Origin: a bacterium
GTDB lineage: Bacteria; Zhuqueibacterota; Zhuqueibacteria; Residuimicrobiales; Residuimicrobiaceae
Direction: 5' to 3'
Assembly (NCBI GenBank): GCA_029554865.1
Contig: JAKPUX010000228.1
Coordinates: forward strand, 25,883 to 89,882
DNA length: 64,000 bases
In this document: positions 1-64,000 of the stretch, in pieces
Layout of the letters: each line of letters opens with the position of its first letter
Numbering within the stretch: position 1 is the stretch's first letter
Program-made: the position numbers and the translations under genes
Notes under the pieces: generated by a model
The model's database searches: none
Seen by the model: the letters and a program-made list of their open reading frames with translations, nothing else
Told to the model about the DNA's origin: nothing

Positions 1-74
1 TCCACAAGGTCTCTCCCGAGGGACACGGCGAGGAGATACTGAAACTCATCTGACCTTATTGGCCAAGGGCGTAT

Positions 75-1340
75 ATGGAGCTCTCCTACGGAACCACCAT
101 CCTTTCCTTCCTGCCTGATCCCCGCGTAGCCTGGCGCATACTTCCGGAGGTGGAGCCGGTCCCAGCGGCAGCCGCCGGTCCGGGCATTCTGCGGAACGCT
201 ATTAAGCAGCTGTTGGGGAAGCTGAAGGAGGGGGGCGCTGCAGCCGGAGAGAGCCTGCTGCTGGTCGTGCCCGACCATACCCGGCGCTGCCGCCTTGACG
301 AGGTTCTTGGCCTGCTGCTGCCTGAACTGGAGGCCCGTTTCGCCCCGCGGGTGAGCATCCTCGTCGCCAATGGCAGCCATGTGGTGCAGCCGGACCCGCT
401 GGTGCGCGACCTGGTTGGAGATAAGGTTTACAACTGTTATCCCGTCGCCCAGCACGACTGCCGGGAGGAGGGCCAACTCGAGTCGATCGGGATGACCTCC
501 TTCGGCACCCCGGTGATCATCAACCGCGCCGCCCTGGAGGCGGACCGGATTGTCACCATCGGGGGGATTCTCTATCACTACTTTGCCGGCTTTGGGGGCG
601 GACCCAAGATGCTGCTGCCCGGCATCGCCGGCGCCGAGACCATTCGCATCAACCACCGCCGGACGCTCAATCCCGCCACCGGCCAGTTTCATCCCGACTG
701 CCGGGAGGGCAACATCGAGACCAATCCGGTCTATCTTGATCTGGCCGAGATTGTGCGCTTTTTCCCGGCCGCCCTCTCCCTGCAGCTTGTGCTTTCCCCG
801 CAGGGGGAGATCGCTGCTGCGGCCGCCGGCCCCATTCTGCCGGTGCAGAGGGAACTGGTACCGCTGGTGCGAGATTTTTACAATCTGCCGATCGGAGAGC
901 GGGCGGATGTCGTCATCGCCAGCGCCGGCGGCCATCCCGCCGATATCAACCTTATTCAATCCCACAAATCCATCCATCACGCCTACCAAGCTGTCAAGAG
1001 CGGTGGCACCCTGATTGTGCTGGCCGAATGCCGTGAGGGCGTAGGGTCCGCCGCTTTTATGGACTATTTCACCGGTGTGAGCGCCGCGGAGATGGGCCGG
1101 GAGCTGCTCGGCAACTATCGTATCAATGGCCACACCGCCCTGACCCTGAAGAGCAAGTGTGAGGGGGCGCAGATCATTCTGATCTCGGCCCTTCCCCCTG
1201 AGCTGGTCCGGCGCACCGGCATGGTCCCGGCTGCATCGCTGGCGAAGGCCTGGCAGCTGGCCGGTCCGAATCTGCCCGCGGGTGCGACCGGTCTTATCCT
1301 GCCCAGGGCTGCCAAATATCTGCCGATCTCCCAATCCTGA
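75..1340 (+). CDS. LarA-like (lactate racemase N-terminal/DUF2088 family) protein
   Basis: 421-aa ORF; motif HYFAGFGGGPKMLLPGIAGAETIRINH resembles the LarA/DUF2088 nickel-pincer-cofactor enzyme family; family call from recalled motif only. Confidence 0.5.
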   Translation: MELSYGTTILSFLPDPRVAWRILPEVEPVPAAAAGPGILRNAIKQLLGKLKEGGAAAGESLLLVVPDHTRRCRLDEVLGLLLPELEARFAPRVSILVANGSHVVQPDPLVRDLVGDKVYNCYPVAQHDCREEGQLESIGMTSFGTPVIINRAALEADRIVTIGGILYHYFAGFGGGPKMLLPGIAGAETIRINHRRTLNPATGQFHPDCREGNIETNPVYLDLAEIVRFFPAALSLQLVLSPQGEIAAAAAGPILPVQRELVPLVRDFYNLPIGERADVVIASAGGHPADINLIQSHKSIHHAYQAVKSGGTLIVLAECREGVGSAAFMDYFTGVSAAEMGRELLGNYRINGHTALTLKSKCEGAQIILISALPPELVRRTGMVPAASLAKAWQLAGPNLPAGATGLILPRAAKYLPISQS

Positions 1341-1349
1341 AAGGACACT

Positions 1350-2837
1350 ATGAGCGACAATAGCCGCTCCCCGGTACTGGCCTCGTTTCCGCGCGTTTTC
1401 TGGGTGGCCAATCTGATGGAGCTTTTTGAACGCGCCGCCTATTACGGCATGAATTCAGTCCTGGCCGTCTATCTCACCAACAGCGCCGCGCAAGGGGGAT
1501 TGGGTTTCTCGGAGCAGTCGGTGGGCTTTCTGCAAAGTCTGGTCTATGCCATGACCTACGTGGTGCCCATCCTTGGCGGGGCCCTTGCCGACCGCTATGG
1601 CTACCGGCGCATGCTCATGGTCGCCTTCGCCCTGCTCACTGCCGGCTATTACATCACCGGTCATGTTTCGACCTACGGGGTTATCTTCACCAGCCTGCTG
1701 GTGCTGGCTACCGGGGCTGGCCTGTTCAAGCCGATCATCTCGGGTACCCTGGCGCGCAGCACCACCCCGGAGAACAGCGGCTTCGGATTCGGCATCTATT
1801 ACTGGATGATCAATCTTGGCGCCTTTTTGGCCCCGCTGCTGGTCAGCTATCTCAAGGGATTCTCCTGGTCCCTGATCTTTACGGTCTCGGCCCTCTACTG
1901 CGCGCTTATGCTGCTGCCCACCCTCTTTCTCTATCGCGATCCCCCGAGGCCGGAAAACAGCAAGCGTCTGCGCGAGGTGCTGGGCGGAGCGGCTATGGTG
2001 CTGGGCGATGCCCGTTTCATGCTGATGATTCTGGTCTATTCCTGCTTCTGGATTCTTTACTTTCAGAATTTCGGCTCGGTGCTCTGGTATCTGCGCGATT
2101 TTGTCGACAAGGCCCCGGTTGACGCTCTTTTCGCCCGTTTTGGCATCCCTTTCTCTTTCGACGCGGAGCATGTTACGGTGATCAATGCCGGGACCATCAT
2201 CCTGCTGCAGGTGGTGATCAGCCGCATCTTTAAAAACACGGGCGCTCTCTCGACCATGGTGATCGGGCTCTTCTTCGGCGCCCTGGGGTTCCTCTGCCTC
2301 GCCTTCGCCGCTACACCCTGGATTTTTATTCTCGGCCTGGTGATTTTTTCCATCGGTGAGATGACCGCGCATCCCCGCTACTACTCCTACGTGGGGACGA
2401 TCGCTCCGGCGGACAAGACGGCGGTCTATATGGGGTATGCTTTTCTCTACGGGGTGATCGGTTCGCTGGTGGGTTCCAATCTTGGCGGACTGCTCTATGC
2501 CCGCATGCTCAAGCCGCAGATAGGCCTGGCCAGCGCAGTGGAGATGAGCCGCAAATTCTGGCTCCTCTTTGCCCTTCTTGGCCTGGCCAGCATGGCCGGT
2601 CTGGCCCTTTATAACCGGTTCTTCGGACGGGATACGGAGGCTGCGCGCAGGCGGGCGCGCGCCATCATGATCGGGATCTACAGCCTGCTTCTGGCCGGCG
2701 GGGCGGCCTTTGGCTGGTCAGCCCTGAGCGGAGAGAGCGCGGATTACAAGACCTTGGTGCAGTCTGTCATATTGGTCGTGATGGGGGGAGGCGGACTGGC
2801 CGTGAGCCTGCGCCGCAAGCCGGAGCAGGCTCACTGA
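1350..2837 (+). CDS. POT/PTR2-family proton-dependent oligopeptide transporter (MFS)
   Basis: 495 aa, multiple TM segments; N-terminal FWVANLMELFERAAYYGM signature typical of the DtpT/POT family. Confidence 0.8.
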   Translation: MSDNSRSPVLASFPRVFWVANLMELFERAAYYGMNSVLAVYLTNSAAQGGLGFSEQSVGFLQSLVYAMTYVVPILGGALADRYGYRRMLMVAFALLTAGYYITGHVSTYGVIFTSLLVLATGAGLFKPIISGTLARSTTPENSGFGFGIYYWMINLGAFLAPLLVSYLKGFSWSLIFTVSALYCALMLLPTLFLYRDPPRPENSKRLREVLGGAAMVLGDARFMLMILVYSCFWILYFQNFGSVLWYLRDFVDKAPVDALFARFGIPFSFDAEHVTVINAGTIILLQVVISRIFKNTGALSTMVIGLFFGALGFLCLAFAATPWIFILGLVIFSIGEMTAHPRYYSYVGTIAPADKTAVYMGYAFLYGVIGSLVGSNLGGLLYARMLKPQIGLASAVEMSRKFWLLFALLGLASMAGLALYNRFFGRDTEAARRRARAIMIGIYSLLLAGGAAFGWSALSGESADYKTLVQSVILVVMGGGGLAVSLRRKPEQAH

Positions 2838-3398
2838 TCATTTGTCTGCGGTGACCGGTGAGGTGCGGGCGGCGGAGGCCAATTCGTCGCGAAGACGGAG
2901 CGCCCATTGTTCGATGAGCTTCCAGTCCCGGGTATCGACGCTGCCGTCTGCGGGCAGACCGGATTGCTCAAGGACATGGCGCATCAGCTTGCGCATGACC
3001 GGATTGAGTTTATCAAAGTCGATCTTGCCGCCAAAGGCCTCCACGGCGAAGGGGTGGAGATTCGGGAAACGCCGCAGGAGCTGGGGAAGCTGATCTTCCA
3101 TGGCCTTGCAGCGCCCTTCCTCGGAATTGGCACAGAGGCAGACGAGAAAAATCGCCACCCGTTTGGATTCGAGATGGTGACGGTGCAGGGCGATAAAATC
3201 GACCATGTTGGCCAGGGGGTGGCCGGCGCGGATGGAGCTGCCGAGGATGACGGTATCGTACGGGGCAACCGTGGAAACCTCATCGATGGGAAGGAGATCC
3301 ACACTGAGAAGGTCCGCCTGCTGGAGTATCTGCCCGATTTTTTCGGCGACTTCCCGCGTGGTCCCGAATCCACTGCTGTAGGTGATGAGGATCTGCAT
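2838..3398 (-). CDS. flavodoxin-family protein
   Basis: 186 aa; N-terminal MQILITYSSGFGTTREVAEKI FMN-binding flavodoxin signature; convergent with the POT gene (adjacent stop codons). Confidence 0.7.
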   Translation of the reverse strand: MQILITYSSGFGTTREVAEKIGQILQQADLLSVDLLPIDEVSTVAPYDTVILGSSIRAGHPLANMVDFIALHRHHLESKRVAIFLVCLCANSEEGRCKAMEDQLPQLLRRFPNLHPFAVEAFGGKIDFDKLNPVMRKLMRHVLEQSGLPADGSVDTRDWKLIEQWALRLRDELASAARTSPVTADK

Positions 3399-3513
3399 AA
3401 AAACCTTACTGGTTGGCTATGAACGACCCCCAGGGTAAAGGGGCTGGTGTATTCTGTTCCATTTACTTTATAAACAAGCAACAGCGAAGAAATAATTCCT
3501 TTAGTTTCGGCTT

Positions 3514-4842
3514 ATGCGCATTTTATTGCTGCAACCTGCAATCGAAGACTTTTATACCACTCCGATACGCTTCTATCCGCTTGGGCTGCTCTATACGGCC
3601 GCTGCTATGCGGGAGGCGGGCCATGAGGTTCGTCTTGTCGATGCCCTGACCCCGCTGCACAAGCGCACTCTCGCCCTGCCCCGGGCCCTGGCCCATTTGC
3701 GGCCGTATCTCGGCCGCTCCCCGCACTTTTTCAACCGCTTCTACCGCTTCGGCAGGGAGGATGAGTCCCTGCTTCAGGAAGTCAGGAACTGGCAGCCCGA
3801 TGCTGTCGGGCTCTCCAGCCAGTTCACCGCCTATTACAAGAACGTCCACGAGATCGCCGGCCGCATCAAGGCGGAGAGGGATCTCCTCCTTTTCATCGGC
3901 GGGCACCACGCTACCGTTTTCGGCGCTGAATGCCGGCGGAGAACCCCGGCCATCGATGCGGTCTGCACAGGCCCTGCGGAAACGGGCCTGCAGGAGATTT
4001 ATGACCGGGCGGGCGCGCCCCTGGTGAAGGGGGCCGTGGACTGGCGCAGTCTGAGGCCGGCCCACGATCTGCTCCCTGCCGATCTCTACCGTATCGGCCG
4101 CAGCCGCTATGCTTCGCTGCTCTGCAGCCGGGGTTGTCCGAACGGCTGCGACTTTTGCAGTGTCGATCGCATGTTCGGGCGCAGCCTCTCCTACCGCCCG
4201 GTGGAGGAGGTCATGAGCGAGATGCGCTTTCTGCACGAGCGGCGCGGGGTGCGAATCTTCAATTTTGAGGATGATAACCTGACCGGGCGGATGGCGTGGT
4301 TCCGGGAGTTTCTGCAGGGGGTGACCAGAGAGCCGCTTTTCGCCGATATCGAGCTGACGGCCATGAACGGGATCTGCTACCCCGGCCTGGATGAGGAGAC
4401 TCTCGGACTGATGCGCCGCGCAGGCTTCAAACGGCTCAACCTCTCCCTGGTGACGCAGGATCCCGGCCTGCGCCGGAGATATCACCGTCCGCATGGGGAG
4501 GGAGAGCTCGAGGAGGTCATCGCCCGGGCGCAGCGGCTCGGTCTATTTGTCACCATCTATCTCATCATCGGTCTGCCGGGACAGAGCTACGCCGAGATCC
4601 GCGGGACCATAGACCATCTGCTCGATCTCGGTGTCCTTGTCGGCCCCTCGATTTTTTACCTCCCTCCTGCTTCACCCCTTTACGACCGGCTCGAGCTGCC
4701 GGCCCAGCTGCTGGCCGAATGGGAGCTCTATCGTTCCTCCGCCTTTGCCGTTGAGAGCGCGGAACTGCCGCGTGCGGCGCTGATCGAGCTTTTTTCCTAT
4801 GTCCGGGCCGAAAATTTGCGCCGCCGGCCGCCGGCAGCGTAA
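3514..4842 (+). CDS. B12-binding domain radical SAM protein
   Basis: 442 aa; N-terminal B12-binding-like region followed by a CSRGCPNGCDFCSV CxxxCxxC radical-SAM motif. Confidence 0.8.
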   Translation: MRILLLQPAIEDFYTTPIRFYPLGLLYTAAAMREAGHEVRLVDALTPLHKRTLALPRALAHLRPYLGRSPHFFNRFYRFGREDESLLQEVRNWQPDAVGLSSQFTAYYKNVHEIAGRIKAERDLLLFIGGHHATVFGAECRRRTPAIDAVCTGPAETGLQEIYDRAGAPLVKGAVDWRSLRPAHDLLPADLYRIGRSRYASLLCSRGCPNGCDFCSVDRMFGRSLSYRPVEEVMSEMRFLHERRGVRIFNFEDDNLTGRMAWFREFLQGVTREPLFADIELTAMNGICYPGLDEETLGLMRRAGFKRLNLSLVTQDPGLRRRYHRPHGEGELEEVIARAQRLGLFVTIYLIIGLPGQSYAEIRGTIDHLLDLGVLVGPSIFYLPPASPLYDRLELPAQLLAEWELYRSSAFAVESAELPRAALIELFSYVRAENLRRRPPAA

Positions 4843-4882
4843 AAAATCTGCTTGCGCCTGAAGGCCTATAGCTGTAAATTGC

Positions 4883-6481
4883 TTGCGCTTGCCGGAAAAG
4901 GCTTACCGGCTTACTGTTCCTGGACCCATCCTGGAGGCGGAAGTGAAAGAAAGCTATGCCCTGGCTAATCCGATTTCGGTGCTATTGGACAAGCCTCGCG
5001 AAGAGTTCACCCGGCGCGATCTCCTGCGCGTCATCGAAGAAAGACAGATGGAACGCATCACCCTTCATTATACCGCTCTCGATGGCAAACTCAAGGAGCT
5101 CAAGATCCCCCTGGCCAACCGCAGCCAGGCCGACCACATCCTCGCCGACGGTGAAAGGGCGGACGGCTCCTCTCTCTTCAAGGGAATGGTCGACGCCTCG
5201 GTTTCCGATCTTTACGTTGTCCCCCTTTACAAGACTGCGTTTCTGAATCCCTTCGACCCCAACAGCCTCGATTTCATCTGCCGTTATCTCGACAGCAGCG
5301 GCACCTATGCCGCCTTTGCGCCGGACAATATCCTGCTCAATGCCCATGCCTATTTCAAAAAGAGCACAGGATTCACCCTCAATGCCCTTGGCGAGCTGGA
5401 ATTCTATCTGCTGGCGGAACCGGAAAGTCATATTTTCCTGGCCGGCAAGCAGCGCGGCTATCACGCCTCGGCGCCCTTCATCAAGACCGGCAAGGTGCTG
5501 GATGAGATGGTCCGCTACATCACCCAGATCACGGGGGCAGTGAAGTATGCCCACAGCGAGGTCGGTTATCTCGAAAATGTACACAGCGATCTGGCCGAGA
5601 TCAACGGCAAGCGCGCCGAGCAGCTGGAGATCGAGATGCTGCCCACGCCCATCGATGAAGCGGGCGACATCCTGGTGCTGGCGAAATGGCTCATCCGCAA
5701 CGTCGCCTACCGGAACAACTGCGTCGCCACCTTCACCCCCAAGCTTGAGGAGGGTGTCGCCGGCAGCGGTATGCATGTCCACGTCGAACTCTGCAAGGAT
5801 GAGCGCAACGTCATGCTGGGCACCGACGGCCGGCTCACCACGGAGGCGCGCCGGCTCATCGGGGGGTTTTGCACCTATGCCGATTCCCTCACCGCCTTTG
5901 GCAACACCATTTCACCTGCTTATCTGCGCCTGGTGCCCAACCAGGAGGCCCCGACCCGCATCTGCTGGAGCGATTGCAACCGTTCGGCGATGATTCGCGT
6001 GCCTCTGGGCTGGGTCAATGCCAATGATCTCGGGAACAAACTCAATCCCCAGCAGGATGTGGAGAAGGAGAGCTCCGCTGGCCGGCAGACGGTCGAACTG
6101 CGCAGTCCTGACGGCAGTGCGGCGGTCCATCTTTTGCTGGCCGGAATGACCCTGGCGGCTGAATGGGGCCTCACCCATCCAGGATCGCTCGAGCTCGCGG
6201 AACAGCTTTATGTGCGGGGCAATATCTTTGAGGATCCCCAACTCCTGCAGCGGCTGCAGGCCCTGCCGAAGAGCTGCGTCGAATCGGGGAAGCTGCTGCT
6301 GGAAAAGCGCTCTCTCTACGAACGTGAAGGCATCTTTCCGGCCAGCATCATCGACTATTCGGCGAGGCTGCTCTTCGCCGAGCAGGACGAGGACCTCAAC
6401 AACCATTTGCTCCATCTGCCGGCCGATGACCGGTTGAAGGAGACCCGCAAGCTCATGCACAAGGATCTGCACCGGCATTAA
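4883..6481 (+). CDS. glutamine synthetase family protein (GlnA-like catalytic domain)
   Basis: 532 aa; beta-grasp N-domain followed by a GSGMHVHVEL glutamine-synthetase catalytic signature; exact subfamily (GS vs gamma-glutamyl ligase) unresolved. Confidence 0.65.
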   Translation: MRLPEKAYRLTVPGPILEAEVKESYALANPISVLLDKPREEFTRRDLLRVIEERQMERITLHYTALDGKLKELKIPLANRSQADHILADGERADGSSLFKGMVDASVSDLYVVPLYKTAFLNPFDPNSLDFICRYLDSSGTYAAFAPDNILLNAHAYFKKSTGFTLNALGELEFYLLAEPESHIFLAGKQRGYHASAPFIKTGKVLDEMVRYITQITGAVKYAHSEVGYLENVHSDLAEINGKRAEQLEIEMLPTPIDEAGDILVLAKWLIRNVAYRNNCVATFTPKLEEGVAGSGMHVHVELCKDERNVMLGTDGRLTTEARRLIGGFCTYADSLTAFGNTISPAYLRLVPNQEAPTRICWSDCNRSAMIRVPLGWVNANDLGNKLNPQQDVEKESSAGRQTVELRSPDGSAAVHLLLAGMTLAAEWGLTHPGSLELAEQLYVRGNIFEDPQLLQRLQALPKSCVESGKLLLEKRSLYEREGIFPASIIDYSARLLFAEQDEDLNNHLLHLPADDRLKETRKLMHKDLHRH

Positions 6482-6573
6482 TTCGTTCGCAAGGATGGTG
6501 GGAAAAGGGGGGAGGGAGAGCAGGGTGCGCGTGGCGTCTGTATATGCCGGTCACCCGGAGAGGTGGAGGGGGA

Positions 6574-7689
6574 TCAGGAGAGGGCGCGGGTGATGATGCC
6601 CCCGCCAAGGACGATCTCGCCGCGATAGAGGACGACCGACTGCCCCGGGGTCACCGCCGGCCTCGGCTCGAGGAAACGGAGGGTAAAGCCCTCCGGGCCC
6701 GCCTCCTCGATCAGGGCCGGATAACCCGGGTCCTTGTAGCGGATGCGCGCCTCGACCGGTTCGCCCCTCCTGGGCTCGGCCTCGGCGATCCAGTTGGGAT
6801 TTTGCGCCTGCAGTCCGGTCGCCATCAGCTGCTCCTTCTGCCCGATGGTGATGCGGTTGGCGGCCGGATCGATGGCAGTGACGAAGACCGGGTGGCCCAT
6901 GGCCACTCCCAGCCCCTTGCGCTGTCCGATGGTGTAATAGGGATAGCCCCGGTGGCGTCCAACCCTTTTGCCTTCCACAGTGATGATCTCCCCCTCCGCA
7001 ATGGTGATTCCCCTCTGTTCCAACTCCTCAGCAAGAAATCGCTGATAGTTGTCATCATGGATGAAGCAAATCTCCTGGCTCTCGGTTTTATGGGCAGCCG
7101 GCAGTCCGTGTGCGGTGGCGATGGCGCGCACCTCGCTTTTGGTGAGATCACCGAGCGGAAAGAGGGTCCGGGCGAGCTGCTCCTGGGTGAGGCGCCAGAG
7201 GGCATAGGATTGGTCCTTGTCGAGGTTTGCCGCCCGGCGCAGAAGATGGCGGCCGCCGGGGGGGGCGGGCACGAGGCGCGCGTAATGGCCGGTGGCAAAA
7301 AGATCGGCTCCGCTTTCGAGGGCGAATTTGCAGAGTGCGCCCCACTTGATGGTGAGGTTGCACAGGACGCAGGGATTGGGTGTTCGGCCAGCCAGGTATT
7401 CCGCGACGAAACCGTCGATGACGCTTTTCCGGAAGCGGTCGCGCAGATCCACGACCTGATGGGGGATGCCCAGGTGGCGGCAGATCATCGCCGCTTCCTC
7501 GGCTGCGGATGGGGCTGTGTCCTCGCTGTCGGCGTCAAAATGGAGCATGGTGATGCCCAGGACCTCGTAGTTGGCCTCCAGCAACAGCAGAGCAGCGACC
7601 GAACTGTCCACCCCTCCGCTCATTGCTACCGCGACCCGCTGCTCATGCGCCGCCAAATCGGCCCCTCCTCTGCGCCGCCAGACTGCCAC
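6574..7689 (-). CDS. mnmA: tRNA 2-thiouridine(34) synthase MnmA
   Basis: 371 aa; PP-loop VAMSGGVDSSVAA near the N-terminus and conserved MnmA C-terminal region. Confidence 0.9.
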   Translation of the reverse strand: MAVWRRRGGADLAAHEQRVAVAMSGGVDSSVAALLLLEANYEVLGITMLHFDADSEDTAPSAAEEAAMICRHLGIPHQVVDLRDRFRKSVIDGFVAEYLAGRTPNPCVLCNLTIKWGALCKFALESGADLFATGHYARLVPAPPGGRHLLRRAANLDKDQSYALWRLTQEQLARTLFPLGDLTKSEVRAIATAHGLPAAHKTESQEICFIHDDNYQRFLAEELEQRGITIAEGEIITVEGKRVGRHRGYPYYTIGQRKGLGVAMGHPVFVTAIDPAANRITIGQKEQLMATGLQAQNPNWIAEAEPRRGEPVEARIRYKDPGYPALIEEAGPEGFTLRFLEPRPAVTPGQSVVLYRGEIVLGGGIITRALS

Positions 7690-7927
7690 TGCAAAACCGG
7701 AATGTGGAAAAATCGTGCTTTTTTATACGCACTTTGTGGCCTCTGCTGCTATACTTATCAAGAATGTGATATAGAGTAAAATTAGACAATTTCGCCGATT
7801 AAACAAGCGTAATTTTTGCAGCAGGTTGCCAGGCAAGCGCTTTACAGGATCTACCGGGGATGTGACTGCTCAGGGGCGGCACGCAGCAGTTCGCCGTCAT
7901 CGGGTGGAGGGATGAAGGGATGAGAAC

Positions 7928-8659
7928 ATGAATCGGGAAGCCGAGCCGATCCTCTATTATTGGCTGCAGAGCGCCCAAAGCATGCGGGTCCGCCGGATCC
8001 GTGTCGTGGAAGGGCGTGAACGGCTTCAGATCAATCTGGAAAATGCCGTCTTTTTCAGGCTGCTCAGAAGCGGCAGACCCGACGGCATGTCCGCCCGGGG
8101 ATGTGCAACCTATCTCCATTTCTACCGTGAGGAGGCGCGCAAGCTGAGAGCGCAGGGAGAGAGCAAGGGGCTCTCGACGGCCGAGCAGCGCAACCTCGAA
8201 GAGGAACTCCTCAGCTACTTCCCCCGCGCCCTGGCTTTTCTCAAGCTGGGGGAGTACAAGGCCTGCGCCCAGGACCTGCATCACTGCATGGAGTTGGCGC
8301 GTTTCACCTTCCGCCATGGCAAGGGCGGGGGGGCGGCCGAGAGCTGTATGGAGATGATGCCGACGCTGCACATGATCTATTACCTCGCCCTGTGCGCGAT
8401 GAGCCTCGAGGCGGGACATCCAACCCGCGCCCTCTACTATCTCGACCGTGGAGTGCAGAACATCTCCGCCGACTATCTGCGCATCTCCCAGCGCAGCGCC
8501 TGCAGCGACAGCGAGGAGGCCTTGCGGCTGCGCTCCTTTCGAGAAATCATTCTGCAGGAGAGCCGCCGGCGTTTGGCGAGGCGCAGGGGGAAAAGTCCGC
8601 TGCACGTGCCGATCTGCCAACTGCTCTCCCAACAGCGCCGGCCCGCGGTGGAATCGTGA
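7928..8659 (+). CDS. hypothetical protein
   Basis: 243-aa ORF with protein-like composition; preferred over the overlapping 307-aa minus-strand ORF 7799..8722, which is Arg/Ala/Gly-rich (GC artefact); followed by a terminator. Confidence 0.4.
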   Translation: MNREAEPILYYWLQSAQSMRVRRIRVVEGRERLQINLENAVFFRLLRSGRPDGMSARGCATYLHFYREEARKLRAQGESKGLSTAEQRNLEEELLSYFPRALAFLKLGEYKACAQDLHHCMELARFTFRHGKGGGAAESCMEMMPTLHMIYYLALCAMSLEAGHPTRALYYLDRGVQNISADYLRISQRSACSDSEEALRLRSFREIILQESRRRLARRRGKSPLHVPICQLLSQQRRPAVES

Positions 8660-8704
8660 CCAGTCTGCGCGCCCCGCAGCAGTTATTATAATTACGCCCG
8701 ACAC

Positions 8705-8740
8705 AGAAAAGCCCCGTATCAACGGGGCTTTTTATTTTTA
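8705..8740. terminator. bidirectional rho-independent terminator between convergent genes
   Basis: AAAAGCCCCGT-atca-ACGGGGCTTTTTATTTTT: GC stem flanked by an A-run and a T-run. Confidence 0.6.
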
Positions 8741-8763
8741 CTGCAGGGGCCTGAGGCTGCAGA

Positions 8764-9747
8764 TCAGAAGGTCCGCTCGGCGATGGCACCGATAAAGGCC
8801 TCGAGATCGCGGGCGGCGGGATTTTGCGGCAGCACTTTCAGATTTGAACGTGCTTTTTCCAGGCAGCGGGAAATTTCTGCGCGGGCCGCTGCGAGGGTGC
8901 CAATCTCCTCAAAGAGGGCGATGATGGCGGTGAGCCGTTCTTTTTCGATGGGCCTGCGCTCGGTCAGCGCCGCCAGGGTCATCAGCTGGGCGGGAGAGGC
9001 GGTGTGCCGCGCGTGGGCAATCAGAAAGCTTTTTTTACCTTCCTCCAGATCACTGGCCACATCCTTGCCGATGGTTTTTTCCTCTCCGAGCAGATCGAGC
9101 AGATCGTCCTGCAGCTGAAACGCCCGACCCACCTGAGCGCCGTAGCAGGCGAGCGCTGCGCTCGTCTGCTCTTCCCCGCCCCCGAGCATGGCGCCCGCCT
9201 GGCAGGCCAGCTCGAAAAGCCGGCCGGTTTTTTTTTCGATCATCTCATAATACTGCGCCAAAGAGACTTCCACACGCGTTTCGAACTCCTTGTCCAGCGC
9301 CTGCCCTTCACAGATATCGAGGATGGCGCTGCTGAAAGTGCGCAGGATGGCGGGCAGGTGGCGGCTATCCACCCGCGCCAGCAGGGCATAGCCCAGGACC
9401 AGGAGGGCGTCTCCGGCGAGGATGGCGACATTTTCGTCCCAGCGGTGGTGGACGGTTGGCCGGCCGCGGCGAAGTTCATCATGGTCCATGATGTCATCAT
9501 GGACCAGGGTGAAGTTGTGGATCACCTCGATGGCGAGGGCACCATCCAGGGCCTGCTCCGGGTCTCCGCCGACGGCCTCGCAGGAAAGCAGCAGCAGACA
9601 GGGCCGGAGCTGCTTGCCCGGCTGGGAGAGGGCATAGCGCATGGGGTCGTAAAGCGAGACGGGCTCGCCTTTGCGGATAACCTCTTCGAGCCGCCCCTGA
9701 ATGAGCTTTTTATATCCGGCCAATCTGGCTTCGAGTTGCGGATTCAC
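8764..9747 (-). CDS. polyprenyl diphosphate synthase (FPP/GGPP synthase family)
   Basis: 327 aa; first DDxxD motif LVHDDIMD and overall trans-isoprenyl diphosphate synthase architecture. Confidence 0.85.
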   Translation of the reverse strand: MNPQLEARLAGYKKLIQGRLEEVIRKGEPVSLYDPMRYALSQPGKQLRPCLLLLSCEAVGGDPEQALDGALAIEVIHNFTLVHDDIMDHDELRRGRPTVHHRWDENVAILAGDALLVLGYALLARVDSRHLPAILRTFSSAILDICEGQALDKEFETRVEVSLAQYYEMIEKKTGRLFELACQAGAMLGGGEEQTSAALACYGAQVGRAFQLQDDLLDLLGEEKTIGKDVASDLEEGKKSFLIAHARHTASPAQLMTLAALTERRPIEKERLTAIIALFEEIGTLAAARAEISRCLEKARSNLKVLPQNPAARDLEAFIGAIAERTF

Positions 9748-9878
9748 GTGTCTGCCCTGTGTGGAACTTTTTTTAAGGTACGATGGGATAGATTGAGAAG
9801 CAAGTGAAAAGTAAAAGCTCCAGAGATCTGGAGCTTTTCTACGATCACTATAACAGTGCGGCGAAGCGGTGGTATTGG

Positions 9879-10454
9879 TCAGGGCAGTCCGATGGTCCCC
9901 TCGCGGATGGCATCGGCAAAGTCGGCCTGACCGATCTCGGCGTTGGTAAAATTGGCGTTGGTCAGATCGGCCCCCGCCAGGGTGGCGCCGGTCAGGTCGG
10001 CCCGCTCGATATGGACATTCTGGAGATTGGCGCGGCGCAGGGTGGCGTGGCGCAGATTGGCCCGCTTCATGCGGGCACGGCTCAGATCGGCATCGGTGAG
10101 GTCGGCCTTTTCAAGGCTGGAACCGAAGAGCGAGGTGTGAATAAGTGTCGCCTTGACCAGGACGGCCTGGTCGAGATTACTGTCCTGAAGATTGGCCTCG
10201 GAGAGGAGCGCCCCGCTTAGATTGGCCTTGTGCAGGTTGGCTCCGAAGAGAAAGGCGTTTTCGAGGTTGCTGCCGGAGAGGTTGGCCCCCTCGAGGTTGC
10301 AGTTTTGTAGGTGGGCTTCCCGCAGGTCTAATCCTGAGAGATCGACCCCCTTGAGGGATTCATAGGAGAGGTCGACTTCGGTCATGTTGATGCCCGCCAA
10401 CGATTGGCCGCTGCGGATCTTGTCCAAGACTTCTTCCCGGCTCAACTGGATCAT
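9879..10454 (-). CDS. pentapeptide repeat protein
   Basis: 191 aa dominated by A(D/N)L*X pentapeptide repeats (ANLSGANLENAFLFGANLHKANLSGALLSEANL...). Confidence 0.8.
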   Translation of the reverse strand: MIQLSREEVLDKIRSGQSLAGINMTEVDLSYESLKGVDLSGLDLREAHLQNCNLEGANLSGSNLENAFLFGANLHKANLSGALLSEANLQDSNLDQAVLVKATLIHTSLFGSSLEKADLTDADLSRARMKRANLRHATLRRANLQNVHIERADLTGATLAGADLTNANFTNAEIGQADFADAIREGTIGLP

Positions 10455-10464
10455 ACGGCCTCCT

Positions 10465-10803
10465 TCAGTTAAAGCTATTAATGGCCTCCGTCACCGCATC
10501 ATACTGCTGAAAAACGGTATCCAGGCGTGCGATTTCCATCGGGCGGCGCAGCCGCTCCGAGATGCTTGCGAGGCGGAGATCGCCGCTGCTGCTGCGCAGG
10601 CTGATCAGGGCGCGGATGAGCATGCCCAGACCCGAGCTGTTCATCCAGCGCACGCGGCTGAGATCGGCGACGACCTGAATCTGCTCCCGTTCAATGGCTG
10701 CGAGGATCTCTTTCTGAAAGGCCTCTGCCTCGGGTCCGCCCATCAGATCACCCTCGAGGGCAAAGATCAGCACGCCCGATTCCACTTTTTTTTCAATCTC
10801 CAT
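10465..10803 (-). CDS. STAS-domain anti-sigma-factor antagonist (SpoIIAA-like)
   Basis: 112 aa; STAS fold signature with conserved phosphorylatable Ser region (DLSRVRWMNSSGLGMLI). Confidence 0.7.
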   Translation of the reverse strand: MEIEKKVESGVLIFALEGDLMGGPEAEAFQKEILAAIEREQIQVVADLSRVRWMNSSGLGMLIRALISLRSSSGDLRLASISERLRRPMEIARLDTVFQQYDAVTEAINSFN

Positions 10804-10830
10804 ACGGCCTCCTCTTCCCGGTTGCGGGGA

Positions 10831-12057
10831 CTATTCGTAACGCAATGCTGTGATGGGATCCATTCTTGCCGCTTTCAAGGCCGGGTAGACCCCGAAAACG
10901 AGACCGACAAAAGAGCAGAAAATCAATCCGAGAAAGACCGTCCAGACCGGCACGGCGGCGGGGATGGGGGTGAGGGCATCGACCAGTTTGCCGATGCCAA
11001 GTCCCAGCATGATGCCGATGAGGCCACCCAACTCACTGAGGACGATCGCTTCGATGAGAAATTGCCAAAGGATGTCGGAGCGTTTGGCCCCGACCGACTT
11101 GCGAATGCCGATTTCACGCGTTCGTTCGGTTACCGAAACCAGCATGATGTTCATGATGCCGACTCCCGCAACCAGCAGCGAGATCGAGGCAATGGCAATG
11201 GCGACGATGCGGACATATTTGGTAATGTTGTCGAAGAACCCGGTGATGGTTTCATTTGAATAGATTTCAAAATCATTTTCAATCCCGGGTTTGACCTTGC
11301 GCTGCGTCCTCATCACACCGATGGTCTGCTCTGTGGCGGTTTCAACCAGGGCGGGTGTGGCGGCCTGGACGGTGATGTTGATCGAGCGCTCCTTGCCGTA
11401 CAACCTCGTGAACTGGAAAAAGGGGATCGCTATTCTGTTGTCCTGGCTCTGGCCGAAAGCGCTGCCCTTCTTTTCAAAGATGCCGACTACCTCGAATCTC
11501 CGTCCCATGAGTTTGATGTCCTTGCCGAGCGGATCTTCGAAAGGAAAGAGTTTGTCGACGACATCTGCGCCAATGACCGTAACCGCGACGTTGAGGTCGA
11601 CATCCTCGGCGGTGATAAAGCGGCCTTCAGCGATCTCGAGCCCGTTGTTCTCGAGAAATTCCGGCGTCACTCCGGCGAGTTGGATGTTGGGCAGGGTCTT
11701 GCGATCTTTGTAGCGGAGTTCCGCCCCCCAGTTCCAGACCTCGGCGCCGACAGCTTTGGCTGCAGTCACCCGTTCGCGTACCGCAAGTGCGTCCGCATAG
11801 GTGATGTCCTTGCGGTTGCGGTATTTATCATGGTCATGCGGCCCCATGTTGATCGCCGGAAATTTCTGCACCTGGAAGACACTGCTGCCGAGAGAGCTGA
11901 CCTGCTCGTTGATGCTCTTGCGCAGCCCGGTGATCAGGGATTGCATGGCGATGATGGTCATGACCCCGATGATGATGCCCAGCAGGGTCAGCAGCGAACG
12001 CATCTTGTTGCTGCGAAAAGCGGAGAGGGCGAGGTGAAATGTATCGGTTAATACCAT
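10831..12057 (-). CDS. ABC transporter permease, FtsX/MacB family
   Basis: 408 aa; N-terminal TM, large periplasmic domain, C-terminal FtsX 3-TM bundle ending ...PALKAARMDPITALRYE. Confidence 0.85.
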   Translation of the reverse strand: MVLTDTFHLALSAFRSNKMRSLLTLLGIIIGVMTIIAMQSLITGLRKSINEQVSSLGSSVFQVQKFPAINMGPHDHDKYRNRKDITYADALAVRERVTAAKAVGAEVWNWGAELRYKDRKTLPNIQLAGVTPEFLENNGLEIAEGRFITAEDVDLNVAVTVIGADVVDKLFPFEDPLGKDIKLMGRRFEVVGIFEKKGSAFGQSQDNRIAIPFFQFTRLYGKERSINITVQAATPALVETATEQTIGVMRTQRKVKPGIENDFEIYSNETITGFFDNITKYVRIVAIAIASISLLVAGVGIMNIMLVSVTERTREIGIRKSVGAKRSDILWQFLIEAIVLSELGGLIGIMLGLGIGKLVDALTPIPAAVPVWTVFLGLIFCSFVGLVFGVYPALKAARMDPITALRYE

Positions 12058-12079
12058 CGTTCAGCCTGCATATAAAGAG

Positions 12080-13312
12080 TCATTCATAACGCAAGGCCTC
12101 GATGGGATTGAGCCGGGCCGCCTTGCTGGCCGGATAGATCCCGAAAAAGAGGCCGATGGTGACCACAAAGACCAAACCGAGAAAAGCGACCCACCAGGTG
12201 ATGGCCGCGGGCAAGGGGGTTGTAGCGGCGACAAGTTTGGCAATGCCCACCGCCATCAGGATGCCGATGAGGACGCCAATCGAGCAGATCATCATCGATT
12301 CGACCAGGAACTGCCAGAGGATGTCCGAATTGCGCGCGCCCAGGGCCTTGCGTACCCCGATCTCACGCGTCCGCTCCGTCACGGAGACCAGGAGGATATT
12401 CATGATGCCGATGCCGCCGACGATCAGGGAGATGGCCCCGACGCCGATGGCCACCGCCCAGAGGGTGCCGGTGAGCTGATTGTAGGTATCCAGGAGCAGA
12501 CTTTGTTTGTTGATGGCGAAATTGCTCTCCTTCTCCGGAGTCAGTTTGCGGATACGGCGCATGATGCCGGTGAGTTCGTCTTCGGTCTCCTCAATCAGCT
12601 GCGGAGATTTGGCTTTGACCTCAATGGTGACCCAGCGGCGCTGCGCCCCGAAGGCGGACTGGAAGGTGCCGATCGGGATGATGGCCAGGATGTCCTGGTT
12701 GAATCCCATAAAAGAGCCCTTCTTGCCGAGTACACCGATGACGCGGAACTTACGGCCGCCGATGGTGACGCGCTTGCCGAGGGGATCGGATTGACCGAAG
12801 AGCAGCTCGGCCACTTCACTGCCGAGCACCGCGACGGGCCGGTTGCTGGCGACATCGTTAGCGCTGAAGAAACGGCCGATCTCTGGATCGGCATTGGCGG
12901 TGGTCAGGTACTCAGCGGTGGTGCCGGTGATGCTGACACGCTCGACCGTTTTCTCGCGGTGCTTGATGGTGCGGCTGGTTTCGACTGTCGGAGCCACAGC
13001 CGAGACCGTGCGGGAGAGCTCTTTCACCCTATCGGCCTCGTCCACGGTGATATTGGGCCGGTTGCGGTACTTGAACCAGTCGTCGCCCTGCATGGTCCAG
13101 GGAAATTTCTGGATATAGACCGTGTCGGTGCCGAGGGCGGAGATCTCGCTGGAAAAGGCCTGATTCAGGCCCTGGATCAGGGCGACGATGGTGATCACCG
13201 TGGTGACGCCGATGACAATGCCCAGGGTGGTCAGTATTGAACGCATCTTGTAGGCGCGCAAGGCGTCATAGGCGATGCGGATGCCCTCCCACATGTAAAT
13301 CAGAATTCGCAT
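12080..13312 (-). CDS. ABC transporter permease, FtsX/MacB family (paralog)
   Basis: 410 aa; same architecture, C-terminus ...PASKAARLNPIEALRYE. Confidence 0.85.
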   Translation of the reverse strand: MRILIYMWEGIRIAYDALRAYKMRSILTTLGIVIGVTTVITIVALIQGLNQAFSSEISALGTDTVYIQKFPWTMQGDDWFKYRNRPNITVDEADRVKELSRTVSAVAPTVETSRTIKHREKTVERVSITGTTAEYLTTANADPEIGRFFSANDVASNRPVAVLGSEVAELLFGQSDPLGKRVTIGGRKFRVIGVLGKKGSFMGFNQDILAIIPIGTFQSAFGAQRRWVTIEVKAKSPQLIEETEDELTGIMRRIRKLTPEKESNFAINKQSLLLDTYNQLTGTLWAVAIGVGAISLIVGGIGIMNILLVSVTERTREIGVRKALGARNSDILWQFLVESMMICSIGVLIGILMAVGIAKLVAATTPLPAAITWWVAFLGLVFVVTIGLFFGIYPASKAARLNPIEALRYE

Positions 13313-13324
13313 AGGGCGCCCTTA

Positions 13325-14005
13325 TCAATGGACCGATTCATCGCGCTCGACCATACCGTCGCGCAGGCGGATGATGCGATTGGAGTGTTCAGCGATATAC
13401 TCCTCATGAGTGACCAGAATGATGGTGTTACCCTGTTCATGCAGGCCTTCAAAGATCTCCATGATCTCGTCGCCGGTGCGGCTGTCGAGATTGCCCGTCG
13501 GCTCGTCGGCCAGGATGATCGATGGACGATTGACCAGAGCGCGGGCGATGGCAACACGCTGGCGCTGACCGCCCGAGAGCTCGTTGGGCTTGTGGTGCAT
13601 GCGATCGGCCAGGCCGACCTTCTCCAGGGCCTCCTCCGCCATCTTGCGGCGCCCGGCCGCCGGGGTGCCGTTGTAGATCATCGGCAGCTCGACATTGTGC
13701 AGTGCGGAGGCGCGCGGCAGCAGGTTGAAGGTCTGGAAGACAAAACCGATCTCGCGGTTGCGGATCTCGGCGAGCTGGTCATCATCCATGGTGCTCACAT
13801 TGTGCTGATTGAGCAAATAGTCCCCGCTCGAAGGCGTATCGAGGCAGCCGATGATGTTCATCAGGGTCGATTTGCCCGAGCCCGAGGGCCCCATGATGGC
13901 GATATATTCATTCTTTTCGACATTGAGATTGATGCCGCGCAGTGCGGGGACCTGCACAGTGCCGATCTCGTAAATTTTTTCAATCTTTTCAAGCTTGATT
14001 AACAT
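13325..14005 (-). CDS. ABC transporter ATP-binding protein (MacB/LolD-type)
   Basis: 226 aa; Walker [13 protein letters not shown] signature [15 protein letters not shown], Walker [12 protein letters not shown]. Confidence 0.9.
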
Positions 14006-14015
14006 GCAGGGTTCC

Positions 14016-15260
14016 TCACTTGTTCTTGTCGTCAGTCTCTTTGCCCGCTGCCTTTTTCTCCTTCACCTGGCTGCCATCCTTGAGCAGCCTGGAGATGGCC
14101 TTGTAGCTTCCGGTTACGATCTTCTGGCCTTCGCTCAGCCCCGAGATGATCTCGATGTTGTTGTCATCGCTGATGCCGGTCTTGACCGGCACCGCTTTTA
14201 CCGTGCCGCTGTTGACGACGAAAACCACCTCAGTCATCTCGTCCTTCTCGTCTTCCTTCTTCTCGCCCGACTCGGTGGGCGGATTCCCGGATTTACGCTT
14301 CCCTCCCACATTCCTGAGCGAATCGGCCTTGAGGTCGCGGGCAGTGACTGCCTGGATGGGTACGTTGAGAACCTGGGGGCGGGTCTCGGTGAGGATATCC
14401 ACAGTGGCGGACATGCCGGGGCGCAGCAAGTCGACGTTGGAGGTGATGCCGATCTTGACGTCGAAATTGGTCACCTGTTCCTGGGTCCCCGCCCCGGTGG
14501 TGGTGGCGACGTGGGCGATCTCGGTGACCTTGCCCTGGAAGGTGGTGTCGCGAATGGCGTCGACCTCGATTGTGGTCTTGTCGCCGAGATGAAGCAGTAC
14601 AACCTCATTCTCGTCGATTTCGGAGAGGACCTCCATATCCTTGAGGTTGGCGAGATTCATGATGATATCAGCCTGGAACTGCGAGCCCACCGCGATTTCA
14701 CCCTCCTCCTTGTTGAGCTTGGTGACCGTGCCGTCAATGGGTGAGGTCAGTCGGGTTTTGCCGAGGTCATCCATCGCCTGTTTGAGGGCGGCCCGCGTCT
14801 GGTCGAGGCTGCTCGCCGCCGACTGCCGGGTGGCTTCCGCAGCGTCGAGCTCGGCCTGCGAGGCGAGGTTTTTCCCGAAAAGATCCTTGATACGGGCATA
14901 ATCGGCATCGGCCTTTTTCACCCCCGCCTTTGCCGAAGTGAGTTGCGACTGGATCTGCTCGACATAGGCCGCAAGGCTTTCACGGTCCAGTTCGACCAGA
15001 AGCTGACCCTGCTTCACGGCATCCCCCTCCTTGACGTGGATCTTTTTAATCTCGGCGGAGATGCGGGCAGCGATCTTGATGTCGGTTACCGGCTGGATTT
15101 TGCCCGACCCGGAAACCGTCCGGCTGATATCCCCCCGTTTGACCTCGGCTGAGGTGATTTCGATGACTTCACCGCGGCTTTTACGCAGGTTGACCAGGAC
15201 CATCGCTGCGATGATGGTGACAGCGGCCACAGCGATGATGATTTTCATTTTATTGGACAT
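14016..15260 (-). CDS. efflux periplasmic adaptor subunit (HlyD/MacA family)
   Basis: 414 aa; N-terminal TM anchor, coiled-coil hairpin, lipoyl and beta-barrel regions typical of membrane fusion proteins. Confidence 0.85.
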
Positions 15261-15293
15261 GAGGAGACTCCCTATCAGACTGGCTGGGTTTGT

Positions 15294-16670
15294 TCACAAT
15301 CCGGCTTCGGCGGCGCCCATGGCCGTCTCCAGCCGGGCTCTCGCAATCTTGGCTTCATATTCGGCGTTGACCAGGTTGGCCTGGGCGCGGGTCAGCTCGA
15401 CCTGGGCCTGGGTCACCTCCAACTCCGTGCCGGAACCGACGCGGCGCTTTTCCTGCTGCAGGCGCAGGTTCTCGCGAGCGGCCTCGATGTTCTGCTGGTT
15501 GATCTCGATGAAATCCTTGTAGGCCTCGAGCTGCAGGAAATACTGCTTGACCTGAGCGGTGAGGAGGCGCTTCTGCTCGGCCAGATTCTCTTCGTCGATC
15601 TGGTAGTTCAGTTTGGCGCGCTGTACGCCGGCCTTGTCGGAGAGGCCGTTGAAGATGTTCAGGTCGATCCCCACGCCCAGGGTAGCGCTGAAATCCTGGT
15701 CCAGGTTGCTCGAGAAGACGCGGCTGAGATCCTCGTTAGAACGGCCATAGCTGATGCTCCCCCCGATGCTGGGGGCATAGCGCATCTGCGCCATCTTGAG
15801 GTTGAAGAGGCTGGCCCGGGACTGATATTCATAGGCCTTGAGAGCGGCGTTGTTCTTGATTGCTTCATTAGCGGCATCGGCGAAGGTGATGGCCGGGAAG
15901 ATGGGCTGGCTCTCATCCTCGCGCACGCTGACCGGAATGTCAGGATTGCGGCCGAGGGCATTGTTAAGGTCGGCCCGAGCCGCGTCAACCGTGTTCTGCT
16001 GGTTGATCAGGGTGGAGCGGGAGGAGCCGAGGGTGACCCTGGCCTGAAAGACCTCAGACTGGGAGGAGATGCCGATCTCCATCATGGTCTGGGCGCGCTG
16101 AACCTCCTCTTCGGCCAGCCGGACAGCCTCCTGATAGACCTGTTCAAGCTTGATCGCCTTGAGCAGATTGTAGTAGGCGTCCTTGACGTTGTAGATGACC
16201 ATCTGGCGGGTGTTCTCCATGGTCTGGGCGCTCGCCTGCTTGTTGGCCTTGGCCGACTTGATGCTGTACAGGGTCTGGCCGAAATCGAAGATGTTCTGGT
16301 TAAGCGAAATGCGCGCGGAATGGTTGTTGCGCTCGGTCTGCTCCTGGTAGATCTCCTGCTGGGTGTAGATGGTGCGCCCGGTGACGGGATCGATCCCCGT
16401 GGGCACGTCGGCGATATCAACGCGCGCGCCCTGGATGTAGCGGCCGGTGTTGAAGGAGCTGTTGATCTGGGGCAGCCAGGCGGCGGTGGCCGTGGTGACA
16501 TTGGTCCCGGCGATCTCCATGCTTTTGTGGGCGACGCGCAGGGTGGAATTGTTCTCCAGGGCGATGGCGATGCACTGCTGCAGGGTCAAGGGCTCCGGCG
16601 CCGGCTCCTGGGCGAAGGCGCTGCCCAGACCCAGCAGAATGAGAAGAATCAGCGAAGTGAACTTGTTCAT
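15294..16670 (-). CDS. tolC: TolC-family outer membrane efflux protein
   Basis: Signal peptide MNKFTSLILLILLGLGSAFAQ (start moved to the internal Met at 16670; the ORF extends to 16778) plus two TolC-like coiled-coil/beta repeats. Confidence 0.8.
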   Translation of the reverse strand: MNKFTSLILLILLGLGSAFAQEPAPEPLTLQQCIAIALENNSTLRVAHKSMEIAGTNVTTATAAWLPQINSSFNTGRYIQGARVDIADVPTGIDPVTGRTIYTQQEIYQEQTERNNHSARISLNQNIFDFGQTLYSIKSAKANKQASAQTMENTRQMVIYNVKDAYYNLLKAIKLEQVYQEAVRLAEEEVQRAQTMMEIGISSQSEVFQARVTLGSSRSTLINQQNTVDAARADLNNALGRNPDIPVSVREDESQPIFPAITFADAANEAIKNNAALKAYEYQSRASLFNLKMAQMRYAPSIGGSISYGRSNEDLSRVFSSNLDQDFSATLGVGIDLNIFNGLSDKAGVQRAKLNYQIDEENLAEQKRLLTAQVKQYFLQLEAYKDFIEINQQNIEAARENLRLQQEKRRVGSGTELEVTQAQVELTRAQANLVNAEYEAKIARARLETAMGAAEAGL

Positions 16671-16705
16671 GAAAGGTACTCCCGTTGGAAGCGATTGGTT
16701 AGAGC

Positions 16706-17434
16706 CTATGAGAAGAGGCCGCCCATGGCCGCGGATCCCAGATACCAAAGGACCAGCAGTCCGACCACTAGTGGCCACACTTTTTTAACCTTGAGCCCGG
16801 CGACCACGGCGATGCCGATACAGAGCACGCCGATGTACCAGATGTTGAAGAGGTCGGTGTTCATCAGGAACTTGTAGATAAAGCTCTCCCTGGCCGAGTC
16901 GGGCATGAAAGTGGCCAGGCTGAAGTGGACATTCATGGTCTCCTTGAAGCGCATGATCGGCGCCTTGAGCAGCATACCCACCGAGGGGATGAGCATACTC
17001 AGGGAGACCACCTCGAGCATGTGCTTGTAGGTGGTGGTGCCGCCGAGGAGGGTGCGGGCGACGAAAAGCCATACCCCGCCCATCACGAGAATGACCGCCA
17101 GGCCGCCGATGAGGGCGGAACCGTACATGACGTATTTCATCACCGGGCTGTTGATTCTCTCGATGGCGCTGTCGATCTGCTCCTGGTCCAGGCCGCGATT
17201 CTCCATCTGGGTGACCATCTTTTCGTGCTGCTCCTTCTGGATGGCGGGGGCGATATAGATGGTCATGATCAGCGAAAGCAGCAGCACGAGCACGGTGGGG
17301 GCGATCCAGCGCGGATTTTCACGCACAGCCGCAAAACTCTTGCTCGGGGCCGCAAAGACATTGATAATGCGCTGCAGCAGACCCATGTTGCCCTCACTGG
17401 CGGAGGGGACGCCCGAAGTGGAATACTCTTGCAT
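16706..17434 (-). CDS. Yip1-domain integral membrane protein
   Basis: 242 aa with about 5 TM helices and a Yip1-like topology; function unknown. Confidence 0.5.
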   Translation of the reverse strand: MQEYSTSGVPSASEGNMGLLQRIINVFAAPSKSFAAVRENPRWIAPTVLVLLLSLIMTIYIAPAIQKEQHEKMVTQMENRGLDQEQIDSAIERINSPVMKYVMYGSALIGGLAVILVMGGVWLFVARTLLGGTTTYKHMLEVVSLSMLIPSVGMLLKAPIMRFKETMNVHFSLATFMPDSARESFIYKFLMNTDLFNIWYIGVLCIGIAVVAGLKVKKVWPLVVGLLVLWYLGSAAMGGLFS

Positions 17435-17504
17435 GGTGAGGCCTCCAATGTGATGTAAAAAGCAACTAATAACAAAGACGTATCATGGGTGTAAAAGTTT
17501 CGCT

Positions 17505-18917
17505 TTATTCGCCCGGCCCGGCGATAAGTTCGTCCTTCCGTTCCATCATGTAAGTAAAGGCGGCATCGTGGTCGTTCGGGATCACCCCCTCCAGGATGGC
17601 CTCCTCGATGGCCTTTTTGATCTTGCCCACCGCGGGACCCGGCTGCAGATCGAGGGTCGCCATGATCTCTTCGCCGCGGACCGGGGGCTGGAAAGCCCGC
17701 AGACGGTCCCTCTCCTCAACCTCCTGCATGCGCTCGACCACGAGGTCGAAATTGGCCAAATGGCTGGCCACGCGTTTTGGGTTGCCGGAGGTGATGTCCG
17801 CACGGCAGAGGGTGATGAGATCATCGAGCTCGGCCCCGCCGAGAAAGATGAGGCGGCGGATGGCCGAATCGGTCACCCCCTCCTCGGCGAGATGGATGGG
17901 ACGGAGATGGAGCCGGATCAGCTTTTGCGCATAATCGATCATCTCCTGGGAGAGGCGGAGCCGCCTGCCGATGGCCGGCAGCATGCGGGCCCCCAGTTCC
18001 TCATGGCCGTGAAAGCTCCAGCCCACACCGGGCTTGAACTCTTTGGTCTGGGGCTTGGCGACATCGTGATACAGCGCAGCCAGGCGCAGGCCGGGATGGT
18101 CCGAGACCCGCGCCACATTGTCGACCACCTTGAGGGTGTGCTCGAAGACATCCTTGTGGCGGTAGCCGGCGACCTGGTCGACCCCCTTGAGGGCGCTGAT
18201 CTCGGGCAGGATCAGATCGAGCACCCCGGTGTCGTTCATGAGGTGGAAGCCGAGCGAGGGCTTTGTGCTGGCGAGGATTTTCATGAGCTCCTCGCTGATG
18301 CGCTCCTGGGTGATGATGCGCAGCCGCTCCCGTTCGGCGGCGATGGCCTCCAGGGTGACGGGTTCGATGTCAAACTGGAGCTGGGCAGCGAAACGGATAG
18401 CGCGCAGGATGCGCAGGGGATCATCGCTGAAGGTCCGGCGCGGCTCCAGGGGGGTGCGGATGATGCCGGCTTTCAGGTCGGCGCGGCCGTCATAGGGATC
18501 AATGAGCTCGCCCCGGTCGGCGGGATTGAGGCTGACGGCGATGGCGTTGATGGTAAAGTCGCGGCGGGCGAGATCGGTGAGCAGATCAGCGCTGCTGACC
18601 TCGGGGTTGCGCGACTCGCCGCGATAACTCTCTTTACGCGCCCCGACCACCTCAATGACTGTACTGCGGTGGCGGATCATGGCGGTGCCGAATTTCTTGT
18701 AGACCGTGACATTTTTCACCCGCAGGCGGTCGGCGAGCAGGCGGGCGAAGGCCGGACCCTCTCCAACCACGACAATGTCGATATCCTTGCCCTGCTTGCC
18801 CAGGAGCAGATCGCGGACATAGCCGCCGACGGCGTAGGCGGGGATAGCGGAGCGCTCCGCCACCTCACCGATAATTTTTATCAGAGCGGTGTCGAAAAGT
18901 CTGTTATTCTTTTTCAT
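17505..18917 (-). CDS. cca: CCA tRNA nucleotidyltransferase / poly(A) polymerase family protein with HD domain
   Basis: 470 aa; PolyA_pol head domain GGYVRDLLLGKQGKDIDIVV and C-terminal HD-domain histidines. Confidence 0.8.
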   Translation of the reverse strand: MKKNNRLFDTALIKIIGEVAERSAIPAYAVGGYVRDLLLGKQGKDIDIVVVGEGPAFARLLADRLRVKNVTVYKKFGTAMIRHRSTVIEVVGARKESYRGESRNPEVSSADLLTDLARRDFTINAIAVSLNPADRGELIDPYDGRADLKAGIIRTPLEPRRTFSDDPLRILRAIRFAAQLQFDIEPVTLEAIAAERERLRIITQERISEELMKILASTKPSLGFHLMNDTGVLDLILPEISALKGVDQVAGYRHKDVFEHTLKVVDNVARVSDHPGLRLAALYHDVAKPQTKEFKPGVGWSFHGHEELGARMLPAIGRRLRLSQEMIDYAQKLIRLHLRPIHLAEEGVTDSAIRRLIFLGGAELDDLITLCRADITSGNPKRVASHLANFDLVVERMQEVEERDRLRAFQPPVRGEEIMATLDLQPGPAVGKIKKAIEEAILEGVIPNDHDAAFTYMMERKDELIAGPGE

Positions 18918-19450
18918 TTTTATGTAATTTAGTAGGGATTCCGGCGGCCCGGCAGCCTGAGAGCGGCCGTCAGAGGGTCAGTTATAATGTACAAATTCGG
19001 GGGTGAAAATAAAAGCCAAAAGCGCGAGTACCCGGCTGGTATTTGACCGAAATGGTGTAATTCCAGCCAGATGACCGCGACTGCAGCGAGCGCTGTCCGC
19101 CGGCCGGGGGGAGATGTTTCATGGCCGTACAATGTTTCACCAGAACACGAATGCGGGGGGTGGCGTTGAATAATTGGCTTTAAATCGCCATAAATGATGG
19201 GGTTGGCCGGGATCAGGGTGGCCAGGTTAAATCATTAAATAACAATAGAAGCATGCTGCGTTTGCTCAGCCATTGTGACGGAAATCTCAATTGCCGGTGA
19301 AAAATACGGACGATGTCAAACATGGCATTGAATTTGCGATCAAGCCTGCAGTCCATATTATGCTGGCAATATTGCGGCGCCCGGCTTTCGGGCTGCAAAA
19401 CCGGGTGCGGCACAGGGCCGTCATCAAAAAAGAACCAAATGGAGGCGAAA

Positions 19451-22400
19451 ATGAAGTCATCTCCCATGCTACGCATCTTGTTCGTCCTCGCGCTGATGCT
19501 AGGGGCGGCAGGTGATCTCTCCGCGCAGATTCTGCGCCGTGAGACTGCCGATCCTCTGCAGACGGGCACTGCAAGCTGGATCAAAGTCGAATTCAGCATT
19601 GCCGGAGGCAGCAGGACCTATTTGAACGACAACTTTACCGGCACGGAATTCCGGATCGACCTCAACGTCGACGGTGATGACAATCCTAGTACCAACCTCG
19701 GAGACCTCTACACCCTGCGCGGGCCGGCTGAAATCTATACGACGCCTCCGGGAGTCCCGGGGGGCGCTAAAGATGCGGTCATCTACCTTCCCATCCGCCA
19801 GGGCTCTTCGACCCCATTTCCCTACGACACCGACCTGCGCCCCTGGATCTGGCTGGTCGAGGGCGGCGGTCTGCAGATCAGCGGCCAGAGTGTTTCCGGC
19901 CCCTGGGGGGTGATCCAGTATCCCTCGGTCTACATCGAATGCGATGACGGCATCAGCCCGACCATCCGGCATGCCTATTATTACGATGACGGCAGCGGTC
20001 ATTCCCCCGCCGTGTCCGGTTCGCATGTGGGCAACCAGACACCCTTTGACGGTTACATCGACCGCGTTGATCTGGAGTGGAGCGAGCCGATGAGCTCCTC
20101 CAACGTCACCGTCAATGACCAGATTTTCGGCGGCCTGGGCACGACGATTCACAGTATGGAATCGATCGGCAGCTGGAACATGATCGGCCCCTCCTGGAAG
20201 CGTTTCACCCTTTGGGTGCGTTCCAGCGCTCCGAACAGCGGCATCTCCCCGATCCTGACCTATACCCAGCCTCTCAGCCTCACCGACCGCTTCCGCGAGG
20301 CCTCGACCGGGCAGTATCAGGCCTATGCCGCCAGCCATGCCCGTGCCCTCACAGACAAGGCGGGTCCGGCGATCATCAGCGCCCATACCAAGCGCGCGAT
20401 GCGTCGTCAGCTCCTGGCTGCCGCTCTGGCCGACCGGCGCATCGAGGTGACCTTCAGCGAGCCGCTCGATTTCGCCAGCGTCCAGGGGGTCGATTTTACA
20501 GTCAATACCACCACGGCCAGCCCCAATCCCATCACCGCCATCATCTCGCCGACCTCCACGTCGACCTCTCCGAGTGCGGTATGGGAGTTCCAGCTCACCA
20601 CCCCCTATGCGACCGGAGATGAGGTCGGCGCCATTCAGTATGTGTTAGACCGTCAGGTCACCGACGTCGTCGCCAATTATAATGGCGAATCGTTGGCCCC
20701 GGCGCCGCCCACAGCCCCCTCCAACGGGCCGGGATTGATCATTCCGATCACCGATGGCATCTTCCCGATCATCACCCACGTGCTGACCCACGACGCCATT
20801 CTGCCGGGTGATCTGACCACCGGCGGCACCAATGGCTGGGGTTATCTCGACTATGTCGATGTACTGTTTGACCATGCCATGAACACGGCCCGTGTCAGCA
20901 CTGCCGGCTTGCAGGTGACCGGAGAGGGCATCGTCACCATCGCCGGGACCGGCACCTGGATCGCCCCCAACACCCTGCGGGTGATCCTGACGGCGACCAC
21001 CCCCAGGGTGGCCAACACCGGGCTTATCCCGCGCGTAACCTATACCAATCCGGGCGATCCCAACGGCCTCAACGAACCGGTCAATCTCGGTCTCGCCGAA
21101 GCCCTCTACAGCTCCGACATCACCCTCTCCCCGACCAACGGCCAGGTTGTGCAGATTGTGGATAATGCCGGGCCGGCCATCATCCGCGCCCTGACTGCGG
21201 GGACCAAGCGCATCCGCCTGGTCTTCAGCGAGAAGGTCAACACCTCAAGCTGGCCGATCAACCCGACGCCGGGACTGCCCTCGCCCCTGTTCAAGTGGTT
21301 CGTCGGGCCTTCCAATTACGACGTCTCCGGCATTCAGGTCTACTTCACCGGTATGACCCCCTCCCGCCGGGACAGTATTGTTTATCTGAATCATACGGGA
21401 TTGGCCTGGACCAAGAACGACAGCGGCGCCATCAATTACCGCGCGCAGGGGGTGGTTTGGGATCTGGCCTCCTCGTCGAACGGCAACCTGCAGTATGACG
21501 ATGATGTCAGTCTCAGCGGCACGACACGGCGTCTGCTGGGTTCGGATGTCAAGGTGGAACGCGACAATATCCCACCCATCCTGCTGCGACTCGAGACCGT
21601 GGATATCGATGCGGACGGCAAGCTCGATCATTACCGTTTTTCCTTCGATGATCTCTCACCGATCTATCCCAAGCGCTCATTTGTCCCGGGCAACTGGACC
21701 ATCACCGGGTATGACGGCCTCAAGAGCAACCTCGGCGTCAACCTCAATGTCTACAATCCCGGCTACGCCTACTATCAGCCGAATGCCATCAACGCCTACG
21801 GGGATACGGTCGCGGCCTATGTCGCTTTCAACGAGACCACTGCCGGCGGCCCGGCCCTCACCCCCTACGGTGGAGATACCGGGGATGTACCGGATGTCGT
21901 CGTTCTGGCCAACAACGGCTTTGCCGACTGGGCGGACAACCCGATGGCACCCTTGCCGGTGGGCATCACTCTGGAACGCGACGATGCGGGTCCGGCCATT
22001 ATGAGCGCCAAGACCATCAGCCGTTTCGACGTCGAGGCCTTCATGAGCGAGGATCTCGCCGACTGGTCGGTCTTCAGCTCCGATTTCTTCCTGAACATGG
22101 CCCCCAACGCCAACTATTTCGGCGCCTGGCCGATCAAGGAGGCCAAAGAGGTTATCCCCGGCAAGGTGCTGATCAACACCTTCTTCTACAGCAGCTCCCT
22201 GGGCTGGGATCCCAAGAGCGAGGGCATCCTGCGCTTCGACAGCCAGGGCGTCGTCGAGGATGTGGTCAATCCTGTCACCAACGGCAACATCCAGACCAAT
22301 TGGGTGACGGTGACCAGCAATGCCGCCTGCACCTTTGTGATTCAGCCGGTGGTCTCCGGCGCCCAGGTGCGCGGTGTGCCCTTCGACGTCCAGGTCATCG

Positions 22401-23977
22401 CCCGCGACAAGTACGGCAACGTCGACAGGAACTTTGCCGGTTATCTGACCTTCTCGACCAATCTGCAGCAAAACGAGATCGTCCTGCCCAGCGGTCCGAA
22501 GAAGCTGATCGATGGCATCGGCACCTTCCGTTTCACCAGCTGGGTGAACACCACCGATCTGGTCATCACCGCTTCGATCGCCACGGATGTCTATCCCCTT
22601 GATGCCGCCTCCAGCGGTCCGGTCACTGTGATCGATCCGATCATCGACCAGCCGGATTATCTGACGGTCGAGGATGTACCCGGCGATCAGGGTGGTTTTG
22701 TCACCCTCAAGTGGCCCTTCTCGGCTAACCATCAAGGCATGGGTGCCACGCCGGTGATCAATTACTACGAGATCTTTTATACCATCAAGGGCAGCGACAC
22801 CCTGCACTACTGGCCGCAGCAGATTGCCGCCTACAATCCCTCCGGCACAGGCTCCACGATGATGACGGTTGATTTCCCGGTCGTCACCAGCGACTCGATG
22901 GCCTTCTACGTCCGTGCGGTCTGGGTGCCTCCCACCGCCGCGGTTAAGGGCGGCGCCACCCTCTCGATCATGGCTGCGAAGGCGGGTGATCTTCCCCTGG
23001 TCATTCACACCCTGGGCGAGGAGAGCCCGGTCACCTCGGTGCTCGGCGCGACGGGAGCCTCTGTGGTCTCCGGTACGGCCATGGCCAAGGGGCGGGCGGT
23101 GGACAATATCGCACCGATGGCGCCTGAGCGCATGGTTGCTGCCCGGGAAGGCGCGGCCGTCAAGCTGCACTGGGGCCCGGTCACCAAAGGCGTGAACGGC
23201 ACCCTCGAACGTGCGGGCGCTATCGCCTACAAGGTCTATATGCATGAGACCAATCCCTACTTCAATCCGGATGCTGAGGGAACCCTGCTGGCGACCACGG
23301 CCGATACCAGCCTGATGGTCAACTCCGAGTCCCTGCGTCAGTACTATGTCGTCCGCGCGGTCGACGCCGACAACCATTCCGGCATCTCCCGCCGGGTGGG
23401 CAAGTACGGCTTCAGCCTGATCACGGCCGCCAAGCCGAGATACAACTACATCTCCCTGCCTCTCGAGACCGAAATCAGCGATGCCCGGGAGCTTGCCGAG
23501 GCGATCGGTGCGGGAGTCAAGGTCGTGCTCAGGATCGATCCGGTCACCAACGGCTACAGCACCTACTATCTGCCTGACCTGAACTACCCGGCCACCCCCT
23601 TTGCGCTCCACGAGGGCATGCCGGTTCTGATCCAGGCTGATGAGAGCGCGCCGGCCAGCTGGTTCTACTGCGGCGCAGTCCCTGAAGCGGGCGAGTTCCA
23701 GTTCGCTCTCAACCGGGAGCACAAGTTCAGCTACAATGAAATCATCGTGCCGCTCAACCGCTCGGACATCACCAATGCCGCCGAGCTGGCCGCTGAGATC
23801 GGCGGAGTGGAAGTGCTGCTTAAAATCGGCGCCGACGGCAGAGGTTTCACCAACTACTGGCTGCCGTCGCTCAACTTTGGCAATCCGATGACGCCGTTCA
23901 GCGTCGCACCGGGTGAACCGGTTTTGATCCAGGTCAACAAGACCGCGCCGGCTCTCTGGCCCACGTATACTCGATAA
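19451..23977 (+). CDS. large secreted multi-repeat surface protein (FN3/Ig-like domains and repeated ~200-aa modules)
   Basis: Start placed at MKSSPMLRILFVLALMLGAAGDLSAQ (signal peptide) with GGAGG 6 nt upstream; the ORF track begins at 19313. Three modules open with (D/N)AGPAI(I/M)S/RA; at least two FN3-like segments and one Ig-like segment; C-terminal tandem ~85-aa repeat. Confidence 0.7.
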   Translation: MKSSPMLRILFVLALMLGAAGDLSAQILRRETADPLQTGTASWIKVEFSIAGGSRTYLNDNFTGTEFRIDLNVDGDDNPSTNLGDLYTLRGPAEIYTTPPGVPGGAKDAVIYLPIRQGSSTPFPYDTDLRPWIWLVEGGGLQISGQSVSGPWGVIQYPSVYIECDDGISPTIRHAYYYDDGSGHSPAVSGSHVGNQTPFDGYIDRVDLEWSEPMSSSNVTVNDQIFGGLGTTIHSMESIGSWNMIGPSWKRFTLWVRSSAPNSGISPILTYTQPLSLTDRFREASTGQYQAYAASHARALTDKAGPAIISAHTKRAMRRQLLAAALADRRIEVTFSEPLDFASVQGVDFTVNTTTASPNPITAIISPTSTSTSPSAVWEFQLTTPYATGDEVGAIQYVLDRQVTDVVANYNGESLAPAPPTAPSNGPGLIIPITDGIFPIITHVLTHDAILPGDLTTGGTNGWGYLDYVDVLFDHAMNTARVSTAGLQVTGEGIVTIAGTGTWIAPNTLRVILTATTPRVANTGLIPRVTYTNPGDPNGLNEPVNLGLAEALYSSDITLSPTNGQVVQIVDNAGPAIIRALTAGTKRIRLVFSEKVNTSSWPINPTPGLPSPLFKWFVGPSNYDVSGIQVYFTGMTPSRRDSIVYLNHTGLAWTKNDSGAINYRAQGVVWDLASSSNGNLQYDDDVSLSGTTRRLLGSDVKVERDNIPPILLRLETVDIDADGKLDHYRFSFDDLSPIYPKRSFVPGNWTITGYDGLKSNLGVNLNVYNPGYAYYQPNAINAYGDTVAAYVAFNETTAGGPALTPYGGDTGDVPDVVVLANNGFADWADNPMAPLPVGITLERDDAGPAIMSAKTISRFDVEAFMSEDLADWSVFSSDFFLNMAPNANYFGAWPIKEAKEVIPGKVLINTFFYSSSLGWDPKSEGILRFDSQGVVEDVVNPVTNGNIQTNWVTVTSNAACTFVIQPVVSGAQVRGVPFDVQVIARDKYGNVDRNFAGYLTFSTNLQQNEIVLPSGPKKLIDGIGTFRFTSWVNTTDLVITASIATDVYPLDAASSGPVTVIDPIIDQPDYLTVEDVPGDQGGFVTLKWPFSANHQGMGATPVINYYEIFYTIKGSDTLHYWPQQIAAYNPSGTGSTMMTVDFPVVTSDSMAFYVRAVWVPPTAAVKGGATLSIMAAKAGDLPLVIHTLGEESPVTSVLGATGASVVSGTAMAKGRAVDNIAPMAPERMVAAREGAAVKLHWGPVTKGVNGTLERAGAIAYKVYMHETNPYFNPDAEGTLLATTADTSLMVNSESLRQYYVVRAVDADNHSGISRRVGKYGFSLITAAKPRYNYISLPLETEISDARELAEAIGAGVKVVLRIDPVTNGYSTYYLPDLNYPATPFALHEGMPVLIQADESAPASWFYCGAVPEAGEFQFALNREHKFSYNEIIVPLNRSDITNAAELAAEIGGVEVLLKIGADGRGFTNYWLPSLNFGNPMTPFSVAPGEPVLIQVNKTAPALWPTYTR

Positions 23978-23992
23978 TCAGGAGGGATGGTC

Positions 23993-24949
23993 ATGAAACG
24001 CAAATTCACCTATATTCTGTTCGGCCTGCTGCTTCTCGGCCTGTGCGGGGCGGCCCTGCCGCAGGAACCGCACATCATCGGCGGCAAGTTTCTCAATCCG
24101 GATGGTTCAGTGCCCGCCGGGGGCGAAATCCGTTTCCAGGCCTACCTGCAAAAGTCACCCGGGGACACCAGCGCAGCCAGCTGGTGTTCCACCGGCGGAG
24201 GCTGGAGCGTCGAGGTCAAGCAGACCCCGATGATCTCCTATGCCAACTGGGAGGCCGGCGACACCCTGGTAGTCGTCTTTGAAAATGTCCTGGAAACGAG
24301 CCCCTACTACGGGGCGCGCAAGGTGGTCAAGCATGCCACCACCGAGGATTCTCCGGAATTCGTGGGCAGCATCTCCCTGCCGGTTGAACTCACCACCTTC
24401 ACGGCCGCAGTAAAGAACACCTCCATCAGCGATGTGGTGATGCTGGAATGGCGGACCGTGGGGGAGAGCAACAACCTCGGCTTTGAGGTCGAACGCAGCC
24501 TGGACGGCAAAAACTTCAGCAAGCTCGGTTTTGTCGCCGGCGCCGGCTCGACCAATCTGGCCCAGGGCTATGACTACCGGGATGACCGGGTGGAGGTGGG
24601 CACCTATTTCTACCGCCTCAAACAGATCGACCGCAACGGCTCCTTCACCTATTCGGATATCCGCGAGGTGGAAGTCACGGCCCCGCAGCGCTACGAGCTG
24701 ACGCAGAATTTCCCCAATCCCTTCAATCCGCAGACCGACATCGTTTTCCGGGTCAAGGAGGAGGGCGTGGTGACTCTGAAGGTCTTCGATCTGCTCGGCA
24801 GGGAGGTGAAAACTCTGGTCAACGAGAAAAAGGGCGCCGGCGTCCATCGCATCACTTTCGACGCCCATGCCCTTCCCTCCGGGGTCTATCTCTACAGCAT
24901 CACGATGGGCAGTTTCCACGATGTGAAGAAGATGCTGCTGGTCAAATAG
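23993..24949 (+). CDS. secreted protein with C-terminal T9SS (Por) sorting domain
   Basis: Signal peptide MKRKFTYILFGLLLLGLCGAA; AGGAGG 7 nt upstream of the ATG at 23993; C-terminus NFPNPFNPQT...VTLKVFDLLGREVKTLV...SGVYLYS is the canonical T9SS type-A CTD. Confidence 0.75.
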   Translation: MKRKFTYILFGLLLLGLCGAALPQEPHIIGGKFLNPDGSVPAGGEIRFQAYLQKSPGDTSAASWCSTGGGWSVEVKQTPMISYANWEAGDTLVVVFENVLETSPYYGARKVVKHATTEDSPEFVGSISLPVELTTFTAAVKNTSISDVVMLEWRTVGESNNLGFEVERSLDGKNFSKLGFVAGAGSTNLAQGYDYRDDRVEVGTYFYRLKQIDRNGSFTYSDIREVEVTAPQRYELTQNFPNPFNPQTDIVFRVKEEGVVTLKVFDLLGREVKTLVNEKKGAGVHRITFDAHALPSGVYLYSITMGSFHDVKKMLLVK

Positions 24950-25075
24950 GCGCCGCCGCTGCAGGCGCCGTGAAATCTCCAGGTAGGCGATCAGACGGTC
25001 CCTCCCCGTCTGAATGTCCTACGCAGCCCGGCGTCACCGGATGCTTTCAGCTCCGGCGGCGCCTGAGAGAGCGGG

Positions 25076-25106
25076 ACCCTTCGGGGTCCCGCTTTTTTTT
25101 ATTATA
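25076..25106 (+). terminator. rho-independent terminator
   Basis: GCGGGACCC-ttcg-GGGTCCCGC followed by TTTTTTTTATT. Confidence 0.75.
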
Positions 25107-25142
25107 GGAACCCACTCTCCGGTTGTGCGGGCAAAAAAGCCC

Positions 25143-25171
25143 TTGCATATTTGCCGGCTTGTTGCTATATT
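25143..25171 (+). promoter_or_regulatory. sigma-70-like promoter upstream of ppiD
   Basis: TTGCAT-N17-TATATT in an AT-rich intergenic island, about 50 nt upstream of the ppiD ATG. Confidence 0.45.
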
Positions 25172-25224
25172 TATTGGTTTTACTAGAAATATACCTATAA
25201 TTTTATCAATAAGGGATTTTCGCT

Positions 25225-27027
25225 ATGGCTTTGATGAAGAGCATGCGCAACAGCATGAAGACCATTCTGCTTATTCTGGTCTTCGCATTTGTCCTGACGA
25301 TCGTTGTCGATTGGGGCATGGGCGGCTTTAAGAGCAATGCGCCTCAGGGAGTGATTGCCAAGGTCGACGGCCAGTCGATCCACTATGAAGAGTTTTCCAG
25401 CCGCCTGCAGAACGAGCTGGCAGCCTATCGGGAGCAGTCGGGCAGCGATCCCGAGGGCTATCAGCTCCAGCAGCTTGAGACGCGCGTCTTCGACAACCTG
25501 GTGCAGCAGCGCCTTCTCAACGAAGAGGTCAAGGCGGTCAAACTGAATGCCTCGGACCAGGAGATCATCGACGAGATTTTCAACAATCCCCCGCTGGAGC
25601 TGCGTCAGAACGAAGCCTTTCAGGACTCCACCGGGGCCTTTGACATGCAGCGCTATCAGGCCGCACTTAACAATCCCGGCGCGGGTGAGTTCTGGGCCTC
25701 GGTTGAGGAGTATCTGCGCACGACCCTGCCGATGCGCAAGCTCGACAATCTTCTGCGCGCCACCGCCGTGGTCAGCGACCAGGAGGTACGCGCAGAATAC
25801 ATGAAGCGCCAGCTCAAGGCCCAGGCGGAGTATATTCTGGTCCCGGCCAACGATTTTCTCGCCACGGCCGCCAACCCGACTGATGCCGAGATCAAGGCCT
25901 ATCACAAACAGCATGAGGAGGAGTTCAAGGAGGCGGAGAAGCGGATCATCGAGTATGTCCTGCTCAATTTTGTGGCGACCAAAGCCGACTCCCAGGCTGT
26001 CGATGAACAGGCTGCCGAGCTTCTCGCCGAGGCCCGCGGCGGTGCGGATTTCGCCGAACTGGCCCGTCTGAACTCCCAGGATCCGGGTTCAGCCCCCCAG
26101 GGTGGTGACCTCGGTTTCTTCGCCCGCGGCGCCATGGTCAAACCCTTTGAGGAGGCCGCTTTCTCCGGCAAGCCGGGCGATATTATCGGCCCGGTCGCCT
26201 CGCAGTTCGGCATCCATATCATCAAGGTCGGCGAGCGCAAGCAGGAAGAGGGAGAGGAAAAGGTCCAGGCCAGCCATATCCTGCTCAAGTATGAGATGTC
26301 CCCGCGCACCCGCGAGGCCCTGCAGGAGGAGGCCGCCTACATCGCCGAGGCGGCCAAGGAGCAGGATCTCAAGAGCCTCGCCACAGCCGAAAACATCAAG
26401 CTGGAGCGCACCGAACCCTTCGCTGCCGGCGGCTTCATCCCCGGCATCGGCATGGAACCCAGGCTGAGCGGCTTTGTTTTTCGCAGCAAGGAAGGGGCGG
26501 TCAGCGATGTCATCTATGCTGAACGCGGCTACATCGTCGTCCGCGTCGCCGATATCATCCCCGAACACATCAAGTCCTGGAGCGATGCCCGCGAGACCAT
26601 CACCGCCAAGCTGAAAAATGAAAAGGCGATGGAGCTGGCCAGACAAAAGTGCCAGACCCTCTACGAGCAGGCCAAATCGACCGGATCCCTCGCCGGCGCG
26701 GCCGCCCAGATCGGTGCCCAGGTTCAGCAGGCCGCCGATTTCACCTTCTCGAGCTATGTCGCCAGCCTCGGCCGCGAAGCCCGCTTTGTCGGCGCCGCCT
26801 TCGGACTCCAGCCCGGCGCCATTTCCCAGCCGGTCGAGGGGACGCGCGGCTACTATCTGATCAAACTGCTGAGCAAGAACAGCTTCAATGAGCAGGAGTT
26901 CGAGGCCCAGAAAGAGTCGCTGCGCGCACAGCTGATGCAGCGCAAGCAGCAGAGCATCTTCGGGCAGTGGTATACCGGCCTCAAGGAGAAGGCGGATATC
27001 AAGGATTTCCGCAAGGATTACCTCTAG
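25225..27027 (+). CDS. ppiD: periplasmic chaperone / peptidyl-prolyl isomerase PpiD
   Basis: 600 aa; N-terminal TM anchor, long chaperone domain and parvulin-like PPIase motif [21 protein letters not shown]. Confidence 0.8.
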
Positions 27028-27352
27028 GCGCCTGAAGCCGATCGGCGTCGCCGATCGGCTCACCCGCCGTTTCAGCCTGCACAACCATCATGCGGCCCCG
27101 ATGCCCCCGGCATCGGGGTCGTCTCTTTTTACGCCGTACAAGCCTGACTCCCACCTCATTGTCTTCCCGCATGGCAGCACATTCAGCACGCGGGCAGCCG
27201 GCTGAAGACGGCGACTTTAACAGCCGGTTCCGCGCCGCCTTACTTGTGATCCGGGCCAAGATGCCTGACCGGTAAATTTATCACCGGTCGGGAACAAAAT
27301 CCCCGCAGGGGGTGTTACTGTTTTTAAATAAGACTAAAAAAGTCCTATATAG

Positions 27353-27769
27353 ATGTTCAAACTTTCGAAAAAAACCGAATACAGCATCATGGCGCTCCGC
27401 CATCTCGGGCGCAATGAATCGATGACCGCGACTGTCCGGGAAATCGCTGCGGACTGCCGCATCCCTGCACCGCTGCTGGCCAAGCTGCTGCAGCAGCTCG
27501 CCCGGAGCGGCCTGGTCCACTCCTTGCAGGGAGTCAACGGCGGTTACCGTCTCAAGAGCGCCATGGCGGGGATAAGCCTCGCTGAGGTGATCGAGGCCGT
27601 CGAGGGTCCTTTCCGGGTCACCGCCTGCGGCGGGGAAGCAAGCCGGTGCAGCCGTTCCGGTTTTTGCGACCTGCGCAGTGCAATAGCGCCCGTGCAGGGG
27701 CAGATGCTGAGTTATTTACAAAACGTGACCCTGGCCGACCTGCACGGTTCACGGGGCGAAGAGGATTGA
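27353..27769 (+). CDS. Rrf2-family transcriptional regulator (IscR/SufR-like)
   Basis: 138 aa; Rrf2 wHTH N-terminus MFKLSKKTEYSIMALRHLG and C-terminal Cys cluster (CGGEASRCSRSGFC); directly precedes sufB. Confidence 0.8.
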   Translation: MFKLSKKTEYSIMALRHLGRNESMTATVREIAADCRIPAPLLAKLLQQLARSGLVHSLQGVNGGYRLKSAMAGISLAEVIEAVEGPFRVTACGGEASRCSRSGFCDLRSAIAPVQGQMLSYLQNVTLADLHGSRGEED

Positions 27770-29215
<1,446 letters not shown>

Positions 29216-29263
29216 GCAGCCTGTGCTCTTTTATATGGAACCAATCAGAGATGGAGAAAAATA

Positions 29264-30043
29264 ATGCTTGAAATAAAGGAGCTGCGGGTGGGCGTTGACG
29301 GGCGGGAGATCCTCAAGGGGATCAACCTGAGCGTCCGTCCTGGCGAGGTGCATGCGATCATGGGGCCGAACGGTTCGGGCAAGAGTACGCTGGCGCAGGT
29401 GCTGGCCGGCCGGCATGGCTATGAAATTCTCGGGGGCGAGGTGCGTTATGCCGGGCGTGATCTGCTCGAACTCGAGCCCGAGGAGCGGGCCCGAGAAGGG
29501 GTGTTCCTCGCCTTTCAATATCCGGTGGAGATCCCCGGGGTCAACACCGCCTATTTCCTGCGCACCGCCCTCAATGAGGTGCGCGTCCATCGCGGACAGC
29601 CGCGGCTGAGCGCGGGTGAATTCCTCAAGCTGGTCCACACCAAACTGAAGCTGGTGGAAATGGATCCGGCCTTCCTCAACCGTTCGATCAACGAGGGTTT
29701 TTCGGGCGGCGAGAAAAAGCGCAACGAGATTCTGCAGATGGCCGTCCTCGAGCCGAGGTTGGCCCTGCTCGATGAGACCGATTCCGGGCTGGATATTGAC
29801 GCTCTGCGCATCGTTGCTGGCGGGGTCAATCGCCTGCGCAGTGCGGAGAACTCCTTTGTCGTGGTGACTCATTATCAGCGGCTGCTCGAATACATTGTCC
29901 CCGATTTTGTCCATGTGCTCTATGATGGCCGCATTGTCCGCTCCGGCGACAAGTCCCTGGCCCTGGAACTCGAGGCTAACGGCTATGACGAGATCAAGGG
30001 GAATGGCGGCCGGCCGGCGGTGAAAGCGGAGGGCGGGGCATGA
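29264..30043 (+). CDS. sufC: Fe-S cluster assembly ATPase SufC
   Basis: 259 aa; Walker [10 protein letters not shown], signature [12 protein letters not shown]. Confidence 0.95.
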
Positions 30044-31347
30044 GTGAAAGCAGTCATGGCTCCTGGATCGATCTGCATCGGGAGGCGATGCGTTCGGCTC
30101 GGCCGGCTGGGCCCGATTTCCTTGAGCCCCTGCGGGCGGCTGCCCATGCGCGCTTCCGCGAGCGTGGTTTTCCAACCCTGCGTCAGGAGCGCTGGCGTTT
30201 TACGGATGTCTCTGCTGTTGCAGAAACGGCATGGCGCCGCGCGGCCGAGGGGGAGGGCGAAACTGCCTTGCCCCTGGAGGATCTGCATGCAGACCCCGCG
30301 GCCTACCGTCTGGTCTTCGTCAACGGCCGCTTCAGCGCGAGCCGCTCCCGGCTGCCGGGGGCGGAGACCTCGTTTTCCGTGCAGAGGCTTTCCGCGCTGA
30401 ACGATGGGGTGCTCGAGCCCACCGCCCGGCGCATGGCCGAGACAGCTGGGCGGACGGAAGAGCCCTTCGCTCTCATCAACAGCGCCCTCGCCGAGGAGGG
30501 GGTGGTGATCACCATACCGGATCACATGGCTGTGCTCGTACCCCTGGAGATCCTCCATTATGTGGATGGTGACGGGATTGCCCTTCATCCGCGCGTGGTG
30601 ATGATTGTGGGCGAGCAGTCCGAGGCGCTGCTCATCGAGAGCTATGCCGGCAAGAACGGTCAGCGCTATTTCACCAATCCGGCGGCCGATGTTGTGGTCG
30701 GCCGCGGGAGCAAGCTGGATCACTATCTGCTCCAGCGCGAGAGCGCATCCGCCTACCACCTCTCCTATACCCGTGCCACACTCGGACGCGAGGCCCGCTA
30801 TCGCCGTTTTGCCCTCGATATGGGCGGGCGGCTCGTGCGCCACGACCTCGAGGTGGAACTGGATGGTGAAGGAGCTGAGGCCTCCCTCTCCGGGCTTTAT
30901 ATGCCGGCCGGGCGCCAGCACATCGATCATCACACCACCCTGCGCCATCTCCAGCCGCACACCTTCAGCCGCCAGCTTTACAAGGGTGTTTTGCAGGACA
31001 AGGCCCATTCGGTTTTCAACGGCCGGATCTATGTGGCGCGCGAGGCCCAGCGCACCGATGCCATCCAGCATAATCGCAACCTGCTGCTTTCAGACGACGC
31101 CCTGGCCGACAGCCAGCCCCAGCTGGAAATTTTTGCGGATGATGTCCGCTGCACTCATGGTGGCACGGTGGGTCAGCTTGATCAGGAGGGGCTTTTTTAT
31201 CTGCGTTCGCGCGGCATCGGTGCCGATCTGGCGCGGCAGATCATGGTCCACGCCTTCGCCGGTGAGATCACCGGCGGGATCGGCCTTGCCCCGGTGCGCG
31301 AGCTGGCTGAGGCGGTGGTGAACGAGCGGCTGGGCCGGGAGGAGTGA
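30040..31347 (+). CDS. sufD: Fe-S cluster assembly protein SufD
   Basis: 435 aa; SufB/D-family beta-helix region; start overlaps the sufC stop (ATGA). Confidence 0.85.
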
Positions 31348-31350
31348 AGG

Positions 31351-31674
31351 ATGGTGGAATTGAGAGACACAGATGATCTGATGGACAAGGTGGTGCTGGC
31401 CCTGCGCGAGGTCTATGATCCGGAGATTCCGGTCAACATCTATGATCTTGGCCTGATCTACGAAATTGCGGTCACTGAGCTGGGGCGGGTGGATATCACC
31501 ATGACCCTGACTTCGCCGATGTGCCCGGTGGCGGAGACCTTGCCGGGCGAGGTCCGCAATCGGCTCGAGGAGATAGCGGAGGTGCGCGAGGCTGTGGTTG
31601 CGGTCACCTGGGAGCCCCCCTGGGATGAGTCGATGATGACGGAAGAGGCGCGGCTTGAACTGGGCTTGTTTTAA
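31351..31674 (+). CDS. sufT: SUF-system DUF59/MIP18-family Fe-S assembly protein (SufT-like)
   Basis: 107 aa; DUF59 signature ...YDPEIPVNIYDLGLIYEI... with conserved Cys (TSPMCP). Confidence 0.8.
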   Translation: MVELRDTDDLMDKVVLALREVYDPEIPVNIYDLGLIYEIAVTELGRVDITMTLTSPMCPVAETLPGEVRNRLEEIAEVREAVVAVTWEPPWDESMMTEEARLELGLF

Positions 31675-31684
31675 TGAGGTGCGC

Positions 31685-32014
31685 ATGACGGAATATGTGA
31701 CACTGTTTGCGGCCGACGAGCTGGAGGAAGGGGGCATGCGGCGGGTCATGGCCGGGGGGGAACCCCTGGTCATAGTCCGTCAGGACGGGGAGTGGTTCGC
31801 TCTGGCCGACCGCTGTTCCCACGAGACCTCCAGGCTTTCGGAGGGGTATCTGGAGGGTGGAATGATCTGCTGCGCCCTGCACGGAGCGGCCTTTGATCTG
31901 CGCAGCGGCGAGGCCTTGCGTCCCCCGGCCTATGAAGGGATTGCCGTCCATGCGCTGCGCATCGAGGGGGGAATGGTTCAGGTCGCCATCGAGGAGGAGA
32001 ATGATCGAGGTTAG
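31685..32014 (+). CDS. Rieske [2Fe-2S] ferredoxin-like protein
   Basis: Start at MTEYVTLF (the ORF track begins at 31655); Rieske box 1 CSHETSRL and box 2 CCALHGAAF. Confidence 0.75.
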   Translation: MTEYVTLFAADELEEGGMRRVMAGGEPLVIVRQDGEWFALADRCSHETSRLSEGYLEGGMICCALHGAAFDLRSGEALRPPAYEGIAVHALRIEGGMVQVAIEEENDRG

Positions 32015-33224
32015 CAAAATACGCGCTGATTTTCCGCTCTTCGCGCAGCCGGAAAACCGCGATCTGGTTTATCTGGACAGTGCGGCCACGACGCACCGGC
32101 CCCGTCAGGTCCTCGAGGCGATCGATGAGTTTTACCGGCGCGATAATGCCAATCCCCACCGCGGGGCTTACCGCCTTGCTGAGAGGGCGACGACGGCTTA
32201 CGAGTCGGCGCGCAGCCGTGTGGCCGCGTTCATCGGCGCCGGCCGCAGTGAGGAGGTCGTCTTCACCCGCAACGCCACCGAGGCGGTCAATCTCGTCGCC
32301 TGGGGCTGGGCGGAGCGCCATGTCCGAGAGGGCGATGAGATCATCGTCACCGAGCTGGAGCACCACAGCAACCTGGTGCCCTGGCAGATGGTGGCGCAGC
32401 GGCGCGGGGCCAAACTGCGTTTCCTGGAATTCGACCAGGCGGGCAATCTCGATCCGGTTCAGCTGGAGGGGCTGCTGAGCGAAAGGAGCCGCCTGCTCGC
32501 CATCACCCAGGTCTCGAATGCCCTCGGTACGATCAATCCCCTGCGCCCCTTTATTGACAAGGCCCATGCCGCCGGAGCGCTCGTCCTGGTGGACGGCGCC
32601 CAGAGCGTACCCCACACGGCTGTCGATGTCCGCGCTCTCGACGCCGATTTTCTGGTCTTTTCCGGGCACAAGATGCTCGGGCCGCTCGGCATCGGGGTCC
32701 TCTATGCCAAAATCGAGCATCTCGAGGCGATGGAGCCCTTCCTGTTCGGGGGCGACATGATCAGCAGCGTCGGCTACCACTCCTCGGAGTGGAACGACGT
32801 CCCATGGAAATTCGAGGCTGGCACCCAGAATGTCGCGGGCGCGGTCGGACTCGCCGCGGCGATGGATTACCTGGACGGGATCGGCATGGAGGCGGTCGCG
32901 GAGCATGACCGCAGGCTGACGCGGCTGGCGGTCGAAAAGCTGGCGCCGATCGATCAGCTCCACCTCTACGGGCCGATGCCTGAGCGGGGACCGGTGGTCT
33001 CTTTCAATCTGGCCACCATTCATCCCCATGACCTCGCCACCTTTCTTGACCAGAAAGGGATCGCCATTCGCTCCGGCCACCACTGCGCCCAGGTGGTGAT
33101 GCGCAAGCTCGGTCTGGCGGCGACGGCGCGGGCCAGTTTTTATCTCTATAATGATGAACAAGATGTGGAACGGCTTGTCACGGGCCTGCTGCAGGCAAAG
33201 GACTATTTCAAAAAATGGCTCTAG
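32001..33224 (+). CDS. sufS: cysteine desulfurase SufS
   Basis: Start MIEVSKIRADFP preceded by GAGGAGGAGA and overlapping the Rieske gene by 14 nt; class V aminotransferase with PLP-Lys SGHKMLGP and active-site RSGHHCA. Confidence 0.9.
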   Translation: MIEVSKIRADFPLFAQPENRDLVYLDSAATTHRPRQVLEAIDEFYRRDNANPHRGAYRLAERATTAYESARSRVAAFIGAGRSEEVVFTRNATEAVNLVAWGWAERHVREGDEIIVTELEHHSNLVPWQMVAQRRGAKLRFLEFDQAGNLDPVQLEGLLSERSRLLAITQVSNALGTINPLRPFIDKAHAAGALVLVDGAQSVPHTAVDVRALDADFLVFSGHKMLGPLGIGVLYAKIEHLEAMEPFLFGGDMISSVGYHSSEWNDVPWKFEAGTQNVAGAVGLAAAMDYLDGIGMEAVAEHDRRLTRLAVEKLAPIDQLHLYGPMPERGPVVSFNLATIHPHDLATFLDQKGIAIRSGHHCAQVVMRKLGLAATARASFYLYNDEQDVERLVTGLLQAKDYFKKWL

Positions 33225-33709
33225 ATGAACTCTATCAGGAAGTGCTGCTCGACCACTACAAGCAGCCGCGCAACAAGGGGGTGCTGGCCGAGCCGGACAT
33301 CCGCCTGGAGCTCAAGAATCCCTTTTGCGGGGATGAGATCCTGCTCACCTTAAAGATGGCAGAGGGACGGGTTGCGGAGGCCGCCTTTGAGGGGCATGGC
33401 TGCGTTATCAGCCAGGCTTCGGCCTCGGTGATGACCGAGAAGATCAAGGGCCTGAGGGTGGAGGAGGTCGCCGCTATTGCCGACCAGTTCACTCATCTGG
33501 TCAGGGAGGGAAAATATGAGCGGCCGGAGGGGGAGGAATTCGACGAGATCGAGGCCTTCGCCGGGGTGTGCGAATTTCCCACTCGGGTCAAGTGTGCCAT
33601 GCTCGCCTGGCGCACCCTGCTGCAGGGGCTGAAGGAGCATGGAGGCAGGGAGCATCTCCATGACCATCATGCGCATGGAGCGGAGGGGGAAACACCAAAC
33701 CGGGGATAG
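33215..33709 (+). CDS. sufU: SufU/IscU-like sulfur-transfer (NifU N-terminal domain) protein
   Basis: 164 aa; NifU-like N-domain Cys motifs (NPFCGDE, GHGCVIS, FPTRVKCAMLAW). Confidence 0.8.
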   Translation: MALDELYQEVLLDHYKQPRNKGVLAEPDIRLELKNPFCGDEILLTLKMAEGRVAEAAFEGHGCVISQASASVMTEKIKGLRVEEVAAIADQFTHLVREGKYERPEGEEFDEIEAFAGVCEFPTRVKCAMLAWRTLLQGLKEHGGREHLHDHHAHGAEGETPNRG

Positions 33710-33763
33710 TCCCACATCGCCGGCAGGGGAGTTTTTTACCTACGGTGCAAAGATCGTAAAGCA

Positions 33764-33793
33764 AAAAAGCCCTCGCGTGTGAGGGCTTTTTTG
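33764..33793. terminator. bidirectional rho-independent terminator between the suf operon and the convergent eut/BMC operon
   Basis: AAAAAAGCCCTCGCGTGTGAGGGCTTTTTT: GC stem with an A-run on the 5' side and a T-run on the 3' side. Confidence 0.65.
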
Positions 33794-33822
33794 CTATCAA
33801 GGAGGAGGTGGTACGGGTGGTG

Positions 33823-34371
33823 CTAAAAAAACTGTGCAAGGATCTCCTTGCGCGGGGAGGGAATGACGATCTTTTCCACCAGCAGTCCGCGGCGTTTGAC
33901 CACGGCCGCGCCGGCGTCGACGGCGGACTGCACAGCGGCGACGTCTCCCGTCAGGGTGACATAGGCCTTGCCGCCGATGGCCATGGCGATATGGATTTCG
34001 AGCAGATCGACGGCGGCGGCCTTGACCGCAGCATCGGCGGCCTCGATGGCGGAGGCGACCGAAAAGGATTCGATGATGCCGAGGGCGCGCAGTTCCGGGG
34101 TATGGGAAATGCCGCTCAGGGCGGGGAAGACGCTGCGGTGGACATTGGGGATGACAAAATGGTCGACCACCTGATGGCCGCCCAGCTCCACTCCGGTCTC
34201 GATGCTCGCGTTGACGTCATCGACATCGCCGTTGACCAGGACCATATATTTGCCCGGGCAGATGGTGCGATTGACCACCACCTCGACCAGGGCCCGCTTG
34301 ACCATCGCATCTGCCACCTCGATGCCTTTGGCGATGCTTGAGAGTTCGACCAGACCTATTGCAGCAGCCAT
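33823..34371 (-). CDS. pduT: BMC-T shell protein, PduT-like (tandem BMC domains, Fe-S cysteine)
   Basis: 182 aa; two BMC domains; conserved RTICPGKYM matching the PduT [4Fe-4S]-ligating KTICPGKF. Confidence 0.85.
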   Translation of the reverse strand: MAAAIGLVELSSIAKGIEVADAMVKRALVEVVVNRTICPGKYMVLVNGDVDDVNASIETGVELGGHQVVDHFVIPNVHRSVFPALSGISHTPELRALGIIESFSVASAIEAADAAVKAAAVDLLEIHIAMAIGGKAYVTLTGDVAAVQSAVDAGAAVVKRRGLLVEKIVIPSPRKEILAQFF

Positions 34372-34395
34372 GATACTATCCTGCCTTGTAATTTG

Positions 34396-35745
34396 TTAAC
34401 CCTTGATGACGATACTTTTTTCGGATACGGCGGCGACGATGCCGGAGATGGAGGCGTGCACCGGGCAGCCCAGTTTTTCCTCGGCCACCTCGGCGATGAC
34501 CTGCCCCTTGACGACCCGGTCCCCGCTTTTGATCACAGGGACCGCGGGGGCCCCAATGTGCTGCTGCAGGGGCAGCTCGACCTCGGCCGGTGCAAAGTTC
34601 AGCTCCCTGAAGTGGGCCTTGCGGTCGTAGGGCTTGATGCCCAGGCGCTGATAGAGCATGGTGATCGGAATTTCACGGCTGCTGCGCACGGGATGGACAT
34701 CGAGAAAGAGCTCCTTAAGCTCTTCAGTGGTGCGCGAGATCTGTTTCTCGCGCAGCAGCTTTTTGGCGTCGACGCAGATGTTCTTGGGATCGAGCTTCTC
34801 CGGGCAGCTGAAGAGCGAACAGATATTGCATTCGCAGCAGTAGGCCGCCCAGAGTGAGTAGCGCTCCTTCTCGCTGCCGGTCATGAGCAGCGAGCGCATC
34901 ACCTTGTGCGGCTGGATCGGATAGCCGAGCAGGTAGCGCGGGCAGAGCTCAGTGCAGAGCGTGCACTGATCGCAGCAGCTGTGGCCGATGCGTTGATACT
35001 GGGCGGGCGGGGTAAGTTTGCGCACTGCCACCGGATGGTCCGCGGGCAGAAAAATGAGGCCGCCGTTGGTCTTGACGACGGGCAGGGCGAGATCGTTCTC
35101 GACTCCGCCCATCATGATGCCGCCGGTGAAGACCACCGGGCGGTTGAGGGTGGTGCCGCCGGCGAGAGCGAGGAGGTCGCTGAAGCGGGTGCCGACCGGG
35201 ATGCGCACGGTCATGGCTTCGCCGACGGCCCCGGTGATGGTGACATATTTATCCGTTACCGCATCTCCGCGCACGGCGCGGGCGATGTTGACAATGGTTT
35301 CGACGTTGTTGACGATGGCGCCGACATGCAGGGGCAGGCCGCCGGGGGGAATCTGCCGGCCGGTGATCTCGTAGACCAGCACATACTCGTCGCCGGCGGG
35401 ATAGACATCCTCCATGATGAAGAGGTCAAAGCCGAGTTTTTCGGCATCGGGCCGGAGGAGGGCGGCGACGTCGCTGTTCTTGCGCTTGACAGCTATGGTC
35501 ACCCTGCGGGCTCCGGTGAGCTGCTGCATGATCGACAGCCCTTCCAGGAGAAGCTCCTTTTCCTGGAGCATGACCTCGCGATCCTTGTACATCATCGGTT
35601 CGCATTCGGCGCCGTTGGCGATGATCTGTTCGACGCGGGCGTCCAGTTTTTTATAGGTGGGGAATCCCGCCCCTCCTGCGCCGACAACCCCTGCGGCGCG
35701 TATTTTCCGGAGGATGGTGCTGTTATCTTCCATCAGAATGCTCAA
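34396..35745 (-). CDS. pduS: PduS-like RnfC-family flavo/Fe-S oxidoreductase
   Basis: 449 aa; AGVVGAGGAGFPT NADH/FMN motif, two ferredoxin-type Cys clusters (CCDQCTLCTELCP, CCECNICSLFCP) and a C-terminal barrel-like domain; start could be M1 or M5. Confidence 0.75.
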   Translation of the reverse strand: MSILMEDNSTILRKIRAAGVVGAGGAGFPTYKKLDARVEQIIANGAECEPMMYKDREVMLQEKELLLEGLSIMQQLTGARRVTIAVKRKNSDVAALLRPDAEKLGFDLFIMEDVYPAGDEYVLVYEITGRQIPPGGLPLHVGAIVNNVETIVNIARAVRGDAVTDKYVTITGAVGEAMTVRIPVGTRFSDLLALAGGTTLNRPVVFTGGIMMGGVENDLALPVVKTNGGLIFLPADHPVAVRKLTPPAQYQRIGHSCCDQCTLCTELCPRYLLGYPIQPHKVMRSLLMTGSEKERYSLWAAYCCECNICSLFSCPEKLDPKNICVDAKKLLREKQISRTTEELKELFLDVHPVRSSREIPITMLYQRLGIKPYDRKAHFRELNFAPAEVELPLQQHIGAPAVPVIKSGDRVVKGQVIAEVAEEKLGCPVHASISGIVAAVSEKSIVIKG

Positions 35746-36562
35746 AGGTTTGATTCATGGTGATGGCCAGGGGAGTCAAATAGAGGGGTTCCGAGGGCAG
35801 AATGACCTCCAGGCCCGGCAATTCGGCGGCGAAGATATCGGCTGCGCCCGGGAAGCAGCAGGTGCCGCCGCTGAGATAGAGTTGTTCGACCGGACGGTCG
35901 GCGAGATGGGTTCTGATGATATCCGCCATCTTTTCAAAGACCGGCTGGATGATGGGCAGAATCTGCGCAGCGTCTGGGCCGCGCTTGATCGCTTCCGCTT
36001 CTTCATAGGAGATGCGTCGATTGCCGGCCAGGGTGAGGGTGACATGCCGGCCGCCGGTGGGCTCGTCGGCGGAATAGACGATCCGTCCCCCTTCGACGAC
36101 GGAGATGCCGGTGGTGCCGCCGCCGATGTCGACGACGGCGCCGCGGTCGATCTCGAGCAGCCGGGCCACCACCGAGGGTTCGTCGAGCATTCCGGTCACA
36201 TTCAGATTGGCAGCCTTCAGAACGTTGACGCAGGCATAGGGATCAGTGCCCGGAGGGAAAGAAGTGGAGGCGGTGGTGAAGTGCTGACCGAGTTTCTCCT
36301 CCGCTTTGGCGACCAGGGACTTGACGATCTGAATGGCCCCGAAATAGTCGAGCACCACCCCGTCGCGAACAACATCGGCCCATTCGAGAAAGGCGGCATG
36401 GGGCTCGCCGCTCTCGTCGCAGGCGATGAGGACGACGTCGGCGGTGCCGAGGTCGATGCCCAGGTGGCAGGGAGGGGCTCCGGTCACCCGCCGCTTGTTG
36501 TTGACCAGGGCGGCGACGCGCCGCAGGCGTTGATTCACCCTATCCAGTGCGGACATGGTCAT
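35723..36562 (-). CDS. eutJ: ethanolamine utilisation protein EutJ (actin/Hsp70-like ATPase)
   Basis: Start at MTMSALDRV immediately after the aldehyde dehydrogenase stop (the ORF track extends to 36706 across the upstream gene); ASKHA ATPase motifs LGIDLGTADVV and VVDIGGGTTGISV. Confidence 0.8.
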   Translation of the reverse strand: MTMSALDRVNQRLRRVAALVNNKRRVTGAPPCHLGIDLGTADVVLIACDESGEPHAAFLEWADVVRDGVVLDYFGAIQIVKSLVAKAEEKLGQHFTTASTSFPPGTDPYACVNVLKAANLNVTGMLDEPSVVARLLEIDRGAVVDIGGGTTGISVVEGGRIVYSADEPTGGRHVTLTLAGNRRISYEEAEAIKRGPDAAQILPIIQPVFEKMADIIRTHLADRPVEQLYLSGGTCCFPGAADIFAAELPGLEVILPSEPLYLTPLAITMNQTFEHSDGR

Positions 36563-36564
36563 CC

Positions 36565-37980
36565 TCAGACAATGCGGAAATGGTCGACGATGACGCAGCG
36601 GCGCAGGCGGACGAAGGTGCGGCTGCAGGTAACTCCTTCGCCGGTGGGGGTGGAGATGGTCATCGAGGTCCAGCCCTCCCCTCCGAAGCCAAGGCCGGCG
36701 ATGCACGGGCCGTTCTTGACGAAGATGCTGGTGTTAATCTCGCGCGACATGCGGTGGAGATGGTCGATGTTGCGCGAATGCATCGCGGCGGTATGGTGCA
36801 GCCCGTGTTCGAGCTCGATGGCGAGATCGATGGCGGCGTCGGCGTTGGCGGCGCGGATGAGGGAAATGACCGGCATCATCAGTTCGATCTGGGCGAAGGG
36901 ATGGGACTTGTCGGTTTCGGTGAAAAGCAGGCGCGTATCCGGGGGCACCTGGATGCCCGCCTCGCGGGCGATGACGGTGGCGTCCCGGCCGACCATCTTG
37001 CGGTTGATGACCGGATTGGGCCCGGGATACTCCTTCAGGATGACCTGGGCTACGGCCTCGGCCTGGCGGGCGTCAAGCTCGACTGCGCGGTTCTTCGCCA
37101 TTTCGCGTTTAAGCTGATCGGCGACGCTGTCGACGACGATGATTTCCTTCTCGTCGGCGCAGATGATGTTGTTGTCGAAAGAGGCGCCGGAAACGATGCA
37201 GGCGGCAGCGTGGGGGATATCCGCGCTCTCGTCGACGACCACCGGGGGATTGCCGGCGCCAGCGGCGATGAGACGCTTGTCGGTCTGGCGCCTCGCTTCA
37301 TGGACCACGGCCTCGCCGCCCGTGACGACAAGCAGACCGATGCCCGGGTATTTGAAGAGCTGCTGAGCGGTCTCGATGGTGGGCTGGGCCACGGCGGTGA
37401 GCAGGTTGTGGGGTCCGCCGGCAGCCACCACCGCTTCATTGAGCAGGCTGATGGTGCGCTGCGAGACCCGTTTGGCCGCCGGATGAGGCGCAAAGACCAC
37501 CGAGTTGCCGGCACTGACCATGCTGATCGCATTGTTGATCACCGTGGCCGCCGGATTAGTCGAAGGGGTCACTGAGGCGATGACGCCCCAGGGGGCGTTC
37601 TCGATCAGGGTGAGGCCGTGATCACCCGAGATCGCCTCGGCGTGGATCACCTCAGGGCCGGGGGTCCTGAGGGCCTGCGAGGTGTTCTTCGCCACCTTGT
37701 CCTCGACCCTGCCCATGCCGGTCTCCTCGACCGCCAGTTCGGCCAGTTCACGCGCGTGGCGTGCGCCGGCTTCACGCATGGCGAGAATAATCTTGTCCCT
37801 GAATTCCAGATTGCCGATTCTCTTCTGCGCGGCGGTTGCGGCGGCGACCGCTTCGTCGAGGGTCGCGAAGATACCGGCGGGCAGCGCGGATCTGCCGGTG
37901 GTATCACCCGACGTTGTGGTGCGCATGCGTTCTACCACCGCCTCGACGATGCGGGCGACCTCTTGTTGACTCAAATCCAT
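36565..37980 (-). CDS. eutE: CoA-acylating aldehyde dehydrogenase (EutE/PduP-like) with N-terminal encapsulation peptide
   Basis: 471 aa; ALDH-fold catalytic Cys region (NNIICADEKE), amphipathic N-terminus MDLSQQEVARIVEAVVERM. Confidence 0.9.
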   Translation of the reverse strand: MDLSQQEVARIVEAVVERMRTTTSGDTTGRSALPAGIFATLDEAVAAATAAQKRIGNLEFRDKIILAMREAGARHARELAELAVEETGMGRVEDKVAKNTSQALRTPGPEVIHAEAISGDHGLTLIENAPWGVIASVTPSTNPAATVINNAISMVSAGNSVVFAPHPAAKRVSQRTISLLNEAVVAAGGPHNLLTAVAQPTIETAQQLFKYPGIGLLVVTGGEAVVHEARRQTDKRLIAAGAGNPPVVVDESADIPHAAACIVSGASFDNNIICADEKEIIVVDSVADQLKREMAKNRAVELDARQAEAVAQVILKEYPGPNPVINRKMVGRDATVIAREAGIQVPPDTRLLFTETDKSHPFAQIELMMPVISLIRAANADAAIDLAIELEHGLHHTAAMHSRNIDHLHRMSREINTSIFVKNGPCIAGLGFGGEGWTSMTISTPTGEGVTCSRTFVRLRRCVIVDHFRIV

Positions 37981-37998
37981 TACGGGTTCTCCCTCTTA

Positions 37999-38295
37999 TC
38001 AGGCCGATTCACTTTTCTGATAGAGCACCCCGGCCTCCGAACTTACGGTATCGATGATGCCGACGATGGTGAGATCGATCGGCGTAGCGTTGTTGATGGA
38101 AACGCGGGCGGAGCTGCCGCGCACCACCAGGACCCACTCCCCCTCGCCGGCTCCGATGGTGTCGAGGGCGACCTGGGTTTTACCCGCCGCCTTGCCGTGT
38201 TCATCGATAAACCGGACGAGCAGCAGTTTGCCAATGGCCAGTTGCTCCATTTTGACGGTGGAGACCACCTGGCCGACCACTTTTCCGAGTTCCAT
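37999..38295 (-). CDS. eutN: BMC vertex (pentamer) protein EutN/CcmL family
   Basis: 98 aa; MELGKVVGQVVSTVK...GKLLLVRF... BMC-P signature. Confidence 0.85.
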   Translation of the reverse strand: MELGKVVGQVVSTVKMEQLAIGKLLLVRFIDEHGKAAGKTQVALDTIGAGEGEWVLVVRGSSARVSINNATPIDLTIVGIIDTVSSEAGVLYQKSESA

Positions 38296-38368
38296 AGGTA
38301 CCTCTGCAGGTGCCTGCGAGGCGCTTTACGTCCCCGGCCGGACGGCCAGGGACGGGCACGCCTGCAGA

Positions 38369-38656
38369 TTACTTGATCTCGCCTTTCATCTTGATCGGGA
38401 AGATATCTTCCAGATCGCCATGGGGGCGCGGAATGACATGGACCGAAATCAGCTCGCCGATTTTCTGGGCGGCGGCTGCGCCGGCATCCGTGGCTGCTTT
38501 ACAAGCCGCAACATCGCCGCGCACAAGGGCGGTTACATAACCGGATCCGATCTGATGGAATCCGACCAGCTTGACCCGCGCCGCTTTGACCATCGCATCC
38601 GAGGCCTCGATGAGCGCCACCAGACCACGGGTTTCAATCATACCCAATGCTTCCAT
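38369..38656 (-). CDS. eutM: BMC-H shell protein EutM (copy 1)
   Basis: 95 aa; [32 protein letters not shown]..., near-identical to canonical EutM. Confidence 0.9.
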
Positions 38657-38682
38657 ACCACTTTCTCCTTTCCTTGGAAAAA

Positions 38683-38973
38683 TTACCCTTCAATAGTGCC
38701 TTTCATCTTGATCGGGAAGATATCTTCCAGATCGCCATGAGGACGCGGGATAACATGTACGGAGATCAGTTCGCCGATTTTCTGCGCCGCTGCGGCGCCG
38801 GCGTCAGTGGCCGCCTTACAGGCCGCGACATCGCCGCGCACCAAGGCGGTCACATAACCGGACCCGATCTGGTGGAACCCCACCAGTTTCACTCTCGCCG
38901 CCTTGACCATAGCATCCGAGGCTTCGATCAGCGCGACAAGTCCTCTGGTTTCGATCATTCCCAGTGCTTCCAT
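38683..38973 (-). CDS. eutM: BMC-H shell protein EutM (copy 2)
   Basis: 96 aa; protein identical to copy 1 over the first 92 residues, with a different C-terminal tail. Confidence 0.9.
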
Positions 38974-39011
38974 GAGTTACTCCTCGTTAGTTATTGGTAT
39001 GTTGAAAGAGA

Positions 39012-39995
39012 TCAACTTCTCGCCATATAAGCGGCTGTCATGGAGATTTCGACGATATCCTCCCAACTGCAGCCGCGGGAGAGGTCATGCATTGGTTTGC
39101 ACAGCCCCTGCAGGAAGGGGCCGAGCGCCTTGAATCCGCCCAGACGTTCCACCAGCTTGTAGCCGATATTGCCTGCGTTGAGATCGGGGAAGATGAAGAC
39201 ATTGGCCTGGCCCGCCACCGGGCTCCCCGGGGCCTTTTTGGCGGCGACCGCCGGCACAAAGGCCGCATCGAACTGGAGTTCGCCGTCCACCTTGAGATTG
39301 GGGGCCTTGGCCTTAACCAGCTCCGTCGCCTGCCGCATCTTGTCGACCTTGGCGTGGCTGGCGCTCCCCTTGGAGGAGAAGGAGAGCATCGCGACCCTGG
39401 GTTCGTTGGCGGTCAGCCGTTCATACTGCGCGGCCGTAGCCACAGCGATGTCGGCCAGCTGCTCGGGGGTCGGATCGGGGAGCACCGCCGCATCGGCAAA
39501 GGCGTAGACCGACTCGCCGTCGGGGGAGATCATCGCAAAAAAGCTCGAGACCGTGCGCAGGCCGGGGGCCACGCCAAGGACGTGAATAGCCGCGCGCAGC
39601 ACATTGGCCGTCGACGACAGGTTGCCGGCGATGCAGAGATCCGCCTGGGCGTCGCGGAGCAGCATGGCCCCCATGTAAAGGGGATCATCGAGGCGCTGGC
39701 CGGCCTCATAGGCGGTCATGCCCTTCTCCTTGCGCGACTCGTGCAGGATGCGCACATAACGTTCGCGCTCCGGCACATGCTGGGGATGAAGGATGACCAG
39801 ACCGCGGGTCGGGATGTGCACCTTGTCCGCGAATTCCCGCAGTTCGAAGCGGCCGCCGAGGAGGATGGGCTGGGCGAGGCGTTCATCCTTGAGGTAGCGG
39901 GCCGCTCGCAGCACCCGTTCATCGCGGGCGTCGGGAAAGACAATGCGGCGCGGCTGCCAGCGGCAGTATTCGGTGGCGAGATGGATCAGCTTCAT
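39012..39995 (-). CDS. pta: phosphate acetyltransferase (Pta/EutD-type, short form)
   Basis: 327 aa; phosphate acetyl/butyryltransferase family (…[19 protein letters not shown]…SSKGSASH…). Confidence 0.85.
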
Positions 39996-40816
39996 CGTTC
40001 GAGCACCACTTTTTCGAGAGTGAGCTGTTTGCCCTGTTCGGCCAGCAGGGTCAGCAGCATGAGCACATAGAGGGCGCTGCTGAGGCGATTGGCCGCCTGG
40101 ATCAGATCGGGACGGGTGACGGTGAGGTCCGGGGCGATAAAGACCCTGGCGGCCTCGACCTCCGCCTCACGCACCTGGGCGCGCAGCAGATTAAGCAGCG
40201 CCACATTACGGCCGTGACTCATCTCCGGGACGATGTGGTCGTGGCCCAGATACTTGAGGGGGTTGTGCGAGACCGCATGGACCACATTTTCATCGGCGCC
40301 GCCGAGGGCGATCGGGATCATCGTCTCCCCGCTCACCTCGCTTTTAAGCAGATTGCCGAGGTAGGAGCGGACGTCCGCGAGATAGGGGTGGAGCCAGGGG
40401 AACTTGTTCTCGCGATCGAATTCGATCTGGACCAGGACCGTGTGAGCGATCAGGGTGTCGATCTTGCCGCGCAGGGCGATGCGGGGGTGGTTCTTGACCA
40501 CCATGGTGTTGGTATCCAGATGGGTGAGGGCTTCAGGTTTCTTCGCCACCGGCTGATGGCAGAGCAGACACTCCGCCTTCTGGCCTCCGGTGCTGCTGGT
40601 CAGGGGATGTACCTGCACGGGAGCCTCCTCGCCGCTCTTGTCCGGATTGAAGACCCGGCCTTCGGCGTCGATGTATTTGATGACGATCTTGCGTTCTTCG
40701 AGCAGCTGATGCGCGGCCGGGGTCAGTCGGCTGTCGAGGGGGAGATGGACCTCGGTGCCCCAGCCCAGACCGAATTTTTCGCGCAGCCAGCCCTCGGTGA
40801 TATATTCGGAAGCCAT
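39992..40816 (-). CDS. eutT: EutT-type cobalamin adenosyltransferase
   Basis: 274 aa; recalled EutT blocks [68 protein letters not shown]. Confidence 0.75.
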
Positions 40817-40820
40817 ACGC

Positions 40821-41588
40821 TTATCCCTGTTTTTGCGACGCCCAGTCCGCCGGATAGGTCACGTACATGATCTTGGTATAGGTGGGCGTGCCGAAGATGA
40901 TCTGGCTGCCCTTGGGGATGTAAAATACATCCCCCACCTTGCCCTCGAAGCATTTGCCGTTGATGGTGATGGCCAGGGTGCCCTGGAGGACGATGTCGAT
41001 CTCGTCGTAATTGAGGGTCCAGGCGAAGGAGTCCATCTTGCGCCAGGACATGAATCCGGCGCACATAGGCGAACGGTCCGTCGAGGTGATGACGTCGGCG
41101 AGGCGCACCTGTTTACCGGGCCCGGCCTCTGGCATGATATCCATACGCACCGAGCCGCCGCGCACCACGATCAGGCCGCTGTCGTCGACCACGCGCTGGC
41201 AGCAGGGGGCAGTGGGGGCGAGGGCCGCGGTGATGGAGGGCTGGCTCACGGGCAGGGGTGAAGGCGACGGCGGACAGGCTGCGGGCGGCTGCTGCAGCTG
41301 TTCCGCGACCAGCCGGGCGATCGTGGCGGGGTCGCGTTTGTCCGCGGGCAGCCGCTGGATGACCTGGGCGGCGATGGCTTTGACCAGCTCCTGGTCGCCG
41401 CCGGCGGCCTGGGCCCTCTGCTGCAGGGGGCAGCTCTCGCTTCCCGGCTCGACGAAGCAGATGCCGAACTTGGCGGCCAGGGTGGCTGCTTCGGGGGTGA
41501 TGATGGTCGTCTGCACCGAGGCCGGCAGCTCCTTGATGCCAGCGGTGCAGGCTTCTTTTATGGTCTGGGCTGTGATCAGTTTTTTCAT
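40821..41588 (-). CDS. eutQ: ethanolamine utilisation protein EutQ (cupin)
   Basis: 255 aa; N-terminal MKKLITAQ...IITPEAATLA and C-terminal cupin AGFMSW...WTLNYDEIDIVLQG...GDVFYIPKGSQIIFGTP matching EutQ. Confidence 0.85.
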   Translation of the reverse strand: MKKLITAQTIKEACTAGIKELPASVQTTIITPEAATLAAKFGICFVEPGSESCPLQQRAQAAGGDQELVKAIAAQVIQRLPADKRDPATIARLVAEQLQQPPAACPPSPSPLPVSQPSITAALAPTAPCCQRVVDDSGLIVVRGGSVRMDIMPEAGPGKQVRLADVITSTDRSPMCAGFMSWRKMDSFAWTLNYDEIDIVLQGTLAITINGKCFEGKVGDVFYIPKGSQIIFGTPTYTKIMYVTYPADWASQKQG

Positions 41589-41601
41589 TTTGGTTTCCTT
41601 T

Positions 41602-42069
41602 TTACTCTCCCGGATGGACGGCAGAAAAGGGCTCCCTGCTCAGAAAACGGCGCAAGGCATCGATGCTTTCGGGCTGGTAGACCGAGACCGGATAGATGGG
41701 GCCCTGGATGCCCGCATCCCGGATGAGCTCCTCGACCTCGGAGACCCGGGCATCCTCAAGATCGATTTTGGAAATGACGCCGATGATTTGTTTGGTCTCA
41801 TAGATATGAAACAAGCCAAAAGGCAGTTTGCGCTCCAGGGAGTTGGCCTGGTGCACATAGACAATGGTCTGGATATCGGTCATGGTCGAGATGAGCGCCG
41901 TATAGAGCCGGGGATTGTCAAAGTACTCGCCCGGGGTGTCGATGGTGCACTCATCGTGAAAGACCAGGGCCTGGGTTTTCTGGACCTCCCCCAGCCGGCC
42001 GAGCAGGGCTGCAAAGAGAGTCGACTTGCCCACCCCGGTGCCGCCGATGAGGATAAAATTGTTGAGCAT
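41602..42069 (-). CDS. eutP: EutP/PduV-family GTPase
   Basis: Start at [17 protein letters not shown] (the ORF track extends to 42318 in another gene's frame); P-loop plus DTPGEY switch; ATGA overlap with the eutS stop. Confidence 0.85.
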   Translation of the reverse strand: MLNNFILIGGTGVGKSTLFAALLGRLGEVQKTQALVFHDECTIDTPGEYFDNPRLYTALISTMTDIQTIVYVHQANSLERKLPFGLFHIYETKQIIGVISKIDLEDARVSEVEELIRDAGIQGPIYPVSVYQPESIDALRRFLSREPFSAVHPGE

Positions 42070-42428
42070 CAGGTCACCGTCACCGCGCAGGGGGTGTAGT
42101 TGAGAATCTCCTGCAAGGTCTTGTTGACCGATTTGAGTGCCTCCTCGACAGCACCGACCTCGCCATGGATCACCAGGGCGCCGGTGAAGCGGTCGAGAAA
42201 CCCGATCTGGACGTTGGCGGCCTTGACGGCGATATCGCCGGCGATCATGGCGGTCTCGCCCGGGGTGAGGGTCATAATGCCGATGGCATTGACGTAGGGG
42301 ATGCCGATTTTTTTGCACACCTCCTCACCCGGATGGGCGATCATATGGGCCAGGGTCACCTGCTTGCCTGGCACATACTCCTGGATGATGCGCTCTTTGT
42401 CCTGATAGGGGTTTCTCGAATCTTCCAT
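42069..42428 (-). CDS. eutS: circularly permuted BMC shell protein EutS/PduU
   Basis: 119 aa; ...[26 protein letters not shown]...[33 protein letters not shown]... matching EutS. Confidence 0.9.
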
Positions 42429-42429
42429 T

Positions 42430-43194
42430 TCAGTCCTGCATTCTGGCCAACAGGGCCCTGGTCAGCTCGCCGTATTCGAGCGCGCCGCGGGCGGAGGGGG
42501 CATAGCGGAGGATCGGTTCCCCGGCGCGGGCCGCTTCCGCCAGTTTGATATTCATGCCGATCACGGTCGGCAGCAGCAGATCGCCGTAGCGCTGCTTGAG
42601 GGTGTCGTAGACTTCGGCCGCGCTCCTGGTACGGCGGTCGAAGTGGGTCACAAAATAGCCGAGGGTGCGCAGGCGCGGATTGAGATGCCGCCGCGCTTTG
42701 GAGAGCATGTCGTCGGTCACCTCGAGGCCGGCGACGGCCAGGTACTGGGCCTGGACCGGGATGAGGGCATAGTCGGCGATGGCGAGGGCGTTCATCGCCA
42801 GGGGCCCCATATTGGGCGGACAGTCGCAGATGACCAGGTCGAATTCCTGAGGGATCTGCTCCCGGCTGATGAAAAAGGCCTCCGCCGCATCCTCGGCGAC
42901 CTCAAGATAAAAGTCGGCGAGGGAGGGTTCGGCGGGCAGGCAGAAGAGCTGCTCATCCCCGGCCGGATGGATAGCCGCGGAGAGATCGCGGCTTGCGTCG
43001 ACGAGATAGTCGCAGAGGGTCTTGACCCGTCCGGCTCCGGGGCCGAAGCCGAGGTGGCGCGATGCTCCGGCCGAGGGATCGAAATCAGCGAGCAGGGTCT
43101 TGTGGCCGAAGCGGGCACACCAGGCGGCAATGTTGACTGCACTGGTGGTTTTGCCCACGCCGCCCTTGTTGTTGATGACGACGACGATCTTCAT
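42430..43194 (-). CDS. ParA/MinD-family P-loop ATPase embedded in the BMC operon
   Basis: 254 aa; deviant Walker [19 protein letters not shown] with signature Lys, Walker B LVICDCPP; start overlaps the eutK stop (ATGA); stop 1 nt before the eutS start. Confidence 0.85.
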
Positions 43195-43772
43195 TTTTTA
43201 TCCGTGAGCGGATAATACTTGCGCTGCATTTTTTCGATGACACCCTCATCCAGCAGGGTCTTGAGGACGCCAAGGATGGCGGGGCGGTCACACTTCAAGG
43301 CCGCGGCCAGTTCATCCGCGGTGCTGCCTGCGGGGCGGGCCTGGATATGGCGCAGGGCGCGACTGCTCAGGTCCGCTCCGGTGCGTTTGGGTTTTTCAGG
43401 TTGCGGGGTTTTAGCCGGTGGCTGGCCGCCCCGGCCCTGACCGCTCCCGCCCTTGCCCGAGCCCTTTCTCTGGCCCATGCCCTTGCGCTTCTTGCTGATC
43501 AACTCCTCGACCAGAAAGTCGGTGTCTCCATCAGGGCGCGGGATGACATGGGCCGAGATCAGTTCGCCGAAGCGGATGGCCGCGGCGGAGCCGGCGTCGA
43601 CAGCCGCCTGGCAGGCGGCGAGGTCACCCTCACAGACGATGGTCACCAGGGCCCGCCCAGGGTTGTGCTGTTTGATCAGGCGCACGCGGGCGGCCTTGAC
43701 CATGGCATCAGCTGACTCGATGGCGCAGATCAGCCCTCTGGTTTCAATAAAGCCGTAGGAGAGTCCAGCCAT
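43191..43772 (-). CDS. eutK: BMC-H shell protein EutK (BMC domain, basic disordered linker, C-terminal wHTH-like domain)
   Basis: 193 aa; N-terminal BMC domain ([23 protein letters not shown]...HVIPRP), Gly/Lys/Arg/Pro-rich linker, C-terminal roughly 60-aa helix-turn-helix-like module as in EutK. Confidence 0.8.
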   Translation of the reverse strand: MAGLSYGFIETRGLICAIESADAMVKAARVRLIKQHNPGRALVTIVCEGDLAACQAAVDAGSAAAIRFGELISAHVIPRPDGDTDFLVEELISKKRKGMGQRKGSGKGGSGQGRGGQPPAKTPQPEKPKRTGADLSSRALRHIQARPAGSTADELAAALKCDRPAILGVLKTLLDEGVIEKMQRKYYPLTDKK

Positions 43773-43780
43773 AAAAAGCC

Positions 43781-44446
43781 TCAGCCCAGCATGAAGTAGA
43801 TGGGATTGCGCGCGATATCGAGTACGGTCTCCTGGAAGGCATCGCAGGCGGCTTTGCAGGCGGCCTGGGTGCCGGTGAGCAGACCTCCGGAAAAGTTGGT
43901 CTCGGAGGGCGGCGCAAAATAGAGGCAGAGGCGCACGTTGGCGGCCTTCATCGCCTGGTCGAGGGCGTAGGTGGCCTCGAGCGGCGGTGCGATCAGATAG
44001 GAGAGGGGCTCACCGGGAGTGATGCCGGCCACACCCGAGAGATAACTGCCGGTGCGGGCGATGAGGTGCGGGAAGAAGGTCAGGCTGTTGGCCTCGTTGG
44101 CTGAATACCAAATCGCTTCGTTTTCGAGATAGTCGAGGGCGGCCTGGATGCCGGCCTGGACCTCGCCGGGATTGGGGCCGGCCAGCATGGCGATGATCTC
44201 GCCGGAGAGGGGCCCGGAGGCGTGCGCAGCGCCGGCGTAGAAGGATTTGGCATAGACCACTTCGACTTCGGCCTTTTTGGTCGCCTCATCGATGCTGACG
44301 TAGAGGGCATCATCGATATCGGCGGTGATAAGGCCAAGGCTGCGCTGTTCGGGCTTGAGTTTGAGCTCGGCATGGAGTCCTGCATCCACCGAGGAGATCA
44401 GGCGGACGGCGAGGGGCCGGGCTTTGATGGGATCGAGGATTGCCAT
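43781..44446 (-). CDS. eutL: BMC-T shell protein EutL
   Basis: 221 aa; close match to recalled EutL throughout (…RSLGLITADIDDALYVSIDEATK…GPNPGEVQAG…SRTGSYLS…PPSETNFSGGLLTGTQAACKAAC…ARNP). Confidence 0.9.
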   Translation of the reverse strand: MAILDPIKARPLAVRLISSVDAGLHAELKLKPEQRSLGLITADIDDALYVSIDEATKKAEVEVVYAKSFYAGAAHASGPLSGEIIAMLAGPNPGEVQAGIQAALDYLENEAIWYSANEANSLTFFPHLIARTGSYLSGVAGITPGEPLSYLIAPPLEATYALDQAMKAANVRLCLYFAPPSETNFSGGLLTGTQAACKAACDAFQETVLDIARNPIYFMLG

Positions 44447-44476
44447 AATTTCTGTCCTGTCGCTAGAGTATACACA

Positions 44477-45367
44477 TTATTTCAGGTTGATGCCACTGGT
44501 TTTTTGGGCGATCATTTTCTTGACGGTATCGACGATCACGGCCGAAGCCTCGACCGGGGGGGTACCGAGCTTGTGAATGTTCGAGATCACGGTCCGGTCC
44601 GACTCGACGGTGGTGGCGACCGCGGGGCGGTAGACCATGTAGGCGCTCATGCTCTCAGACTGGCCGAGGCCGGGGCGCTCGCCGATGAGGAGGACCACCA
44701 CGTCGGCCTGAAGGTGCTCGCCGATCTCATCCTCCACCTTGACACGGCCGTATTTCACAAAGAAGGGGGTCCCCACCTTCAGGCCGGCCGACTCAAAGCC
44801 CTTGACCAGGGGGGGAAGGATTTCATCATAGTTGGCGGTCATGGCGTCCGTGGAAAGGCCGTCGGAGAGAACGATCTGCACCTGGGGTTGGTGGATGCAT
44901 TTTTCGCTGATGAGCCTGCGCCCCTCCTCCGAGAGCATGCGGCCGAGATCGGGCCGGGTCAGGTATTCGTCTTTGTCGGAGACCTGGGTCTGCACGATGA
45001 ACAGGCCGGTGCGTGTGGTCCACTCCTCGGGGATCTCCTTGAAGACGGTGTCGCGCGACAGGGAGTGATCGGCGAGGAAGCGCAGATAAGGCAGGGTACG
45101 GCTGCGGGTGCCGGTGCGGCCGACGGCGACGCGGGCATTGGTGGCGGCGCGCAGATCGCCCAGGGCCTTGGCGTTGTTGGGCTGCCCGATCCCGATCCAA
45201 CGCTTGACCTCCTCCCCGGCCAGGTCGGGCAAGGGGCCCTCGCCGGCTGTGGAGGGGGCGGGCGCAGGCGCTGCGCCTGCACTCTGGAGAGGACGGGGGG
45301 CGGCCGCCGGCGAGTTCATCTCCTGCAGCACCGCGTTGACAATGGCTTCAATCTGTTTTTGATCCAT
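44477..45367 (-). CDS. eutC: ethanolamine ammonia-lyase small subunit EutC with N-terminal encapsulation peptide
   Basis: 296 aa; N-terminal [17 protein letters not shown] helix, Pro/Ala linker, conserved EutC core. Confidence 0.9.
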
Positions 45368-45385
45368 GATTATCGGTCTCCAGAT

Positions 45386-46747
45386 CTAGAAAAATATCGA
45401 CGCATCGCCGGCCTTTTCGGTCAGCATACCATTTTTCATGATGCCCATCTTTTCGAGCCAGGCTTCAAATTCCGGGGCGGGACGCAGTCCCAGGGTGGCG
45501 CGGATGGTGGCAGTGTCGTGATAGGCGTTGGTCTGATAGTTGAGCATGATGTCATCGCCGAGGGGAACGCCCATGACGTAATTGATACCTGCTGCGGCGA
45601 GGAGGACGGTCAGGTTCTCGAGTGCGTTCTGGTCGGTGTTGGCATGGTTGGTGTAGCAGGCATCGGCCCCCATCGGAATGCCGTGGAGTTTGCCCATGAA
45701 ATGATCCTCGAGTCCGGCGCGGGTGATCTGGCGGCCGTCATAGAGGTACTCGGGCCCGATGAAGCCGACCACGGTGTTGACCAGGAAGGGGCGATAGCGC
45801 CGGGCCAGGCCGTAATTGCGCGCCTCGAGGGTGACCTGATCGGCGCCGTTATGGGCCCCGGCGGAGAGGGCCGAACCCTGGCCGGTTTCGAAGTAAAGCA
45901 TGCTCGAGCCGGCGATGCGGCAGTATTTCTTGCCCACCTCATAGGCCTCGTCGAGGAGTTCGACGGTGATGCCGAATTCCTTGAGCCCCTTCTCGGAGCC
46001 CGAGATGCTCTGGAAGATGAGGCCGGCCGGCGCGCCGTCGCGGATGGCGGCCATCTGGGTGGAGACGTGGGCGAGGACGCAGCTCTGGGCCGGGATCTGC
46101 CACTTGTCGATGATCTCCTGGATGCAGATAAGCAGCTTTTTGACATTTTCGGGCGAATCGATACAAGGGTTGATGCCGATCACCGCGTCGCCGACCCCAT
46201 AGGAGAGCCCCTCGTATATCTGCGCGGTGATGCTTTTGAGATCATCGCGCGGGTCATTGGGCTGAAGGCGGGCGCTGAAATGGCCCGGCAGACCGACGGT
46301 GGTATTGGCCTTGCTGACCACCGGGATGCGTTTGGCCGCATAGATGAGGTCGAGATTGGACATCAGTTTGGTGCAGGCCGCCACTATTTCGGAGGTCAAC
46401 CCCCGGCGCAGACGCTGGATGTCCTCCGGGGTGGTCCGGTCGCAGAGGACGTACTCGCGCAGTTCTCCCACTGTCCAGTTGCGGATCTCGGCAAAAACAT
46501 TCTCATTGACGGCGTCCTGGATCACGCGCGTGACTGCATCCTCCTCATAGGGGATGACCGGATGGTTACGCAGATCGGCCAGACTGAGGTTGGCGAGCAC
46601 ATATTTGGCGGCGACACGCTCCTGCGAGGTCTCGGCGGCGATGCCGGCGAGGACGTCGCCCGAGCGCAGCTCGTTCGCCTTGGCGAGGACATCCTTGATA
46701 TCCTTGAATTGATAGGTTTTCCCGAACAGCAGGGCGCTGAGCTTCAT
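45386..46747 (-). CDS. eutB: ethanolamine ammonia-lyase large subunit EutB
   Basis: 453 aa; MKLSALLFGKTYQFKDIKDVLAKANE... and full-length EutB similarity. Confidence 0.95.
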   Translation of the reverse strand: MKLSALLFGKTYQFKDIKDVLAKANELRSGDVLAGIAAETSQERVAAKYVLANLSLADLRNHPVIPYEEDAVTRVIQDAVNENVFAEIRNWTVGELREYVLCDRTTPEDIQRLRRGLTSEIVAACTKLMSNLDLIYAAKRIPVVSKANTTVGLPGHFSARLQPNDPRDDLKSITAQIYEGLSYGVGDAVIGINPCIDSPENVKKLLICIQEIIDKWQIPAQSCVLAHVSTQMAAIRDGAPAGLIFQSISGSEKGLKEFGITVELLDEAYEVGKKYCRIAGSSMLYFETGQGSALSAGAHNGADQVTLEARNYGLARRYRPFLVNTVVGFIGPEYLYDGRQITRAGLEDHFMGKLHGIPMGADACYTNHANTDQNALENLTVLLAAAGINYVMGVPLGDDIMLNYQTNAYHDTATIRATLGLRPAPEFEAWLEKMGIMKNGMLTEKAGDASIFF

Positions 46748-46761
46748 CTGCTTCTCCTCAA

Positions 46762-48198
46762 TTAGGATGGAAAGGCCAAAGATTTGACGGTCAGGGGCAC
46801 AATATCACCGCCGAAATAGCTTTTGCCGATATCTATGTAATCCCCCTCGCGGGTGTTCACCTCATCGATGACCGCGAGGGCTTTGGGTTTGATCAGGGGC
46901 TCGAGTTCCATGCCGAGCACCTTGCCGACATCATTGGCTGAGATTATGATCGCCGGATGGGCCGGATCGGGGTATTCCCGATAGAGCCGGGCCAGGGCGG
47001 AGGCGCACTGGACCACCGCGCGATAGGTCACCGGCATGGCGGCCGAGAGGGCGATGGCGAAGAGGTCGGCGCCGGGATCGAGGTCGTGACGCCGGGCGGC
47101 CTGCAGTATCTCGCCATATATCTCCGGCTCGGGCTGCTGCCAGTCGATCGCCGGATGCAGCACCGGGATGTTGCGCAAGGGCAGTTTCTCATAAGCGACC
47201 CAGATGGTGCTGCCGCTCAGCGAGAGCGAATAGGCACCGGCGCCGATGACGGTGGCGCGGATCGTCTGCCTGGGAAGCCGGACCGGATAGGCCTGCAGGC
47301 GGGGGTGAGTACGCAATGCATCAGCCAGAATGGGCCCAAGATCCCTGAAGTAAAAGGGATCACCTTGGGTCAATTGCGGATGATAAAAGCATTCACCCAC
47401 ACCGCCGGAGATGAAGAGGGCGTCCAGTTTGCCGGGCTCCTTCAGAGGCGGGGTCATGAGCAGTTCCTCGAGCAGGGGCGAGGAGAGGCCTTCGATAAGG
47501 TCGACGACGAGGTCGGCCATGCGCTGGGCTGTGCGCTCGAGATCAGCGCGGGTCAGGGCGTTGTTCTGGGGGATGGAGCCCGGGAAGAGGCTGCGCAGCA
47601 CCCTGGAGGCCGGTTCCCGTACCCGGGTGACCCGGCCGGCCGGATCGGTCTCGATGAGATGGCCGCCGACGTTGAGACAGGCGGTATCGATGACGCGGCC
47701 GTTATCAAAGAGCACATAGTTGGAGGTTCCGCCGCCGATGTCGATGTTGAGGACGCGGGCGGAACGGCTGTCGGAAAAATCGGCGGCTCCCGATCCCCGG
47801 CCGGCGATGACCGACTCCAGGTGGGGGCCCGCTGTAGCGACAACGAAATCGCCGAGGCGGTCGGCGAGGGTCATGATGGAACGGCGGGCGTTGCTCGCCT
47901 TGGAACTCTCGCCGGTGATGATGATCGCGCCGGTCTCGATCTCGTTGAGGGTTCTGCCGGCACGGGCATATTCACTTTGGAGCAGGGCGAAGAGCTGCTC
48001 TTCATCGATGGAACCATCCTCGTGCACGGGGGTCATGTGAATGGCGCTCTCGTAGAGGATGCGGCGCTCGCTGAATTCGTAACGCGGCACCTGGGTGGCG
48101 GGTGCGCGGTTGATCAGTTCGAGCGCGGAAAAGATCAGCTGCAGGGTGGTGGTGCCGATATCGATGCCGACACTGTCTATTTTCTTGGTTTCACTCAA
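46762..48198 (-). CDS. eutA: ethanolamine ammonia-lyase reactivase EutA
   Basis: 478 aa; tandem ASKHA ATPase repeats (GIDIGTTT...; NIDIGGGTSN). Confidence 0.9.
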   Translation of the reverse strand: MSETKKIDSVGIDIGTTTLQLIFSALELINRAPATQVPRYEFSERRILYESAIHMTPVHEDGSIDEEQLFALLQSEYARAGRTLNEIETGAIIITGESSKASNARRSIMTLADRLGDFVVATAGPHLESVIAGRGSGAADFSDSRSARVLNIDIGGGTSNYVLFDNGRVIDTACLNVGGHLIETDPAGRVTRVREPASRVLRSLFPGSIPQNNALTRADLERTAQRMADLVVDLIEGLSSPLLEELLMTPPLKEPGKLDALFISGGVGECFYHPQLTQGDPFYFRDLGPILADALRTHPRLQAYPVRLPRQTIRATVIGAGAYSLSLSGSTIWVAYEKLPLRNIPVLHPAIDWQQPEPEIYGEILQAARRHDLDPGADLFAIALSAAMPVTYRAVVQCASALARLYREYPDPAHPAIIISANDVGKVLGMELEPLIKPKALAVIDEVNTREGDYIDIGKSYFGGDIVPLTVKSLAFPS

Positions 48199-48255
48199 AT
48201 CGCCGCGCTCGTAAAGAGGGCCGGAGGGGACAAGCCCCTCCGGCTGTTGAAAGAA

Positions 48256-49491
48256 TTACTTCAGGAGTTTCGCTTCCGATTTGCCGACTGAAATGGTTTC
48301 GGACTGGGGCAAAAGCAGACCGGTGTTCTCGTTGCGGCCCTGGAGGATGAAGCGCGGAGTCTTCTCCGTCATCTGTTCCACGGCGAGCTTGCTGGCCTTG
48401 CCGATCGGGCCGCCCTTGAGGCGGTTGAAGATCAGGGCCAGTTTCATGCCCTTGAACTCGGTGATCATCTCATAGTCGCCGTCGCTGTCGGAGGCGGAGA
48501 AGATCGGATCGCCGCGATGGCCGAGCACCTTTTTGATGGCTTCCACTTTGCCCATGCGCTGGGTCTGCACCCAGCCGGTCTTGTACTGCGGCAGCAGTAT
48601 GTTATTTTTCACTTCCAGTTCCATGGCAATGACCTTGTTGGGGTCGATGTTGTAGCCGAAATTGCCAGGGGCGCCGAAGGTCTGGACCACCTGCTTGAGG
48701 CTGGCGGAGCAGATGTAAACGTCGATGCCGGCTTTCATCATCGATTCGGTCAGATCCTGCATCTCGGGATGGACGCGCAGGCCGCTCTTGTAGGTATAGT
48801 CAATCGGACCGGCCTTGCAGGCGAAGTTGCAGGGGGCTTTCCAGGTCACCTTGGTCAGTTTGTCGTTAAGAGCGAAGGTGATCGCATCTTTGGCCAGGGC
48901 CTGAACCTCTTCGACGGAGTGATTGGCCAGGAAGAAGAGCACCCAGGGATAGCCGTAGACAGCCTCGATGCCGGCGGTCTCGCAATAGCCGTCATAGAGG
49001 AAGGGCATCTTGGTGATGAAATCCTTGAACTGCGGGGTCTCGCGGATCTCTTCAATGGTCATCTTGCCGACGCCGAAGCCCGCATAGTTGTCATGCAGGA
49101 ATTCATAGGCGGAGATGATGTCGGCGTTGATGTCGGCCAGCTTGATGTTTTTGTAATCGGCATTGAGCTGCTTGACACCATTGACCTCGTCCTTGAAGAG
49201 GGCCTTGAACTCTTCCTTGCTCAGCTTGAACTTGAGATTCCAGAGCTGATGACGGAAGGTCGCCTCTTCGCAGTCAAGATGGGCCATGGTCTGGTCCCAG
49301 TCGAGAGCGACGTAGGGGGGATTCTTCTTGTCGTAGTACTTGCCGCCCACACCATAGTCCTTGATGAACTTGGAAAGGACTTCGTAGTTGCGCGGGGACC
49401 AGTTCATTTTGTTGAGGGCATAAACGGAGCTGGTGCCCAGGAAAAGAACAGCGATGAGAAGCAGGGCTATCGGGAGAAAAAATCTCTTCAT
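48256..49491 (-). CDS. secreted HAD-superfamily phosphatase (signal peptide, DxDxT motif)
   Basis: 411 aa; N-terminal signal peptide MKRFFLPIALLLIAVLFLGTSSVYA; HAD motif I DWDQTM, motif IV-like SASDSDGD; lower GC than flanking genes. Confidence 0.55.
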   Translation of the reverse strand: MKRFFLPIALLLIAVLFLGTSSVYALNKMNWSPRNYEVLSKFIKDYGVGGKYYDKKNPPYVALDWDQTMAHLDCEEATFRHQLWNLKFKLSKEEFKALFKDEVNGVKQLNADYKNIKLADINADIISAYEFLHDNYAGFGVGKMTIEEIRETPQFKDFITKMPFLYDGYCETAGIEAVYGYPWVLFFLANHSVEEVQALAKDAITFALNDKLTKVTWKAPCNFACKAGPIDYTYKSGLRVHPEMQDLTESMMKAGIDVYICSASLKQVVQTFGAPGNFGYNIDPNKVIAMELEVKNNILLPQYKTGWVQTQRMGKVEAIKKVLGHRGDPIFSASDSDGDYEMITEFKGMKLALIFNRLKGGPIGKASKLAVEQMTEKTPRFILQGRNENTGLLLPQSETISVGKSEAKLLK

Positions 49492-49527
49492 GATTGTGAC
49501 CTCCGGTTGATTAGGGATTTGGGTTGC

Positions 49528-50595
49528 CTAGAACTCCACCCAGAACTGGGTGACAAAGCGCAGGTTGCCTTTGGATTCATCGCCAACCTTGAAGCCGTCG
49601 CGGACGACGTTGAACATCAGATAGTTCTCGCCGATGATCTTGTAGTTGAGGCCGGCGAGGATCATGTTCCACTCATCATTGTCCACATCGCCATTGGGAT
49701 CGAGCTGGCCATACTCGCCGACGAACATCAGGTTCGGGAGGATGTTATAGTTGACATAGCCCATGTAGGTCAGGCCACTGACGCCATCGAGTTCGGGGAC
49801 CGCCTCGACGTTCTTCTTGCCGGTAGTGACTTCAACACCGACATCGAGCTTCTTGTCGATGGCGTACTCAGCGCCGCCGCCGATCCAGAAGTTGTTGTCC
49901 TTGTTGCTGGCCTTGTTGTAGTAATCGGTCATGGTCCAACCGAAAACGGAGAGGCCGGCTACCGGTTTCAACCAGATGTCAGCGATGACGTTTTTGGCTT
50001 TGTTGTCTTCTTTGGCATAGCTGTAGGTGTTCTTGTTGGCCACGGCGAGGCGGGCATAGCCCTTGACGCCCAGGCTGGCCGGGAGGTTGTAGGTCGCCAT
50101 GGCGCCGGTGACGGCAGAGCTGTAGCCATTGTCAAAAGCGGTGCCGCTGACGTAAGCGAAGCGGTCGATCCACGAATTTTCGATGGTGTTGTGGTAGCTC
50201 TGAGCTCCCGGCTGCTCATAGTTGCCAAAGAGCATCTCGAGGCCCGGCAAACCCAGGAAATTCTTGAACTGAATGTAGGCGTACTTGATGCGGGCGTTGG
50301 TGCCCTGATTCAGCAGTTTGCCGTTCTGGGGGTCGGTGTAGTTGCGGTGGTTGAAATCCAGGGTGTAGCGCATCGCGATGTTGTCCGAGTATTTGTATCT
50401 CATCGTGACATAGCCGCGATCGAAGTAGAAGTAGTTGGAGGTTGCTTTGGTGTAGGGTTCCTCGACCATGTAGCGGTAGCGCAGAACGGTCTGGAAGGTG
50501 AGTTTGTCGTTGAGCTTTTCAGCCTGGGCCACGCTCGAGGCGAAGATCAGAACTACCAGCGTCAACAGGATGGTAACGGTGAGTTTTTTGTACAT
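49528..50595 (-). CDS. outer-membrane beta-barrel porin
   Basis: 355 aa; signal peptide, alternating amphipathic beta-strand pattern rich in Tyr/Gly/Asn, C-terminal ...FWVEF with terminal Phe; lower GC. Confidence 0.6.
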   Translation of the reverse strand: MYKKLTVTILLTLVVLIFASSVAQAEKLNDKLTFQTVLRYRYMVEEPYTKATSNYFYFDRGYVTMRYKYSDNIAMRYTLDFNHRNYTDPQNGKLLNQGTNARIKYAYIQFKNFLGLPGLEMLFGNYEQPGAQSYHNTIENSWIDRFAYVSGTAFDNGYSSAVTGAMATYNLPASLGVKGYARLAVANKNTYSYAKEDNKAKNVIADIWLKPVAGLSVFGWTMTDYYNKASNKDNNFWIGGGAEYAIDKKLDVGVEVTTGKKNVEAVPELDGVSGLTYMGYVNYNILPNLMFVGEYGQLDPNGDVDNDEWNMILAGLNYKIIGENYLMFNVVRDGFKVGDESKGNLRFVTQFWVEF

Positions 50596-50669
50596 ACTAC
50601 TCCTCCTTAGATTGGGGTTTGGGTGGATTGATCAAGCCGTGGAGCCACCGGCCGCGATCTTTCGTTTGC

Positions 50670-51929
50670 TCATTCTCCCTTGGGTGGGGCGGCTTCCAGG
50701 GCCGCCTGGCTGCCCTTGGGGGCAAGGAGCATGGCGAAGAGCACTGCGGTGATGCCTCCGATGAGTTTGCCGACAATTACTGCAAAGATCATGTCCGGCT
50801 TGTTTGCTGCGGTGAAACCAAGATGGTCGCCGAAGGTGAAGGCGGCGCTGACGGCGAAGGCGACATTGAGGACCTTACCGCGGTCATCCATGCCGCTCAT
50901 CAGCTTGAACATCGGGATGTTGTTGGCCAGGGTGGCGATCATGCCGGCGGCGGCGGTGCTGTTCATCTTGAGCAGGCGGCCGACGCTGAGCAGGGGTTTT
51001 TCGAACCAGCGCGTGAGGAGATAGACCATGGGATAAGCGCCGAGGAGGACGATGGCGATACGGCCGATGACCTCGATGGCGCGCAGGTCGATGCCGGGCT
51101 GATCACCGCTGACCGGGAAGATCGGATCCATGCCGGGGATGATCTTGAGGCCGGTGAGGGTCTCGAGGACGATCGAGGCGAGGCCGAGTGTGATCAGGGC
51201 CACCAGCAGCTTGGCGAAGACCAGGAAGCCCTTGATCATGGCGTTGGGTCGGCGCCAGAGTCCGAGGGCGATGAGCAGGGAGACGATGACCACCGGGATG
51301 AGGTTCTTGAAGATCAGCCCCAGGGTGAAAATCACCGCGGTGCCGTCCGCTGCCTTGATGTTGGAGATCATGGCCACCAGACCGCCGGCGATACAGCCGA
51401 GGGGGATGGTGACGATGCCGGCGAGGACGCCGAGGGCGAGGTGTTTGCGGTCGGCCTTGTCGATGATGCCGATGCCGACGGGTATCGAAAAAACGATGGT
51501 CGGGCCCATCATGGCGCCCAGGATGAGGCCGGCGTACATCCAGGCGGGATAGTCGATCTGGCCCGCTGTGGTGGCCAGCTCTTTGGCGAGGAAAAAGCCG
51601 CCCATGTCATTGGCCAGCAGGGTGGTGGCGAACATGGCGGGGCTGGCGCCGAGGAACTGGTAGAGAGGGATGATGACCGGGCCGAGCAGGCGGGCCAGCA
51701 CCGGGGCCAGGCTGATCACACCCACCATGGCCAGGGCAAGGGGCCCCATGGCGTTAAAGCCCTCCTCGAATTGGGCCCCTGCGCCGTCAAAGGCGCGGCC
51801 CAGCCGGCCGAGGCGCACCCTTTTGAAAACGCTTTCCGATCCCCCGAACTGCATCAGGATGCGATCCAGGGCGCCCAGCACCATGAATGCCATCATGATG
51901 TCGATGATGATTTGATTGACCAGTGCCAT
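50670..51929 (-). CDS. eutH: ethanolamine permease EutH
   Basis: 419 aa polytopic membrane protein matching the EutH family. Confidence 0.8.
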   Translation of the reverse strand: MALVNQIIIDIMMAFMVLGALDRILMQFGGSESVFKRVRLGRLGRAFDGAGAQFEEGFNAMGPLALAMVGVISLAPVLARLLGPVIIPLYQFLGASPAMFATTLLANDMGGFFLAKELATTAGQIDYPAWMYAGLILGAMMGPTIVFSIPVGIGIIDKADRKHLALGVLAGIVTIPLGCIAGGLVAMISNIKAADGTAVIFTLGLIFKNLIPVVIVSLLIALGLWRRPNAMIKGFLVFAKLLVALITLGLASIVLETLTGLKIIPGMDPIFPVSGDQPGIDLRAIEVIGRIAIVLLGAYPMVYLLTRWFEKPLLSVGRLLKMNSTAAAGMIATLANNIPMFKLMSGMDDRGKVLNVAFAVSAAFTFGDHLGFTAANKPDMIFAVIVGKLIGGITAVLFAMLLAPKGSQAALEAAPPKGE

Positions 51930-51967
51930 CTTTTCTGCTTCCTTCCGGGTTTAGCTGTTCTCTGCTG

Positions 51968-53188
51968 TCAGAGTGCCTGTTGGTAAATCCTGATGATATC
52001 CTCTTTCTGCGCCGTGCGCGGGTTGGTGCGCAGGCAGCTGTCCTGCAGCGCCTGGTCGGCGAGCTGGGGCAGATCTTTGTCCGTGACCCCGAATCCGGCC
52101 AGACCCGAGGGCATGCCGAGATCCTCGATGAGGTGGATGACGGCGGTGACAGCACGCTCGGCGGCCTCCCGCCGGTTCAGGTTTTCGACCCTCTCTCCGA
52201 GGGCGGTGGCGATATCGCCGAACTCTTCGGCCCGCACCAGCAGGTTGAAGCGCATCACATGCGGCAGGATCAGGGCGTTGGCCGTGCCGTGCGGGATCTT
52301 GAAGCGGCCGCCCGCCTGATGAGACATGGCGTGGCAGAGGCCCAGGCCGGCGTTGGAAAAGGCCATGCCGGCCATGTAGCAGGCGACGGCCATCTTGTGG
52401 CGCGCCAGGGTGTTGGTGCCGTAGCCGACGGCGATGGGCAGATAGGTCGCAACCAGGCGGATGGCGCGGAAGGAGAGCGCGCGCGCCAGGGTGCAGGAAC
52501 TCTGGGCGACATAGGCTTCGATGGCGTGGGTCAGCACGTCGAGGCCGGTGGCGGCAGTCACCGCCGGCGGCAGGCCGATAGTCAGCAGGGGGTCGATGAT
52601 CGCCACGGCGGGGATCAGGGCTGGATGTTCAAAGACGACCTTGCGGCCGGAGGCGGGATCGCCGATGACGGCGAGGTCGGTGACCTCTGAAGCGGTGCCC
52701 GCTGTGGTCGGCATGGCGGCCAGAGGAAGAGGCTTTTGCGCCAGCTCGCTGTCGGGATCGATCTCGGCGAAGGGAAGGGGGTTGCGGGCGAGCAGGGCGA
52801 TCATCTTGGCGGCATCGATAGGAGAGCCGCCGCCAACCGCCAGAACCGCATCGCATCCTGCGCTCTTGACCATCGCCGTGCCCGCGTTCACCATCGCCCA
52901 GGTCGGTTCACCCGAGATCTGGGCGAAAATCTCCGCACTCAGCCCCTTGCGCTGCAGGGAACGCAGGACGACATCGAGGAGGCCGAGCTGAAGGATGGTC
53001 TGATCGGTGACGATCAGCACCCGGCTGGCCCCGATCCGTTTCATCTCCGCGCCGGTCCTGGCCGCGACCCCGTCACCCACAAGGGCCAACGGCGGCACGC
53101 GGAAGGTGAAATGGTTGGCGACGGAGATCTCGTCCACGGTCTGGGCGACGATCTCTTCGATGAAGCGCTGTTCGCTGCCTCTCTCCAA
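51968..53188 (-). CDS. eutG: iron-containing alcohol dehydrogenase EutG-like with N-terminal encapsulation-type extension
   Basis: 406 aa; Fe-ADH motifs (GGGSPIDAAK, metal-binding His cluster CHAMSHQ); about 25-aa N-terminal amphipathic extension RFIEEIVAQTVDEI before the ADH core. Confidence 0.85.
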   Translation of the reverse strand: MERGSEQRFIEEIVAQTVDEISVANHFTFRVPPLALVGDGVAARTGAEMKRIGASRVLIVTDQTILQLGLLDVVLRSLQRKGLSAEIFAQISGEPTWAMVNAGTAMVKSAGCDAVLAVGGGSPIDAAKMIALLARNPLPFAEIDPDSELAQKPLPLAAMPTTAGTASEVTDLAVIGDPASGRKVVFEHPALIPAVAIIDPLLTIGLPPAVTAATGLDVLTHAIEAYVAQSSCTLARALSFRAIRLVATYLPIAVGYGTNTLARHKMAVACYMAGMAFSNAGLGLCHAMSHQAGGRFKIPHGTANALILPHVMRFNLLVRAEEFGDIATALGERVENLNRREAAERAVTAVIHLIEDLGMPSGLAGFGVTDKDLPQLADQALQDSCLRTNPRTAQKEDIIRIYQQAL

Positions 53189-53190
53189 GG

Positions 53191-53856
53191 CTACTGTTTC
53201 CTGAGATTCTCAATGAACAATCGGATCGCTTCGCGCGCGGCGAGCTTGACCGGATCCCGCCCGACAGCCTCGTCAAAGGCCCCGCTGCGGGCGACGACGC
53301 CCTCGAAACGGCCGTGGGCCAGCGTGACGGCCCCGCTGCGGTCAAAGATGGCATAATCGAGCTTCGCCGCCATACCGCGCACAGGGGCATCGCTGCTCCG
53401 CATCGACACATCGTCGCTGGCCTCCTGGGTGATGGTCAGTGCCGCAGGGGCCACGATGAAATCGAACCCCTGGGGCGCCGAGGTCAGTCTGGCGGGATCG
53501 AGGGCGGCCGCGCGCCAGTAATCCTTTTCCTGCACCACGGAGAGCACCGGCGCCGCATCCGCTGCTGCGGCCTCCGCCCAATAGATGGTCTTCCAGGGGC
53601 CGGCTGTAAAGGCCTGATAGAGATCCTGCTGGATGAGAGCGCGGACCTGGTCGAGATCATCGGATTTGTCGAAGAGGGAGATGACGGAGGAGGAGCTTTC
53701 AATATCGATAAGAGTCAGGGGAAGCAGAAGGATGTTCTTGCCATGAAGGTCACGCTTGCTGAAAGAGGGATCGTCCACCTGCAGGGGTTTTACAAAGGAG
53801 TGGCAGCCGGCGATGATCAGCAGTAGCAGACAAAAGGGAGGCAATATTTTTTTCAA
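53191..53856 (-). CDS. lipoprotein of unknown function
   Basis: Start proposed at TTG with AGGAG 8 nt upstream (the ORF track ATG lies at 53895); lipobox LLIIAGC. Confidence 0.45.
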   Translation of the reverse strand: MKKILPPFCLLLLIIAGCHSFVKPLQVDDPSFSKRDLHGKNILLLPLTLIDIESSSSVISLFDKSDDLDQVRALIQQDLYQAFTAGPWKTIYWAEAAAADAAPVLSVVQEKDYWRAAALDPARLTSAPQGFDFIVAPAALTITQEASDDVSMRSSDAPVRGMAAKLDYAIFDRSGAVTLAHGRFEGVVARSGAFDEAVGRDPVKLAAREAIRLFIENLRKQ

Positions 53857-53878
53857 GGTGTTAACTCCTGGATTGGTT

Positions 53879-54292
53879 TCAGACCAGGTGCACATGACTG
53901 GAATGGTTCTTCTTTTTCAGGCCGCGGGTCACCGCCTGAATGAGCTGCTGGTCGTCGAAGGGTTTGTCGAGATACCCCGCGCAGCCGCGTTCGCGCAGCC
54001 CGGTGCGCAGCTCAGTATCGCCATAAGCCGAGATGGCGATCAACGCATAGTAGGATCTAAAGTGCTGCAGCTCCTCGAGCAGGGCCAGTCCACCGGAAAC
54101 CGGCATCTGCAGGTCGATGATGACAAGCTGGACGGGACAGCCCTGGCTCTCCGCGAGTTGGATCTTCTTCAGGGCCTCACCGAGATTCCGGGCCGAGCTG
54201 ACCAGAAAACGCGCGCTTTGCAGGATAAAATCGATGCTGTCTCGCGTGTATTCATCGTCATCAACGATGAGTATGTGCGGCGAATTATCCAT
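53879..54292 (-). CDS. stand-alone response-regulator receiver (CheY-like) protein
   Basis: Start at MDNSPHILIVDDDEYT (the ORF track begins at 54313); receiver acidic pocket and VIIDLQMP phospho-Asp region; no output domain. Confidence 0.75.
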   Translation of the reverse strand: MDNSPHILIVDDDEYTRDSIDFILQSARFLVSSARNLGEALKKIQLAESQGCPVQLVIIDLQMPVSGGLALLEELQHFRSYYALIAISAYGDTELRTGLRERGCAGYLDKPFDDQQLIQAVTRGLKKKNHSSHVHLV

Positions 54293-54317
54293 AGCGGGCC
54301 CTTGTTTGCACACTCTA

Positions 54318-54338
54318 CTTGCAATAAGCAGGCCAAAG
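54318..54338 (-). promoter_or_regulatory. candidate sigma-54 (-24/-12) promoter for the eut/BMC operon
   Basis: Minus-strand sequence cTTTGGCCTGCTTATTGCAag: GG-N10-GC spacing with TGGC at -24 and TTGCA at -12, about 35 nt upstream of the receiver ATG and downstream of a sigma-54 activator gene. Confidence 0.4.
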
Positions 54339-54415
54339 CGGCGCGGACATCTTTATTGATAATAAAAACAGTCAGATAGCGCAATCAATGACAGGCGGGA
54401 GGCGGGAAAAGGGGT

Positions 54416-54455
54416 GCCACAAAAATGCCTTGCCGAGGTGCATGCCGGGCAAGGC
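54416..54455 (-). terminator. putative rho-independent terminator after the sigma-54 activator gene
   Basis: Minus-strand hairpin GCCTTGCCG...CGGCAAGGC (9-bp stem) followed by ATTTTTGT. Confidence 0.45.
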
Positions 54456-54512
54456 TAATAAATACAGTCGATTGGATGAGGTGCATTGCCTGGGGTGGAA
54501 AAAATGTGGCAC

Positions 54513-55946
54513 CTATTTCTCGAGGCTATCCGGTTTCCGGTGCAGGCGGTTGTTGAGGGCGCGGCGAGTGATGCCAAGCATCATGGCGGCGATTTTCTGG
54601 TTGCCCCGGCTGCGGGCGAGGGCCTCCTGGATGAGCAGATCCCCGGCTTCTTTCATGGTCGGGAGCGAGTCGCCGAAGGCCATCCGTTTGGCGGTGGCGA
54701 TGGCGGCCGCGGGATCCGTCTCACCGTTTTTAGGCAGACCATTGTTGCCCACCTTCTCGCGGATGGCCTCAAGGGAGAGGATCCCCTTTTGATGGCGGCT
54801 GATGGTATCGAGGATCATCCCTTCCAGTTCGCGGATGTTGCCGGGGAAGAGGTAGTTGCTGAGCAGGATGAAGAGTTCGGGCGGCACAGCCGGCACCTTT
54901 TTCTGCAGGGTGGCGCAGGCCTTGCGGATAAAATGGTCGGTGAGCAGGTGGATATCGTCGCGGCGCTCGCGCAGGGGAGGAATATGGATGCGATGGGTTT
55001 GCAGGCGATAAAAGAGATCGCGGCGGAAAGCTCCGCTCTGCACCATCTCTTCGATGTCGCGGTTGGTGGCGACAATGAAGCGGGCATTGGAGAGGCGGGG
55101 GATATCCGAGCCGATCGGGTAATAGCGGCCTTCCTGGAGGATGCGCAGCAGTTTGACCTGGGATTCCTGGCTCAGTTCGCCGATTTCGTCGAGAAAGAGG
55201 GTGCCGTCGCCGGCCTGTTCGATGAGACCCTTGCGGTCGCTCTCCGCGCTGGTGAAGCTGCCCCGCTTGTGACCGAAGAGGGTGTCAGAGAAGAGGGTGT
55301 CATCGATGCCGGCGACATTGACAGCGATGAACTGCCCGCTGCGTCCGCTCGCCTTGTGGACCGACTGGGCGATGAGTTCCTTGCCGACCCCGGTCTCGCC
55401 GGTGATGAGCACCGGCAGGGGGGTGGTGGCGACCGCCTCGGCGTACTGGAATATGGAGCGCATGGAGGCGTTCTGGGTGACGGTGGAGGCGAAGGCCTCC
55501 GCATTCTTGAGGGTGTTGGAGAGGAGATACTCCTTGAGGCGTGAGTTTTCATCCTGCATCTGGCGCAGTTCGGCGGCGCGCCGGACGGTCGTCACCAGCC
55601 GGCTCTCGTCGACGGGCTTGACGAGGTAGTCAAAAGCCCCGCATTTCATGCATTCGACGGCGGAATTGACCTCATTGATGGCGGTGAGGATGATCACCGG
55701 TAGATGGGGGTACTCCTTGACGATCTCGGGGAGGAGCTTGGAGCCGGAGAGTCCGGGCATCGCCAGGTCGAGGAGGGCCATCTCGCAGGGGGTCTCCTGG
55801 AGCATTCCGAGCACGGCGCGGCTGTCGCCGCATTCGATGACGTTGTTGATGCCGTTGGAGCTGAGGGTCATCATCAGGCTGAGCCTGAACTGTTCTTCGT
55901 CATCCACAACCAGGACCGGCAGGGCGGGATAGGTGATTTTTTTCAT
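54513..55946 (-). CDS. sigma-54-dependent Fis-family response regulator (NtrC-like enhancer-binding protein)
   Basis: 477 aa; receiver domain, AAA+ sigma-54 interaction domain (GETGVGKE, GAFRRDLFYRL, ESELFGH-like FGHKRGSFT) and C-terminal Fis HTH. Confidence 0.9.
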   Translation of the reverse strand: MKKITYPALPVLVVDDEEQFRLSLMMTLSSNGINNVIECGDSRAVLGMLQETPCEMALLDLAMPGLSGSKLLPEIVKEYPHLPVIILTAINEVNSAVECMKCGAFDYLVKPVDESRLVTTVRRAAELRQMQDENSRLKEYLLSNTLKNAEAFASTVTQNASMRSIFQYAEAVATTPLPVLITGETGVGKELIAQSVHKASGRSGQFIAVNVAGIDDTLFSDTLFGHKRGSFTSAESDRKGLIEQAGDGTLFLDEIGELSQESQVKLLRILQEGRYYPIGSDIPRLSNARFIVATNRDIEEMVQSGAFRRDLFYRLQTHRIHIPPLRERRDDIHLLTDHFIRKACATLQKKVPAVPPELFILLSNYLFPGNIRELEGMILDTISRHQKGILSLEAIREKVGNNGLPKNGETDPAAAIATAKRMAFGDSLPTMKEAGDLLIQEALARSRGNQKIAAMMLGITRRALNNRLHRKPDSLEK

Positions 55947-57199
55947 CTCTCTTCGCTCGGTTTTGCATTTGGGCCGTTTTTCTTCTGTTTGCTGCCCATA
56001 AGCGAGGGTGCACTGGACTGTCCTCCCGGCGACTGGGCGATGTAAAGAATGGTGCTCTTGACCGAGGTGACGAAACGGTCAAAGGCGCGCGTCAGCTCCC
56101 CGATCTCGTCCGGCCGGGTGGAATTGAAAAGGGTGTTGATGTGGGCGTTCTTCATGCGCTCGGCCACCTCCTTGATCGGGGTGGTGATCTTGGTGGCGAC
56201 CAGAAAGACCAGGCCGGTCATGAGCAGCAGGGCGGCCAGCCCGATCAGGAGCATCGCCCGGGTGAGCGAGCGGACCCCCGCCAAGGCCTCCTGGCGCGGC
56301 ACGACAGCGATGAAGCTCCAGTTGCCGGTCTTCATCGGTGAAAAGAAGATCAGGATGGGGTGGTGGGTTTCAGGATCTTCGGTTTCGATGAAGCCGTCCT
56401 CCCCGCGCTGGATCTGCTCCGCCAGCTTGATGAACCCTTCGCCGCCGGCCTCGCGCCCGTATTCACTGAGGCTCTTGTGACCGACCAGACTGCGGTCCTT
56501 GTGGGCGATGATGGTGCCCTTGTTGCTGACCATGAAGGCGAAGCCGCTCTCGAAGAGCTTGATCCTGGTGATCATGTCCGAAAGGTATTCGAGCGAGACG
56601 TCGCCGGTGGCGACGCCGGTGAATTTGCCCTCCCGGAGGATGGGGGCGGAGAAGGTGGCCATGAGCACGCCGCGGTAGAGATAGGGTTCGGTAAGCAGGG
56701 AGGTGCCGGTGGCCTTGGGAATCTGGTACCAGTCATCAGTCTGATAGTTGACGAGGGGTTCGACGGCGATCTTGCCGGTGATGCGGTTCCAGTAGGGGAG
56801 GAAGCGGCCGTCGGCATCGCTGCCCGGGGTGCCGCGGTACTGACTGTCGCGGCCGTCGAAGGCGTTGGGTTCGAAGCCCAGGCTCAGGCCGACAAAGTTC
56901 TCATGACGGATGATGAACTGGCGCAGCATGGCGTTCACCTCCGCCCGGTCCCGGGAACGATAGTTTTCCATCACGGTCGCCACGGTTTCGACAAATTCGA
57001 GGCCGGCGCGCATCTGCACCTGCACCTCGGAGGCGTAGTGGCGTGTGGTCTCCTGGGTTTGCCTGATGATCGCTTCATTCTGCTGGGTGGTGCTCATGTT
57101 GATGATCGTCAGGGCGAAGAACATCAGGATGAAGAGCAGTCCCGGAATCAGATAGAAGAGGATCTCTGTGCGGATGGAGTTGCGCCATGTTGAAAACAT
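55943..57199 (-). CDS. membrane sensor protein with periplasmic Cache-like domain and cytoplasmic HAMP domain (no transmitter)
   Basis: 418 aa; two TM helices bracketing a roughly 280-aa periplasmic domain with dCache-like pattern, HAMP (IKEVAERMK...IGELTRAFDRFV) and no kinase or MCP domain; overlaps the regulator start (ATGA). Confidence 0.7.
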   Translation of the reverse strand: MFSTWRNSIRTEILFYLIPGLLFILMFFALTIINMSTTQQNEAIIRQTQETTRHYASEVQVQMRAGLEFVETVATVMENYRSRDRAEVNAMLRQFIIRHENFVGLSLGFEPNAFDGRDSQYRGTPGSDADGRFLPYWNRITGKIAVEPLVNYQTDDWYQIPKATGTSLLTEPYLYRGVLMATFSAPILREGKFTGVATGDVSLEYLSDMITRIKLFESGFAFMVSNKGTIIAHKDRSLVGHKSLSEYGREAGGEGFIKLAEQIQRGEDGFIETEDPETHHPILIFFSPMKTGNWSFIAVVPRQEALAGVRSLTRAMLLIGLAALLLMTGLVFLVATKITTPIKEVAERMKNAHINTLFNSTRPDEIGELTRAFDRFVTSVKSTILYIAQSPGGQSSAPSLMGSKQKKNGPNAKPSEER

Positions 57200-57231
57200 C
57201 TCAACCTCTTTGGTAGATTTGATCCCGACCC

Positions 57232-58683
57232 CTATGCACTCTCTTTTACTCCTTCTGCGGGCCGGGTGGTGACAGGCAGGCGGACCTCGACACTGGTGCC
57301 GCAGCCGGGAGTGGATGATATCTTGAGTTCGCCGCCGAAATTCTTGATCAGGTTGTAGGAGATGGATAGCCCCAGTCCGGTGCCGCCGTGTTCGCGCTTG
57401 GTCGTGTAAAAGGGATCCATGATATGCTGGAGGTTGTCCCCGGTGATGCCCTCGCCCTCGTCGGTGACCGAGAGAATAATGCTCTCGCTGCGGCTCTCCC
57501 AGCGGGTAACGACCCGGATCCCCTCCTGATTGCTGCGCAGGGCCTGGCAGGCGTTGGTGATCAGGTTGACGAGGACCTGTTCGAGATGGACGGCATTGCC
57601 GTGAAGTTTGGGCAGATCCGCGGCGCAGTCGAGTTCGAAGCGCTCGGTGCTGCGCTGGATGAGTCCGCGCAGGATCTCCACCGAGGTCTCCACCGCCAGG
57701 TTGACATCCACCTCACCGAAGACATGATCGCTGGTCTGGCGGGCAAAATCCTTGAGATGCTGGACGATGCGTTCGATGCGGATGGCTCCTTCGGTGATCC
57801 CCTTGTAGAGATTGCCGAGGCGGTCGCGGGCGGAGGAGTAGGGCATGCCGGCGATGGCAAAGTCGCCGTTGGCCTCGTAATACTCCTCCACGATCGGCTG
57901 GATGTCATTCCAAGCCTTGCTGAGGACGCGGGCGTTGAGGAGGACGTAGTTGTTGGGATTGTTGATCTCGTGGGCCATGCCCGAGACCAGCACGCCGAGC
58001 GAAGCCATCTTGTCCGCCTGGATGAGCTTCTGCTCCTGCAGATGGGCGAATTCCTCCATGCGTTTCAGCTCGGTGAGATCGCGGATGTTGGCGAGCAGCA
58101 GATCCTTTTCGCCGAGCTGGATGCGGCGGAGAAAGACCTCGACATCAAAAACGGAGCTGTCCGAGGGGCGCCTCGCCTGGTAGTGGAAGAGCTGCTCTTC
58201 ACCGCGCAGCACCTTGTCCCAGATTTCGGTCAGAGGCTCCGTGGTCTCGGCAATAGGGACGAAGAAATCCTGAACCCACCCCCCGATCATGTGCTGGCTG
58301 TCGGCCTGAAAGAGGTCGAGGGTGCTTTGATTGATGTCGATGATGGTGCCGGCGGCATTATGAATGATCACCGCATCATAGACGCCGTCGAAGATCATGC
58401 GCCGGGCGCGATCCGAGGAGGCGACCAGGCTCTCGGCCTCCTCCCGCCAGCTCAGAGCCATCTCGGTCTGGCGGCGCAGCTGGCGCTCCTTGGCGATGAC
58501 CGAGAGGCTGGCGAACACAGCGCAGAGGGTGATGAAAATGATGGTGGCGATATGGGACGGCCACATGCCCAGATCCGGCCACCACGTGGTCTTGATGAAT
58601 TCGAAGAGAATCATGACCCCTGCGGTGAGCATGGCGATGATCAGGATCTGGGCGGCCGGATTTTTATCATAATTGGCGGGCAT
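57232..58683 (-). CDS. PAS-domain sensor histidine kinase
   Basis: 483 aa; N-terminal TM helices, PAS-like region, HisKA H-box MAHEINNPNNY, HATPase_c N/G boxes (NLITNA..., GGTGLGLSIS). Confidence 0.85.
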   Translation of the reverse strand: MPANYDKNPAAQILIIAMLTAGVMILFEFIKTTWWPDLGMWPSHIATIIFITLCAVFASLSVIAKERQLRRQTEMALSWREEAESLVASSDRARRMIFDGVYDAVIIHNAAGTIIDINQSTLDLFQADSQHMIGGWVQDFFVPIAETTEPLTEIWDKVLRGEEQLFHYQARRPSDSSVFDVEVFLRRIQLGEKDLLLANIRDLTELKRMEEFAHLQEQKLIQADKMASLGVLVSGMAHEINNPNNYVLLNARVLSKAWNDIQPIVEEYYEANGDFAIAGMPYSSARDRLGNLYKGITEGAIRIERIVQHLKDFARQTSDHVFGEVDVNLAVETSVEILRGLIQRSTERFELDCAADLPKLHGNAVHLEQVLVNLITNACQALRSNQEGIRVVTRWESRSESIILSVTDEGEGITGDNLQHIMDPFYTTKREHGGTGLGLSISYNLIKNFGGELKISSTPGCGTSVEVRLPVTTRPAEGVKESA

Positions 58684-58716
58684 GGTCTGAGTATACTAAA
58701 AACTGTCCAACAAAGC

Positions 58717-58750
58717 AATAAAAAAAGCCCTGTCAAAGCGACAGGGCTTG
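58717..58750 (-). terminator. rho-independent terminator of ssrA
   Basis: Minus-strand AAGCCCTGTCgctttGACAGGGCTT followed by TTTTTTTATT, immediately 3' of the tmRNA CCA end. Confidence 0.75.
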
Positions 58751-59114
58751 TGGTGGAGACGGTGGGAGTCGAACCCACGTCCGAAAACCCGGCCATAGCA
58801 GCCACTACATGCTTGTTCCGCTGCTGAATCTCGATCGCTTCAGGCGCAACGGACCAGGCCGAAGCGATCCAGCCCTGTAAGGTTTCGCCTCCTGGCCCAG
58901 AGCATGCCGGAAGGCTAGCCCGCAGAGATCGACGTTCATCCGCAGCCCCTGCAGGCACAAACCGCGGTGAACGAGGCCGCCTTTAATTAGGCAGCCAGTG
59001 CATACGAATAATCGTCTGCATTTACTTGTTTTCCCGGATGATTAACGAGGAAACCGGGGTCCTCGGCATGCGTCCACTACCACCATGATTCCCGTCGAAG
59101 CCAGATTCGTCCCC
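58751..59114 (-). ncRNA. ssrA: tmRNA (SsrA)
   Basis: Minus-strand 5' end GGGGACGAATCTGGCTTCGACGGG and 3' end GGACGTGGGTTCGACTCCCACCGTCTCCACCA (tRNA-Ala-like acceptor/T-arm); internal tag ORF GCA GAC GAT TAT TCG TAT GCA CTG GCT GCC TAA = ADDYSYALAA. Confidence 0.85.
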
Positions 59115-59251
59115 ATGTAAAGCTGAAACGATTCCCTGGCGGGATTTGTTCCCCCTAATGTAGCAAATTTCCGGATGCCGGGCAAGAGCTTTGTTGACGC
59201 CAGGATCGGGCCGGCCGGCTGCCGCTGCCGGCATCCGCAGCCGGCCGGTGC

Positions 59252-60499
59252 TCACTCGTAGCGCAGGGCCTCGACCGGGTCGATGCGCGCCGCCTTGCGC
59301 GCCGGAAAGATCCCGGCGAACAGGCCGATGAGGGCGAGCAGAGAGACCGCAGCCGCCATCACCGCATTCGAAAGCAGCGGGCGGCCGAGGAACTCCATGG
59401 CCCCCTCACCGGCCGGGATCATCCAGACCATCTTGATGATCCCGACAGCGAGCAGGATGCCGGCGACCCCTCCGGCGCTGGACATCAGCAGGGACTCAAA
59501 GATGATCTGAAGCATGATGTGCCACCGCTTGGCGCCGACTGCCCGCTTGATGCCGATCTCGCGGGTGCGCTCTTTCACCACCACGTACATGATGTTGGCC
59601 ACACCAACCCCGGCGATGAGCAGGGTCATGCCGCCGACTACACCCAGAAAGATGTTGAGGCCGAGAAAGACCTTCTCCTGCTGGGCGACGAACTCGGCCG
59701 TGTCCCAGACAAAGAGGGCCTTGTCATCCGCGGGATCGAAGCGGTGTTTGCGGCCCAGCACCCTGAAGACCTCCTCCTTGATCCGCTTGCCCTCGAGGGG
59801 ATTGGCCGGCTGGAGAATGATGCTGTTGAGATAGCGCCAGCCGTAAATGCTGTGAAAGGTGGAGTAGGGGATGACCGCGCGGCGGTTGTCCGGCCCGTTG
59901 TTCATCGAGGTCTGCAGCTTTTTCGGCAGGACGCCGACGACGGTGAAGGGCAGGCCGTCCACCTCGCAGCTCTTGCCAATCGGGCTCTCATCCCCGAAAA
60001 GCTCTCCAGCGATCTCGCTGCCGAGAAAGAGGACGCGCCGTTTCTGCTGCAGGTCCATCTCGTCGAGAAAGCGGCCGCCTGCGGCCGGGTACATCCGGCG
60101 CATGAACTCGAAATTGGGATAGACCGCCTCCATATAGGTCAGGGCGGTGCGGCTGCCGTTGCGCAGGCGGGTGCCGTGTTTGCCCTGCTGGGGGCAAACC
60201 TGCGCGACCATGGGGATGCTCTGCTGGAGCAGCTCCGCGTCGGCCTCGGTAAAGCGGATGCGACGACCGATCGGCAGCCCCTGGTATTTGACGCTGGTCT
60301 GGTTGGGCCAGATGGTGACAATGCGGTCAGCCGCATTGAGCAGCCCCTCACGCATGCGAAAGGCGAGGCCGGCGCCGAAGGCCATCAGCAGGATCACCAC
60401 CATGGTGCCCCAGGTGATGGCGAAGGTGGTGAGGAAAGCGCGCAGCTTTTGCTTTTTGATGTCCTCGATGAATTCTCTGAACAGCATCCAGATATGCAT
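59252..60499 (-). CDS. ABC transporter permease, FtsX/MacB family
   Basis: Start probably at MHIWMLFREF (the ORF track begins at 60535); FtsX C-terminal bundle ...PARKAARIDPVEALRYE. Confidence 0.8.
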   Translation of the reverse strand: MHIWMLFREFIEDIKKQKLRAFLTTFAITWGTMVVILLMAFGAGLAFRMREGLLNAADRIVTIWPNQTSVKYQGLPIGRRIRFTEADAELLQQSIPMVAQVCPQQGKHGTRLRNGSRTALTYMEAVYPNFEFMRRMYPAAGGRFLDEMDLQQKRRVLFLGSEIAGELFGDESPIGKSCEVDGLPFTVVGVLPKKLQTSMNNGPDNRRAVIPYSTFHSIYGWRYLNSIILQPANPLEGKRIKEEVFRVLGRKHRFDPADDKALFVWDTAEFVAQQEKVFLGLNIFLGVVGGMTLLIAGVGVANIMYVVVKERTREIGIKRAVGAKRWHIMLQIIFESLLMSSAGGVAGILLAVGIIKMVWMIPAGEGAMEFLGRPLLSNAVMAAAVSLLALIGLFAGIFPARKAARIDPVEALRYE

Positions 60500-60556
60500 A
60501 GCGACGACCTTGTGCTGGGTTAAGGAGCTCTCCAATGCCGGGTTGGTGCAGGCCCG

Positions 60557-61795
60557 TCAGTGGCGCAAGCATTCGATGACGCTGAGCCGGGAGGCCTTGC
60601 GCGCCGGGAAAAAGCCGGCCACCATGCCGACCAGGCCGAGGATGAGGACGGTGATCAGGGCGACCCGGAGATCGATGACCGGATCGCCGACGAAATCCTC
60701 ATAGGGCAGGGCGGCGATGCCCTTGATGATCAAGGCGGCGAGGATGAAGCCGACGAGCGCCCCCACCGTGACGATGATGAAGGCTTCGATGAGGAACTGG
60801 CTGAGGATATGGCTGCGCCGGGCGCCGATGGAACGGCGCACACCGATCTCCGCCGTCCGCTCCTGGACGACGACGTACATGATATTGGCCAGACCGATCC
60901 CCCCCACGGTCAGGGTCATGACGCCGATCAGCCCCATGAAGAGGGTGAAGCCGAGGGAGAAGTAATAGATAAATTTATCCATTTCGGTGGTATCCCATAT
61001 GCCCAGGGCCTGCTTGTCGGCGGGATCGAAACCCTTCTTCTTACCGAGCACTTCATATACACGCTGCTGCGCCTGCTGCGAATCCAGGGGGCCCCTGATC
61101 TGGTAGACGATGTTGTCGATATAGCGGTGGCCGAAGAGTGACTGAAAGGTCGCGGCCGGGATGAAGGCGCGGTCCTCATCGCGCGAGCTGTAGGAGGAGT
61201 TTTGCAGCTTGTGGGCGAGCACGCCGATGACCAGAAAGGGCGAATCGGCGACATAGAGATACTGGCCAACAGGATTGCTCCCCTGGCCGAAGAGGTATTT
61301 GGCCAGGCCGTCGCCGAGAAAGATCACCCGCCTGCGTTCCTGCATATCCAGGTCGTTGATCCAGCGTCCGCCCGGCTGCACCTGGATATTGCGCATCTCC
61401 GCGTATTCGGGGTAGATGCCGGCGATGTTGGGCTTGTTGACCTGCTCGCCGTAGCGCAGAGGAGCGTTCCATTTGCCATACTCCGGGCTGATGCTGCGGA
61501 TCTCCCGCACCTCCCGGCGCAGGAGTTCGGCATCCTCCTCGACGAGGTGGATGTAGCGGTCGCGGTTAAAGCCCATCCAGGGCATGCTGGTGCGGCCGGG
61601 CCAGAGGATGGCAATGCGTTCACCCATGCCGTGCATGCTCTTGCTCAGGGATCTCTGCACCCCGGCGCCGAAGGCGAGGAGCACGACGATGCTGACCGTC
61701 CCCCAGACGATGCCGAAGAGGGTCATGAAGGTGCGGGCCTTGTACTGGCGCAGGTAGTAAAAGATCTCTTTGATGGTTTCGATCAGATGGCTCAT
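60557..61795 (-). CDS. ABC transporter permease, FtsX/MacB family (paralog)
   Basis: 412 aa with the same architecture. Confidence 0.8.
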   Translation of the reverse strand: MSHLIETIKEIFYYLRQYKARTFMTLFGIVWGTVSIVVLLAFGAGVQRSLSKSMHGMGERIAILWPGRTSMPWMGFNRDRYIHLVEEDAELLRREVREIRSISPEYGKWNAPLRYGEQVNKPNIAGIYPEYAEMRNIQVQPGGRWINDLDMQERRRVIFLGDGLAKYLFGQGSNPVGQYLYVADSPFLVIGVLAHKLQNSSYSSRDEDRAFIPAATFQSLFGHRYIDNIVYQIRGPLDSQQAQQRVYEVLGKKKGFDPADKQALGIWDTTEMDKFIYYFSLGFTLFMGLIGVMTLTVGGIGLANIMYVVVQERTAEIGVRRSIGARRSHILSQFLIEAFIIVTVGALVGFILAALIIKGIAALPYEDFVGDPVIDLRVALITVLILGLVGMVAGFFPARKASRLSVIECLRH

Positions 61796-61847
61796 AATCG
61801 CTGCCTTGCAATGGTTTACGCCTTTTACGGGCGGGTGCGGCCCGCGG

Positions 61848-62951
61848 CTAGACGATCGGCTTGACCTTCTTCTCGAGCACCTCCTGCCCCTCCTGCAGGC
61901 CGGAGATCACCTCGATGTTGATGGCATCGCTGAGGCCGGTCTGGATGGCCGTCTCCTTGCTCTCTTGGGCTCCCGTGCTGATCTGGACGAAGGCCGAGTC
62001 GTTGCGGAAGGTGACGACCCGTTCCGGGATGGCCAGCACCTGCACCTTTTTGTTGATGATGATAGTGGCGTTGGCGGAAAACCCGGCGCGGAGCACGGCG
62101 CCGCCCGCGTCATCGATGGCGATCTCGACCGGGAAGAGGGTGGTGTTCTCCTCCTTGCGCGCTTTGAGCGAGATGAGGGTGACATGGCCCTTGACGGTCT
62201 TGCCCGGCAGTGCGCCGATCGCCAGCTCGCAGGGCATGCCCTCACTGATCTTGCCGACGTCGATTTCGTCGAGGGTGCCGCGGAAGAGCAGATCCTTCAT
62301 ATCGGCCATTTTCATCAGTTCGGTGCCGGCCTGATAGGAGGTGAGGGGGACGACCGGGTCGCCGAGGTTGACCGACTTTTGCAGGATATAGCCGGTGATC
62401 GGCGCCCTGACCGTGGTCTCGATGGCGTTGCCGGCGATCTGGACGCGTCCCTTCTTGAGCAGCTCGAGGCGTTCCCGGGCGATTTTGGTGCGCACCGAGG
62501 CCTGTTCGTAATGCTGCTCGAGGGTCTCAAACTCCTGCTGCGAGATCAGCCCCTTGGTCTTGAGCTCTTTCTGGCGCTCCAGCTCCCGGCTGAGGGTTGA
62601 GAGCTCGATCTCGGCGATCTCCACGCCTCGGGTGGTCTCGGCCAGCTCCAGCGGGGTGGGATCGGGACGGACATCAAGCAGGGGAGCGCCGGCCTGGACA
62701 TAATCGCCGACCTCGACGTAGAGCTTGCCCACCACTCCCGAGGTCTTGGATTTTACAGCGATCTCATTTTTAGGCTCGATCGCCCCCACGGCCAGGGCCT
62801 TGTCGATGATATCCATGCGTCCGACCTTGATTTTCGCCGGACCCGTTTCCTTGCCGTTCTTCGAACCGGCTCCGAAGGCGACCACAAGCAGGGCCACCAC
62901 GGCCACAGCTGCGGCGATCCAGTACCATTTTTTCTTGTTTCGCTTTGTCAT
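61848..62951 (-). CDS. efflux periplasmic adaptor subunit (HlyD/MacA family)
   Basis: Start at MTKRNKKKWYWIAAAVAVVALLVVAF (TM anchor); the ORF track begins at 62999; membrane-fusion-protein coiled-coil and barrel regions. Confidence 0.8.
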   Translation of the reverse strand: MTKRNKKKWYWIAAAVAVVALLVVAFGAGSKNGKETGPAKIKVGRMDIIDKALAVGAIEPKNEIAVKSKTSGVVGKLYVEVGDYVQAGAPLLDVRPDPTPLELAETTRGVEIAEIELSTLSRELERQKELKTKGLISQQEFETLEQHYEQASVRTKIARERLELLKKGRVQIAGNAIETTVRAPITGYILQKSVNLGDPVVPLTSYQAGTELMKMADMKDLLFRGTLDEIDVGKISEGMPCELAIGALPGKTVKGHVTLISLKARKEENTTLFPVEIAIDDAGGAVLRAGFSANATIIINKKVQVLAIPERVVTFRNDSAFVQISTGAQESKETAIQTGLSDAINIEVISGLQEGQEVLEKKVKPIV

Positions 62952-63148
62952 AGGGGAAGACTCCCAAGGATAAGACCATATTGCCGGGGGTTGTTTCATC
63001 GATATATACGGCGGGGTATCTCAATTTGTTACACTGCATGGCCGGTCCGGGAGGCGATATAAAAAAAGCCCCGCAGCCGAAGCTGCGGGGCAGGATGAAA
63101 AGGAGATGCGCAGAGCCCCGGGGTGAGCCGGTTGACTCCGCGGGGGGG

Positions 63149-64000
63149 TCAGGATTTGGCGAGGGTTTCGATGATCCGCAGCAGGTGCTCATAGAATTTG
63201 GCCACGGTTTTGACGTTCACCTTCTCCTCGGGGGAGTGGGGGTGCTTCAGGTCCGGGCCGAAGGAGATCATGTCCATGCCGGGGAACTTTTCACCGATGA
63301 TGCCGCATTCCAGGCCAGCGTGGATGGCCGAGTAGACCGCCTTTTTGCCGGTAACTTCCATGTAGGTGTCGAGAGTGACCTTGAGCAGGGGCGAGTCGAG
63401 GTTGGGCATCCAGCCGGGATAGCCTTCGGGCTGTTCCACCTTGGCGCCGGTCATGCGGGCAATGGCGGCCAGCTTGTCGCGGGTGGCGCGCAGGGCGGCG
63501 CTGTTGGAGCTGCGGCTGCTGCAGAGGATGATCGCCCTGGCGGCGCTCGACTTGATGGCGGCGACATTGTTGGAGGTCTCCACCAGCCCCTGCATGCTGC
63601 GACTCATGGCCAGAGGGCCGTGGGGCAGGGCAAAGATCAGGCCGAGGAGCTTCTCCATCGATGCTGCCTCGAGCACCTTGGGCGCCTTGCCCTTGAGCAC
63701 TTCGATGGTCAGCTCGATTTTGGCTTCGACCGGCTTGAACTCGGTGTGGATCTCCTCCATCGCCTTCTCCAGCCAGGCCGTGACCTTGGCGCCATCCCGC
63801 TTGCGCACGACGATTTCGGAAAAGGCCTCGCGCGGGATAGCGTTATGCTTGTCGCCCCCGTTAAAGCTCACCATCTCGATTTTGAACTCGCGTGAGAGCT
63901 GCCAGATCAGGCGATTGAGAATCTTGACCGCATTGCCGCGCCCTTCATGAATGTCGATGCCGGAGTGGCCGCCGCGCAGGCCGTGAATGTGCAGGTAGAG
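63149..64000 (-). CDS. pepD: aminoacyl-histidine dipeptidase PepD (M20 family), 5' end beyond window
   Basis: C-terminal PepD region; the frame stays open upstream of the first in-window Met through ...LYLHIHGLRGGHSGIDIHEGRGNA... to the window edge. Confidence 0.8.
   Translation of the reverse strand, partial: LYLHIHGLRGGHSGIDIHEGRGNAVKILNRLIWQLSREFKIEMVSFNGGDKHNAIPREAFSEIVVRKRDGAKVTAWLEKAMEEIHTEFKPVEAKIELTIEVLKGKAPKVLEAASMEKLLGLIFALPHGPLAMSRSMQGLVETSNNVAAIKSSAARAIILCSSRSSNSAALRATRDKLAAIARMTGAKVEQPEGYPGWMPNLDSPLLKVTLDTYMEVTGKKAVYSAIHAGLECGIIGEKFPGMDMISFGPDLKHPHSPEEKVNVKTVAKFYEHLLRIIETLAKS

Follow-up and report, generated by a model that had tools for sequence, protein, structure and literature searches.

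A porin and a secreted HAD-superfamily phosphatase between eutH and eutA: a proposed phosphoethanolamine-processing front end for a bacterial ethanolamine utilisation microcompartment

The use of ethanolamine by gut pathogens and anaerobes has been studied thoroughly; its release from lipid head groups is usually ascribed to phosphodiesterases that are not specified. Canonical eut operons, represented by EUT1 of Salmonella and E. coli and EUT2 of Firmicutes, encode EutABC, EutH, shell proteins, an aldehyde dehydrogenase, EutT, EutP/Q and a phosphotransacetylase. The chemistry of HAD enzymes is the transfer of a phosphoryl group to water via an aspartyl-phosphate intermediate, and one of them, the eukaryotic enzyme PHOSPHO1, hydrolyses phosphoethanolamine and phosphocholine. 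PchP of P. aeruginosa (EC 3.1.3.75; PDB 4as2/4as3), a HAD phosphomonoesterase of the periplasm, has a large helical cap; its substrates are phosphocholine and phosphoethanolamine, and it feeds the catabolism of the amino alcohol which it releases (PMC3170909). PchP expression is induced by choline and choline metabolites under GbdR and NtrC (PMC3170909), and a literature search found no link between PchP and a eut operon or a partner porin. A HAD gene has been recorded inside the eut microcompartment locus of Fusobacterium (PMC6620236; PMC11796344). Ravcheev et al. 2019 proposed that this PF12710 HAD of Fusobacteria eut clusters is a non-canonical phosphate acetyltransferase (PMC6620236). Like the gene described here it is similar to PchP and lies within a eut locus; it has otherwise been left uncharacterised, and no porin partner has been reported for it. 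Beyond these two mentions (PMC6620236, PMC11796344) the literature yielded nothing on a eut-linked phosphoethanolamine phosphatase or porin, and the main texts of EUT locus surveys mention neither a porin nor a phosphatase. The pairing of a porin and a phosphatase with eut genes, which recurs in several bacterial phyla, is previously undescribed.

The locus considered here, from an uncultured anaerobe, lies in a window of 64,000 nucleotides, the whole stretch of DNA that was analysed. It carries EutB, EutC, EutA, BMC-H/T/P shell genes, an aldehyde dehydrogenase and a phosphotransacetylase, the gene set by which an Eut microcompartment locus is recognised. All the components of the canonical operons named above are shared, whilst the combination of a Pta-type transacetylase (PF01515, E 3.5e-113), a ParA-like ATPase and sigma-54/dCache regulation sets the locus apart from them. 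Two minus-strand genes, encoding a porin and a secreted HAD phosphatase, stand in line between eutH and eutA. The features are as follows:

33823..44446, minus strand: remainder of the Eut microcompartment genes (EutL, EutM/K-like, ParA-like ATPase, EutP, EutQ, EutT, Pta, two BMC-H, EutN, aldehyde dehydrogenase, RnfC/PduS-like, BMC-T)
44477..48198, minus strand: eutA, eutB and eutC, reactivase and ethanolamine ammonia-lyase (PF06277, PF06751, PF05985)
46762-48198, minus strand: EutA (PF06277, E 5.4e-166)
48220..48244, minus strand: GC-rich hairpin with a 10-bp stem, immediately downstream of the HAD stop codon and upstream of eutA
48256-49491, minus strand: secreted (predicted periplasmic) HAD-superfamily phosphomonoesterase of 411 aa, 4gxt/PchP-related family, proposed phosphoethanolamine phosphatase
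49528-50595, minus strand: outer-membrane 16-strand porin of 355 aa, with signal peptide, L3-type loop motif and C-terminal Phe
50670-51929, minus strand: EutH, inner-membrane ethanolamine channel (PF04346, E 7.6e-131)
51968..53188, minus strand: iron-containing alcohol dehydrogenase, EutG-like (PF00465, PF25137)
53191..53895, minus strand: lipoprotein with lipobox LLIIAGC, true start probably a TTG near 53853
53879..54292, minus strand: single-domain response regulator encoded by the operon's first gene (PF00072, E 3.4e-20)
54320..54335, minus strand: sigma-54 type -24/-12 promoter element by pattern match, TGGCCTGCTTATTGCA, about 28 nt upstream of the operon's first gene
54513..58683, minus strand: regulatory genes, namely a sigma-54-dependent response regulator (54513-55946), a periplasmic dCache-HAMP sensor (55943-57199) and a PAS histidine kinase (57232-58683)

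The in-line placement of the pair between eutA and eutH on one strand, as claimed in the original prediction, is borne out by the open reading frames, which are separated by gaps of 74 nt (EutH/porin), 36 nt (porin/HAD) and 57 nt (HAD/EutA). The pair has ribosome-binding sites (AAGGAGGAG and GGAGG). A scan of 46.5-54.6 kb for terminators and sigma-70 promoters returned no more than shuffling would be expected to give, and an Rfam scan of the window found tmRNA only, with no riboswitch in the eut locus. The sigma-54 element recurs in the related locus L006 (TGGCCTGCTTCTTGCT), equally far from the orthologous gene despite divergence of the flanks, and it may function as the promoter of the operon. 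The gene for a sigma-54 activator lies immediately upstream of the element, and the same regulatory set of kinase, dCache-HAMP sensor and sigma-54 regulator is also found upstream in L006, L086 and L092. In the latter two loci the single-domain response regulator has a counterpart in the same position. The 234-aa lipoprotein, which has no Pfam, NCBIfam or PDB match, has counterparts in related eut loci at 20-54% identity. Co-transcription of the porin and HAD genes with the eut genes appears probable from this arrangement.

An open reading frame of 697 aa runs antisense to the pair (48517-50610, plus strand) and was rejected as a real gene. Homologues of both minus-strand proteins occur in other phyla at 45-60% identity, the two genes have a GC3 of 0.80/0.81 and ribosome-binding sites, and the predicted structures of both proteins are confident, which together mark the minus-strand genes as the real ones. 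The lower GC of the pair, remarked upon in the original prediction, is a real dip (0.553 and 0.547 for the two genes, against 0.60-0.66 in the neighbours). It is confined to codon positions 1 and 2 (GC1 0.50-0.53, GC2 0.33), whilst the GC3 of 0.80-0.81 falls within the 0.77-0.85 of the neighbours. The dip reflects the amino-acid composition of Lys/Asn/Tyr-rich extracytoplasmic proteins, as had been allowed for, and not foreign DNA; since GC3 is that of the neighbours, there is no sign of a recent insertion.

Both proteins begin with a canonical Sec signal peptide, MKRFFLPIALLLIAVLFLGTSSVYA before LNK in the HAD protein (predicted cleavage between VYA and L) and MYKKLTVTILLTLVVLIFASSVAQA before EKL in the porin, and both are accordingly predicted to be extracytoplasmic, as originally proposed. 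Motif I (DWDQT, residues 64-68; D64-W-D66-Q-T68) and motif IV (SDSDGD, residues 334-339) of the HAD protein, which had been picked out from the start, are joined by motif II (S262-A263-S264) and motif III (K315), and all four are invariant in 21 family members. D64, D66 and T68 are conserved in all 21 homologues and also across both HAD subfamilies and PchP; the same is true of S262-A263-S264, K315 and D335/D339, this set aligning with S166, K242, D262 and D267 of PchP. The protein scores 26.8 with PF12710, for which the gathering score is 27, and 35 with TIGR01488 (HAD-IB), against a cut-off of 45. Foldseek places the structure model (pLDDT 87.8) clearly among HAD enzymes, the first entry being 4gxt (TM 0.82/0.88), and a phmmer search of PDB sequences also finds 4gxt, at E 1.7e-48 over residues 26-397 with 30% identity. 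This protein of Anaerococcus prevotii DSM 20548 was deposited as a 'conserved functionally unknown protein'. By sequence and modelled fold, the window HAD is assigned to the same extracytoplasmic HAD family, typified by 4gxt and bearing no curated family name. Every homologue inspected carries a Sec, lipoprotein or Tat signal. The PHOSPHO1 type suggested in the original prediction is ruled out. The PF06888 (PHOSPHO1/Put_Phosphatase) profile does not match even at E up to 10, and PHOSPHO1 is absent from the Foldseek list, so that the likeness lies in the proposed chemistry and not in the sequence.

The nearest characterised relative of the window HAD appears instead to be Pseudomonas PchP, judged by sequence as well as by predicted fold. 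PchP stands second after 4gxt in the Foldseek search (E 2.5e-13, TM 0.51/0.63, 18% identity), and phmmer matches 4as2 at 1.7e-5 over residues 155-297 only. The two seem to be relatives and not orthologues: identity is about 18-23%, the PchP precursor has 349 aa as against 411, and the window HAD falls in the 4gxt-like subfamily. Residues that are not generic to HAD enzymes are nevertheless shared, namely W31, D73, E76, Y181-W183-V184 and R239 in window numbering. PchP and both HAD types have in common, without exception, D40 and E43 (PchP numbering; the latter at the alkylammonium site), the Y-x-W-V motif and an N-terminal Trp. E75/E76 of the window HAD align with E42/E43 of PchP and lie as far from motif I as these do; E76 never varies, and E42 is retained in window-type HADs. 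The aromatic triplet Y82-Y84 of PchP is only partly kept, as Y169 (aligned with Y83) and Y166. With its signal peptide and its kinship to PchP, the protein is neither predicted to be cytoplasmic nor a best match to an unrelated family, outcomes named at the outset as counting against the proposal.

The model of the porin, a monomer, has the form of a classical 16-strand barrel, with 16 antiparallel strands, a long constriction loop after strand 5 and a C-terminal aromatic residue, in keeping with the beta-barrel ending in Phe that had been predicted. Its L3-type loop contains a conserved motif, FGNYEQPG.QSYHNTIENSW.DR, and the eyelet is laid out as in a classical general porin, with an acidic L3 loop and, on strands 1-4, basic residues that do not vary. 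The invariant basic residues include R41, R60, R76, R102 and K104. No Pfam porin family matches the window porin at its gathering score, and the phosphate-selective Porin_O_P (PF07396) does not match it. Of 15 members of the porin family one reaches E 5.5e-4 with Porin_O_P, and four of ten remote relatives taken from a profile search score above its threshold; any relation to Porin_O_P/OprO/OprP would be at most distant. The 16-strand trimeric porins OprP/OprO, VhChiP, PorB and Omp32 are 9-13% identical to the window porin, which differs from them in having its own invariant L3 motif. The porin family is tiny, forming in essence a single cluster at 50% identity among 1.84 billion representative proteins.

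At porin loci with usable flanks, the secreted HAD and eutABC adjoin in all but one divergent porin subclade, which has neither. Nor did the other adverse outcome named at the outset arise: the pair was nowhere found away from eut genes. Synteny in relatives, to which the original prediction had looked, is upheld by Ignavibacteriota MAGs, where the order EutH-porin-HAD-EutABC is retained at only 48-59% identity, and the porin/HAD arrangement is also conserved in a relative of 90% identity. The porin and HAD belong to the conserved content of a whole family of such loci. A variant order, HAD-porin-EutABC, occurs in L086, L087, L090, L092 and L099. Here the slot beside the same porin family and eutABC is filled by a HAD of another subfamily ('type B'), which matches the window HAD at about 1e-4 in BLASTP and PchP over its full length at 2e-21. 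Type-B proteins are PchP-like and secreted and have all the HAD motifs, and between motifs II and III they have a large insertion that sets them apart from the window HAD. One of them (P0161, AP024488.1) belongs to the cultured Desulfoluna limicola, in which a secreted HAD lies inside the eut locus with no porin. The weakest type-B matches, P0226 and P0228, considered as possible Fusobacterium-like or PchP-like forms, had uninformative contexts. A secreted HAD with no porin directly follows eutH in one eut operon each of Clostridiaceae and Synergistaceae (L083, L085), and eutH is absent from some eut loci that have both porin and HAD. Two distantly related HAD subfamilies are present in eut loci of at least five lineages, in three gene orders. 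At about 70 of the 80 species-level loci with a homologue of the window HAD, mostly in Bacteroidota, there is neither a eut gene within 10 kb nor a conserved neighbour; when neighbouring ORFs were clustered across 65 loci, the largest cluster was a generic ABC ATPase in 12 and the rest were housekeeping genes. The family is therefore not intrinsically tied to the ethanolamine pathway, and the substrate could be broader and is not given by family membership alone. In the Desulfobacula locus L008, which has no eut genes, a PotD-type ABC transporter is encoded convergently and a restriction-modification system is also present.

It seems to us, on balance, probable that the pair forms an extracytoplasmic front end converting periplasmic phosphoethanolamine to ethanolamine for the Eut microcompartment. 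In a two-component, sigma-54-driven operon, the porin, the HAD phosphomonoesterase and EutH would be expressed along with the Eut microcompartment genes. The porin would admit phosphoethanolamine to the periplasm; in anoxic habitats rich in necromass this would likely come from degraded phosphatidylethanolamine, from sphingolipids or from decorations of the envelope. The HAD enzyme would cleave it to ethanolamine and phosphate, after which ethanolamine would cross the inner membrane via EutH and be deaminated by EutBC in the microcompartment. We infer the substrate to be phosphoethanolamine, possibly with other amino-alcohol phosphates, and likewise what passes through the porin. This reading draws on the Sec signals, the intact motifs, the kinship to PchP, the synteny and the exchange of enzymes in the same slot. 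It draws also on the linkage of HAD and eut where the porin is missing, on the confinement of the porin mostly to eut loci, and on signs of an operon: the genes lie close together behind good ribosome-binding sites, terminators are no commoner than chance would allow, and the upstream sigma-54 element is conserved. Counting against it, a porin of this class would pass ethanolamine itself too, the identity to PchP is low and the match partial, the PF12710 score stays just short of its gathering score, the HAD family is mostly found outside eut loci, and some loci lack eutH. The uptake route of the original prediction finds partial support, with PchP as the probable nearest characterised relative and phosphoethanolamine as the presumed substrate. 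Phospholipid head groups, also suggested as the source, fare less well, as does glycerophosphoethanolamine; these would need a phosphodiesterase or phospholipase, and none was found in the eut locus.

The HAD enzyme might alternatively be broad or differently specific, acting on phosphocholine, phosphoserine or nucleotides or in phosphate scavenging, with the porin as a phosphate or anion channel and co-regulation with eut arising through the need for phosphate in ethanolamine growth or through operon hitch-hiking. Such a role would suit a family whose members are mostly stand-alone lipoprotein genes of Bacteroidota among housekeeping neighbours, whose fold, next to PchP, most resembles those of 5'-nucleotidases and phosphoserine phosphatases, and many of whose members carry the JGI annotation 'phosphoserine phosphatase'; the remote ties of the porin to Porin_O_P and OprP point the same way. 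We nevertheless think it unlikely, since two distant HAD subfamilies have been recruited to eut, a residue shared specifically with PchP (E43) lies at the alkylammonium site, and the porin family scarcely occurs outside eut loci. Less likely again is that the porin is an ethanolamine-inducible diffusion channel for free ethanolamine, whilst the HAD recycles phosphoethanolamine set free as the cell renews its own envelope and does not scavenge an external supply. Any porin could pass a molecule as small as ethanolamine, the eyelet is that of a general porin, and the dCache sensor, being periplasmic, suggests a ligand sensed in that compartment. However, porin and HAD remain adjacent where eutH is missing and where a different HAD subfamily has been substituted, which suggests that the porin serves the phosphatase. 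Moreover, in a locus of the monoderm Clostridiaceae the eut-linked HAD without a porin is a predicted lipoprotein, which would act on external substrate.

The idea that the Eut pathway has in this HAD a third phosphate acetyltransferase, a non-canonical one, follows from a prediction about HADs of eut clusters, 28% identical to PchP, whose genomes have neither Pta nor PduL (PMC6620236). For the window it is scarcely credible. The cleavable signal peptide of the protein, and the lipoboxes or Tat motifs of its homologues, mean that it cannot meet acetyl-CoA in the microcompartment, and the locus has a Pta of its own; phosphoryl transfer to water, the general chemistry of HAD enzymes, also speaks against the idea. 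Just as hard to sustain is the notion that the two open reading frames are a recent horizontally acquired insertion, or non-functional. Whilst the GC of the pair lies 5-10 points below that of the flanks, this notion is refuted by the identical GC3 and by the conservation of the arrangement in the 90%-identity relative and in other phyla, and both structure models are confident.

Returning to the front-end reading, it is attractive to consider a wider form of it, which we advance tentatively as quite possible though short of probable. A conserved substrate-liberating envelope module, made up of a dedicated porin and a periplasmic phosphoethanolamine phosphatase from either HAD subfamily, would have been repeatedly recruited into Eut loci; phosphoethanolamine, alongside free ethanolamine, would be a physiological entry substrate of the Eut pathway in anaerobes, and the published assignment of a HAD-type phosphate acetyltransferase would be wrong. 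The lineages concerned would be that of the window, Ignavibacteriota, Calditrichaceae-like bacteria, Desulfobacterota, Clostridia and Synergistota, possibly with the Fusobacterium eut 'HAD'. If true, phosphoethanolamine would be added as a direct substrate and an envelope 'front end' defined for a bacterial microcompartment pathway, whilst a widespread secreted HAD family, including the structural-genomics orphan 4gxt, would receive its first function. A re-interpretation is also suggested for the uncharacterised HAD gene in the eut locus of Fusobacterium nucleatum, which has been linked to virulence. The idea is directly testable in the cultured carrier Desulfoluna limicola and in the genetically tractable F. 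nucleatum ATCC 23726.

A smaller feature of the locus is the hairpin between the HAD gene and eutA. The 64-nt intergenic stretch which contains it has a fold of -24 kcal/mol (z -1.78), and in L006 the stem is conserved with a different loop; the hairpin may serve as an attenuator or an mRNA-stability element.

The porin and HAD genes lie between eutH and eutA in a run of minus-strand genes, arranged in transcript order as follows.

Genes in transcript order, with coordinates in the window
54292-53879, minus strand: single-domain response regulator (first)
53895-53191, minus strand: lipoprotein, 234 aa (second)
53188-51968, minus strand: Fe-alcohol dehydrogenase (third)
51929-50670, minus strand: EutH (fourth)
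50595-49528, minus strand: 355-aa ORF, the porin
49491-48256, minus strand: 411-aa ORF, the HAD protein
down to about 33.8 kb, minus strand: EutA, EutB, EutC, EutL and the remaining microcompartment genes

The original prediction placed the two ORFs in line with their neighbours and in the same orientation, and this is borne out, with flanking gaps of 74, 36 and 57 nt and strong ribosome-binding sites 5' of both. The features it assigned to the proteins are likewise present in the translations: a predicted canonical Sec signal peptide, DWDQT and SDSDGD in the HAD protein, and a C-terminal Phe in the porin. The HAD protein also has S262-A-S264 and K315, and the porin a predicted signal peptide ending AQA, followed by E. 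The 697-aa ORF that runs across both genes on the other strand is spurious, since the minus-strand frames have a GC3 of 0.80-0.81, cross-phylum homologues and confident structure models. The reported dip in GC content is real. It is confined, however, to codon positions 1 and 2, with GC3 equal to that of the neighbouring genes, and therefore reflects amino-acid composition, as had been allowed, and not recent acquisition. The idea that the pair was recently inserted is refuted by this GC3 value and by synteny in relatives.

In our own estimate both the porin and its secreted HAD neighbour probably function as parts of the eut system. Comparative genomics provides the decisive evidence. The order EutH-porin-HAD-EutA-B-C-L is kept in a relative of the window at 90% identity and recurs in Ignavibacteriota MAGs, where the HAD is 54-59% and the porin 48-55% identical to those of the window. 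A second variant, found at five homologous loci (L086, L087, L090, L092 and L099), has the order HAD-porin-EutA-B-C with no eutH nearby. Its HAD (type B), one version of which is labelled as from a Calditrichaceae MAG, is barely alignable with that of the window (BLASTP about 1e-4) and along its whole length matches PchP, the phosphorylcholine phosphatase of Pseudomonas aeruginosa, at 2e-21. Some members, at least, are lipoproteins. Thus the slot beside this porin holds one or the other of two secreted HADs that are only distantly related, one of them clearly PchP-like by sequence. All porin loci with usable flanks are HAD- and eut-linked, except for one divergent subclade (46% identity; loci L088 and L089) which adjoins glycosidase genes. 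Secreted HADs are also found in eut loci without the porin: window-type proteins at 39% identity are encoded immediately 3' of eutH in one MAG of Clostridiaceae (as a lipoprotein) and one of Synergistaceae, and in Desulfoluna limicola, whose genome is complete, a PchP-like HAD gene is flanked by a BMC-T gene and eutB. This cultured sulfate reducer (AP024488.1, 1359688-1376923), whose HAD gene lies by eutB/C inside the eut locus with a dCache chemoreceptor gene just downstream, is usable for experiments.

The HAD protein is placed only loosely by curated family models, scoring 26.8 bits against PF12710 (gathering score 27) and below the cut-off of the HAD-IB model TIGR01488. The PHOSPHO1 type originally suggested is not upheld, as the PF06888 profile gave no match even at E 10. 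Among solved structures the best sequence match is 4gxt (E 1.7e-48, full length), an Anaerococcus prevotii protein without assigned function, followed by PchP (4as2; E 1.7e-5). Foldseek with the AlphaFold model (pLDDT 87.8) returned the same order, 4gxt first (TM 0.82/0.88) and PchP second (E 2.5e-13), ahead of a Planctomyces HAD that is uncharacterised, with 5'-nucleotidases III and phosphoserine phosphatases ranking only after these. PchP is an exported, periplasmic enzyme active on phosphocholine, phosphoethanolamine and pNPP, and its residues E42, E43 and Y82-84 have been implicated in alkylammonium binding (PMC3170909). When the window HAD, type B and PchP are aligned, the invariant positions include the generic catalytic residues and the family-specific W31, D73, E76, Y181-x-W183-V184 and R239. 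D73 and E76 align with PchP D40 and E43, and Y169 with Y83; E75, in the column of PchP E42, is retained within the window-type subfamily. The window HAD is thus related to PchP without being its orthologue.

No Pfam or NCBIfam model matched the window porin at threshold; it has weak matches to OMP_b-brl and to the N-terminus of a Desulfovibrio porin model, and some family members weakly match Porin_4, BBP2 and Porin_O_P. Invariant basic residues occur on strands 1-4 (R41, R60, R76, R102 and K104) and acidic ones where strand 5 ends and in the loop (E127, E139 and D144). This arrangement is that of a classical eyelet; judged from the secondary-structure map rather than from coordinates, the residues would face the lumen. 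When 1.84 billion representatives were searched exhaustively with a profile, the whole family formed essentially one cluster at 50% identity, the next match beyond it reaching only 4e-19. Of the ten remote relatives nearest to it, four exceed the Pfam cut-off for Porin_O_P, the phosphate-selective family, which suggests, if weakly, a tie to channels for phosphate or anions.

On the best-supported reading, the dedicated porin would admit phosphoethanolamine across the outer membrane, and the periplasmic HAD would split it into ethanolamine and phosphate. EutH would then take the ethanolamine in, diffusion serving instead in loci that lack eutH, and the microcompartment would degrade it. That phosphoethanolamine is the HAD substrate we consider slightly better than an even proposition. 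A non-specific or differently specific phosphatase working with a phosphate porin seems rather unlikely, though in its favour many window-type HADs lie outside eut loci: just 9 of 80 species-level genome loci are eut-linked, and the others lack both a conserved neighbour and any eut gene within 10 kb. The non-eut members are chiefly lipoprotein genes of Bacteroidota, and Desulfobacula, Anaeromyxobacter and Elusimicrobia contribute some; a rough neighbour-joining tree places the eut-linked HADs as basal or paraphyletic to this radiation. The Desulfobacula MAG homologues (58-59% identity) are among the closest non-eut ones; at one such locus (L008, 11302-15237) the HAD gene converges on genes for a PotABCD-type ABC importer with solute-binding protein families SBP_bac_1/8, a hint that an amine product may be taken up by another route.

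A HAD gene has been noted in Fusobacterium eut clusters, where it was assigned as a phosphate acetyltransferase (PMC6620236) or left uncharacterised (PMC11796344). The former reading, a third type of this enzyme, does not fit the window, because the HAD is predicted to be secreted and the locus has its own Pta. As to the source of phosphoethanolamine in the proposed route, the glycerophosphoethanolamine or phospholipid feedstock first envisaged would need a phosphodiesterase or phospholipase, and the locus yielded neither. The sole candidate left without a family is the 234-aa lipoprotein (53191-53895, minus), for which Pfam, NCBIfam and PDB searches detected no homology and which could be a further envelope component. 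It has the lipobox LLIIAGC and counterparts at 20-54% identity in related eut loci, those of Ignavibacteriota lying upstream of the sensor kinase.

Genes for a PAS histidine kinase, a periplasmic dCache-HAMP sensor and a sigma-54-dependent response regulator lie upstream. About 28 nt 5' of the first gene, TGGCCTGCTTATTGCA (54335-54320, minus) matches the sigma-54 -24/-12 consensus (TGGC-N7-TTGCA), and the same element occurs at the same spacing in the 90% relative (L006, 5154-5169), though the flanks have diverged. Predicted terminators are no commoner in the region than in shuffled sequence, and we infer co-transcription of the operon. A GC-rich 10-bp hairpin (48220-48244, minus) immediately 3' of the HAD stop codon and 5' of eutA may modulate read-through into eutA; its stem is kept in L006 (about 11250-11275) with a different loop. 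Its U-tract is weak, so the hairpin may act in attenuation or mRNA stability and not as a full terminator. The sensor (55943-57199, minus) and kinase (57232-58683, minus) are encoded separately in the window, whereas in Ignavibacteriota loci they are fused in one protein partnered by a LytTR regulator, not a sigma-54 activator. The two kinds of locus share the metabolic module and differ in their regulatory wiring.

The main texts of BMC locus surveys make no mention of a porin or phosphatase in EUT loci, and full-text literature searches brought up no account of a phosphoethanolamine phosphatase or a porin linked to eut. Both the PchP chemistry and the Eut pathway were known before; new are the conserved envelope front end combining them, the dedicated porin family and the two HAD subfamilies in one slot. 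The locus also encodes a Pta-type phosphotransacetylase (39012-39995), a ParA/MinD-like ATPase among the shell genes (42430-43194) and an EutG-like dehydrogenase (51968-53188), all minus, a combination which fits neither EUT1 nor EUT2 cleanly, since Pta-type PTAC was described as unique to gammaproteobacterial EUT1 loci (Axen et al. 2014).

Elsewhere in the window, four consecutive minus-strand ORFs 3' of the microcompartment genes (29231-33161; 314, 362, 227 and 463 aa) have no Pfam match. An 819-bp stretch without an assigned gene (35746-36564) separates the aldehyde dehydrogenase and RnfC/PduS-like genes, the ORFs listed within it being an 89-aa ORF (35776-36045) and overlapping ones. The T9SS marks the FCB group. 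A T9SS C-terminal sorting-domain protein and a SurA-like chaperone (23987-24949 and 25225-27027, plus) suggest that the host is a diderm of this group. The locus sequence is identical in the JGI metagenome contig Ga0302250_1000397, and the proteins also occur in MAGs of uncultured 'bacterium', such as ADurb.Bin431. A tmRNA gene (58751-59114, minus; Rfam RF00023, 193.9 bits) adjoins the eut regulatory genes on their upstream side.

Follow-up and report, generated by a model that had tools for sequence, protein, structure and literature searches.

A dCache-HAMP protein lacking an output domain is a candidate accessory sensor of a sigma-54 signalling module upstream of a eut microcompartment operon

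A signalling module precedes a eut microcompartment operon

We analyzed a 64-kb stretch of DNA (hereafter, the window) from an uncultured digester bacterium. In it, genes for a histidine kinase, a Cache-HAMP protein, and a sigma-54 enhancer-binding protein (EBP) are followed by a hairpin, a promoter, a receiver gene, and a ~20-kb eut/microcompartment operon, with module and operon all on the minus strand. The features are as follows.

57232..58683, minus strand: histidine kinase, 483 aa (Pfam, hydropathy)
55943..57199, minus strand: output-less receptor, TM1-dCache_1-TM2-HAMP-tail, 418 aa; the Cache-HAMP protein (Pfam, PDB 3LIB match, AF2, Foldseek)
54513..55946, minus strand: NtrC-type sigma-54 EBP, REC-AAA+-Fis-type HTH, 477 aa (Pfam, family alignment)
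54505..54513, minus strand: candidate enhancer box 1, GGTGCCACA, extended form AGGTGCCACATTTTTTCC (exact-copy scan, conservation)
54421..54455, minus strand: terminator-like hairpin, GCCUUGCC...GGCAAGGC plus U5, between the two boxes (RNA fold)
54413..54421, plus strand: candidate enhancer box 2, an inverted copy that reads TGTGGCACC on the gene strand (exact-copy scan, conservation)
54320..54335, minus strand: sigma-54 type -24/-12 promoter, TGGCCTGCTTATTGCA (pattern scan, conservation)
53879..54292, minus strand: stand-alone receiver, 137 aa (Pfam)
34396..53856, minus strand: target eut/microcompartment operon (Pfam, gene calls, translations)

An earlier, sequence-only reading of this DNA had described a PAS kinase, a Cache-HAMP protein, and a sigma-54 activator with an overlapping start, and the open reading frames (ORFs), Pfam matches, and TM helices bear this anatomy out. 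The EBP start codon and the Cache-HAMP stop share 4 nt (ATGA), an overlap that is kept in relatives.

The same reading had placed a CheY-like receiver with no output domain at the head of the operon, and the 137-residue product indeed matches only the Pfam receiver domain. It has an acidic pocket (DDD), a phospho-acceptor aspartate in IIDLQMP, and the conserved lysine in DKPF, and is 27% identical to the receiver domain of the EBP. Receiver genes also lead the orthologous cassettes L016, L029, L099, and L100. Here the receiver gene is followed, in order, by genes for a lipoprotein, an Fe-ADH (EutG-like), EutH, a porin-like outer membrane protein, a secreted HAD-like hydrolase, EutA, EutB, EutC, an EutL-like protein, a BMC-wHTH (EutK-like) protein, a ParA-like ATPase, EutS-like and EutP-like proteins, EutQ, an adenosyltransferase, a Pta-like protein, BMC shell proteins, an aldehyde dehydrogenase, and an RnfC-like protein. 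The names EutC, EutL, EutS, EutP, and Pta are our presumptive assignments from reading the translations; apart from these and the BMC shell genes, products were identified from Pfam matches and gene calls. Pfam searches found no ANTAR or AraC domains at the eut locus, and no AdoCbl riboswitch was found there.

The Cache-HAMP gene is intact and conserved

Hydropathy places the TM helices of the Cache-HAMP protein at about residues 15–33 and 316–334. Both of its Pfam domains exceed their cut-offs (dCache_1, 64.5 bits versus 45; HAMP, 27.6 bits versus 25). The AF2 model has an overall pLDDT of 83.7, with values above 90 across the dCache domain. In it, a helix spanning residues 307–350 continues TM2 into the first HAMP helix (AS1) and is followed by a connector and by AS2 (365–389); the HAMP proline and DEIG signatures are both found. 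The chain ends in a disordered Lys/Asn-rich tail of ~30 aa (residues 392–418, pLDDT below 50), which returned no domain match in Pfam and NCBIfam searches.

Lineages whose proteins are 100%, 92%, and 75% identical, sampled in dozens of independent assemblies, share one Cache-HAMP architecture and gene context. The flank upstream of the module varies between lineages. The ORF is intact at 418–419 aa in three lineages, with unchanged length and context in the relatives at 92% and 75% identity. Its dN/dS is 0.064, with synonymous sites saturated. The HAMP domain is the best-conserved segment (92% identical), against an unconserved tail (39%). By these measures the Cache-HAMP gene is real, and purifying selection on it is strong, above all in the part that encodes the HAMP domain.

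The sequence-only reading had itself raised the possibility that this ORF is what remains of a disrupted kinase or MCP gene. We reject this: ORF length is the same down to 75% identity, selection is purifying, and no remnant of an output domain lies downstream, because the next gene, encoding the EBP, overlaps the Cache-HAMP stop and leaves no room for one. The kinase, moreover, has a separate, bacterial NtrB-type ancestry and lies upstream rather than downstream. All other relatives of the Cache-HAMP protein (at most 39% identity) are kinases, MCPs, or phosphatases of 600–730 aa. Other short homologues proved to be assembly fragments and therefore give no support to a pattern of decay.

The periplasmic domain is probably of the amine-binding type

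The periplasmic domain of the Cache-HAMP protein is a double-PDC (dCache_1) fold between two TM helices, as seen by Pfam, the 3LIB match, AF2, and Foldseek, and it probably belongs to the amine-binding dCache_1AM branch. The closest solved structure is PDB 3LIB (E 1e-75), which is also the first Foldseek match to the model (TM 0.92, rmsd 2.0), followed by amine-binding ligand-binding domains. The 3LIB domain, from Methanosarcina mazei mmHK1S-Z3, binds methylamines, and dCache_1AM domains bind ethanolamine with a Kd of about 2 uM (PMC10104139).

The amine motif, defined in PctD by R103, D133, W155, F188, Y189, M215, S217, and D235 (PMC10104139), was mapped through the 3LIB alignment. We found R85, D115, W137, W157, Y158, M180, and D200 present, with Thr182 at the serine position. 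Single mismatches in this motif abolished binding in two controls (PMC10104139).

Membership of the dCache_1AM branch, judged from sequence and model, supports the sensing of an amine or of ethanolamine; the sequence-only reading had proposed extracellular ethanolamine or a precursor as the signal. Ethanolamine is the most likely ligand that we predict for this domain, though a different amine, or a precursor, could take its place. Genes for a porin-like protein and a secreted HAD-like hydrolase are also present in the operon.

The kinase has a membrane anchor but no sensor domain outside the cell

Hydropathy shows two TM helices in the kinase (residues 12–30 and 45–63), separated by an outer loop of 14 residues. 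The hairpin is followed by a linker of ~30 aa, a single PAS domain, a DHp domain, and a HATPase_c domain; neither a periplasmic sensor domain nor a HAMP domain was found by Pfam and hydropathy. Pfam assigns PAS_9 and HATPase_c (88.8 bits), and HisKA scores 19.8 bits, below its cut-off of 26.9. The H-box, MAHEINNP, is common to homologues carrying PF00512.

Homologues of the kinase are NtrB/AtoS-type PAS kinases, and among those retrieved none was fused to a Cache or HAMP domain. Compared with the lineage at 75% identity, the DHp domain is 89% and the TM region 41% identical. Taken together, the domains of the Cache-HAMP protein and the kinase add up to dCache-HAMP-PAS-DHp-CA, the set found on a single chain in the closest full-length relatives.

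An NtrC-type activator is followed by paired boxes and a probable sigma-54 promoter

The EBP has the NtrC-type domain set (Response_reg, 91 bits; Sigma54_activat, 198 bits; HTH_8, 30.9 bits), with the receiver motifs DDEE and LLDLAMP and the Walker A sequence GETGVGKE. Its sigma-54-contact loop reads GSFTSA rather than GAFTGA. This loop is GGFTSA in L011 and GAFTGA in L007 and most relatives, with three cases of GAYTGA and one of GGFTGA; the central threonine is kept in all aligned EBPs, and the phenylalanine in all but the three GAYTGA sequences. The recognition helix, G(I/L/M)(T/S)RRALNNRL, is invariant in the family alignment. No RpoN was found among the window ORFs scanned against Pfam, for which a 64-kb window is too small.

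A 20-mer that had been singled out as a -24/-12 promoter maps to 54338..54319. Of two exact matches to TGGC-N7-TTGCA in the 64 kb, the one at 54335..54320 alone lies between genes in the right orientation. The distance from its end to the ATG of the receiver gene (54292) is 27 nt; a Shine-Dalgarno sequence (AAGGG) lies 6 nt before that ATG, and the transcription start is predicted near 54309. This sole well-placed match is conserved in the relatives at 92% and 75% identity, which upholds its identification as a probable sigma-54 promoter.

UAS elements of the TGT-N10-ACA style, which the sequence-only reading had suggested looking for, are absent near the promoter. The candidate sites are instead an inverted pair formed by the only two exact copies of GGTGCCACA in the window. 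Box 1 begins on the final base of the EBP stop codon. The boxes lie 92 bp apart, centre to centre, and flank the terminator; box 2 precedes the TGGC of the promoter by 77 nt, and box 1 is 169 nt upstream. Both boxes and the promoter are invariant in the lineages at 92% and 75% protein identity, and neither promoter nor box has a further match inside the target operon. Between the boxes lies the hairpin (54455..54421; -16.7 kcal/mol, z -2.8, U5 after it). L011 also has a hairpin with a U tract at this position, and L007 a weaker one, although the sequence has changed.

A metagenome scan identified 13 loci with this cassette immediately after an orthologous EBP gene; four belong to the 100%, 92%, and 75% lineages and nine to other lineages (EBP identity 54–62%). 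L016, found in a separate look-up, adds a tenth other lineage. Across the 13 loci the first gap is 84–92 nt and the second 60–77 nt, and equivalents of the promoter (TGGCA-N7-TTGC) are present in all orthologous cassettes. Because the box pair and promoter follow orthologous activators in ~10 other lineages, we consider the inverted GGTGCCACA boxes likely enhancer sites of the activator.

Related cassettes occur with and without a Cache partner

Most relatives of the cassette encode a soluble PAS kinase and no Cache gene. Three other kinases of the same family have two TM helices and no Cache partner; membrane anchoring alone therefore does not imply a partner.

In Calditrichaceae (L029/L098), a two-TM kinase of the same family is accompanied by an output-less TM-dCache-TM protein. 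This protein is only 26% identical to the Cache-HAMP protein described here, is closest to SpoIIE-type receptors, and lies in a different gene order – which points to an independent origin of the pairing.

A proposed signalling route and its alternatives

From the conserved linkage, the complementary domains, and the second occurrence in Calditrichaceae, we infer that the Cache-HAMP protein may be an accessory sensor that signals to the kinase. Our working model, in which we have moderate confidence, is that a three-component module, probably responsive to ethanolamine, switches on the eut microcompartment operon. The Cache-HAMP protein would bind a small amine, most likely ethanolamine, in the periplasm through its dCache_1AM-type domain, and the conformational change induced would cross the membrane to the C-terminal HAMP domain. 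Having no output of its own, it would signal in trans to the kinase encoded next to it, possibly by helix–helix contact in the membrane or by contact between HAMP and the membrane-proximal linker or PAS domain of the kinase, much as PAS and HAMP domains meet in Aer and CetA/CetB.

As is usual for the family, the kinase would then phosphorylate the receiver of the NtrC-type activator. The activator is predicted to bind the two inverted boxes that bracket its own gene's terminator and to switch on sigma-54 RNA polymerase at TGGC-N7-TTGCA, giving a transcript of the receiver and then eutH, eutABC, and shell genes. More speculatively, the induced receiver might in turn influence this kinase, acting for instance as a phosphate sink.

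Several observations run against this model. No fusion of these Cache-HAMP and kinase lineages was found among homologues; the TM hairpin of the kinase is poorly conserved (41%), which is unexpected for a contact surface; soluble family members show that the PAS kinase can sense in its own right; and both the serine-to-threonine change in the amine motif and GSFTSA in place of GAFTGA are departures from the usual residues.

We think it unlikely that primary sensing lies with the cytoplasmic PAS domain of the kinase, which would detect, for example, acetaldehyde, redox state, or some other product inside the cell, with the Cache-HAMP protein only tuning or gating it – for example as an inhibitor released by its ligand, in the manner of LiaF or YycHI, which restrain their kinases. 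Such a scheme draws on the soluble PAS-only kinases, with no extra sensor, of most relatives of the kinase/EBP cassette, on the two-TM versions without a Cache partner, and on the finding that Pseudomonas aeruginosa EatR senses acetaldehyde rather than ethanolamine (PMC5821096), whereas the strongly conserved amine-type pocket in the periplasm and the HAMP domain argue that an external ligand matters. It still routes the Cache-HAMP protein through the kinase and therefore differs from our working model mainly in sign and hierarchy.

Equally improbable, in our view, is that the Cache-HAMP protein bypasses the kinase altogether and has an unlinked partner, acts directly on the activator or the stand-alone receiver, or is non-signalling, so that its position reflects co-expression. 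In favour of this reading, the TM region of the kinase is poorly conserved; the Cache-HAMP gene is translationally coupled to that of the EBP and not to that of the kinase; and Af1503 sets a precedent for HAMP-terminal membrane proteins, with no partner named in its description (PMC3585426). However, the slot between kinase and activator has been kept over 25% protein divergence with differing upstream flanks, an unrelated output-less dCache protein adjoins a same-family kinase in Calditrichaceae, and the Cache-HAMP protein and the kinase complement each other in their domains. That the Cache-HAMP protein has no function and is decaying after truncation of a chemoreceptor or kinase, as the uniformly longer relatives might suggest, is effectively refuted by its low dN/dS, conserved HAMP domain, and intact ORF in three lineages.

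Returning to accessory sensing, a broader reading is that output-less Cache(-HAMP) proteins are plug-in periplasmic sensors that act in trans on sensor-less membrane-anchored kinases, and that one ancient kinase/sigma-54-activator/receiver cassette has acquired them on at least two independent occasions – here from an archaeal or MCP-like amine receptor, and in Calditrichaceae from a SpoIIE-type receptor. We put this forward tentatively, at a little under even confidence for the reading and its sources together.

Comparison with known systems

The closest parallel in operon order is QseE/QseG/QseF of Enterobacteriaceae, in which a kinase, an accessory protein, and an NtrC-type sigma-54 activator follow one another; QseG is needed for signalling by QseE, and the system acts on a sigma-54 promoter that has upstream activating sequences (PMC6075780, PMC12691602). 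QseG, however, is a lipoprotein of the outer membrane and touches QseE at its periplasmic domain (PMC6075780, PMC12691602), whereas here the kinase lacks such a domain and the putative accessory protein is a predicted inner-membrane, receptor-like dCache-HAMP protein. The two systems have no sequence relationship.

Like the Cache-HAMP protein, Af1503, the HAMP prototype from Archaeoglobus fulgidus, is a membrane protein that ends in HAMP with no cytoplasmic output, but it also lacks a periplasmic input domain, and its description names no partner or target genes (PMC3585426). The protein here has an amine-type dCache sensor, is placed between a kinase and a regulator, and adjoins a defined target operon. 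Its periplasmic domain shares the fold and, at most of the mapped positions, the pocket residues of mmHK1S-Z3 (3LIB), PctD, PacA, McpX, and the ethanolamine-binding R3 and R7 (PMC10104139). The dCache_1AM members considered here carry their output (kinase, MCP, SpoIIE, or GGDEF/EAL) on the same chain, or are soluble stand-alone domains paired with a transcription factor; in the Cache-HAMP protein, by contrast, the chain ends after HAMP and one motif position is Thr, not Ser.

Sensor and transmitter are also split between proteins in UhpB/UhpC, though the partners of UhpB and of BceS are transporters, not receptor-like Cache proteins. BceS resembles the kinase described here as a TM-hairpin kinase with no outside domain that needs a membrane partner, BceAB (bioRxiv 10.1101/2020.02.28.969956). 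CetA/CetB is split as well and, like Aer, signals through PAS–HAMP contact, but in CetAB the HAMP domain is on the transducer and the PAS domain on the sensor, the reverse of the direction proposed here (PMC2628428).

Control of ethanolamine catabolic genes is shared with EutR, EutV/EutW, and EatR, and the combination of a sigma-54 promoter and an EBP with EatR; EatR, however, works as a one-component EBP with acetaldehyde as its signal, and EutW is a kinase of the cytoplasm (PMC5821096). In the module described here the N-terminus of the EBP is a receiver, and we predict that the signal is sensed in the periplasm and passed on by a two-component relay. CqsR of Vibrio cholerae likewise detects ethanolamine with a periplasmic dCache domain that controls histidine kinase activity, but there sensor and kinase form a single protein that feeds quorum sensing rather than eut genes (PMC7046293, PMC12410723).

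If our model is correct, the locus would provide a natural split receptor, with its dCache-HAMP and PAS-kinase halves on separate polypeptides, that permits direct tests of sideways signalling from a HAMP/TM bundle to another protein. It would suggest what Af1503-like receptors that end in HAMP do in the cell, in a setting open to genetics, and would exemplify the addition of sensory inputs onto an existing signalling cassette. For eut operons, it would add to EutR, EutVW, and EatR a fourth, extracytoplasmic mode of ethanolamine sensing, in which a periplasmic amine sensor acts through a two-component relay on sigma-54. Independently of the split-sensor idea, the inverted TGCCACA / GTGGCACC pair and -24/-12 promoter directly after the activator gene allow regulon prediction for a widespread activator family in many uncultured bacteria.

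Genes of the module and its target operon

Three minus-strand genes before the eut operon encode a histidine kinase, a Cache-HAMP protein and an NtrC-type sigma-54 activator (EBP). The sequence-only reading had described these genes together with a hairpin, a promoter, a receiver and the operon itself. ORF and Pfam analysis found every one of these genes and elements on the minus strand, so that description was correct. The core features are as follows.

58683..57232, minus strand: histidine kinase, 483 aa; two transmembrane helices (2TM), PAS and HATPase_c by Pfam and TM prediction
57199..55943, minus strand: output-less receptor (Cache-HAMP), 418 aa; TM1, dCache_1, TM2, HAMP and a tail of ~30 residues
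55946..54513, minus strand: activator, 477 aa; REC, sigma-54 AAA+ and HTH_8
54335..54320, minus strand: sigma-54 type -24/-12 promoter TGGCCTGCTTATTGCA, intergenic, ending 27 nt before the receiver ATG
27 nt past the promoter end, minus strand: receiver-only gene, 137 aa, without an output domain

The kinase has TM helices at residues 12-30 and 45-63 with a 14-residue loop between them, followed by a ~30-residue linker, a single PAS, an NtrB-like H-box (MAHEINNP) and HATPase_c; it lacks both a periplasmic domain and a HAMP. In the second protein both dCache_1 and HAMP score over the Pfam cut-off, and its stop codon overlaps the activator ATG by 4 nt (ATGA). Compared with NCBIfam, none of these three proteins reached the cut-off of any model (no named equivalog). 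The stand-alone receiver shares 27% identity with that of the activator and retains the full set of phospho-acceptor residues. The target operon further encodes a lipoprotein, Fe-ADH, EutH, a porin-like protein, a secreted HAD-like protein, EutA, EutB, shell proteins, EutQ, an adenosyltransferase, an aldehyde dehydrogenase and an RnfC-like protein, along with EutC, EutL-, EutS-, EutP- and Pta-like genes that were named from reading translations only.

The Cache-HAMP protein is a genuine output-less receptor

A search of 5.8 billion proteins identified the Cache-HAMP architecture in only two other clusters, at 92% and 75% identity; all remaining matches (≤39% identity) are kinases, MCPs or phosphatases of 600-730 aa. 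Both relatives occur in the same kinase/Cache-HAMP/activator/receiver/eut context with the same 4-nt overlap, and the DNA upstream of the kinase is not the same between lineages. In the assembly collection, 58 blocks contain the identical protein, with the same context in every contig shown. Comparison with the 75% lineage gave a dN/dS of 0.064, with synonymous sites saturated. These intact, same-length relatives in the same context, together with the dN/dS, rule out an origin by frameshift or fragmentation and with it the idea that the protein is the N-terminal piece of a disrupted kinase or MCP. Several other short Cache-HAMP matches were rejected as further examples: P0048 and P0088 lie on frameshift-ridden contigs in which neighbouring genes are split too, and P0417, P0507, P0430 and P0459 (from the 50% representative library) are contig-end fragments, since they break inside the HAMP or continue into PAS/MCP sequence.

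An AlphaFold model of the protein (pLDDT 83.7) contains a stalk helix, two PDC modules, and TM2 continuing into AS1, after which come a connector and AS2. The model leaves residues 392-418 disordered, so no output domain is hidden there. Identity to the 75% lineage is 92% in the HAMP (dN 0.04, the best conserved segment), 75% in the dCache domain and 39% in the tail. The near-invariance of the HAMP suggests that it is the protein's functional surface.

The kinase has a separate ancestry. Its best 120 homologues are bacterial NtrB/AtoS-type PAS kinases, none of which carries a Cache or HAMP domain, so none is a Rosetta-stone fusion joining this kinase lineage to either domain. Because of this ancestry, and because the Cache-HAMP gene is intact and constrained, the two are not one frameshift-broken gene. 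By domain comparison the pair is a chimeric arrangement, whose summed domains match those of canonical dCache-HAMP-PAS-kinases such as the Methanosarcinales matches.

Ethanolamine is the leading candidate ligand

The periplasmic domain of the Cache-HAMP protein matches the Methanosarcina mazei kinase sensor 3LIB in sequence (E 1e-75) and in structure (TM 0.92, rmsd 2.0). Next in structural similarity come the amine-binding domains of MkcA, PacA, PctD, TlpQ, McpX and McpU, with amino-acid sensors ranking lower. PMC10104139 defines the dCache_1AM branch and demonstrates methylamine binding by the 3LIB domain as well as ethanolamine binding, with a Kd of about 2 uM, by two other members. The AM motif positions are R85, D115, W137, W157, Y158, M180, T182 and D200, with a single change (Ser to Thr). 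By sequence and fold, the domain is thus assigned to the dCache_1AM amine-sensor branch. As the target genes include eutH and eutABC, this assignment makes ethanolamine the leading candidate among predicted ligands. An ethanolamine precursor is a possible alternative, because the operon also encodes the porin-like protein and the secreted HAD-like hydrolase.

A conserved cassette of probable enhancer boxes and a sigma-54 type promoter follows the activator gene

The consensus TGGC-N7-TTGCW has two exact matches in the 64 kb, and only TGGCCTGCTTATTGCA is both intergenic and correctly oriented. The activator-receiver intergenic region also contains a hairpin (-16.7 kcal/mol) followed by U5. Aligning this spacer across the three lineages (the window and its 92% and 75% relatives) revealed two invariant blocks besides the promoter. 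The first base of one box, GGTGCCACA, is the last base of the activator stop codon, and its reverse complement lies just past the U tract of the terminator; these are the only exact copies in the window. The inverted boxes were rejected as an additional -24/-12 promoter, because the GC at -12 is missing on both strands.

We scanned a metagenome collection for TGCCACA-N75-105-GTGGCACC-N60-90-TGGC-N7-TTGC, then applied tblastn with the window's proteins. The pattern lies directly after an orthologous activator gene in 13 of 81 matching stretches, 4 from the three lineages and 9 from other, compositionally diverse lineages (54-62% identity); a separate look-up added L016, a metagenome locus representing a tenth other lineage. 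Box and promoter spacings are kept across cassettes (84-92 nt and 60-77 nt), conservation extends to neighbouring bases that the pattern left free (TGCCACAttt, GTGGCACCcc), and every member of the family has the activator HTH recognition helix G(I/L/M)(T/S)RRALNNRL. Consistent with these orthologous loci, spacings, flanking bases and helix, the boxes are very probably upstream activating sequences of the activator family, and the predicted sigma-54 promoter is, on comparative grounds, a real part of the conserved cassette. This cassette of candidate sites is the most solid new result here. The interpretation offered by the sequence-only reading holds in part: its Cache-HAMP gene is intact and has an amine-type domain, the role of that protein as accessory sensor of the kinase is a proposal, and the TGT-N10-ACA elements that it suggested looking for upstream are absent near the promoter.

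The sigma-54 contact loop of the activator (residues 229-234; gene at 54513-55946, minus strand) reads GSFTSA in the window and GGFTSA in the 92% lineage. GAFTGA is kept in the 75% lineage and in most of the more distant relatives, with GAYTGA in three. On comparison, the first two variants are recent drift of a normally invariant motif.

Related cassettes and accessory proteins

A widespread orphan kinase/sigma-54-activator family (loci L016, L018, L027, L029, L043, L046, L053, L057, L062, L065) is marked by TGCCACA...GTGGCACC boxes and a -24/-12 promoter that come right behind its activator gene. The first regulated gene encodes either a stand-alone receiver, as also in L016, L029, L099 and L100, or a ~145-aa secreted protein of unassigned function (L027, L043, L053). 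The kinase of related cassettes is mostly soluble and PAS-only, without a Cache gene (L016, L018, L027, L043, L053, L062, L065). In the high-GC locus L018, a gene (1117-2916, plus strand) that shares 4 nt with the start of the soluble PAS kinase gene encodes a 599-aa protein, which matches no Pfam family and has a hydrophobic N-terminus resembling a signal peptide; this protein may serve the kinase family as an accessory of a further kind.

One lineage, Calditrichaceae (loci L029 and L098), has a kinase of 595 aa that begins with a TM hairpin. Directly upstream lies a gene for a 349-360-aa TM-dCache-TM protein that ends within the first helix of its HAMP, shares only 26% identity with the window's Cache-HAMP and has dCache-HAMP-SpoIIE phosphatases as its nearest relatives (49%). 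Since gene order also differs from that of the window, independent recruitment is the most likely origin of the two output-less Cache proteins. In Calditrichaceae the sigma-54 transcript is also headed by a receiver gene, followed immediately by one for a HAD-motif lipoprotein (DFDNT), and the cassette's Fe-ADH is 52% identical to the window's. A general rule that a 2TM kinase implies a Cache partner fails, as the 2TM kinases P0188, P0282 and P0294 of the same family lack a Cache neighbour. Between the window's kinase and that of the 75% lineage, the TM hairpin is only 41% conserved and the DHp 89%.

Proposed mechanism and comparison with known systems

Building on the directly supported elements (genes, domains, purifying selection, conserved promoter and boxes, and amine-sensor branch membership), we infer that ligand binding by the dCache domain would change the TM2/HAMP conformation, to be read in trans by the kinase. 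As known for these families, the kinase would then autophosphorylate and pass the phosphate to the activator's receiver, and the activator would oligomerise on upstream sites for ATP-dependent opening of the sigma-54 closed complex. The HAMP might touch the kinase linker or PAS, like the PAS-HAMP contact in Aer and CetA/CetB (PMC2628428); the Calditrichaceae partner, almost without a cytoplasmic part, speaks rather for contacts inside the membrane. More speculatively, the induced stand-alone receiver could feed back on the same kinase.

The closest operon logic is that of qseE-qseG-qseF, which encodes a kinase, an accessory protein and a sigma-54 activator (PMC6075780, PMC12691602), although QseG, unlike Cache-HAMP, is a lipoprotein acting on the periplasmic kinase domain. 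Output-less HAMP architecture is known from Af1503 (PMC3585426), ethanolamine sensing by a dCache kinase from CqsR (PMC7046293, PMC12410723), and sigma-54 control of eut genes from EatR, a one-component acetaldehyde sensor (PMC5821096). Each ingredient is known, but we found no described case of their combination, in which an amine-type dCache-HAMP protein without output would serve a kinase that has no sensor of its own, together with a sigma-54 activator, before a eut microcompartment operon. Such a split sensor, if true, is the most interesting result here.

Other genes of the operon and its surroundings

The second gene of the sigma-54 transcript (53191-53895, minus strand) encodes a lipoprotein (221-234 aa, lipobox IAGC, no family match) that the 92% and 75% lineages have conserved and that, by analogy with QseG, may have a regulatory accessory role. 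Between eutH and eutA (48256-50595, minus strand) lie genes for the porin-like outer-membrane protein (355 aa; weak match to a Desulfovibrio-type trimeric porin) and the secreted HAD-IB-like hydrolase (411 aa, DWDQT motif), which may serve uptake and periplasmic dephosphorylation of a phospho-ethanolamine-type precursor. Inside the operon (42430-43772, minus strand), a 193-aa EutK-like BMC shell protein that contains a Gly/Lys-rich linker and ends in a winged helix is followed directly, with a 4-nt overlap, by a 254-aa ParA/MinD-type ATPase; the pair looks like McdA/McdB-style nucleoid-based positioning of the Eut compartment.

Immediately upstream of the kinase gene is a tmRNA gene (58751-59114, minus strand; tag ADDYSYALAA) with a strong terminator at 58749..58725. 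It is the sole RNA found in the locus, with no AdoCbl riboswitch or other known RNA, and a search of the window for att-like copies of the tmRNA 3' end, the expected mark of a genomic island at ssrA, found none. The 75% lineage has other neighbours upstream of the kinase (Pirin, dCMP deaminase). Elsewhere in the window, a gene for a protein that carries a C-terminal sorting domain for type IX secretion (23987-24949, plus strand) is preceded by a 1554-aa ORF (19313-23977, plus strand) without a Pfam match. Type IX secretion occurs in the Fibrobacteres-Chlorobi-Bacteroidetes group, and the sorting domain suggests that the host is a member of it. MAGs related to the host are ADurb.Bin431-like and come from digesters and activated sludge.
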